Shown piece by piece: positions 1-61,702 of a stretch of DNA of 61,702 bases. How positions within the stretch are numbered: position 1 is the stretch's first letter; every line of letters starts with the position of its first letter. The notes under the pieces were generated by a model. The model was given only the letters and a program-made list of their open reading frames with translations. It did not search any database and was not told the DNA's origin. This DNA comes from Mesotaenium endlicherianum (lineage: Eukaryota): positions 186,001-247,702 of the forward strand of contig WELA01002856.1 of the NCBI GenBank assembly GCA_009602735.1. Direction: 5' to 3'. The translations under genes were made by a program, and so were the position numbers.

Positions 1-2637
1 ATCGAGGACTTGCTTGATACCCTGTCTGGCGCTAAGGTGTTCAGTAAGATAGATCTCAAGAGTGGTTATCATCAAATCAGAATTGCTGAGGGGGATGAAC
101 ACAAGACTGCTTTCCGCACACGTTATGGACACTATGAGTTCAACGTGATGCCATTTGGACTGACTAATGCTCCTGCTACCTTCATGGGAGCTATGAATGA
201 CATTTTCAGACCTTATTTGGATAAGTTTGTGCAAGTTTTCCTGGATGATATTTTAATTTTCTCTAAAGATGAAGCTCAGCACACTGAACACTTATAAACA
301 GTCCTAGACACTCTACGGAAAAATCACTTATATGCTAAAATGAGCAAGTGTGATTTCTTTAAGGAAAGTATTGAATTCTTAGGCCACGTTGTCAGTAAAG
401 AGGGCATCAGGGTAGATCCTAAGAAAGTCCAGACCATAAGGGACTGGCCAGTACCACAGTCGGTCTCTGAAGTTAGATCCTTCCTCGGGTTGGCTAACTA
501 CTATAGGAGATTTATTGAGAATTATTCCACAAAGGCCAGTAAACTGACTGACCTTACTAAGAAAGACATCGGGTATGTGTGGGGGGAAGAGCAGCAGGCT
601 GCCTTCCAGACCCTTAAAGATGCCCTTTGTTCTGCCCCAGTGCTAGCCGTGTATGACCCCAGCAAACCGGTGCAGGTGGTTACTGATGCCTCTGATTTTG
701 CCATGGGTGCTATTTTGTTGCAGCCTGCTGACAAAACCACAAAGGATGGTAAGGTACGGCAGGAGTGGCATCCTGTGTTGTATGAGTCTATGAAATTTAA
801 TCCAGCGGAGATTAATTACTCAGTGCATGATAAAGAGCTGCTAGCTATCATTCATGTACTCAAACAGTGGAGAGCATACTTACATGGTAAAGCTTTTAAG
901 GTGATTACAGATCATCTAGCTCTGACCCACTTTCAGAAGAAGTCCAAGCTGTCGAGGAGGGAGAACCGCTGGAGCCAGATGCTGGAGCAGTTCCAAGTCC
1001 AGATCGACTACAAACCAGGGAAGTTGAATCCTGCTGATGCACTCTCTAGAAGACCTGACTTGCAAGAAAGGAACTTTAGTCAGCATGCTGTAGATAAAGT
1101 CCTGTGTGCACTCACTTCACTAAAGGTGAAAAAGTCCTTCCTTGAACAACTTAGGAAAGCCTACCTTTCTGACCCAACATTTGAGCCCAGCCCCACTACT
1201 GGTATGTGTCGTGCTACCGCACTCGGGTATAAGCTCAAGGGAGGGGTCTGGGTGACTGAAACCACTTCAGGCAGGCTGAAGCTGGTCATTCCTAATAATT
1301 TGGAAATAAGGTCTCTCTTACTGAGTCAAGCTCATGACAGTCTCCTGGGTGGACATTTGGGGCAGGCCAAAACTGTTGGCAAACTGGCAAAACATTATCA
1401 TTGGGAGGGGTTACCCCGGGAGGTCTTGAAATATGTCAAGTCCTGTGACCAGTGTCAGAGAAATAAGTCTCGGCACACACCACCCGGAGGTCTCTTGCAA
1501 CCGCTACCCATCCCAGCGGGACGCTGGGAAACTATATCCATGGACTGGGTGGTCTCACTACCAAGAACTGCCAACGGGCATGATTCAATACTGGTAGTCG
1601 TGGATAAACTGACAAAAATGGTCATTTTTATCCCCACAACTGTCAAAGTGACTGCACTCGAAACAGCGAGACAGTTTTACAACCATGTAGTATGCCAACA
1701 TGGGCTCCCTTCTAATATCATCTCAGACAGAGACTCAAAATTCACCTCTAAGTTCTGGAGAGCTTTAATGGGGTTAATGGGAGTCAAACAGCTGCTCAGC
1801 ACAGCAAACCACCCTCAGACTGATGGGCAGACTGAAAGAACTAACCGAGTTCTGCAGGAGGTGCTGAGAGCATATATTAACCAAAAACAAGATAATTGGG
1901 ATGACCTGTTGCCTCAAATTCAGTTTGCGGTCAACAGTGCGGTGCACGCGTCAACGGGCAAAACTCCTTTTGAACTCAGCCTGGGTAGAGTCCCTAAGTC
2001 TCCTCTAGATGTGCTAGGGGAATCTTTAACTCACCCTGAAGGGATTGACAACCCGGTCTCCCTCCAGTTAACTCAGGAGTTTGCTGACACCCTGTCAGAA
2101 GTCCAACGAAACTTGCACAAGGCCCAAGAAAACCAACAAAAATACGCTAATCAACACCGTCGGGAACTGACATTTTCCAAGGGGGATTTAGTCAAACTGC
2201 ATTCTCAGCACCTGTACCTCCCTGGTGTGGTCAAGAAAAAGCTTGGCCCTGTCTGGGTCGGTCCATATTCGGTGGTCCGTCGTGTCGGTCAGAATGCTTA
2301 CAAACTGAACATGTCAGCTGACTACAAGGGTCACCCGGTCTTTAATGTCTCCTTCCTGGAACCATACATCAAAGGTGATACACTGTTCACAGGTCGGTTA
2401 CCTGTCCAACCGGGACCGGTCCCCGCTGTCCGGGACGGCGACCCTGAGGAATATGAGGTCGATGAGATTTTAGACGCTCGCTCGGTCCGTCGATCGTCTA
2501 AATATGTCATGAAGTACCTCATCCGATGGAAGGGTTACGATGCCTCTGGGGACACTTGGGAATTTAAAGATCAGCTGACCCATGCCAAAGGGGCGTTGAA
2601 ACGGTTCCACCTTCGGGCGGCTGGGGCACCTCCCTAA
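1..2637 (+). pseudogene. pol: pol (RT, RNase H, integrase, chromodomain) with one in-frame stop
   Basis: ORFs 10-297 and 340-2637 are in the same frame. TAA at 295-297 corresponds to AAG in the 55-61 kb copy. Motifs: [28 protein letters not shown] zinc finger, GPY, chromodomain [20 protein letters not shown]. Confidence 0.93.
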
Positions 2638-2640
2638 CAG

Positions 2641-2760
2641 TCGTTTCCGTTGACACGGGAAGGTGACAGGCGGTCCTGTCTCCAAATAAGTTGGAGGGAG
2701 ATGTGACAGTTAGTGACGGTTGTGACAGGCAGCCCACCTTTAAATTTAAGTTGGAGGGAG
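2641..2760 (+). repeat. Imperfect 60-bp tandem duplication, each unit ending in a PPT-like AAGTTGGAGGGA
   Basis: AAGTTGGAGGGA at 2688-2699 and 2748-2759, each preceded by GTGACAGGC; same 12-mer as the functional PPT at 4702-4713. Confidence 0.75.
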
Positions 2761-2961
2761 CGGTAGTCTCTGATCACCATATTACCCACTCAACCTGCGC
2801 TCACACTCACTTGCTCTCCAACTCAATTTTTCCTTATATTCGCTCACACCAGGTATTCCACTCTTGGAACTCTCCTGATCGCATCCCTCTTCATCAAGGG
2901 CACTCAGTAACGGCAAAATATCATGACTTCACTAACTGCATTGTGTTTATGATTGAGCAGG

Positions 2962-4629
2962 ATGACTCAAAAGTCGGAACTCAAGAGGAAGAGAAGGGCG
3001 GAAGAGGTACATGCAGAATACTTGCAGTTCCGTGGAGACATCGAATCATCTTCCATCACCGCTCGGGAATCACAACGACTTTAACAACAGCGGGAGGCAC
3101 AGAAGAAGAAGGAGGAGGAGGAACAGGCCAGACTGAGGCAGGGAGAAATGGACAGAATAGCTGCAGAGGAGGCTAAGAAAGCATAGGAGGAGAGGCAAGC
3201 TGAGGAGAAGCGGAAGCAGCAGGCTGAAGAAGAAGAACAGAGGAGAATGAGCAGCTACCGCTACACGGTGCTGGGCAAGGGCTTTGATCTACTGGAGGAG
3301 GCCTTCAAGTATGCCCAGAGAAGTCGCAGTGAGTCGCAGAAGGAAATCCTCCAGAAGGAAGGGGAGACATCAGAAAACTTTGACAAGTATGTAGAGGTCG
3401 GCACAGGGCTCCTCCTCTACCACGATTACGCTAGGATGGTAGGATATACCATCGGAGAGGCCAAGGCAATGGCCCAGGTGAACGAAGCAGGAGCTGTCTC
3501 GATTCCTGGTATCTGGGGGGCAGATAGGGTCATCAGGATGATCCCCATGGACGCGGACAGCTTCAAGGACTCAACACCCCACAACAGGTTCAAGGCCATG
3601 TACAATGAGGTGGAGAGGAGGAGCTGGGAATTCTTGGCCAGAGAAACCAGTCAGCTGGACTTTGCAGGGCACTGGTACCCTTGTACTCTCAAAAAGACAG
3701 ACGCTGCCTTCTTCCAAAAGCCCACTGATTGGCGGTGGATGACCATCAACATGAGGGACCAGCAGAATGACAGGGCGACGGATGAGGATTTCCTGACGGA
3801 CCTAAACGGGAACATAGTATTGCCCCCTCACATTGCGGCTTGGGACCCAAGATTGGATGGAGTCAGAGACTGCATGAGCCAAGAGATGCAGGGGGACAGA
3901 AGCAGGGCCCGAGAGTCATTCTCCAAAGGGAAGCACGCTTATGCCAAATGGGCAAGTAAGCAGGGGGAAAAGGACCTCTATGCGGTCCGGACTCAGCAGC
4001 CCCCACCAGCACCCAAAAGGGGAAGGTCAGTAGGATATTCTTTATCTCGGGAAGAGCTGGAGCAGCGGACAGAGGAGACCCCAGAAGTCTCAGAGGAACC
4101 CGCGGACAACGAGGAGGCGGAGTCGGAGGAAGACGAGGAGGAAGGCGAGGAGGAGGACACTAGCCCCGCCGTGATCCTGACACCTGCCACATCCCCTGTA
4201 AGGGAGAAGACGGGGTGGGCCCCGCCGCAACTCGCTCAAGAGGAGGATATCACTTGGCTGGGGACTGCCAGAGGACAGAGCCCATCTCCAGGCAAGGAGA
4301 CCCAGTCGGACAGGGCAGAGAGGAGGGCTGCTCGGGAGATAGCCAGAGGCCTGCCAGCATCTCCCTCGCAGAGAGGGCATGTACCCTTGGCTCATGTCAT
4401 GCAACATCCTTCCGAGATGCCGGTATACGTACCTGTCAGTTTGAGGACTGCCCAGGAGAAGGCTGCCTCCCTTCAGTTTCACACTGTGCAGGAGGAAACA
4501 GCCCAGTTACTACGTTCTCCGCCGGGTCCTTACACGGAACCCCCTTCTCTGACAGGCTTCAAAAGACCCCAAGACAAGAGGAGGTCTGGCTCCCCTGAGC
4601 ATAGGGCCTCAGGGATATCTCCCTCCTAA
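2962..4629 (+). pseudogene. Accessory ORF3 of the family A retrotransposon (about 555 codons, unknown function, two premature stops)
   Basis: The 460-aa ORF at 3247-4629 extends in frame to ATG 2962 across TAA 3082-3084 and TAG 3184-3186. N-terminal KRKRR plus E/Q/K/R coiled-coil-like segment, globular-looking middle, acidic and S/P-rich C-terminus. Confidence 0.8.
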
Positions 4630-4701
4630 GGGCAGCAGGCTGGGGATAAGAGGGACAGCACGCTGTTACTAGTGATAGTGTTGTCGAGGCGACAACATGA
4701 T

Positions 4702-4713
4702 AAGTTGGAGGGA
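4702..4713 (+). promoter_or_regulatory. Polypurine tract, family A
   Basis: AAGTTGGAGGGA immediately before the LTR start TGTAATG; same at 6040-6051. Confidence 0.85.
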
Positions 4714-4714
4714 T

Positions 4715-5435
4715 TGTAATGAATCAGTATACTGGTCGATATAATATTCATTTAAATAATATAGTTAAATAAGTTCAGCCTGCTGAACTCTAGTTAATAA
4801 TCAGTCTGCTGGACTTTATACTTAATATCAATTTAATGACTTGGCCGGAAGTAGCAGGCTGAGGCCACCTTAAGTCAGCTTGCTGACACATTCTTTGACA
4901 GCCAGCTGACTTCCGTACTCGGTAGCAGCGAACTGCCTCAATATGCATCTAAGTGTGGTATGCTAGATGAATGGCCACATGACATCCCTATGATGGATGG
5001 CGATTCGGGATGATGGGAGATGGCGGTGGATTTGGTTAACCGAGGTCCTACCAACGTGGTTAACTCCCGGGTAGGCGGTGCCATCGCACTGACCGTTGAA
5101 CAGTAAACTCATTCCATGTACATATGCTAGGCATTGCTCTCGAGTTCGGCATTCGGAAACGAGGCCAACTCTCTTGTACAGCTTACTGAGAGAGATCTGA
5201 ATCCAAGGCGAGAAGCCATTGATACGCACTGTCTTCTAACCTTGCTTATGTATGAGTTTACTGATTTGCATCATTGATGCTAGGTTACTCGCATTTGACT
5301 TACAAGTATTATTCACTGCTAGTGTATTGTCCTTTGCCGTTTAACCAGTTAACGGAAATTGCCATCAAGATTACTTGCTGATTTAAAGATCTTTATTAAT
5401 TGTTAATCGCTTATTTGGTAAGTCGATTCATTTCA
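4715..5435 (+). repeat. 3' LTR, family A copy 1
   Basis: TGTAATGAATC...GATTCATTTCA with terminal inverted repeat; matches 16126-16795 and 55051-55786. Confidence 0.93.
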
Positions 5436-5883
5436 ATAGCGTTGTATTTTATATTATCTAGTATAATATATATATACAGATTACAATATATAATATATTA
5501 CGGGTATATATTGTATTACCAAGAGGCACTATGACACCTACGTAAAGTCATGAGGCTCATGGCATAAGCCAAGAGTCATAACGAAACCTACCAAGGAGAG
5601 GTTTGCCTCGTTTCACATGTCACGTGAAGAGGTGGACCTTTTGGGTTGTCACGTTCAACAGGTACAAGTTGTCCTGTCACAACCCTCTAATATAGGTGTC
5701 GCAGGAGTGCCAAGCACTCAACCGGCTCGCGTTGGCAAGCATAAATACTTGCAGAGCCAATCTCAGTGCAACTCTGAGAACGCCTCTTCTCGTCATTGCA
5801 TCTTTGTCCAGGTTTTGGACAATTTCTTTCTGAAAAGCTTAGAAAAGATCTTCACAATTCTCCCGATAGTGAGAATTGTTACA
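5436..5883 (+). repeat. Probable 3' portion of an unrelated LTR (family D) into which copy A1 inserted
   Basis: Ends in TGTTACA at 5883, with a TATA-like CATAAATA near 5740 and a terminal hairpin; family-A-like internal sequence resumes directly after it. No second copy in the window. Confidence 0.45.
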
Positions 5884-6590
5884 TCTACTTCACCAGAGGA
5901 TAGAGCGCAAGGAACATAGGTTGCATGCGCGGGTCAGTGGGTTAGACTTTGCATGCTTTGTTCAGATGGCTGTATGTGTTGCTTTGATGTACATTGTATT
6001 AGGATGAGTGTTTAAGTGTTGTTGAGACAACAACAAGTTAAGTTGGAGGGATTGTAATGAATCAGTATTATTGATAGTGTAATATACACATAAATACAAT
6101 AGTTATTTAAGTTCAGTCTGCTGAACTTTAGGTAACATTAAGTCTGCTGGACTTTAGGTGATAATCATTATAATGACTCAGTCGAGGGCAGCAGGCTGAA
6201 GTCTACTATTTGTCTGCTTGCTGACACATTCTTAGACAGTCAGTTGATTGCCGCACTCGGTATCAGTGAACTGCCTAGTAATGCATCTAAGTGTGATATG
6301 CTAGATGAGTGGCCAGATGACACCCTTGAGGTGGATGGCGATTCGGGATGATGGGAGATGGCTGTGGATTTGGTTAGCCGAGGTCCAATCGACGTGGTTA
6401 ACTCCCGGGTAGGTGATGCCATCGCACTTGCCGTTGAACATTAAACTCATTCCATGTACATAGGTTAGGTCATACTCTCAAGTTCGGCATTTAGAAACAA
6501 GGCCAACTATATTGTAGCGCTTACTGAGAGAGATCTAAATCTGAGGCGAGAAGCCATTGATACGCACTGTCTTCTAACCTTGCTTATATA
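5884..6590 (+). mobile_element. 3' remnant of a diverged family A element (A2): ORF3 C-terminus, PPT, first part of 3' LTR (6053-6590)
   Basis: PPT at 6040-6051 followed by TGTAATGAATC at 6053; clearly alignable to the family A LTR but more diverged; interrupted at 6590. Confidence 0.85.
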
Positions 6591-7309
6591 TGAAAGGGAG
6601 AAGGGTGCGGGGAGTGCGCCCATGCACACTCACGCACCCTCACCCGCGAGTGGAAGCATGCACGAGGACCTTTTCTTGTTGCATGCACAAGGTGGAGTGG
6701 CCTGGTGGTATGCCACCCTTGCAAGAGTTAGAGGGCTACATGAGAGAGAGGAGTTGAAAAGAACTCACTTTATTAAGAAAAGTCGTGTACAAGCTACGAA
6801 GGTTAGACTAGAATAGAATAAGCCCCCTCTACTTCCTTGTGCTTCCCATTTATCCTTTTACTCTAAGTGTCCTCTCTAGCAAAGTACCTCCAGAACCTTC
6901 TCCTATGGCTCCTTCCATGTAGGTGACCTTGCCTAGTTGGACAAGCTAGCACACTCACACGCACACAATCACACTCTAGAATATTCTACTACACAAACCA
7001 CTAACTCCTCACGGAGTTTCTAGAAATTCCACGATCACTTTGGCACTCTACGTAATTGTACGTACTTTCTGGAACCCTCACGTTTCAATGTCCTACTTTC
7101 TGGACTCCAACCGAAATTTTCGTCACTGGACCTGTCCTTGTCACGAAATAAAATCTGTGACATTTAAAACTCACTAAAAACTTCCAAAATTTATAACTAT
7201 CTCAATACTTGTCCAAATGACGTGAAATAAAGGCCAAAGTTCTTCTAAAATCACACTCTATGCACATAAAATACTAAAAAGAAACAAACTACACTTTCAT
7301 AACCTTACA
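6591..7309 (-). repeat. 3' LTR of element C
   Basis: Highly similar direct repeat of 17398-18117; TG..CA termini; adjacent minus-strand PPT GAGGAGGGGGATGA. Confidence 0.93.
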
Positions 7310-8943
7310 TCATCCCCCTCCTCAAGATGCGACGTCCTCGGCGCATACTAAGCATAAGTGACGTCATATGAGGAATCGAGCTCACTTATACGCTAGAAAA
7401 ACACATATTCACATATATTATACAAGTTGCAGGTCTTGAACAGGCTACAGGATGATACTTAATACTCCAAACTTGCTCCACTTAGTAAAAGCTCCATCGC
7501 ATACATTGGCTCCACCCATGGCGTCTCCTAACACAATTGCATCTTCTCTTCAACTCCTTCGTCTTGGAGTAGGTCAATATCTTCATAAGGGCTGTGACAT
7601 ACTCCCTCCATCAACTCTACATACTCCAAAGCTGGATCCAAGGCATAATAGTCCGCCAAATCGCCAAAATACTCATTTTTCGCCCTCTTGGACGAGTGGC
7701 AGCTCCTCGTCGCGCCATGTGGCTTACTCGTGGTACTTTTATAATTTTGACCAGATTACATCATAAACCTAAGTTTACTATGTTCCTGAACCTTCTGGTA
7801 CCCTTAGCTACCTCTAGCTCTAAGCCATACTCCTTGTAGAGGTATTGCACTCTCTCACTCGTGTGCGTGACTCGTGGTGACCTCTCAAGACGCCAAGTGA
7901 CACCCCCCTGACTTTTTTTTGACATTTTTAGCCTGAAAGTTGTGTAATCTACATAATATCTCCCCTTTGAACTCACTGGTATGCTTTATTTCTCCTGATT
8001 CCAAGCCTAAGATCATGATACCAGATTGCGCCTTGCCTCACACATGTGGCTCGCACGGCAGTCCAGCAGACCGCCATGTGGCACTGTCAGGACTTAAATT
8101 AACATTTTTATAAAAAAAAAATACTTTTTCTGAATCTCAACCCATAGGACTACCTCTCCACAAAATTTTAGAGTCTGAATCAAAGTCTAACACTCAAACG
8201 AGATCGTCACTTTGTGCCTCACGCTCGTAGGACGCATACGCGCGCAACATGGATAAAGCTCCCGCGCCTACAAATGGCACATGCTTAAACCCCTGATTCT
8301 GAAACTTGACTATGACTCAAGGAAGGCCTCATACTAGGCCTCTCACATCATGTAGGACTTCTAGTGAAAATATTACCCACTCTCTCCTAAGTAGGCAAAA
8401 AGTAGCCAAAATCTGCCAACTTTAAACCTCGCGCTCGCCTACCCGTAAAACCCTCAAACATAGACAGATTTGAGTATCTTCCAAGTTCTTGCTCTCAAAC
8501 TTCTTTCCACTTCACATCTCTTAGTTACAACTGAACTCATGGGACTGGTTTGACCTTGCTTACAAGCACTATAAACAACTATAACACTCCCCCCCCTCAT
8601 CATGAAGGTAAGGCGCTTACCACTCGAGTGTCCAAGTCCAGATTTTACGCCTCTCTTGTGCTTGCTTGTATAGGCGCTGATTCTCCTAGCTTCATGTCCA
8701 GGTCTTTGTCATATACCTCCATCTTAGGCAGGACATATCAATCCCATAACACTTGGTCTCCTCCTCATAGGTCCATATCCATAAAGTCGTAGTCTCCATC
8801 AAGCGACGATAATAATCTTCACAAGGCATGAGCGCGTAGTCTCGCTTGTGGTGCACCAAACTCCATCATAGTCTTCTCCTTGGCTAGATGCTCACTCCCA
8901 CATACCTCTGGCTCTTCTTGAAGGTCAGCCTTCACACAAGGCT

Positions 8944-9687
8944 TGTAAGGTCATAGGTTTATAAAGTGCATTATTGAGTTTCATAAAATTATGTTTTGAT
9001 TGTACATTCATGTAGAGTGCATTTTTGTGGTCATTTTGATATAAAGTTCATCGAATTTGGTCAAGTATTGAGAGAGTTATGGATTTCCGAAGTTTAATTA
9101 GTTTTGAGGTCGGTTGACGACTGTCCTTAATTCGCGGTGAGCGCGACCGTCGGATTGACCGACAGCGTCGAGCGATCTGGCCCGTTAGAATGAACTCGAA
9201 CCTTCACGTAAGTTCGGCTGACGCGGAGTGCCGACTAGGTCGATTTACCTAGAAGTTTCGGTTTAGCCTAGCGCGTCTAAGATAGAATATTCTAGTAATG
9301 TCGATGCATGTATGTGGACGTCAATTCGGCCCGACACGTCAGATTAGACTGATCTGGCTTACTCACGAATATTCTGGAAGGGACGATTTGACGAACACTT
9401 AGGAAAATCCGTAGCTTCCTCCTAGGGGGGAGCACTTAGGCAGAAAATTATAAATAGGCATAACTTCTTTGTTTCTTATCAGTTTTCACTTCTGTAAATT
9501 TCTACGGGTTTGTAATGACAAGGCCTTTCATCCTACATCATTTGTGAGCAGTTTCTTGCTACTCAAAATGTTGAGTAATTTTCCTAAGCTTTGTTAGTGA
9601 TATGCCGCTGCACTCTCTAGTATGATGGCAACTAGTTCCTTTCCTCGTGAGTCACTACGCTTCCACTAGGGCACTTTGCCCCTTTCA
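8944..9687 (+). repeat. 5' LTR of element B
   Basis: TGTAAGG...CCTTTCA; direct repeat of 14357-15100; TATAAATA near 9448. Confidence 0.95.
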
Positions 9688-9689
9688 TC

Positions 9690-9702
9690 TGGTATCGGAG
9701 CA
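9690..9702 (+). promoter_or_regulatory. Primer binding site (tRNA-iMet type), element B
   Basis: TGGTATCGGAGCA 2 nt after the 5' LTR. Confidence 0.9.
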
Positions 9703-9724
9703 GGGCTAGTTTGCATATTATATT

Positions 9725-10756
9725 ATGGAGTCGCAGCCGGCAGCTGGAGGAGGCGAACATGTCGAGCATGTTGAGCGCGCGGGGCAGCAGGCAGCACCAA
9801 CAATGACCAGAGAGCAACAAGAGATGCAGGCGATGCTAAGACAAATGGCAAATGCAATTGGAGGAGAAGTCTACACCCAGTTTCAACAAAATATGCGCGC
9901 GGAGGTGGAGAGAATGGTGCGAGTTGTTATGGGGAACGCCGCTTCGACGAGTTCGGCACCTGCACCTGTTGTACCACCGATTCATGTTAACCCAGTGGTG
10001 CAACCAGTTATTCCACCCGCATCAGGAGTGCGTGCGCCTAAGCCTGAAGTTTATACTGGAGAGCGTGGATCGCCGCCTGTTCATCAATGGATTTTTGGAG
10101 TGAAGAAGTTTATGGAGTATTCTGCGCTCACGCCCGACAGGCAAGTCGCCTTTGTCATAACTTTGCTGCAGAAGAGTGCTGGAGCTTGGTATGAACGAGA
10201 AGAGCAGCTGTCTGGAGTTCCTGCTACTGTTGATCAGCTATTTGAAGGCTTGAAGAGGCAATTTCAACCTATTGCACCCGAGGCTACCGCTCGAGATCTA
10301 TTGGTGCGCCTTCGTCAGCGAGGAAGCGTTCAGGAGTATGTATCGCGCTTCAACGAGCTGGTGCTTCAATGTCCATCCATGCACGAGTCGGAGATGATGG
10401 ACAAGTTCAAGAGGGGACTCAAGCCAACTGTGGCCAAGGAAGTGGCGCTCAAGGACCCTACCAGTCTTGGAGAAATGATGGCATTGGCAACAAGGGTCGA
10501 CGCTGTGGAGTATAGTCAGAGGCAGTGGGGCAGCCACAACTTTGGAGGATATCGACACTTTGGATCTCAAGCGCCAAGCACGAGTGTTCAAGGTCCAGTA
10601 CCCATGGAGTTGGGACTTGTGCAGTACCAGCGCAGGCAGCAGAATTTCAAGCCGAGAGGACCGTGCTATAGTTGCGGCAAGCTTGGACATCTGGCTCGAG
10701 ACTGTCATGTGAAGGCGAAGCAACCTCAACAGCAGGAAAAAGGAGGACGCCAGTAA
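9725..10756 (+). CDS. gag: Gag, element B
   Basis: 343 aa; capsid/MHR-like [22 protein letters not shown], zinc knuckle [14 protein letters not shown]. Confidence 0.93.
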
Positions 10757-10781
10757 GTCGTTCTGGGGTGTCTACTGGCGT
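10735..10781 (+). promoter_or_regulatory. Putative -1 ribosomal frameshift signal, element B
   Basis: G_GAA_AAA (10735-10741) in gag phase, 5-nt spacer, perfect 9-bp stem 10747-10755/10773-10781; pol is in the -1 frame. Confidence 0.65.
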
Positions 10782-13700
10782 GAAGACGAGAACTCACAAG
10801 GAGGTTATCCCCAGGAGCCTGCCGAGAAGCAAAGGACGAGACGTTGACAAGCCTATCATCGTGGAAGGAGTGGTCGACGGCAACAATGCGAAGTGTATGG
10901 TCGACAGTGGCGCAAGTGCAAACTTTGTGCACAAGAAGCTGGTGAAAGAGTGGCGAGTCCCTGTGCAGAAGCATTATGAGCCTAAGGAGGCAATTTTGGC
11001 AAATGGGCAGAGACTCAAGTGTGGTGCACCTACGGAAGCTATTCACGTGGAAGTAGCGGGGCACCGGAGTAAGGAAGTTATGGAGCAGGCAGAGTTGGGT
11101 CACCATGAGGTGATATTGGGCCGACCATGGCTAAGGAAAGCCAACCCTCAAGTGCACTGGAGCACAGGACAAGTGAAAGTCCAAGGGCGTGATGGTCGAA
11201 TGGAGACAGCGAAACAGGTGGAGGTAGATACGACCACAAGTAACTGTCTTCTGTCGAGCCTGCAAGTTAAGAAGCTATGCAGGGCGAATCAGGTGAAGGA
11301 GATGTACCTTGTTTCGGTGGCCCTGGCCAGGTCATCAGATGGAGCAAGCGTGAATCCTAACAGCCTGGGCGAATGTACATCGCCGGAGGAGCAAGTAGTG
11401 GTGTCTGATCCCCTTGCTCAGAAGGAGCAGAGCCCAACTGCTCAAGAGAAGAAGCCTGCTGAGATGCCTGCCCAAATTAAGGCGCTGTTGGAGGAGTTCA
11501 AGTGCGTATTTCCTGAGGAACTACCTGCAGGATTACCTCCACAGAGAGCTATGGAGCACAAGATTGAGTTGGAACCAGGGAGCAAGCCACCAGTGAGACC
11601 CGCCTATCGACAATCGTTTGCGGAGTTGGATGAGTTGAAGAAGCAGCTGACAGAGTTGTTGGAGAAGGGATTCATCCGACCCAGCGAGTCTCCATTTGCA
11701 GCGCCAGTCTTATTTGTGAAGAAGAAGGATGGGACTATGAGGATGTGTGTCGACTACCGGGCACTCAACAAGGTCACCATCAAGAACAGGTACCCACTTC
11801 CACGAGTGGACGAGTTGATTGACAGGCTTGTCGGGGCGAAGTATTTCTCGAAGATCGATTTGAGGAGTGGCTATCACCAGGTACGGATTGCGGAAGGAGA
11901 CGTTCAGAAGACTGCTTTCAGAACTCGCTATGGTTTCTTCGAGTTCACAGTCATGCCTTTTGGATTGACTAATGCACCTGCTACATTCATGGGACTCATG
12001 AATAATATCTTCAGACCCTACTTGGACCAGTTTGTAGTTGTATTTTTGGACGACATCCTGATCTATTCGAAGACCTTGGAGGAGCATGTGGAGCATCTGA
12101 GAAAGGTGTTGGAGGTCTTGAGAGATCAGAAGCTGTATGGGAAGATGAGCAAGTGCGACTTCTGTCTCAATGAAGTTGAGTTTCTTGAACACATAGTGGG
12201 AGCTGAAGGAGTCAAGGTGGAGCAGAAGAAGGTGCAAGCAGTCAGAGATTGGCCGGTACCTGCTGATATTCATCAACTCAGGAGTTTCCTTGGCATGGCG
12301 AATTATTATCGACGTTTCATTGAAGGATTTGCCAAGGTGTGTGCACCGCTCACGGACATGTTGAAGAAGCAGGAGAAGTGGCTATGGGGTGACAAGGAGC
12401 AGCAAGCCTTCGAGAAGATTAAAGAGCTGTTAACACAGGCACCTGTGTTGGCAATTGCCAGTCCAGAGCTTCCTTTCACCANGGAGCTTCCTTTCACCAT
12501 CATCACGGACGCATCAAATTTCGCAGTGGGGGCTATTCTTCTCTAGGACCAGGGCAAAGGATTGCAGCCTGTGGCATATGAGAGCAGAAAGTTGAGTCCT
12601 GCGGAGCAGAACTATGCAGCACACGAGCGAGAGATGTTGGCTATTATCCAGGCTTTGAGGATTTGGCGATGTTATGTGGACGGCCGGAAGGTGTTTATTA
12701 AGACCGACCACAAGAGCTTGGAGAAATTTATGACGCAACCAACGTTGACACCAAGACAGGCAAGGTGGATGGAGTTTCTGCAACAGTTCGACCACAAGAT
12801 TGAGTACTTACCTGGGAAGATCAACCCTGCAGACGCTTTATCCAGGAGGTGTGACCTTGCAGCTGTCTCAGTCATCAAGGAGAATATGGACTTCAAGGAG
12901 AAGCTTCAAAGAGGTTATGAGGAGGACCCACAGTTTGCTGATGGTGGAGCAGCGGAGTTCAACGCGAGTATGCAGAAGAAGGACGGCATATGGTATTATG
13001 GTGATTCCAAGAGAGTGGTGGTACCTGACATCAAGGAGCTACGAGACTTACTACTTGCGGAGCATCATGACTGCTTATATGCTGGACACTTTGGAAGCGA
13101 GAAGACGGCAAGCGTGCTGAAGCGGGAATACTACTGGAGAAATATGGACAAGGACATCGAGGAGTGGATCAGGAGTTGCGATGCGTGCCAGAGAAACAAG
13201 ACACCAAATCAAAAGAAGGGAGGTACATTGCGACCCCTGCCTATTCCAGAGTATCCTTGGGAGCAGATTGCTATGGACTTCATCACATCGTTACCAGTCA
13301 GTGGTCAAGGGCACGATGCAGTATGGGTTGTGTCTGACAGACTCAGCAAGATGGCTCACTTCATTCCCATGAAGGAGACTTCTACGGCAGCAGATGTGGC
13401 ACGGCTATTCTTTGATCATATTTTTAGGCTACATGGGTTGCCGAAGGTGATTGTTTCAGATCGACATCCAAGGTTTACTGGCAACTTTTGGCGGTCATTG
13501 TTTACTTTGATGGGGACCAAGCTGAGTATGAGCACTTCCTATCACCCTCAGACAGACGGGCAGAGTGAGAGGCTCAACAGAACTCTGCAAGAGGTGCTCA
13601 GGAGTTTCACTATGGAGGACCCTTCAGAGTGAGACAAGAAGCTACCAGGGTTGGAGTTTGGCTACAACAACAGCATGCAGGGATCGACCAAGCAGTCACC

Positions 13701-14369
13701 ATTCGCTATGATTTATGGGAGAGAAGTATATCATTCAGGGAACATCTTGTTGGAGAAGGCGAAGGAGACTCAGGTTCCTACTACACAAGCGTTTATGGAG
13801 CAGATGGCCAACACGTGGGATACGGCGAAGACGTGTATTCGGAAGGCACAACAAGAGCAGGTCAAGCATGCTAACAAGCACAGGAGGGAAGTGACATTCC
13901 AAGTGGGCGACAAAGTACTCTTGTAGAGAACCTACCTTTCACGAGCAAGAGGAAACTGCGGGCACGGTTTACAAGTCCCTTTGAAGGGCTCAAGCAGGTG
14001 AATCCAGTGACCTACAAGTTGGAACTTCCTCCAGGATGGTGTATCCATGATGTGTTCCATGTCAGTTGTCTACGGCCATACGTTGACCCGAATGAAGGAC
14101 ATCCAGGACGACTACCTACACCGCCACCACCGGTCGAGATCGATGATGTATTGGAGTATGAAGTGGAGGCGATTGTCGGCGATCGACGAGTCAAGCGAGG
14201 TCAACGAGTTGTCCAAGAGTATCTGGTCAAGTGGAAAGGCTACCATGCGGACGACAACACTTGGGAGCCAGAGGCCAACTTGACTCATTGTAAGAGTAAG
14301 TTGAGACGTTATCTGCAGAATGCGTCGAGGACGTCGCATCTTGAGGAGGGGGATGATGTAAGGTCATAG
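10735..14369 (+). pseudogene. pol: pol of element B (protease, RT, RNase H, integrase, chromodomain)
   Basis: VDSGAS, FLDD, TDAS, HHCC, chromodomain EYEVEAIV..YLVKWKGY..NTWEP; in-frame stops at 12544, 13630 and 13924, and a frame change near 13930-13995; the frame runs through the PPT into the LTR. Confidence 0.93.
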
Positions 14370-15100
14370 GTTTATAAAGTGCATTTTTGAGTTTCATAAA
14401 AGTATGTTTTGATTGTATAGTAGTGTAGAGTGCATTTTTGTGGTCATTTTGATATAAAGTTCATCGAATTTGGTCAAGTATTGAGAGAGTTATGGATTTC
14501 CGAAGTTTAATTAGTTTTGAGGTCGGTTGACGACTGTCCTTAATTCGCGGTGAGCGCGACCGTCGGATTGACCGACAGCGTCGAGCGATCTGGCCCGTTA
14601 GAATGAACTCGAACCTTCACGTAAGTTCGGCTGACGCGGAGTGCTGACTAGGTCGATTTACCTAGAAGTTTCGGTTTAGCCTAGCACGTCTAAGATAGAA
14701 TATTCTAGTAATATCGATGCATGTATGTGGACGCCAATTCGGCCCGACACGTCAGATTAGACTGATCTGGCTATTTCACGAATATTCTGGAAGGGACGAT
14801 TTGACGAACACTTAGGAAAATCCGTAGCTTCCTCCTAGGGAGGAGCACTTAGGCAGAAAATTATAAATAGGCATAACTTCTTTGTTTCTTATCAGTTTTC
14901 ACTTCTGTAAATTTCTACGGGTTTGTAACGACAAGGCCTTTCATCCTACATCATTTGTGAGCACTTTCTTGCCACTCAAAATGTCAAGTAATTTTCCTAC
15001 GCTTTCTTAGCAATATGCCGCTGCACTCTTGAGTATGATTGCAACTAGCTTTGTTCCTCGTGAGTCACTACGCTTCCACTAGGGCACTCTGCCCCTTTCA
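14357..15100 (+). repeat. 3' LTR of element B
   Basis: Preceded by PPT GAGGAGGGGGATGA (14343-14356); direct repeat of 8944-9687. Confidence 0.95.
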
Positions 15101-16125
15101 AGGCTCCAAGAAACACATCTGGAACGCCTCGATGAGCTCCATAACTTGGGCATACGCACATACTCTTAGTGCTTGCACCTCATCTTGTGCACGCACACAC
15201 GTCGTCTTGCAAGCGGGCTTCTCTTGAGCTCAGTTTCTAGGAGCTCCTCCACTTGAGCAGTTGGGGTCTGCTCTATATATGAGCAAGGGGATCATACACC
15301 TCTACTTGCTCCACCGGCGATGTACATTCGCCAAGGTTGTTAGGAGGCACGCTTACTCTGTGTGATGACCGGGCCAAGGTCACCAAAACAAGCGCTTCTC
15401 CTTCACCTTCACCTTCCCGCGTCGCTTCTTTGCTAGCGGGCTGAAGATAGCTACTTGTGGTCATATCTACCTCCACCTATTTCACTATCCTCACTTGACC
15501 ATACTCCTCCTTGGTCTTCACTTGACCCGTGCACTAAAGCACTAGAGGATAGGCTACTCTCTTTGTGCAACTCCTTCCACATGCTTAGCTTCTTGAGTGC
15601 ACTCTAGCCTTGGTCACCCCAATGACACTTCTTACTACTAAACCCAGCTTGCCTTGGTGCTCTACTTTCACATGAAGAGCTTCCATAGATGCACCAAAAT
15701 CTGCCCCTTAACTATGCCATCACACAACTAATGGCACACACGCTTCAAGTGGGAGACATCTCTTGCACTAGCCCTCTTGCACCAACTTCATACTTTGCTT
15801 CTTCTTCCACACCATAGACTTGTCTTCATCATAGTTCTCCACTCCATATACTCCGTAGTACTCTCCTCCATAAGAAAAAAGAAATCTAAACTTGAAAGGC
15901 TCGATCTCCATCTCTCCTCTTTGAAGGAAAATCTGGAATACTTCTTCTTGCTCCAAGCCTTCTCCACGATGCTTCTCTTCACTTGAGGCTTCTTCAATCT
16001 CCATACAAGGTACCAAGCTCCATCATGGCTGGCCTCAAATAACCAGTGGCTACATAGGAGTGATGCAAGGCAACCCGAATCTGGCCACATACTTGGCCAA
16101 CTTGGTGCAACACCCCGGTGCACCC

Positions 16126-16795
16126 TGTAATGAATCAGTATATTGGTTGACATAATATTCATTTAAATAATATAGTTAAATAAGTTCAGCCTGCTGAACT
16201 CTAGTTAACGATCAGTCTGCTGGACTTCATATTTCATATCAGTTTAATGACTCAGGCCGGAAGTAGCAGGCTGAGGTCACCTTAAGTCAGCTTGCTGACA
16301 CATTCTTTGACAGCCAGCTGACTTCCGTACTCGGTAGCAGCGAACTGCCTCGATATGCATCTAAGTGTGGTATGCTAGGTGAATGGCCAGATGACATCCC
16401 TATGATGGATGGCGATTCGGGATGATGGGAGATGGCGGTGCCATCGCACTGGCCGTTGAACAGTAAACTCATTCCATGTACATATGCTAGGCATTGCTCT
16501 CGAGTTTGGCATTCGGAAACGAGGCCAACTCTCTTGTACAGCTTACTGAGAGAGATCTGAATCCAAGGCGAGAAGCCATTGATACGCACTGTCTTCTAAC
16601 CTTGCTTATGTATGAGTTTACTGATTTGCATTATTGATGCTAGTTTACTCGCATTTGACTGACGAGTATTATTCACTGCTAGTGTGTTGTCCTTTGCCGT
16701 TAAACCGGTTAACGGGAAATACCATAGAGATTACTTGCTGATATAAAGATCTTTATCAATTGTTAATCGCTTATTTGGTAAGTCGATTCATTTCA
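16126..16795 (+). repeat. Solo LTR of family A inserted in element C
   Basis: TGTAATG..TTTCA flanked by perfect TSD CACCC (16121-16125 / 16796-16800); about 52-bp internal deletion. Confidence 0.95.
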
Positions 16796-17382
16796 CACCC
16801 TCTCTTGAGCTTCTCATGAGTTCCTCTTGAGCCTGCGAGTGCTATGCCCGCCAAAGCTCCTAGACTTGCAAGTACACATGCTTGCTAAGTCCCTGGTTGC
16901 CTACCCTTAAAATCTGCTCCACCTTCATTGAAGATCTGAAATAAAGATGGGCACACACTCCTTTCTAGCCACTATCACCTCTATGCTAAGCCCCCTCATC
17001 AAAGAAAGAGCTTAACACTAAAGAGCTTGCATCTTCAAGGAAAAATCCAGCCGTGTGAACTCCAGATCTTTATGCTCATATGTCTCCATACTCAAGCAAA
17101 GGCTGCTCTATATTACTTATATCACTACCATGCTTGGGCAACCTTCTTATACTACAAAGAAGACGTACAAAAATCTGGTTGCATCCAAGTTAACACTTCT
17201 TGGAGCACCTCCCACTTCCCATCTCCTCCCTCCTTCAAGAGAGTGAGATGCTAGCTTGCATCAACGTCTTCATGGCTGCCCTTAGCAACTTATAAATCAT
17301 CCTTGCTTCTCCTCCCTACCCTCTCTACACTTCTACAAGCATCACCAACCAAAGCTCCCTCTACCAAATGAAGCAACTAGGT

Positions 17383-17395
17383 TGCTCCGATACCA
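17383..17395 (-). promoter_or_regulatory. Primer binding site (tRNA-iMet type), element C
   Basis: TGCTCCGATACCA on + is TGGTATCGGAGCA on -, 2 nt from the LTR end. Confidence 0.88.
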
Positions 17396-17397
17396 TG

Positions 17398-18117
17398 TGA
17401 AAGGGGGAAGGGTGCGGGGAGTGCGCCCATGCACACTCACGCACCCTCACCCGCGAGTGGAAGCGTGCACGAGGACCTTTCCTAGTTGCATACACAAGGT
17501 GGAGTGGCCTGGTGGTATGCCTCCCTTGCAAGAGTTGGAGGGCTACATGAGAGAGAGGAGTTGAAAAGAACTCACTTTATTAAGAAAAGTCGTGTACAAG
17601 ATACGAAGGTTAGACTAGAATAGAATAAGCCCCCTCTACTTCCTTGTGCTTCCCATTTATCCTTTTACTCTAAGTGTCCTCTCTAGCAAAGTACCTCCAG
17701 AACCTTCTCCTATGGCTCCTTCCATGTAGGTGACCTTGCCTAGTTGGACAAGCTAGCACACTCACACGCACACAATCACACTCTAGAATATTCTACTACA
17801 CAAACCACTAACTCCTCACGGAATTTCTAGAAATTCCACGATCACTTTGGCACTCTACGTAATTGTACGTACTTTCTGGAACCCTCATGTTTCAATGTCC
17901 TACTTTCTGGACTCCAACCGAAATTTTCGTCACTGGACCTATCCTTGTCACCAAATAGAATCTGTGACATTTAAAACTAACTAAAAAACTTCCAAAATTC
18001 ATAACTATCTCAATACTTGTCCAAATGACGTGAAATGAAGGCCAAAGTTCTTCTAGAATCACACTCTATGCACATAAAATACTAGAGAGAAACAAACTAC
18101 ACATTCATAACCTTACA
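17398..18117 (-). repeat. 5' LTR of element C
   Basis: Direct repeat of 6591-7309; followed on the minus strand by PBS TGGTATCGGAGCA. Confidence 0.93.
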
Positions 18118-18303
18118 ATATTTGAGTTTACTGATTGCATGATTAATGCTCGTTTATTTGCATTTGACGCGCGAGTATTGTAATACTAGTTGTGGAGTCT
18201 TTTGCTGTTTATTAAGTACCCAGAAAGTACCACAAAGAGAACTTGTTGATGTAAAGATCTTTTATTGATTGTTAATCGCTTAACAGTAGGTTAATTCATT
18301 TTA
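18118..18303 (+). repeat. Remainder of the A2 3' LTR, split by element C
   Basis: Continues the family A LTR (..TGAGTTTACTGATT..TGTTAATCGC..TTCATTTTA) exactly where 6590 stops. Confidence 0.85.
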
Positions 18304-18827
18304 ACAGTATGCATGAAACCTCGCAGGATTTCCTCAGAACAGCTTAACTTGTTCGTCGTCACTCAACATGCATGCACGCCTCGTGATTGTTGAGCGTGCC
18401 TGCTTAACTTTGAGTCAACATGCACGCTTAGGTGGCCTTGGGCCCACGTCTCTTGAGGTGGCTGCTTAAGGCGTGGCAGCCTCACCACAGGTCCATGGTT
18501 GAGGTGGCCTTCCCACGCAAGCTTGGACAACTTGGCCCTTGCCAGAGTGGTTGCGCAGTCACTGCTATCCTTCTTGGCGTTTGCCAATGTGGTCCGTTTG
18601 CCGGTCCGAGCATAGTCAGCTTTCCAGCAGACTTTGCTTTGTCAATATCCCACTCATCCCTGAGTGTTGGGATTTACTAGCCAGTCACGCTTTCTGTGAC
18701 TTGACTTGACTTGACTTTATGGTTCTAAGTCAAGTAGGTGGTGAGTCAACGTTTGACTTTCTGTACCTGGTGGCTGTGACTTGTGTTACGCGCACAGCGC
18801 CGTCAAACTGGCAGCAGTCGCGACAGC

Positions 18828-19010
18828 TGTCGTGCCTAATGGCATCGAACCCTGGGCACGTGGGTGGCTTTCTAGCACGTGTACGGTCGACCTGGTCGAT
18901 GCGTCGGTGGCCCTCCCTGCTCGTGGGTTCTCCCTGGTCGGTGCGTCGCTGCACCTGAGGAGTTGACCTAGTCGATTGCCCTTCACATGTGTGTCGGTGG
19001 ACAACCAATG
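18828..19010. repeat. Unclassified dispersed repeat, copy 1
   Basis: Alignable by eye to about 54630-54790 (GTCGTGCCTAA..CGACCTGGTCGATG.GTCGGTGGCCCTCC..GTGTCGGTG); boundaries uncertain. Confidence 0.65.
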
Positions 19011-19331
19011 ACCCATAGCTAGGAGTTTCGGCCACAGGCTTGTCCCCTCTGGTCCCCTCCATGGAATCTTATACGTGGACGCTGCCATTTTGGCGCGTTC
19101 ATTCCGTCAAACGTTACAGGCTAGTTTATTGCATTAATTCGCCTGGAGGAAGGTGATCATGAGAGCGAAGGATGCAGGACAATTGGTTCCTCTAATGCTT
19201 CGTTCGCAACCACATTACTTGAACTTGTCGTCCATGTCGCACGACAAGGACGTATTACAGCAGCCTTAAGGTACCTCGTTGGCAAGTTAGATTTGTCATC
19301 AGATATTGGAGTGTCGAGTATACTGGAAGCC

Positions 19332-21030
19332 ATGAGTGCGGAGAGGCCAAAGGAGTTGCTTCTTGACGAGAAATGGGACCAGTGTATTGATCTGACTCTT
19401 CGACGAGTTGTCTACAGCAGTCTTTCCGGTGTTGTTGGAGGTCTTCTTCTACTTCGTAAGTGAGCTTATCTCAAGCCGTTACTTGTTGAAGTTTTAATTA
19501 CGTCGGTTTTACGCTCGAACAGCTTGTATCATATGATTTGTTTGCTCTTCCGTCTACGATTTGTGCTTTACGAATCGCATGAGCTTTCATGATCAGATGA
19601 CATTAGCCTCACTGATGCCTTTTCCGCTTTGAGTTTCAAAAAGAGCTCCAGTTTGCCTCGTTCAGCAAGCATAGATTAATGGAACGGAAAGATGTTGTCA
19701 TTCCTATTCTTGCAAGGATACTCCTCGATCTTACTTCATTGAGATTTCTTTCTTGACGAGTCTCTTATAAGCACGACATCTAATGCTATAGTCAACGGAA
19801 TCTCAGACCAAGAGTCAGAGGATATCAGACAAGGAGAGATTCGTAACTAATATCAAAATGTGGAGGAATAGCTATGGCAAAATGGGTCAGGAAAGCTTAC
19901 TGGTGAGTCGGGTTTACATGAAGTTACGCAAGGAATGGTGTCGTAGACCAAGAAATAACGGAGAGCTTCCTGGAGCTTAAAATAAGAGCTTGTTGTTACT
20001 TTCTTAATATTTAGTGAAGGAATTGCTTCCAAACGTGTATTTGTCGGGATGTGTTTGCATACATATTGTATGGTGAATAGGCAAAAGGTTTTGCAACTGT
20101 GTTGAGGGCAATATGGAAGCATCTGAGCCAGGTTGTTCTGATGCTGACTAGTTGCTACCGACCTTGCAGCCAGGGAAGAGAAGGGAGCCTGGCCTGCTGG
20201 CGAAGGCGACTGTAGGTCGGACATGGCAGAATGTTTGTGTTGCATCACGCGTGGTGAATGAAAAGTAGTAAAATCTGAAGTGATACGGTAATGACTTCGT
20301 GTGCTAATGCTGATAGTGATGTATTGCAAAATTACTGGCTACCTTCCAGTGCCTATGACTTAAGTACTATAAGTATCTCAAAGAAGCCCTTCAGCAAGTA
20401 AGTTCCTATCATATACCTGTATCTGAGGTGTGCTAGTGTGTATGTGTGCCATCCAGGAAGTCCTGTGAGCAGGTGGGCTGCTGTAGCATTTGGTGCTGGT
20501 GCAGGTATAGGATCAGCCTATACTGATTGTTCACATATATTTGATGGCAAGATGCCTAAGTGGCCTGTTGCTTCACAACCTTCCTCTCAGGCCGAGTCAC
20601 CACCCCCTCAGGTTGTCCTCATCCTGCTTCTTACTCTCTGGATTGCAGTTCTGTGAAAGCTAGATGCATAGTCAGCTTCAAACTTTTGTCATCTTGGGTT
20701 CAAGATGCTTTATCTTTTGGAGCTAGTCTGGTTCAACCAAGCACTGTGTGTTCGAGTAGAAGCCATTATTGTGGATAGAGTCGTTTAGGTTAGTCTACCT
20801 GCTTCACCTTGTGCCAAGACTTTGGCACATGCTAATGCTTTTTGCCTCTTGCACCTATTTAAGTCAACAGCCTCCCCAAGGCCTAAACATGTGCTGTCAC
20901 CCATATGCCCTATTACTATTCGAGAATGTTGAGGCCGGTATGTACCCTTTCTTTTGATGTACTCCATAATGGAAGGACATGCTTATAGGCGTGTACTGAT
21001 AATGTCATATGGTCCATGCAGCAGGACTGA
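19332..21030 (+). CDS. MIC10: MICOS complex subunit MIC10; exons 19332-19455, 20457-20611, 21022(or 21025)-21030
   Basis: Spliced translation MSAERPKELLLDEKWDQCIDLTLRRVVYSSLSGVVGGLLLLR-SPVSRWAAVAFGAGAGIGSAYTDC; KWD and GxGxGxGxAY motifs; GT-AG junctions in phase; last exon less certain. Confidence 0.88.
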
Positions 21031-22533
21031 CACGGCCGCACCAGTTGTATTTGACTTTCTTCGAAAGAGGATGTGCATCAAAAGTGTAGGGCAATAATAG
21101 TGTCGAAGAATTGAGGCCATTTTGAGACAAGTTTATGGTGCAGCATAATCTTGTCCACAGTAGTGTACTTCTCATGATATTTTATGGCTAAGTGTCTTTC
21201 TGTGGGCTTAAGGATTGCAAAATTGCAATGGAGTGTGATCAACGTGCGTCTTACTGATCAATAATAACCAGCACTTTCAACTTGTCATGGGTGAAAGTAA
21301 TGAAAAGTCGTTGCTCTTGATATCGATTTTTTAGGCCAGCCTTGGTGCAGATATTCTGATGAGCAAACAGTATCTGCTGTAGCTTGTGTAGCCTCCACTT
21401 TAGAAAAGAAGGTAGGTGATGCTGATGTTGGAGTTACTTCTTGGGCAACATGAGCAATCCATAGAAATTATTTGCCAAGAGTCATGCAGACTGTGTGGTT
21501 GTACTTGTTCTTTTGCCGACTGATGTAGTACTTGCCTTTATCTTCTCTGTTTTCTCAAATTGCATCAAGCGCTTTTAGATATTGAGATTCTTCTTTGTAT
21601 CCTCCCCTTCATGAATTTATCCCAACTGTTTCCTCTGTAGTGAGTTTGGTGCTGATAGACATTCCGAATTTGGTGCCCAGCAGAAGTAAAATATGTCTTT
21701 GCCCCTGCATAGTTTTGACGAGGCAAACATACTATATTCTTTCAGATAGCAATCCATACAAAATTTACACCTTCAAGCTTAAGGTTGACATCAGTCATTC
21801 TATCATTGTCAAAAATGTAGACTGAGATAGGACATGATTGTAGTTGCATCTGGGTCTTGGCTCCTCTCTGCACTGCCATAAAAATTGTATGACATAGCAA
21901 CCAGAAAGACACTTCAACCCACCGAAAGGCTTCTAGTATCGCTTGTAATTATGTTTACATCACAGACCTGAAACTAGAAAGAGAGAAGCTGCATGACATT
22001 ATTTGCCGTGTTCCAGAAATGCATTTGCAAGCTGTGGTATAGACAATTTCACTCCTTGTTATTCGTGAAAACCGTGGACCAAGGCACTGAAAGGGAGTTC
22101 TCAATATGGAATTTCTTTGATCTAAACTACTATATACTTGGTGAACACAGATATAGGCAAGGTATACAAGTGCAACCAGATCAATATCTACGAGGGCTAA
22201 AAATCATCAATAAGGGAAAAACATAACATTTTGTAAATCAGACCAGGCAACGTGGACATGAACTGTCTCTGTCTTAAATGAAGTAGCGGCATGGAATATA
22301 GCACATTGGTGAGAAGAGGGCGTACATCCATTGCCAAATAACTTCAATATTGACACTGCCAGTGCTTCAGGTGTCCATCCTCCTGGAGATGTTGATCTAG
22401 CAATACACACTACAGCCCTGCATCCCACAGCAGAGCGAGAGGCTCATCCTACATATACCTGTGTCACTTGTAAAATGACAGGTTGAACCATTACAATTTA
22501 TCAACCTTGTACTACCCAAGATTCTGCATGGAC

Positions 22534-24322
22534 CTAGTTAGGCATTTGAATACGCTTGTCATGGATTGGGAGAGGCAGAGGCTTCTGAGCTGAGTGAGGA
22601 TGATTTTCGCCCTTGTACACCTTCAAGTGAGTAAAGAGCTGCCTTCCCAACTGTTCCACCCATGCCATCACCAATAGAACGTAGGTCAGATACACACCTG
22701 CATGTAAGTCGACACTGACTAGTAGTAATCTCTCAGACACTGCTGCTGTAAGCCAGGGACGGTGGGTGGTCGCACGCCTCAACACGTACAAATCATGCAT
22801 TCATCTACATACGCACACAAGTCTTTATACCCATCCTCAAGTTTTTAGGTTGCTTGCCAGTACCCAACCACAGCAACCATAAACACCTCGACCATGTGTC
22901 TTGCAGTTAACCAACCCCCATGACTGCTCGAACAACAAGTGCAAATATTGGTGTAACATTGCCTAGTCTCCCCTCACCACTCTATCCACAAATTCCAGAA
23001 GTGGACAATGGAAAGAAAACATACTCGGCCCTTGGGAAGCATGCCCTTAACAGCGTGCTCCACAATTCGCTCGGGAATTCTGTTCTGCAACTGGTTAAAC
23101 GTTTCCACCTTCATCCCACCAGGCCGTCCAGAATGCCGCCTGTACAACTTTTGATCCCTCTTCTTCCCGGTCACAGCCACCTTCTCAGCGTTGATCTGCA
23201 TCCCAGCCCCTCTCCGGAGACGTTACGTCAGCTAGCAACCATGTCAAAACCTTAGCGGCACTAACTAGCTGCTGCCGCTACGAAGGGACAGAGTCTAATA
23301 CATTCCAATTGCACCTAGTGCAATTCAAGTGCCATGGAGCTCCTCTGCTTATTGTCCTTTCCTCTGCTGCAACACCTGACGACTTCATGAACACATAGAC
23401 CGCGCGTAAGAGGCGTCCCACAACCCTTCACCACCGGGAGCAAATAAGGATTTGTCATAATTCCAAGTCATCCTTAGAATGGCTCCGGTCACATTGATGT
23501 GCCTGCCTCTCATATTTCCAGCACATTTTTAGAGACACACTGCAGGAAGGCAGTCCAGACGGCAAACTTATAAGGCCTCATGCAAGTGCACATTGGGCTA
23601 CACTGTACACAAACAAGGGCTCGGAACGTCGTAAAAGTTACATACCACAACAACGTAAGCCCCCATATCCACAGAGGGGGTGTATGTTGGCAAGTCCTTG
23701 CCGCGTATGTGAATAGCTATTGTTGATGCAAGACGCCCAAGCCTTTTGTCTGAGGCATCCACCACATACCATTTCTTCTCAACATTCAAGTGGTCCGCCT
23801 CCTTGGGATAGTAAGTGCGGTTCCATACATCCTGATGTCAAGCGTACACAAATGAAAAAGACTTCAGTCCAGGTCTAAACTTCTACCAACCTGTAAGATA
23901 AGAAAAATTAACCTTTCCTACATTGCCATCCTTCCATCTGAACTATTGCCATGAAACAAACTGGTTAAGCTTACTCCCTAGTAAACGGATTGTGCGAGAC
24001 AAAATATAACCAAGTCCGGTTTAGAAAACCTTACGGGGCCAAGCTGCTCAATGCCCTCGTACATCCATTTGTGCTCGCCAGGAATGAACCCTGCAGCCCG
24101 AACCGAAAACCCCCTAGAATGTTGCTTCCCCCGGCATACCCTATCCTCCAGGCCTAGTCTTAACCCAGCAATTGAACTAGAAGCAAATGCGAGGTTCTTC
24201 GTGCCTACTTTGAATGTGCACTTTACTGAAGCCCTGGAAGAAGAGTTTGCTCGAGATCCGCATGACGAAAATGATGTCGAAACTGCCGCAAGGTGCTGCT
24301 GAGCTGCAGCAGAGGAAGCCAT
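22534..24322 (-). CDS. RPL13: Plastid 50S ribosomal protein L13 (uL13c) with transit peptide; exons 24322-24035, 23831-23646, 23195-23025, 22650-22534
   Basis: [59 protein letters not shown]; Ser/Ala-rich N-terminus. Confidence 0.96.
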
Positions 24323-24826
24323 GGCCGCACACTACCACACAGAGTCTAAAACCTAGAGAGATAAGGGGAACCTTTCTGCAGCTGTTTTCTGGAAGCGCAT
24401 GAACACGGGACCCCTCATCATCCACCCTCTGACCCTCATCAGATCACGGTTGCGCATGGTACGGCAGTTGTACAGTTTTGGTGGAGGCCACATGTGTGTG
24501 ACCGGCACGAATGAGCACCAGAAGGAAAAGCAAGAGGCCCATAACAAACCCGGTAAAACCTGGGTTATACCATGCAGGTCAACCCCGGCAATCGCCTCTT
24601 ACTGGATGGACCCAAAACTTTGAAAATGGAACGAACTAGAACCCTGTCCCGCGTACCCTTTAAAATGAAGCAAGCTTTTGATGAAGATCACGAGAAAGGC
24701 AACTGGCAATAAAGCTTTGAAATACTGAAGTCTCTTGAACATGCCCACGCGTAAACCAACGACTGTTCATGCACGTTCTTGACTCACGACTATAAGCTTT
24801 TTTTTTGGAGAGCATCGCCTGAAATA

Positions 24827-27800
24827 ATGGTTGAAGGCATGACTGGAACAGAGACTCCAAAAAGCTCGAAGAGAAAGAGGAAGAGAGATGAAGATGAGGG
24901 AAACGCTGATGATATAATTGGCAGAGGTGCTTTAGGGGGGTGCTCGACGCGGGTGATAGTGTCATCTGCGAAAGTATATCAAATCGGAGGAGAGAGACTG
25001 GAGCCTTTAGCCATCGCAAAGCTTGTGAATTCTCCAGCCGGGCCCCTAGAGAAGTACGAAGTCAGGATATGGCTGCAGAAACCTTCAGCATGCATGTTCC
25101 GCGCAGCAACTACTTCAAATCTATCTTACGACCAAGCCTGATGCTGGCAAGGGCGTTCTAGCAGCAAAGGCACGGCGTAGCCACTGATTTTTCCAGCGCC
25201 GGTGGGGTGGGGCTGGGCCAGAAAATTGGAGGCTGCCCTACAGCTCGCCAAGTGGCATGCGCAGCAGTGTGCTATGGGATACGGGGTGGCCCAGCAAGAT
25301 CCGCTGAGAGGTGTGCTTTCAGCTCTGCGCATAGTCGCTGACTGGGCGCAGTCTTCGTTACTAAAGTCGTCGGCGTCTTCTCAAGCTGCTGCTGCTTCTG
25401 CTCAAACCGTCAATGGAGCAACAAGAGCACACCTGGATGCTCGCTACTGGGCCGTCCTGAGCTGGACTGCTAGCTCCGTTGGCAGCGAGAGCCTTGTGCC
25501 TCTGTCCCCCACTCTCCTGCAGCCCATCACTGCAGCGCTTGTGCACCACTCTCACAAGCATGACACTTGCCAGACCCCGAATTCCTCACAAAGAGAAGAT
25601 AACGGAACAGCTGGCAAGGAAGCAGGGGGCGAGAGGAGCGTTGCCATTGCCCTGGGGCCGGCAGTGGTGATTGTGATGAGGCTCGTGACGCGCGGAGGGC
25701 AGCAGCAGCAACAGCAGCAGCAGCAGCGGAAGAGGGCGGGGCTGGAGCACTGGGTGGCGTTCGTGCATGCGGCTCTTGTCAGCCCCTATGCCCGCACCTT
25801 CAAGGGGGGGGGTGGCGATGACGTGGCGTGGAACGTGCTGGTGCTGCTGGCTCTGGAAGGCTTTGCAGACGTCATTGCCGGCCATCCTAATCAGAAGAAG
25901 GTGTTTGCAGCCGTGGCTGCACGCCTGCTGGTGCCTCTGCTGCGTGTGGTGCACTGTGTGTCAGCAGCAGCAGCAGCAGAGCAACACAGGTGGCACGCCA
26001 GGATGCTGGCAGCCGGGCAGCGCATTATGGCCGTGGGCCTGTTCCACCCCACGCATCTGCCCGGCTTCGCGGCCGCCCAAGGGGAAGGCGTGGCATTGAT
26101 GAGCTATCACAAGGTGCTGTTTGAGCACGTGGGCGCCGCCCTCAGGGCAGGCGACGGGGGTGCGGCAGCAGACGTGGCGCCCTCTCTGGGCTGCCTGCTC
26201 ACGGCGCTGTCCCGCCAACTGCAGCAGCAGCAGCAGCAGCAGCAGCAGGCTGTGGCAATGGATGAGGAGAGGCGGGCAGCTGTGCTGGGGCTGTTTGGAG
26301 AGCTGTTGCAGCTCCTGCTGGACGCTCACGCGCACGCTCTTGTGCTGCTGCAGGGCGCGCAAGGCCTGCTGGCGGGTGTGCAAGAGGCGCGCGCGCACGT
26401 GGCTGCGGAGCACCACAACAGCGCCCACGCCAAAGGCCGCCACATGCCCATGCTCACCCGCCTGTGCGCGGCCGCCCTCGACGGAGCCAGAGTTACCCTC
26501 CTCCTTCGCAAGGAGGGAGAGGGAGAGGGAGAGGGGCAGGCGGTGGCGAGGAGCGCCGTGGGGGTGGTGCGGCAGCTGGTGGGGATGGAGCATCGCGCAG
26601 TGGCGCCGCACATGGACGCCCTCTGCCCCTGGCTGCTGCTGCTGCTCTCCTCCTCCTCCTCTGCCCCCCTGGCGGATGAGTGCGTCGCGCTGGCTTGCCA
26701 GCTGGTGGACGTCCACGCAGACCTGCGCCAGGTGAGAGGGGTGCTCCTCCAGCCTCAGCCCAAGCCTCGACCTCAGAGAGGGCTCTTGAGAAGGCCATGC
26801 ATGGTATAGACTGCAGCGCCCCCGGCTTTCACACACTCACAGCAGCTGCTGCTGCTGCTCACACATGTCATATGTGCGCACGTGCTGGGTGGAGGATGCA
26901 GCTTGACAGGTGGGTGCCGCTGCTGCTGCAAGCGGTGAGGCAGCACGCAGCAGCTGCAGGAGGAGGAGGAGGAGCGTGGGCCTCGGCAGCACGCCTGGTG
27001 ACGGCACCCGCCTTCACCGCCGCGCTTGCTCGCGCCCTGCACTCCATGCCGCACGGCCAGGTGGCGCCGCTCGTGCGCAGCCTGGCTTTCGATATGGAAG
27101 AGTCTGCCTCTGTTGTGGAAGGAGCAGGAGGCACAGCAGCAGCAGCGGGGGCGGCGCTGGTGCTGGCGCGCGTGTACGGTACGATAGTGGACAGCCTGCC
27201 CGTGCTGCCCGCCACGGCCGCCCCGCTGGCCGCCGCGCTGCTGCACCTCCTGACCCACGCCGTGGCGCCCTTCTTGGCGCCCCATCTCGACCGCTGGGAG
27301 CGCGCAGGCGCACGCCTGCAGCGCACCTGCACCCCTGGCAAGAAGCATGAGGGGGAGGGGGGCGGGGTTGGGGGCGTGATGGTGCTGGCGGTGTACCTGG
27401 CGGCCGCGGCTGCGCTCGCGCACTGCTCCATGCTCGCGCCTCTCCAGCTAGCAGCTGAGGAGAGCAGCAGCAGCAGGGGACGCGGGCTGTTTGTGCGCGT
27501 GGGGAGGGGCCGCGCACGGCTCAGCGACATCGTCGCCGGCGGAGCCGCTGCTGCTACTTCCCGCGTGGCCGGCAGCGGCGGTGCAGCAGCAGCAGCAGCA
27601 GAGGAGCTTCATTACCGCCTGCAGTGTGCAGCCGTACACGGCCTCACCCTCATGGCTGCTGCTGATGGTGACCACGATGATGCACCCGCGCTAGCGGGCA
27701 AGTTGCTCACGCTGGCTCGCCCTCCGCAGGCCGCAGGTGGAGGTGGACATGGAGGGGGAGGGGACCGTTCGTGGGAGCTATTGTGTGCCACGTGTCACAT

Positions 27801-27996
27801 CTGGGCCCCTTGGGCAGCACCTGCACACACGCTGGCATTCGTGCGCACTCTGCTCAGGAGTGCCGTGGCCAGCAGCAGCAGCAGCAGCAGCATCAGGGGA
27901 GAGACATCGGCGCCGGCATGTTGGCCGGCGCTGCTGCAGGACGCCCACCTGTACGAGCAGCAGGTATGTCGCCCGTGTGCCATCAGGCTCTTGTGT

Positions 27997-28034
<38 letters not shown>

Positions 28035-31000
28035 GGCCTTTGCCAGTGGGTGACGGGGGAGGGGAGGGGAGAGGCATGGCAGGAAGTGCGCGCGCTGCTT
28101 GGTGACGCGCTCCTCTCGGAGCTGCGCTCTGCCCTCCCTCCTGCCTTTGCTGCCGCACCCAGCGAGCAGGAGCAGGAGCAGGAGCAGGAGCAGCACGACG
28201 TGACGACGGGAATGGGGGCAGTGCATGGGCTGCTGAGGCTGCTTCTGTGGCTGCCCCAGGGCTACCTCAGCGCTGCGCACGCCCAGCGCTGCACCCTCAC
28301 CCTGTCGCTCCTTGAAAAGTGCGTAAGCTCCACCGTTGCCTACCCCCCCCCTCGCTCTCTTGCTCTCGCATTGCGTACTGTCGGCTGAGGAAGGAAGGGA
28401 GAGAGGGATTGCAGGTACCTGGTAGAGCTGCTGGAGGTCAAGAGGAGAAATGAGGCGGCAGCAGCAGCAGTGATAAGCACGCTGGGGGCAGCCAGAGCTG
28501 CCCTGGCGTGGCTGGCGCCGGCCTGCCGCCCCCCTGCGCGCAGCCTGCCCCTCATTGCCCAAGGGGCCTCCTCCTCCTCCGCGGCAGTAGTGGCAGGGGC
28601 ACTGGAGTGGCTGCTGCACTCCTCGCTGCAGGCGGCCGCGAGAAGGGCCGCTCTCCTGTGTGGGGAGGACGTCGCGCTGCTGCCGCTGACTCTGATGGGC
28701 GACACGCGCAGCCTGCTGTGGAGCTGCTGCCACGCTTACCACATGCGCTCCGCCACCCGCCTCCTCCTCCAGCCGCAGCAGCAAGTGGCTCCTCCAAACT
28801 CTGAGGAGGAGGAGGAGGAGGAGGCCACAGTGTGGGCAATGGTAGCGGATGCCAGCACGCGCATGGCAGCTGTCGTAGGCGCTGCAGCAGTGGATGCACC
28901 TGGGTCCCGAGTAATAGCAGCAAGGGCGGGGGCGGTGCCGTTTGTGCCGCGCACCGTGGCTTTGGCCTTGGCACTGCACCACCACCAGCCTCCTCCTCCT
29001 CCTGCTCCTGCCGTGCCTCATGTTGCAACAGCGGCAGCAGCAGCAGCAGCAGCCGCAGAGACGGCGGCCATCTTGTCTTCAATGTGTCGAGCTCTAGTAG
29101 CTGTTGACCGGCAGTGCTATGCTGACAAGGCCAAGGAGGCCAAGTGGGACGCAGTGTTGCCGGAAGCGTGGCGCCGCCACCTGGAGCAGCTGGCTCCGCA
29201 GGTGGTGGCAACGCTCAGCTCCATGCTCCTCCTCTCCGTGCCGCCTCCTCCGGGGCCGGGGCCACACGTCACCAACAACAACAATAACAAGGCAGCGATG
29301 GCGACGGCAGCTGCTGCTGCTGCTCTTGCCACGTGCGCCGCACCCCACAAAGATGGCAAAGACACGGATGATTTTCTGCCTACCACTGAATTGGGAGGGA
29401 GCGTGGAGCCCCAGGAAGGTGGGGGCGAGGGCCAGGGGGTGTCGGCATCATGGGGGGATCCGGGTGCGGGCGTGGAGCAGCATCTGCTGGAGGCCGGCCT
29501 GGAGGGCCGCCTTGGCAGGGCGGCCATCGGGCACCTGCTGGCGGGCATGGCTGCCGTGACCACCATAGCGAGCGTGCGCGCCTCCTCGCCCTCGGCGTCG
29601 CCTCGCCTGCCTTTCTTGCTGGCGCCCTCGGGGGCCTTCGTGGCTCTGCTGGGCTCGCTCCTGGCGGCTGTGCACCGCCTGCTGCTGCTGCTCCTGAGGG
29701 GGGGACGAAAGGGAGCAGCAGAAGCGGCAGCGGCTCCCCCTCTTTTGGAGCCTGCGCTAGAGTTGCAGTTCTACCTGGGGCAGCTGGAGTTTGTGCAGGC
29801 GACGGCTTCATGCCTGGGAGGGATGAGAGCGCCCCCCCCCGTGTACCGCCGGATGCTCTCGCTGCACCTCACCCTGCTGGCCGCCTTTGGAAGCACCAGC
29901 AGGGGGGAGGACGTGCTGAGAGGTGCAGTGTGCGGCGGCGTGCGGGCTCTGGCCCGAGGGGCGTCCAAGGAGGGCCTGGCCTGCCTCCTGGCGGACCTGC
30001 TGCACTCCTGCGCCTCCCCCTCCTCCTCCAGCAGCATGCGGGGGGCAGCTGTGGTGGCGCTAGAGCTCGTGTACAACGCCGTCTCCGGTGCGCCCGCCGC
30101 CTGCCCCCCCTGCCCTGCCCTGCCCTGCCCTGCCCTGCCCTGCGAGTGCGTCCGAGAGGTTAGGGAGAGAGAGTGAGGGAAGGAGAAAGATCAAGCTGCT
30201 TACCCTGTCCAACTCCCAGACTGACTGACAATGGGACTGTTGCTGGGGGGAGGGGGGAGGCGGGGGCAGGGGCGGAGAAGCTGCGGGTGGTGGCGGGCCA
30301 CACGCCGGCGGTGCTGGCTGCGCTCGCCCGCTTCCTCCTCCCCTCTTCTTCTTTTGCTGCAAAAGAAGTGGAATTGGGGGTGGAAATGGGGGTGGGCGTG
30401 GGGCTTATGGGGCTAATAGCGGCACGCGCGGCCATCTTCCCCATGCATGCGCCCCATGTGGCTCTCGCCTTGCACCTGCCAGCGCTACTGCTGCTCAAGG
30501 ACGGGGAGGGCGGGGGAGTGGCGGAGGCGTGCTGCAAGCTGCTGTGTGCGTCCATGCGCCATCGCCCCAGGTGTGCTCTGCGTGTCTGCCCGCCTGCCTG
30601 CCCAGCCCGCGCTGTCCACATGGACGCCGCAGGGCGTGGCTGATGCATGATGCCGAGGTGCCCGGGGGGGGGGGGGGGGGGGGNGGGGGGGGGGCAGAGA
30701 GGCACGGCGCTGTGGGGCCCTTATTGGGGACTCTCTGCGAGCTCTCCTGCGCCGCCTGGTCCTTTGGCACTTGCCGCCCCTCCTCCGCGAGGGGGAGTAT
30801 GCGAGCTCTCTGAAGGCTCTCACGCACAGCGCCTCCTGCCTCAGCCGTGTGTACGAAGAGGTGACCTGCACACACCCCCACGTCTATGTATCCCCCCTCC
30901 CCTCGCATGTCGTCCTGACTCATCTGGCCTCTGGCGACTCAGACGCAGCTCGTGTGCCTACCTTGCATGGCCAGGTGGCGGAGCACAAGACCACACTGGG

Positions 31001-31469
31001 GAAGTACTGTGTGTACTATCTGTCCGACTATGTGTCAGCGCTGGCGGCATCAGGGGGACCAGGCCCTTGCCTCCACAAGTGCGTGCTCCCCCTCCCTCTC
31101 TCTGCTGTGCTGCCGTCCAGCTTTGAGTGGCAGACTCTGTTGAGTGATAGACCTGCGGGGAATCGGTGGGGAAGCAGAGTCGCTGAGGTGGCGCTGAGGA
31201 AGGGCGCGCATGCCATGCTGGACGCGTGCTCGCCATTTGATCTCCAGCACCTCCATGCAGCTCTCGGAGGTTGGCTCCTCTCGTGCCCTCCTCTCCTCTC
31301 CTTTGCTTTGTGCCCTGCATGCAGCAAGGTGGTAGTGCCTTGAGGGCCTGCAGCCGTGTGACAGTGCAGCACTGTCCCTTGTGCCTCTGCAGGTGGTCTA
31401 CGGAGGGGCGCTCTTGCACAGCTTAAGCAAAATTATGAGCGCCACTACAAATACAGTGGCAAGATATGA
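24827..31469 (+). CDS. URB2: URB2/Npa2-like nucleolar ribosome biogenesis protein, multi-exon
   Basis: Long helical Leu/Ala-rich exons. C-terminal Urb2-type domain ..CLSRVYEEVAEHK..KYCVYYLSDYV..LRKGAHAMLDACSPFDLQHLHAALG..LKQNYERHYKYSGKI*; N-terminal KRKRKR. Start and some internal junctions uncertain. Confidence 0.82.
27997..28033 (+). repeat. (CAG/GCA)n microsatellite in a URB2 intron; further CAG/GCA runs in exons encode polyQ, polyA and polyS
   Basis: About 12 units visible; similar runs near 25700, 26220, 27870 and 29035. Confidence 0.9.
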
Positions 31470-33081
31470 CCGAATCCCTCACGGGGTCTCATTGCCTGAA
31501 ACATTTTGTTCACGCCAGTGGTCGTCTTGTTAGGGAGAGCGACTATGCAACTTGCGGCGTCGTGTTCTTGGGACAAGTAGTGTGTAGTCTGGCTGAAACA
31601 TGTTCCTTTCGTGATTGCCTTGCACTGAAGACCTGGGCTTATTCTCACTACTCATCTATGCCATTCTTTTTCCCATGACCCCTAGACTCAGTTTTTTTTT
31701 TTGCGTCACCTTGCATGTACTCCCGGAGATGAGGCCAGCCTGTCTGACAACAGAAGAGTATCTTATGTTGGTCATAATAAATAGCATACTGAATGTGCAG
31801 CCAGGTCGGGCCACATTTAGCTTCTTATTCATGCAGGAATACTGTTTGCAATGCAGTTACAATGTTACACCCACGGAATTTTATAGACAAATTTTGCTTC
31901 CACCTTCGCCTTTCTCTTGTTTACATTTAAACTAACGCTCATCTTGTTTTGAGTGTAGTTGTGTAATACATGACAGACATTGTTATTATACTCTCCACAC
32001 GTAATTGCAGAAAACATACAGAAGAGGTGCCCTGTCACATAGCAGACTAGCAGAAAAGGTGTGCTAGGAACTGAGTAACTAATGAGGCAAATCTTTGTAT
32101 GTCTCTTTCATTCACCTCTGTCAGAGTAATAAAAAGCTCAGATGCTGAGTTGGTTAGAACCTTCTCTTTCTGCTTTCACTGACGTTCAATCGATTGCGAA
32201 GGTTCTAAAGATGTCTTGAATAACAACCTCAGACTTGCTAAACTGTTGAAGCAATATGCCGACAACATACAGCCATTGAGCCTGCCTGGCTGTGGAGGTG
32301 AAAGACATGCATCACATATGATTGATAATAGGCTGTTGTCTGTCTACCATGTGTCCGGTAGTAAGGGTGAGACTGGGTAGGTTTGGTATACATAATGTAT
32401 GTATGTCATGATTGCCATGCATACTGGAAAGCAGTAGAGAGTTACATCGGTATTTGAAGGATGGCGTGTAAATTTCTACTTGTTTTAGACAATGTTGAGT
32501 ACACCTGCTTGAGAATTAGAATAATAAATGATCCCCAGTACTACACAAGTTGCTTTTAAGAATGTTCCAAGGTGTCTCAAGCCTACAACTCCGTGCACTC
32601 ACTCGCAGATACCCGATACCAACCCAACATACTCAACAGCTTTATGTCACATGACCACGGCCATAAAACTTTTCAGGGTCAGGAATAAAGTTGCAGCACC
32701 ATATCGAGTATTCTCAAATCACCCATTCATGTTGTGGACACTTATCTGCATGGTTACGTACATTCAAGGGGGTTTTGAATAACATGTCATGTCACTCAGT
32801 TTTTGGATATACCACAACACCTGCTTTTAGACAATGTTATCTCATGCATTGAAGTGCTTTGGACTAATACATTCCAGTACGAATGAAATATGAAGCAGTT
32901 TTCAGGTTAGGGCAGACAGTTACATAGAACAGTACCTTCCTGACTGCAATGCTTTGCAGGCCATGTACTAAGTGGAGAGTGTATTTGCTCCATTATCTAA
33001 TTTAGATGTACATATCCCACAATAGGAACTCTATCAGGGCAACTTGATTGATCTACCCTGCATTTTAAATGCCCAGTCTAT

Positions 33082-35597
<2,516 letters not shown>

Positions 35598-36843
35598 GAC
35601 TGCTCGTACCGGAGGAAGCTTTGGCAAAGCCTGGTAAGAATGCGTCAAAAATCGAGCTCTTGGCAAGATACCTATTACTCCCTCTTCAGTTTATGTAGCA
35701 CGGAGTGGCTCTAGTACGATGCTTCGGTTACGCATCAGCAGTCCTCCCTGCACCTCCCCAGTGAGCTCCCAGCTGCTCTCAACTACCAACTTCTATTTCG
35801 AGAAGCGATGCGTATTTCGAACCTCCGCGCGGATTACGGTTCCTTGGTAGTCAAATCTCGATAACCTATCAAAGCATCTGAATTGCAAGAATCAGCTGCA
35901 TACAGCTTCTGACATCCAATCGACACCGTCCCTTGCCAGATGGTTTTTACCATCGGAGGGTCGTAACTGCCATTTATGAGTGGACAACTCTTCGATGGAC
36001 TTCCACTGACTTCCTACAAAGATTTTTCTAGATGTTGGACCATACTAATTTCTGCACTAAAACCGGTCGTCTGTTCGCAGCATCTCGTCCAATTTTAGAG
36101 AATCTGCATCGAATTGTAAAACATGTCGTTTTAGGGGAAGGTCAAGTTTTTGTCGTACATCATCCTGTTTCTCTGAGCTGCTTTGCTTGCAGGGCTGTCG
36201 CTTCAGGCCGGCTCCCTTCAACCGAGTTAAACACTCTTGACCACAGCGTGCGGTCAGCGTTAGTCCTCTTTACTATTTGTTACTACTTGTCTTTCGTGGT
36301 GGGGGGGCTGAGTTGTAATGGCATGCCGGATTCTGAATCCGGATTTGCCGACATTTTATGCCCACTTCAACTCTGCAAACTTTTGCTAGTAGAACATCCA
36401 AGTACGACATTTTAACATGGGGTGCTATAAGTGGCTGCGACTTCTCATTGTCGAAGTTGTTTTTCTTATTCAAGAATTCAAAGTCGTTTCCATATTGTCA
36501 ATGCTGCGTTGATTTTAGTCGTAGCACGCAGGGTTAAAATGAGGTAAAATATCTGATAATTGACTTTGATAATATGGCGCAACCGAAAAGATGTTGCAAT
36601 TCGCGCCCAATTTGCGAAGGGAGCTATCACCCCCATAATTTTAGAGCTTCCCTATGACTTTCTCCTTCGTTATAGACGCCCGGCAGCCTATACAGTTGCC
36701 TTTTGTTATTTGCGAAGCTGTTGTTGGCTTGCTATCAATTTAAAACGTCGGTGGGAGACCGTGACGGTACAGTTTTTTCAGAAGTAGACTGGGAATTGTT
36801 TAAACATCAAGTTTGGATTGGTTTAAATAATTCGATCTTAAAA

Positions 36844-45599
<8,756 letters not shown>

Positions 45600-48317
45600 G
45601 ACCAATAGCTGGCTGCTTCGTGACAGTGTCACATGTCAGACTGTGGTCAAGACTGTGCTAGGTTGCTTGGTTGGTCGGAAGGTACGTCAGCTTACCTGGT
45701 ATATTGTATTCTAAATTATGTGTGCTTTTGGGTTATTATATCAAAATGCTAATAGTTGTATTAACTGGCTTCTGTACTGCTTGCTTAGAGAGGATATAGG
45801 AACAGAAGTGTTTGAGGACACTACACCCTTTTTGAGATGAGTCCAAGGAACACTGCTTCGCCCAAAGTGTCGGTGTTTTACTCATGATGCTACTGGATGA
45901 TCGATCAGGCAATATTTGCCTTGGTGTCTAAAATCACGTGGTGTTCAAGTAGTCAGACTGCTGTTTGATGCAGTCGGCAGCAGTTCTTAAACCTTTCCTG
46001 GCTTGCACAGGTGCAGTTGTCAGTTTGAGCTGCATTTCTCTTGTTGCAGTCGGTGGAGAATTGTCTTCGGATGCGAAATTAAATCCTTGTGAGCGTTTTC
46101 AAGCAATGACATGTTAAAATCAGTAAACATATGGCCAGAATGCATCATTTTGTTTTGCCCTGCGGAGTATTGTGCTCATGACCGACATCGGCAGGGATTC
46201 AAATGTCCCTCTCATGGGAGGATTGTTCATCATGTGCCCACCACTGCAACATACAGCGGTTTCTGTGGAAGGCTTCTACGTCAGTTATTGTCTTTTTCAA
46301 ACATTGATGACTATAAGTCTCGTCCAATCTAGATATATAGTGGTTCAACAATACTCGTGTGAAAGGCGTACACTCAACAGTATGCCTATGGGGACTGGGG
46401 GTGTTTGATTGGACTATGAGTATTCGACTTGATGTCAAAAGAAGACGAGCATGTTAAAGAAAAGCTGCAAGAGGGCCCTATTGACCTTGGCGTGAGCCCA
46501 GAGGCCTCGGCTACCCGCAGCTTAGCGACCTGCAAAGAGCAGCCTGCTGGGGTACGCTCTGATTGTGCAGCTTTCGCTCCATCGTTCTTGGCCCTGATGG
46601 CTTATGTACTCGCACAGGAACGCGACATGCAACCTCTCAACTGCTACAACAGTTTGTCTGCTGGCCACGACCAGTGCAGCAAGCTGCTGCTCCTCATCTA
46701 GGTGCATTCCGCCCAAATGTGGAAGATAAATTAAGCCTGGTTCATTGGCCGCAAATATACAAGCATGTATCCGTCCTTATTATGGTTTCCCACTGGCCTC
46801 ATTGCTTGACATAAGCAGGACATAACATTTATCGGGGCCAAAAGCGAAGTTTTATGCCAACCTACTGCCTTTTGGCTGCCTCCCTACACGCTAAGAGCAA
46901 CAGACGATTGCTGCAATTGCGCCATAGGTGCAATGCGAGTGCATACACTGGCTGGAAAATTGGGAGATCAATTCCAGCATGTGTGACATGCATTAGCAAC
47001 TTTGACATCATTTCATGGGCACGAAGAGCGTAAGCAGCATGCAGGCAAAGTGGCAGCAAGCTGGCAGGCAGGCCACGCCCACACGCGCGCCACCCCCTCT
47101 TAAAAGTACGAGTAGAAGATGTGTTCTCTGCCGCCCCTCCTTCTCAAGCCGCGGCAGCGCTGACTGTATGAGGATAGTCGGTCTAGGATCAGGGGTTGGG
47201 GCCCCGCTGAAACTGTTGCTGCTTTGCAGGCAGCAGCAGCAGGAACTCTAGCTGTGGATCAAAATGGGGGGGTTCAGATCCAAGGCTGGGCCTCGCTGAC
47301 ATTTATGGTGCTTCCTCTGTTGCAGCAGATGCAGCAACACGACCTCTGGCTGTCCCTGCGCGGGTGTACATATTCAGGGGATAGCCTAAGTTCGCGCATG
47401 CATGGACAGGTGGCATCCAGACTCGCCCTTGTGCAGATGGGGCCTTTCCATCGGCGTTGCAGCCGCCGGGCGGGTCTCATCTTTGCAAGAGCTGGGGTAT
47501 TGCCACCTGGCAGCACTCCATTCATATGCATTCCCTGGCTTCTCGGCTTGGTGTGTGTCTTGGGGTTGCTCTCATGCAGCACGTCTTCAAGCCCAAGAGC
47601 ATCTCTTGATTGCCAAAATTTGACAGACGATGTGCGTGGCTGGACGTTATCAAGCATGCCTGCAAGTGTGGAGATTGAGGGCTGGCCTGCAGCAATAAGA
47701 GATGTGGTTTGCACTCCTTCCCTCGCCATTGGCGTGTTTGACCAATTCTTCCTAGTACGGTTATGCATTCATGTGGCTCACGTTTGGTCATTCTGTTGCT
47801 GGTTTTGCCGGTTCTTCTTGTCCTGCCTGCCCACCAGGTGACGTCAAATAAAATGATGTGCAGGTTGCACCAGGCAAGCTCGCTAATATTGGCTGTCAAC
47901 GACCCATCTCGCCCTCAGGTGCAACGAGCGGGGGTTGGGCTTGAGTAACGGGTGCATTAGTTTTAACAAGACATCAGGTTCTATAACCCCTTCACACGGA
48001 GTAGCACGAGGACACCCCTGACTCTTACAGCTTGTGAACTTGATCGAGAGTAGTTGTGCAAAAGTTGAGCTTAATTCTTTGCAACTTTATCGAGTTACTA
48101 AATGGAAGCCCACTGTATTTGATTACCTCAGTCTCGTCTATAACCAACAAGTTCCGTCGCACTTGAGACATCAAGTACCATATTTTTTTTTGAGGAACAT
48201 GACAGTGAACATGGCCTCAATAAAGTCCATAATGGCAAGCATGTTATGACCTATCGATTAGACCATCCTGAAGAACTCTAAAACAAAACGTCTCCAAACG
48301 ATTTGTATTGTAGTTCT

Positions 48318-51300
48318 CTACTCTTGAGATGAACTTTGAGACAAAGTTGCCTTCTTAAATTGCACAATGACAACGCTCATATTATCAGTGCCGACTCCTG
48401 ATCCGTTTGTATCAGGTGCTACACAATCGTTACAAAGCTCCTCGCATATGGTAGATAGTAGCTTGTTCTGCAGCCAACCCCAAAACAATCAGTGGCCCCT
48501 AAGCGAAACAAAGTAAGACCATTCTTCCACGATGAAGCCGAAGACAAGTTGCGTGGACAGCACGGAGCAAGTGCAGACCATGGAAGCGCCAACATAGTAT
48601 GGAACTGCACCTTAAGGAGGCGTTTGCGAATAAATGTGACAACTTGTTGGCTTGACTTAACATCCCTGCCCCGGCATGACCACCCAATGTAGAAATGTCC
48701 TGGTTCAGCCATTGACAAGCCCAAAATATAGCCATTTACTAGAAGCAACATATTTACAGTAATCACTTGAGCAAATAAACAATGAGTTTGCGGAGGAGGC
48801 CACGTCACCAGATGCCATCGCAAGCCAGAACAAGAAACTCATCTTCCTTTGTTACTGTGACCTGAACCAAAAGAATAAACAAGATCACATATGTTACCAA
48901 AATCAATCTTGTTCCCTGTCAGCACAGATGAGGAGCAGAGATACTAACGGGACTCAGATGCTTTCACTTGGCGACTGCGTAGCGAGCACGACACGTCACG
49001 CTCTGCAGTCGGTAGTACTGCAAGGTGCGAGTCTAAAAGAGCAGATTTGAAACCATAATATGTCATATTACACACGGGAAGTCAAGGTAAACACCACTTG
49101 AAGCTCTGGGATTGCGGTCACGATTTGAGCGCCTGGTGGCAAATTTGGGCTTTGTTTGAACTCCATGTCCCCTGTGTGTGCACCGCAGATCATTGATAGT
49201 GTCAGGCTGCAATCTTTAAGGCACTGATGAAACCCTCAACAAGCTATCTGTCAACCAAAATGATGCAACTTGACCTGATCATTAAGCTCTATGATGTAGT
49301 AATGTTAGCAGCTGCAACACCAAGTGGCTGCCAAGAATTATGAGGAAGTACATGCACCTATTGCTCGAGAAAGGTTAAGGCTGCCGTTGATTCGGCCATC
49401 AGCAACGAAGCCGCCAGCCTTCAGAATGCGTTCCTTCTCAGCTTGCAGATCTGGTTTGTGATCTTCAGACAATGCCAAAGCCTGTGTTGCAGAGATCATT
49501 GATTTACTAAGTGACGATACACCTGATGTAGCAAAGAAATACATGCCGGATAGTACCTTATGGAATAGCATTCATCTTGGTAACAAGAACCGATACACAA
49601 TGAACCGAAGCGTAACAATATACTGCAATATGAGGCAAAAACAGAAGGCAGACTTGGTAATTGTGAAGAAGGGTTGACCTTGCCATTGCGAGAGATGATA
49701 CATCTGGAATCACCAGCGTTGGCAACTATGAGCTGGTCCCCACGAACTAAAGCACAAACAGCAGTGCAGCCTGCAGCTGGCCCCCTGTATGTCGACCCTA
49801 GCACCACCTGCTCCATCAACCTCACGGACTTGCATCATGGCTTGGCCCTTCATCGCCTCAACAAGCACAACCCCATTCCTCACTTCATTTTATACTGTTT
49901 CAGCTGTAGGAAAACAGCAAAAGATTGCAACCTTCAAAAGCAACTTCAAAGCACCAACCTACTGACAACAGCCCCAAATCCTAACATCTTCTGAGCAAGA
50001 GGGGCCTGCAAACCTCTTCAGAGTTCCATTCATCTTCTACAATATCCTCTTCTTCCCCTTCCTCCCCTTCCTCCTCTTCCTCTTCGTCACTTGTCGGATT
50101 GTCCTCGTAGTCAGCATTACTGTCATCCTCCTCTTCTGTTACCTCGTTCAGCTGCACGTCTGCAGCGTCCGGTAAAAGTCCCGCTTCTCTTCCTCTTCTA
50201 ATCTTTCTATCTCTCCCTTCTGTATTCATCTGAGCTTCTCTGTCATCCAAATCACGACCACAATTCCCACTTTGACCCGTACCTCCCTGAATATTGTCAT
50301 CTCCTGCTGGCATATCATTTGGTCCCTGCAATACTTCGTAAATATTTCCAACCTTCACATTTCCTAGGCAGTCTGCTGAAGTATGAGAACCATGTCCTTG
50401 GCTATTCCCGCCCGTGCTTTCAGGGTCCTTCTGCATGTCAAAGCTCAAAGAGCTTTCACCCACATTCTCAGCTTTCTCGGTTTTACCATGGCGTGCATAG
50501 GCAGAAAGTTCTTCTCGTCCTTCATCTGTCATCATATCCTCGTCCATCCTGATCCAACAACAAATATAAGAACATATAGTCCAACCTTGAGGAAAAATAG
50601 AAACACAAGGCACCTTTCGTTGACTGGAACCCCATTTGTTTGCTTTGAACATTCACATTAAAGTGATAGGATACTACCCAAAAAACATAGGAAAAGGAAG
50701 GACGCCAAAGTCCAGCAGCTGCTCTGTAAGGGTAAAAGTAGAAAGCACACCTCAAATAGGCATGAGTGAGAGCAGTGGATAAGTCTCCTGCACTGTATGC
50801 CTCACTCTCCACCACAGCCTTATGCAGGTGTTTCGCGCAATACTTGGCGACTTCCTTCCCTGATTCCCCCCTCAAAACTTTGTGACTTCAAAACTGATAT
50901 GATTGCCTGTTTGTAGTTTCTCAAAAGAGTTATCAGCATCTGGTAAGGTAGATGTCACACAACCAAATGACACAGAACAGCAACATAAAGTGCACGAGAA
51001 AAGTGCTACACCTGAAACCTGCAGACTGGCTCTTGAGTATAGAAAGAGGAAGCAAGTTACCTCCATGCCCATCGTAGACAGCAAAAAATGCCGTGCCGCT
51101 GCTGTCAAGGTCCAGTACTACAGTATGCTGCGCAGTGCATTACTTTTCCGGGCCTTTCAAAATGATGAAGTTCCATAAGTGATCTTAGGCAAAACTAAGG
51201 CGACACGCAGGCAAGATATGAAGCTCCTTCGCAATCTCAAACTTCAGCAATTCTCATCCTGAAGGCCGTCATGCACTTAAGACAGCTAAGGTTCTAAATA

Positions 51301-51495
51301 CACCTACACCTAAACTCCAATCTTATATCTTCCTACATCAACAGTTGCATCAATGGTGACAAGAGCAAGACCATGTACCGCATCCTCCATGCTAGTGCGC
51401 CATCCTTGCATTGCACTTGCTCCATACTTATATGTTTCGTTTTCTCCACCGTCACTCTCTTTGTCAAGCTTAGCATGACTCAAGTAGGCTCCCAT
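48318..51495 (-). CDS. Protein phosphatase 2C (PPM1G / plant clade I-like) with acidic insert, multi-exon
   Basis: [65 protein letters not shown]; stop at 48318-48320. Confidence 0.94.
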
Positions 51496-53989
51496 AATAT
51501 CAATAAAAGCGGAATCAAGTCCTTTAGTTTCAGCAGTAGTTGGCTAGTTCAAATTTTCCCAATATCCTGTTCCACAAAAGTTTAATAAGGGAGAGGGAAA
51601 GCACATGAATTATCAGAATAAACTACATCCCCTATCCAAGATACTCAAGGAATGGCATGCCATGCCCCTGCGCTCTTCAGACACCCGTAAAAAGGTTAAC
51701 TGAGAGAAAGAAGGTACTAGCATAAACCATTATCCAATCCTATATGTTGTAACCGCTAGTAAAGCAGAGTACCTTGTTGATTGAGACTACAAGATGCCTC
51801 AAGGCGGAGGAAGATTAGTTCAGCTTAAAATACAGCAGTCGACTTTCAGGGTCGGACCAAATGCTTTTAATGGCGATTTATAACGTTGCCAAATGGCACA
51901 CAATCAGGGAATCCAGTGTGAGGAGCTGGGAGGAGAGTAAGCGGAAGTGAGCAGGAGTGCATGAGCACCGTTGTGCAGAAGCAGGAGGGTTTCATTTTCA
52001 AGGTGTCGAATCCAACGTCGGTTTAGTCAGAAACCGACAAATAGTGGCAAAAAGGCCAGAAAAAGTGAGAAAAAGTATTTTCAGCCACATTCAGTCGTCT
52101 CCAAAATCCGATGGTCTCCGGTGGTCTCCGGCCCGGCAGTCTCCGGTGGTCGCCGGAGTCCAAGGAGCAGCCTCGCCGTCGAGTCGCACGACAGGGAACA
52201 GTGTCAATTGGTGTCGAGTATCGAATACACTCAAATCGAATCTTAGACCGCACGAAAACAGGTTCATGGTAACGTCCACTCGAATCGCCGTCGACATCGT
52301 GACCTTCCGGGCCCCGGTGTCAACGTTCCGCTGCCTCAACCGCGCCAAACGGAGCAGATTACTCGTTATTGGCCCGAGCCAATAACGTGCCAGTAACGGC
52401 AGACCGACTTTTGCAAGAAAATGTACAGAATGGTGTAGAACACGTCTGGACACAAGAGGAGAAGTCTGTTAGCAAAGGGTCATGACTGGTGAATCATTTA
52501 GCAACTTCAGCACATTGGGGGGAGCTCACTAAGAGATGAAGCCTTCTAGAGATTTGAGGTGCAAAGCAAGAAGAAGACAAAATTTACGGGCAAAAACGAA
52601 CGTTGGAGGAACAGACCACACCTTTAAGTATCAAACAAACACAAAGAAGGATGAAAGATCGCTTAGCCAAAAATTTAGGACCTTGTTCAAGACAGAGTTA
52701 AAGAGCACCAACAAAGTTGATTTGAGCCTCTCTGTTGTTCAGCCCTTCTCCCGTTTGCTATATCTACATATTTGGGCCTAAAGTTTCATTCACAAATCGA
52801 TGCGAAGTTTGAGCTCACATCGGCACGATCTGGTCAAGAGGAAGTCGCGGTATGGCTCTCCTTGCCTCCAAACGTCTCCCCATTGTCCGCCATGGATAAA
52901 ACAGGCTCATGAGGTTGTCGTTCACAGTGAATGAACCCAGCAAATCATTAAGTGAGTCTCAATGCCAATTGGCATGCCCTTAGGCCCTAAGCTTTTTGAA
53001 AGCATGAGTAAATGTGAGGAGGCGATGGCGATGTGGCAATATAGCTCGGACAAGAGGCTCTACCAATGCTAGCTAACTGCTAGCCCCCAGAGCAAGAGAA
53101 GAGGGCAGGAAAATACCGTATGTTGCCAGTGCGGAGCACGACAAATAAACAGGCAGACAGATGTCTTTGAAGGAGAATTTTGATTGATATGTTGAGGCCT
53201 CTAGAGCATATGCCCATGCTCACTAATCCACGAGGCACAGCACCTTTCCCGTCAAGAGCAGACGGCAAGTGAGCATTTCAGCAAAGATTCTTTCTTCTCT
53301 TGTGGGGTAAGGAGCGAGAAAGGCCAGCGAAGCGAGAAAATCAATAGAACTCATGCGAGCTATTAAATTCAAAAGATTAGTAAACGCGACCTCAAAATTT
53401 TGCAATGCTTCAGATCTGAATCGCAAGAGAAGAATATTTTGGACCAAATATTCTCCTAAGCAAAGCTACATGGCTACATAAATATATATTTAGGGGTTAG
53501 TTGCTGCACGGCAATTGATTCTAAATTTTTTGCTTATTAGTGCCTCGTAGCAAGCTTGGTGTGGCTCCAGATTGACCTTTAGGTTTAACTACAAAATTAA
53601 TTCATTGGTCTCCAATAAAAGTGATCAAAAACAACATAAAAGTGAAACTTATTGTACAGCACGTTGTTAAACAAGTTTTGTCTGGCGTTGCTCGCTAACT
53701 TTTCAGCACATTGAGGGAATACGTACTCCTCGTATGGTGCTTTAGCGATCGGTAAACCACGGCAAAACAACTACGGCAACAGATTTCAACGTTCCGGTGC
53801 TACAGCACCAACTCACCCTTTCATCTTTCCGACAGTCAAATTGGAAAGCAACTGTGAGCGTAATTTAAAATGTAAACAAGTGAAAGGCAAAGGTGGAAGC
53901 AAAATGTGTATAAAGTTCCGTGAGTAAACTTATGCCATGCGATTGTCTAGAACCTGAGCAAAACGGTCATGTTCAGGATTTTATTTATA

Positions 53990-54005
53990 CCCTAAACCCT
54001 AAACC
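53990..54005 (+). repeat. Two plant-type telomeric units (CCCTAAA)2 / telo-box
   Basis: CCCTAAACCCTAAACC. Confidence 0.5.
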
Positions 54006-54629
54006 TGTTCCTTCTTGAAGTCTCTATTACAAATTCTCCTACTACTTTCAATCTTCTTACAAAATTACTACCCGCCGTGTGACTTCTTTAATTAAGAGGG
54101 GCTGACGAGCCCCGGCCCTCGAGTCTCGACTTTTGACTCCCCACTCCTCAATGCTCCTCAACAATACAAATGCTATCTCTGCCCAAGTCAGTGTCCATTG
54201 TGAACAGTCGCTCACGAAGAACTCTACTATAGTCGCCGATCCCCCATTCATAGCAAACTTCATTCCGCCATTATTGCATTAATTTGTCGTGCATGCAGTC
54301 AGTATGATCTCCGTTATTAGCGACCATATCTGGTACTGAACCCAAGGTTGAGAACGGGTTGATGTCTGTGCTTCAGCAACCGTGGGTAAGGGCCAGTTTA
54401 CAGTGGCCACAGGCACTCAATTGATCAACGCAAATGGCGAAATTGAAAATCACGAGATCAAAGAGACGAAGACAAAATAGAAGACCAAGTTCTAGACAGC
54501 CAAACAAAAAAGCGTTTACAGTGCACAGGCACAAAATTGTTTGAGGAAAATGGTACAATCCCCTCCACATAATGTCGCATTTCGCCTCCGCGTCATTTCC
54601 GGGCTTAGTCAGACCTCACAAAATATATG

Positions 54630-54790
54630 TGTCGTGCCTAACAGTGTCGGTCCCTCGGCACGTGCGTAGCCTTCCAGCATGTGTGCCTTCGACCTGGTCG
54701 ATGTGTCGGTGGCCCTCCTCACGTGTGGGCAAACATGGTCGATCGACCTTTGCACGTGTGTCGGTGACAAGCCTTACCAAGGCTGACCCA
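54630..54790. repeat. Unclassified dispersed repeat, copy 2
   Basis: Alignable to about 18828-19010 in the same orientation. Confidence 0.65.
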
Positions 54791-55050
54791 TCCCTGGGCT
54801 CCTGAACTTGCACCATGCAACCATAACCAACACTCAGAGCAATGTTCTCATTCACCCAGCTCTCACCTTCTGCTCATCCTAAGACTTAGCAGAAGATTTT
54901 AAAAATACTTGCCTTGCCTTAATTCCTCTTATAAGGACGGAAGTCTCTTACTTCCACATACACTTTACGCCTTAAGGTTCTTGGGTTCACATGCGAGCAA
55001 ATTGTAGTTTGCAGAAATCACACTCTAAGCAGCTTGACATACAACGTCAG

Positions 55051-55786
55051 TGTAATGAATCAGTGTATTAGTAGATATAATATTTATTTAAAGATAATAG
55101 TTAATTAAGTTCAGCCTGCTCAACTTTAGTTAATAGTCAATCTGCTGGACTTCACATAATTATCAATTTAATGACTTAGCCGGAAGCAGCAGGCTGAAGT
55201 CCATATAAGTCAGCTTGCTGACCCATTCTTTGACAGCCAGCTGACTTCCGTACACGGTAGCAGCGAANCGGTAGCAGCAAANAACTGCCTTGACATACAC
55301 CTAAGTACGATATGCTAGATGAATGGCCAGATGACATCCCTATGATAGATGGCTATTCGGGATGATGGGAGATGGCGGTGGATTTGGTTAACCGAGAACC
55401 TACCAACGTGGTTAACTCCCGGGTAGGCGGTGCCATCGCACTGACCGTTGAACAGTAAACTCATTCCATGTACATACGCTAGGCATTGCTCTCGAGTTCG
55501 GCATTCGGAAACGAGGCCAACTCTTTTGTACAGCTTACTGAGAGAGCTCTGAATCCAAGGCGAGAAGCCATTGATACGCACTGTCTTCTAACCTTGCTTA
55601 TGTATGAGTTTACTGATTTGCATCATTGATGCTAGTTTACTCGCATTTGACTTACGAGTATTATTCCCTGCTAGTGTATTGTCCTTTGCCGTTTAACTAG
55701 TTAACGAAAATACCATAAAGATTACTTGCTGATATAAAGATCTTTATTAATTGTTAATCGCCTATTTGGTAAGTCGATTCATTTCA
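55051..55786 (+). repeat. 5' LTR of family A copy 3
   Basis: TGTAATGAATC..GATTCATTTCA followed by PBS. Confidence 0.94.
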
Positions 55787-55787
55787 G

Positions 55788-55800
55788 TGGTATCGGAGCA
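55788..55800 (+). promoter_or_regulatory. Primer binding site (tRNA-iMet type), family A
   Basis: TGGTATCGGAGCA 1 nt after the LTR. Confidence 0.9.
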
Positions 55801-55820
55801 GTTATCACAGTCTTCTTTGT

Positions 55821-57299
55821 ATGGTAAGGACAAGGTCTCAAACTAGCAACTCCCGAGACATGGAGAACCACGATAATGAGAATGTCGAAAACCAGGCGAA
55901 AAGCCATGTAGCGGGAAATTGTACCTATTCGGAAGCAGTAGCGGATACTGCAGCTAGGGAGGCTGCAGATGAGGCAGCTGCTATTGCCTCAATCGCAGCT
56001 CAGCAAGCTGAGGAGGAGATAGCCAAACTAGAAGCTGAACAAGTAGCAAAGGCCGCTGAAGATATACAAAGGAGGGAAGGACAGCCGGCTGACGAGCGCA
56101 CTGTTGAAGAACTTGTGGCATCAAGGGCCAATGTTCTGAACCCACCTCCTGCCGTACAACTCAATGTACCCCTAGCTCAAATACGTGACCGGCTGAATGC
56201 GGCAGGAATTGCTGCTGCAAGAGCAAGAGGGATTGTTGAGGACACTACTCAGCGAGTAGATGCCAATGCTGCTGCTGCATTTGCTAATCTACCACCCCAA
56301 AATGTAGACTTGGGAGCATTGTTCGTTCAGATGCAGTCGCAAATGGCGACCATGTATCAGTCCCAGCAGGAGGACAAAAGAATCATAATGTCCCTACTCC
56401 GGGACAGAGACCAACTGGGGTCTCACACCACTAGTGGTGGTGGCCGAGGGCCTAGTAAGCCCAAGCAGAAACCTCCCCAGGACTATGATCCTGAGGGAAA
56501 CAGGAAATATTACCTGATCAAGTTTCTCGCGGATGTTGAGCAGTGGCTGGAGAACTACCCAGAACTGCAAGATTACGAGAAGGTCAGGCACACCGGTGCG
56601 CTACTGAAAGGCAGTGCCGCAGACTGGTGGCTTTACTGGAAGGAAGAGCGTAAGGCTCGGCAACTCGGTGACCCTACGTGGGTAGAGTTTGTCGAGAAGT
56701 TGCATGAGAAGTTTGATGTCATCAACCAGCAGGAGAAAGCTATCTATGCGATGATCTCCCTGACACTGAAGCAGACCACTTCAGTTGCTGAGTTTGCTCA
56801 AAAGTTCCAAGAGAACATGATGAAGCAGCCGGATTTGCCAGAACGGTATAGGATAGCATACTTCAGGTATGGCTTGAAATCCGAGGTCTCTGGTCATTTT
56901 GCTGAGAAAAAGTATGAGAAACTGGCTGACTTGATCCAGGATGCTGACGCCTGGGATCAGCAGCAGTTCAATCACAAGCGCCAGAGTAACGCTTTGGTGT
57001 CTAAGATTGTCAAAAAGCCCCACGGTTCCTACAATGCAGTTGAAGGAGACCAGGCTGAGGATAATCAGGGTGATGAATATGAGTATGAGTACAATGCTAT
57101 TCAGTCTAGAGGTAGAGGTGGTCCCTCTCGAGGTGGCTATGGAAGGGGTGGTGGTAGGACTAAGCCGAGACCAGCCTCAGCAAAATCTACTTGCTACCAT
57201 TGTCAGCAGAAAGGCCACTACAGAGAACAGTGTCCGGTCAAGCACCTGCCTAAGGTCGAGAGAAAAGACCAGCCTTTAAAAGACAGCAACAGTCAGTAA
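55821..57299 (+). CDS. gag: Gag, family A
   Basis: 492 aa; [14 protein letters not shown] capsid motif, RGG-rich segment, zinc knuckle [14 protein letters not shown]. Confidence 0.93.
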
Positions 57300-57388
57300 T
57301 CCAGTCTACTGACTGTGAGGATGCTAGAGATAGTGAGTCGTCACTAGCTGCCCTCGTAGCAGGTATTATGGGTCCTGCTGAACTGGAT
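57275..57388 (+). promoter_or_regulatory. -1 programmed ribosomal frameshift signal, family A
   Basis: T_TTA_AAA at 57275-57281 in gag phase; 10-bp stem 57289-57298/57307-57316; loop complementary to 57382-57388; -1 frame is open from the slippery site into pol. Confidence 0.8.
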
Positions 57389-60300
57389 TCACTATGCATG
57401 CCTGACAAACAGATAAAGGAGACCATCAGTAATATAGACGTCCAGAGAGTGCACACTCTGGATGCTCTTGTTCCACCTGATGTCCAACATTTCTTTGCTA
57501 CGTCAGGAGAACAATGCGAAAGTCAGGAAAAGACAGTCCCCCCTATCCTACTGCATTGCATGATTGCAGGTAGGAAGGTGAGGGCATTTGTTGACGGAGG
57601 GGCGTCACATACTTTTATTCACAAGGACTTAGTTAAGCGGCTAAGGCTGCCTACTGTCACCCAAGGGAATAGAAAAATATTCCTTGGAGATGCCTCAAGT
57701 ATCCCGGGAGGAGTTATAACCAAGCCTATTGAGGTCCAGTTAGGTTCTGGCATTGCAGTTCTAACTGAAACGCTTACATTTGAGGTACTCAACACTGGCT
57801 TTTATGATCTCGTGCTAGGCAGGTCCTGGCTTAATAGACATCAAGCTGAAGTGTGTTGGAGCAGAGGTACAGTTAAAGTGAGAGGAGCCAGTGATGGGCA
57901 GACTGACTTGGCACCCACCAGTGCTCTTCCTCTTGTCCTGTGTGGATGGCAAATGAAGGAAAAGAAGAGGCTTCCAGAAGGATGCAAGTTGCTGAATGCA
58001 ATGGAGTTCGTCAAAAGCTGGAACCAGAAGGAAGACAGAATGTTCTGTCTGCTGCTAAGAGAGGTACCTCCTCAACCTGAAGAAGTGGTTGAGAAAAAGG
58101 TAAGCCCTCCGGAGCACCCTACTGCTGCAAAAATTGTTGCTCAGTACACTGATGTGTTTAACATGCCTCCAGGACTACCCCCTAAAAGGGAAGTAGATCA
58201 TAGGATTGATCTATTACCTGGTAGCCAGCCACCCTGGCAACGCACTTATGGCTTGTCTTATTTGGAGAGCGAGGAGTTGAAAACACAGATTGCAGAGCTG
58301 GAGGAAAATGGTTACATTTCTCCCAGTAAATCACCGTACGGCGCACCTATCCTATTTGTTAAGAAAAAGGATGGCAGTATGCGGATGTGTGTGGATTACA
58401 GAGCCCTGAACAGAATTACAGTAAAGAACAAGTATGCTTTACCCAGAATCGAGGACTTGCTTGATACCCTGTCTGGCGCTAAGGTGTTCAGTAAGATAGA
58501 TCTCAAGAGTGGTTATCATCAAATCAGAATTGCTGAGGGGGATGAACACAAGACTGCTTTCCGCACACGTTATGGACACTATGAGTTCAACGTGATGCCA
58601 TTTGGACTGACTAATGCTCCTGCTACCTTTATGGGTGCTATGAATGACATTTTCAGACCTTATTTGGATAAGTTTGTGCAAGTTTTCCTGGATGATATTT
58701 TAATTTTCTCTAAAGATGAAGCTCAGCACACTGAACACTTAAAGAAAGTGCTGGACACTCTGCGGAAAAATCACTTGTATGCTAAAATGAGCAAGTGTGA
58801 TTTCTTTAAGGAAAGTATTGAATTCTTAGGCCACGTTGTCAGTAAAGAGGGCATCAGTGTGGATCCTAAGAAAGTCCAGACCATAAGGGACTGGCCAGTA
58901 CCACAGTCTGTCTCTGAAGTTAGATCCTTCCTCGGGTTGGCTAACTACTATAGGAGATTGATTGAGAATTATTCCACAAAGGCCAGGAAATTGACTGACC
59001 TTACTAAGAAAGACATCGGGTATGTGTGGGGGGAAGAGCAGCAGGCTGCCTTCCAGACCCTTAAAGATGCCCTTTGTTCTGCCCCAGTGCTAGCCGTGTA
59101 TGACCCCAGCAAACCGGTGCAGGTGGTTACTGATGCCTCTGATTTTGCCATGGGTGCTATTTTGTTGCAGCCTGCTGACAAAACCACAAAGGATGGTAAG
59201 GTACGGCAGGAGTGGCATCCGGTGTTTTATGAGTCTATGAAATTAAATCCAGCGGATATTAACTACTCAGTGCATGATAAAGAGCTGCTAGCTATCATTC
59301 ATGTACTCAAACATTGGAGAGCATACTTACATGGTAAAGCTTTTAAGGTGATTACAGATCATCTAGCTCTGACCCACTTTCAGAAGAAGTCCAAGCTGTC
59401 GAGGAGGGAGAACCGCTGGAGCCAGATGCTGGAGCAGTTCCAAGTCCAAATCGACTACAAACCAGGGAAGTTGAATCCTGCTGATGCACTCTCTAGAAGA
59501 CCTGACTTGCAAGAAAGGAACTTTAGTCAGCATGCTGTAGATAAAGTCCTGTGTGCACTCACTTCACTAAAGGTGAAAAAGTCCTTCCTTGAACAACTTA
59601 GGAAAGCCTACCTTTCTGACCCAACATTTGAGCCCAGCCCCACTACTGGTGTGTGTCGTGCTACTGCACTCGGGTATAAGCTCAAGGGAGGGGTCTGGGT
59701 GACTGAAACCACTTCAGGCAGGCTGAAGCTGGTCATTCTTGATAATTTGGAAATAAGGTCTCTCTTACTGAGTCAAGCTCATGACAGTCTCTTGGGTGGA
59801 CATTTGGGGCAGGCCAAAACTGTTGGCAAACTGGCAAAACTTTACCATTGGGAGGGGTTACCCCGGGAGGTCTTGAAATATGTCAAGTCCTGTGACCAGT
59901 GTTTGAGAAATAAGTCTCGGCACACACCACCCGGAGGTCTCTTGCAATCGCTGCCCATCCCAGCTGGACGCTGGGAAACTATATCCATGGACTGGGTAGT
60001 CTCACTACCAAGAACTGCCAATGGGCATGATTCAATACTGGTAGTCGTGGATTAACTGACAAAAATGGTCATTTTTATCCCCACAACTGTCAAAGTGACT
60101 GCACTCGAAACAGCGAGACAGTTCTACAACCATGTAGTATGCCAACATGGGCTTTCTTCTAATATCATCTCAGACAGAGACTCAAAATTCACCTCAAAAT
60201 TCTGGAGAGCTTTAATGGGGTTAATGGGAGTCAAACAGCTGCTCAGCACAGCACACCACCCTCAAACTGATGGGCAGACTGAAAGAACTAACCGAGTTCT

Positions 60301-61091
60301 GCAGGAGGTGCTGAGAGCATATATTTACCAAAAACAAGATAATTGGGATGCCCTGTTGCCTCAAATTCAGTTTGCGGTCAACAGTGCGGTGCACACGTCA
60401 ACGGGCAAGACTCCTTCTAAACTCAGCCTGGGTAGAGTCCCTAAGTCTCCTCTAGATGTGCTAGGGGAATCTTTAACTCACCCTGAAGGGATTGACAACC
60501 CGGTCTCCCTCCAGTTAACTCAGGAGTTTGCTGACACCCTGTCAGAAGTCCAACGAAACTTGCACACGGCCCAAGAAAACCAACAAAAATACGCTAATCA
60601 ACACCGTCGGGAACTGACATTTTCCAAGGGGGATTTAGTCAAACTGCATTCTCAGCACCTGTACCTCCCTGGTGTGGTCAAGAAAAAGCTTGGCCCTGTC
60701 TGGGTCGGTCCATATTCGGTGGTCCGTCGTGTCGGTCAGAATGCTTACAAACTGAACATGTCAGTTGAATACAAGGGGCACCCGGTCTTTAATGTCTCCT
60801 TCCTGGAACCGTACATCAAAGGTGATACACTGTTCACAGGTCGGTTCCCTGTCCAACCGGGACCTGTCCACGCTGTCCGGGACGGCGACCCTGAGGAATA
60901 TGAGGTCGATGAGATTTTAGACGCTCGCTCGGTCCGTCGGTCCGTCGATCGTCTAAATATGTCATGAAATACCTCATCCGATGGAAGGGTTACGATGCCT
61001 CTGGGGACACTTGGGAATTTCAGGACCACTTGACCAGTGCCAAAGGGGCGTTGAAACGGTTCCACCTTTGGGCCGCTGGAGTCCCTTCATA
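57275..61091 (+). pseudogene. pol: pol of family A copy 3 (protease, RT, RNase H, integrase, chromodomain)
   Basis: VDGGAS, FLDD etc.; stop TAA at 60053-60055 (AAA in copy 1) and an 8-nt duplication GGTCCGTC near 60931-60946 that frameshifts the chromodomain. Confidence 0.93.
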
Positions 61092-61265
61092 ACTGTCATT
61101 TCAGTTGACACGGGAAGGTGACAGGCGGTCCTGTCTCCATTTAAAGTTGGAGGGGAAAATATATGACAGTTAGTGAGCGAGAGCGATAAAGGGACAGTTA
61201 CGTGAATCCTAAGTGTGAGCATAGTGACAGTGGGGACAACCTGGCCCACACAAAGCACCTTGAGC

Positions 61266-61702
61266 TGAAGGAAAGAGGGCCTCGCACAACACTACATCAC
61301 TTAACTCACCCTAAAACACAATGATACGTTTATGTTTAGCGCATCGCAACTATGTCAATGTTTTTCTATGTTCTAGCTCTTGCTTATATACTTGCTACAT
61401 AAGTAATATCTAAGAAGGTGCATGTTGATGTGTTGGCACCCAACACATCCCAAAACTTGCCACCTCTTTCTAGAATAATGTACACATGTCCTTTTGACCT
61501 AAAAATGGCACATCTTACTTTTGCCACATGGAGTTCTTCTAGGTCTTTCCTCTAACTTCGAAAATGCCTTGGAAGGTTCAAAGGACATGAACCAAGTTAC
61601 TAGAGTACCTATTCACACTTGACTCCACACAATACTACTCCAAATATATTTGAAAACATTAAAATATATGCGAACTAATATATAATAACTCAAATCACTA
61701 CA
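61266..61702 (-). repeat. Possible LTR of another element inserted in reverse orientation
   Basis: TGAAGG...CTACA termini, minus-strand TATATAAG, composition like the element C LTR; no second copy to confirm. Confidence 0.35.

Follow-up and report, generated by a model that had tools for sequence, protein, structure and literature searches.

The locus described here raises the question why a retrotransposon of the alga Mesotaenium endlicherianum carries a long additional reading frame between pol and its 3' LTR, and what the encoded protein might do. The window, i.e. the whole stretch of 61,702 nt that was analysed (GenBank assembly GCA_009602735.1, contig WELA01002856.1, positions 186,001 to 247,702 of the forward strand), represents a nested retroelement cluster. 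At its left end lies the 3' part of the element in question (family A copy 1). According to Pfam the pol part (1-2637, plus strand like all features of copy 1 and copy 2 given below) comprises the end of RT, RNase H, integrase, an SH3 domain and a chromodomain. The element ends with a polypurine tract (PPT, 4702-4714) adjoining a 3' LTR of 721 bp with TG..CA ends (4715-5435), both identified from the sequence. An older relative (5436-6593, 18108-18301), with an own PPT at 6040 and an LTR of 84% identity, accommodates copy 1 in its 3' region. An 11.5-kb element with repeats at 6588-7309 and 17395-18117 in turn interrupts the LTR of this relative; inside this element lie a second chromovirus (8944-15100) and a solo LTR.

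By the Pfam domains of copies 1 and 2, family A is a chromodomain Ty3/gypsy element with the order gag-PR-RT-RH-INT and a C-terminal chromodomain. Further hallmarks are present, namely TG..CA LTRs, a PBS, a PPT and a 5-bp target-site duplication, the latter (CACCC) derived from a family A solo LTR (16126-16795, plus strand). The PBS is presumably of the tRNA-Met type. The chromodomain of copy 1 (~2452-2610) matches PDB chromodomains (E 7e-9) and keeps all three aromatic-cage positions (Y/W/Y) when aligned to the CDYL chromodomain. The closest integrase relatives show at most 54% identity. In an integrase tree built by the quick method from 52 sequences (the two elements of the window and 50 of 120 matches, picked by coverage and rank, no REXdb references) family A is located on a long branch and is unplaced among the chromovirus clades. 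It resembles Tcn1 by the aromatic cage and the overlapping gag/pol, but differs by its tRNA-Met PBS, which the survey gives for 5% of Tcn1 (PMC6317226).

The additional frame, ORF3, spans 2962-4629 on the plus strand. It starts 324 nt 3' of the pol stop (2637), ends 85 nt 5' of the 3' LTR (4715) and consists of 555 codons plus TAA; the conceptual translation begins MTQKSELKRKRRAEEV. A preceding sequence-only reading had described a 460-aa ORF as the tail of a frame of about 555 codons starting at ATG 2962, and translation confirms this: the stop-free tail has 480 codons (3187-4629), or 460 aa when counted from the Met at 3247. In copy 1 the frame is interrupted at codon 41 (3082-3084) and codon 75 (3184-3186). 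From base composition ~22.6 stops are expected over ORF3, and an ORF of at least 480 codons did not appear in any frame in 1000 first-order Markov simulations (maximum 332), which excludes a chance origin of the open frame. The region is strongly purine-skewed. Antisense coding was rejected, as the longest minus-strand ORF has 138 aa. With at least 250 codons running in sense and placed between pol and the 3' LTR, ORF3 has the properties by which eORF-3'F or aORF-3S genes are defined. Pol domains, PPT, LTR and hydropathy likewise agree with the proposal that a Ty3/gypsy element with chromodomain carries an extra, non-env ORF at this position.

The spacer between pol and ORF3 contains two imperfect tandem units of ~40 nt each (2663-2760), each closing with the PPT-like AAGTTGGAGGG (2688, 2748). 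They sit where the ancestral chromovirus PPT would be and could represent extra plus-strand primers or scars of cassette capture. ORF3 and pol share an observed/expected ratio of CpG of 0.45, compared to 0.98 for a host exon, suggesting that ORF3 shared the methylated history of the element. This depletion is consistent with a long stay in a methylated element, so that a silencing pressure likely exists.

In public DNA runs ORF3 is not restricted to copy 1. Of the 24 runs in the run index, 20 contain the stretch completely or in part. The index uses four coded organism labels, of which B, C and D may not be separate host species; as the labels possibly denote one species, we do not claim conservation of ORF3 across species. 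Run X1 yields 3624 contigs over 2950-4100 (855 at ≥99% identity, 1135 at 95-99%, 1145 at 90-95% and 489 below 90%), which cover 30/30 bins. The same 30 bins are covered by each of the runs X7 (27 contigs) and X16 (53 contigs). Run X9 was set aside with one contig and 5/30 bins despite 0.45 of words in the index, which a filter may explain. Contigs of X5 and X6 span the whole ORF3 with no gaps in the listed pieces, and one contig bridges spacer and ORF3 (2657-3563). Both stop positions show a sense codon in >99.8% of the X1 depth and in all of the X7 and X16 depth. Hence both stops are private to copy 1. The idea that each stop is one C>T change away from a sense codon stands in so far as the other copies carry a sense codon at both sites; at the second site, however, the change is no C-to-T transition. 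The few indels listed within ORF3 are one in-frame deletion of 3 nt at 3226, one compensating pair and two frameshifting indels, the latter in single low-depth contigs (X9, X16).

A second copy of family A is found at 55051-61176 (Pfam, sequence). It exhibits a 5' LTR (55051-55786), a PBS of the tRNA-Met type, gag, and a pol that lies in the -1 frame, and is 96.6% identical to copy 1 over pol. Where gag and pol overlap, a slippery heptamer T TTA AAA (57273-57281) is positioned in the gag register just before the gag stop and likely serves as a -1 ribosomal frameshift site. Copy 2 parts from copy 1 15-20 nt past the first PPT-like motif, and no ORF3 is present in the remaining 526 nt of the window. 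Some members of the family may thus lack ORF3. The summed contig depth points in the same direction, reaching 9-26 (X5) and 15-33 (X6) over ORF3 vs 32-55 (X5) and 71-145 (X6) over pol, i.e. about one third, whereby a summed depth is no copy number. Part of family A may hence be without ORF3 and the gene may be dispensable. Following pol of copy 2, ~60 nt (61177-61243) weakly resemble the 3' UTR of copy 1 (4645-4699; p ~0.02, one of 11 tests); neither a PPT nor an LTR follows before the window ends. A contig of run X5 carries the same junction. Copy 2 may represent an ORF3-deleted subfamily or a truncated copy. ORF3 is accordingly a multicopy extra gene of family A that occurs in many of its copies, probably not in all.

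Selection on ORF3 was evaluated using the 40 best-supported of 249 variant rows, ranked by support and not by codon position. The null model consisted of 20,000 randomisations in which reference and variant base were kept and CpG context was ignored; sites were treated as independent although they are not, and adjacent changes were classed singly. Among these 40 best of 249 rows, 23 variants affect the third codon position vs 13.2 expected (p ~0.001), and synonymous variants number 19 vs 10.0 expected (p ~0.001). Of the sites segregating among copies, 15/28 are synonymous vs 6.9 expected (p 0.0006, rough omega 0.28; same 40 of 249). Sites private to copy 1, stops included, show 4/12 synonymous changes vs 3.1 expected (p 0.38, same set), near the neutral expectation as it should be after the death of this copy. 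None of the 40 best rows creates a stop in the ORF3 frame, while each of the other five frames receives 1-3. One antisense frame also reaches 18/40 synonymous variants, owing to third positions in common with the ORF3 frame, yet it is not open. As a control, pol of copy 1 and copy 2 was compared, with 44/73 differences at position 3 and 37/73 synonymous. The private stops together with a synonymous excess resembling that of pol indicate that ORF3 is a selected gene of the family which is dead in copy 1. Our data thus support purifying selection on ORF3, with copies varying mostly at silent sites. Contigs below 90% identity are included in the segregating set, so that selection acted while ORF3 resided in the element. 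The possibility that the ORF might evolve neutrally in other copies, which the sequence-only reading had left room for, is not what the synonymous excess shows; the second copy lacks ORF3 as far as the window extends.

The predicted protein can be divided into five parts. A basic, NLS-like patch KRKRR (aa 8-12; 2983-2997) at the N-terminus may mediate nuclear import. It is followed by an E/R/K-rich predicted helix (~aa 41-95; 3082-3246) that varies in length between copies. This segment had been described as coiled-coil-like. A helix is indeed predicted, but with 55% E/R/K and only 21% hydrophobic residues (aa 41-96) its composition would be no less compatible with a charged single alpha-helix. 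The core of ~250 aa (3250-3996) is rich in aromatic residues (12% F/W/Y) and contains only 2 Cys. A second NLS-like patch, PKRGR (aa 351-355; 4012-4026), has a putative function in import as well. The C-terminal part (4042-4626) consists of an acidic tract (aa 361-400, 55% D/E) and an S/P-rich tail (25% S+P, 9 S/T-P sites) that is likely disordered. Basic patches, acidic tract and SP-rich tail are therefore all present, as the initial inspection had stated. Its statement that signal peptide and transmembrane segment are missing also holds by hydropathy: no hydrophobic segment was detected, the best Kyte-Doolittle mean over 19 residues being 0.88. An N-glycosylation sequon does not occur across the protein.

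The aromatic core had not been recognised by eye, and no search found a homolog either. Pfam returned 0 families for ORF3 at E up to 10; PF04195, PF10536 and PF03078, known from the aORFs of Retand (TRP28), Ogre (plant mobile domain) and Athila (ORF-1), are absent. The best hits in PHROGs (E 0.15, on the charged helix) and PDB (E 0.69) do not indicate homology. A search of the core against 5.8 billion words (protein lengths 253-805 only) was blank, and phmmer against 1.84 billion representatives, the ESM Atlas and metagenome and viral contigs gave no homolog. ORF3 matches no annotated host (Mesen1) or other protein, no gag and no env, thus neither the env/gag match nor the captured host gene considered beforehand was found. 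Moreover it shows no similarity to gag or pol of the elements within the window. Gag features are missing, with no Pfam gag match, no CCHC motif and no resemblance to the gags of relatives. Single-sequence AlphaFold2, proposed earlier as a check of the core, resulted twice in a pLDDT of 36 and no usable fold. The protein is a true orphan and hence may hold a new fold. With neither homolog nor fold, nothing ties the core to binding of DNA, RNA or chromatin.

How ORF3 might be expressed was deduced from the region before its ATG, which contains a branch-like CTAAC, a GCAG acceptor at 2960 and a weak donor at 2853. The sequence predicts either a 108-nt intron (2853-2960) or a 3' splice acceptor directly 5' of the ATG. 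The candidate intron would remove two upstream ATGs (2923, 2949). For comparison we used the neighbouring host gene, a plant ABCC2-like transporter with 19 exons (37262-45596), one exon of which (42640-43700) is 100% identical to eukprot jgi/Mesen1/919/ME000117S00078. In this gene model 18/18 introns end in GCAG and measure 108-469 nt. The donor at 2853 lacks the +5 G seen in 16/18 host donors (read by eye). A consensus donor is located at the end of the 5' LTR of copy 2 (55769). The env of Drosophila gypsy is produced by a splice at the gag ATG. An equivalent splice to the acceptor at 2960 was rejected, because the donor that directly follows the gag ATG (55824) would join out of frame (by eye). 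A further host gene at 25181-31343 is GC-rich (68%) with long exons and poly-Q/A runs and gave no confident Pfam match in the two frames scanned; by eye it may resemble the ribosome-biogenesis factor URB2.

Two polyA RNA runs, read to 6% and 12%, provided 213 and 269 reads on 2000-5500 with uncalibrated library strand. Most of these reads map to the LTR. Over the end of pol and the spacer there is signal from one strand, fading at ~3050-3170. Within ORF3 there is one patch (3287-3520, 5-8x) in run X24 only, and the depth over 3521-3988 is zero in both runs, so the RNA-seq check suggested earlier meets almost no reads in the core. Splice joints around ORF3 are not listed in the two runs, which hold very few ORF3 reads, and the run index contains no RNA run with the ORF3 stretch. 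In these two runs (6% and 12% of reads) ORF3 of family A looks essentially silent. The LTR reads (4715-5435) switch strand at ~5115-5160, and a large number continue into two foreign flanks. This pattern suggests that a solo LTR located elsewhere is transcribed and has a promoter or polyA site near 5115-5160.

Accessory ORFs of plant LTR retrotransposons, sense and antisense, have been reviewed by Vicient and Casacuberta 2020 (PMC7264820). In invertebrates, chromodomain elements that carry env are noted (PMC13524379). Extra 3' sense ORFs are reported for 74% of SIRE, 26% of TatII, 22% of Retand and 18% of Tekay elements (PMC6317226, PMC7264820). The assumption that such ORFs are typical of other lineages than chromoviruses was correct for the known carriers SIRE and Tat but overstated, since REXdb gives eORF-3'F for 18% of 782 Tekay elements (Neumann 2019, PMC6317226); they are thus not foreign to chromoviruses. 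The same table has no eORF-3'F entry for Reina, Galadriel, CRM, Chlamyvir, Tcn1 and unclassified chromoviruses, whereby single elements may be exceptions. ORF3 resembles aORF-3S / eORF-3'F genes in position, orientation, a length of >250 codons, maintenance in many copies and absence of a conserved domain. It differs by its zygnematophyte algal host, by the lack of a Pfam match and, from env-like members, by the lack of a transmembrane segment. Maize Grande gene23 and Retand TRP28 aORFs are, in the accounts consulted, antisense, belong to Tat elements and mostly contain a TRP28 domain (PMC7264820, PMC11963269), in contrast to ORF3, which is sense, lies in a chromovirus and has no TRP28 domain. 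The Grande protein is described as nuclear and expressed from an own promoter (PMC7264820). Predicted NLSs and disorder are given for Tekay and Athila aORF proteins (PMC11728184). Also comparable are the 5' aORFs of Tekay chromoviruses in sunflower and grasses, which encode accessory proteins of ~400 aa, conserved in one subgroup only, for which an NLS, helices and long disordered stretches are predicted; yet these ORFs precede gag on its 5' side, and their elements are from seed plants and have group II chromodomains (PMC11728184). General database searches revealed no similarity to ORF3. VANC anti-silencing factors are accessory proteins of VANDAL/MuDR DNA transposons (PMC13547354). ORF3 is like VANC by analogy, as a lineage-specific TE protein with a helical, in VANC oligomerising, segment; the likeness is not one of sequence or fold, as VANC has a MAIN-derived fold and belongs to DNA transposons of eudicots (PMC13547354).

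Relatives of the integrase were found at 79 metagenomic loci (35-45% identity), 40 of which extend at least 1 kb downstream of pol. An ORF of at least 250 codons follows pol in 14/40 (12 sense, 2 antisense). These were rejected as further cases: 10/12 sense ORFs have a gag match in Pfam (one below the cut-off), that of L022 is gag-like by BLASTP, and the two antisense ORFs belong to other retroelements. The downstream ORF of L051 (5210-6265, 352 codons, sense, 1.1 kb past pol) has no Pfam match and is weakly like the gag-like ORF of L022. None of the downstream ORFs resembles ORF3 (best E 0.83). In the literature accessible to us, with most subscription papers outside its scope, we found no published description of this element, be it under Zygnematophyceae chromoviruses or Mesotaenium Gypsy retrotransposons.

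Tentatively, and with somewhat less than even confidence, we propose that ORF3 encodes a soluble nuclear accessory protein that would promote transcription of the element or shield it from silencing. A nuclear regulator would fit the pair of NLS-like patches, the acidic tract, the disordered tail and the absence of a transmembrane segment, although many unrelated proteins also have K/R patches and acidic tracts; the basis of the nuclear location and of the anti-silencing or chromatin role is NLS-like motifs and analogy only. The same selection and NLS evidence would agree with a selected nuclear accessory that acts, like Rev or Vpr, on trafficking or integration and not on silencing. It might export RNA, import the pre-integration complex or, together with the chromodomain integrase, choose target sites. 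Such a role has been proposed for aORFs (PMC7264820), and the aORF-bearing Tekay group is reported to differ in insertion pattern (PMC11728184). No direct counter-evidence emerged, but related chromoviruses, as far as the REXdb table and the metagenomic relatives go, manage without such an ORF, so it is unneeded for the basic cycle. We rate this role as rather unlikely. That the open and biased frame has a cause other than a protein, e.g. a purine-rich RNA structure, mutational context or a bias in the variants displayed, appears very unlikely. The selection is seen in 40 best of 249 rows, a clear ORF3 transcript is missing and the region is strongly purine-skewed; against this, 0/1000 simulations reach the length of ORF3, no listed variant stops its frame compared to 1-3 in each of the other five, and the rows were ranked irrespective of codon position.

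The cassette might also be a captured host or viral gene or a mobile-element remnant between duplicated PPT and LTR. It would then be a passenger, with a constraint that was inherited or that benefits the host. PPT-like motifs on both sides (2688, 2748, 4702), as template switching would leave, and the presence of ORF3 in seemingly only part of the family are in line with capture. Nevertheless ORF3 matches neither Mesen1 nor other proteins, neither gag/pol of its own family nor gags of relatives, the synonymous excess is seen among segregating element copies including contigs below 90% identity, and its CpG depletion equals that of pol; we regard a passenger as improbable. Hardly credible is an env-like or cell-exit protein. 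Position and sense orientation correspond to env-like aORF-3S genes (PMC7264820), a candidate splice acceptor precedes the ATG, and RKRR at aa 9-12 resembles a furin site. Yet without signal peptide, transmembrane segment (maximum KD19 0.88) and N-glycosylation sequon, and with 2 Cys in the core, the sequence already largely refutes this reading.

If ORF3 is a nuclear regulator as preferred here, it would be translated from a shorter spliced RNA with the acceptor at 2960, the donor being either the one at 2853 or one where the 5' LTR ends. The product would be imported via KRKRR/PKRGR, its core might bind nucleic acid or a chromatin protein, and the acidic and S/P-rich tail might recruit host machinery. 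It would act in trans, which would allow copies without ORF3 to spread. A more specific version, a decidedly long shot, is that ORF3 has a new fold and is a sequence-specific anti-silencing factor which recognises the GTGACAG/PPT-like repeats of the family, in trans also on ORF3-less copies. If true, ORF3 would be the retrotransposon counterpart of VANC, in an element that an aromatic-cage chromodomain would steer to heterochromatin.

Extra ORFs are common in plant LTR retrotransposons. ORF3 brings direct evidence of purifying selection on one of them. Zygnematophyceae are the algal sister lineage of land plants. ORF3 extends the aORF class to a chromovirus of this group, whereas the tables of the reference survey list none for algal and non-seed clades. 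As numerous natural copies, apparently with and without ORF3, occur in this unicellular algal host, silencing and spread of the two kinds of copies may be compared.
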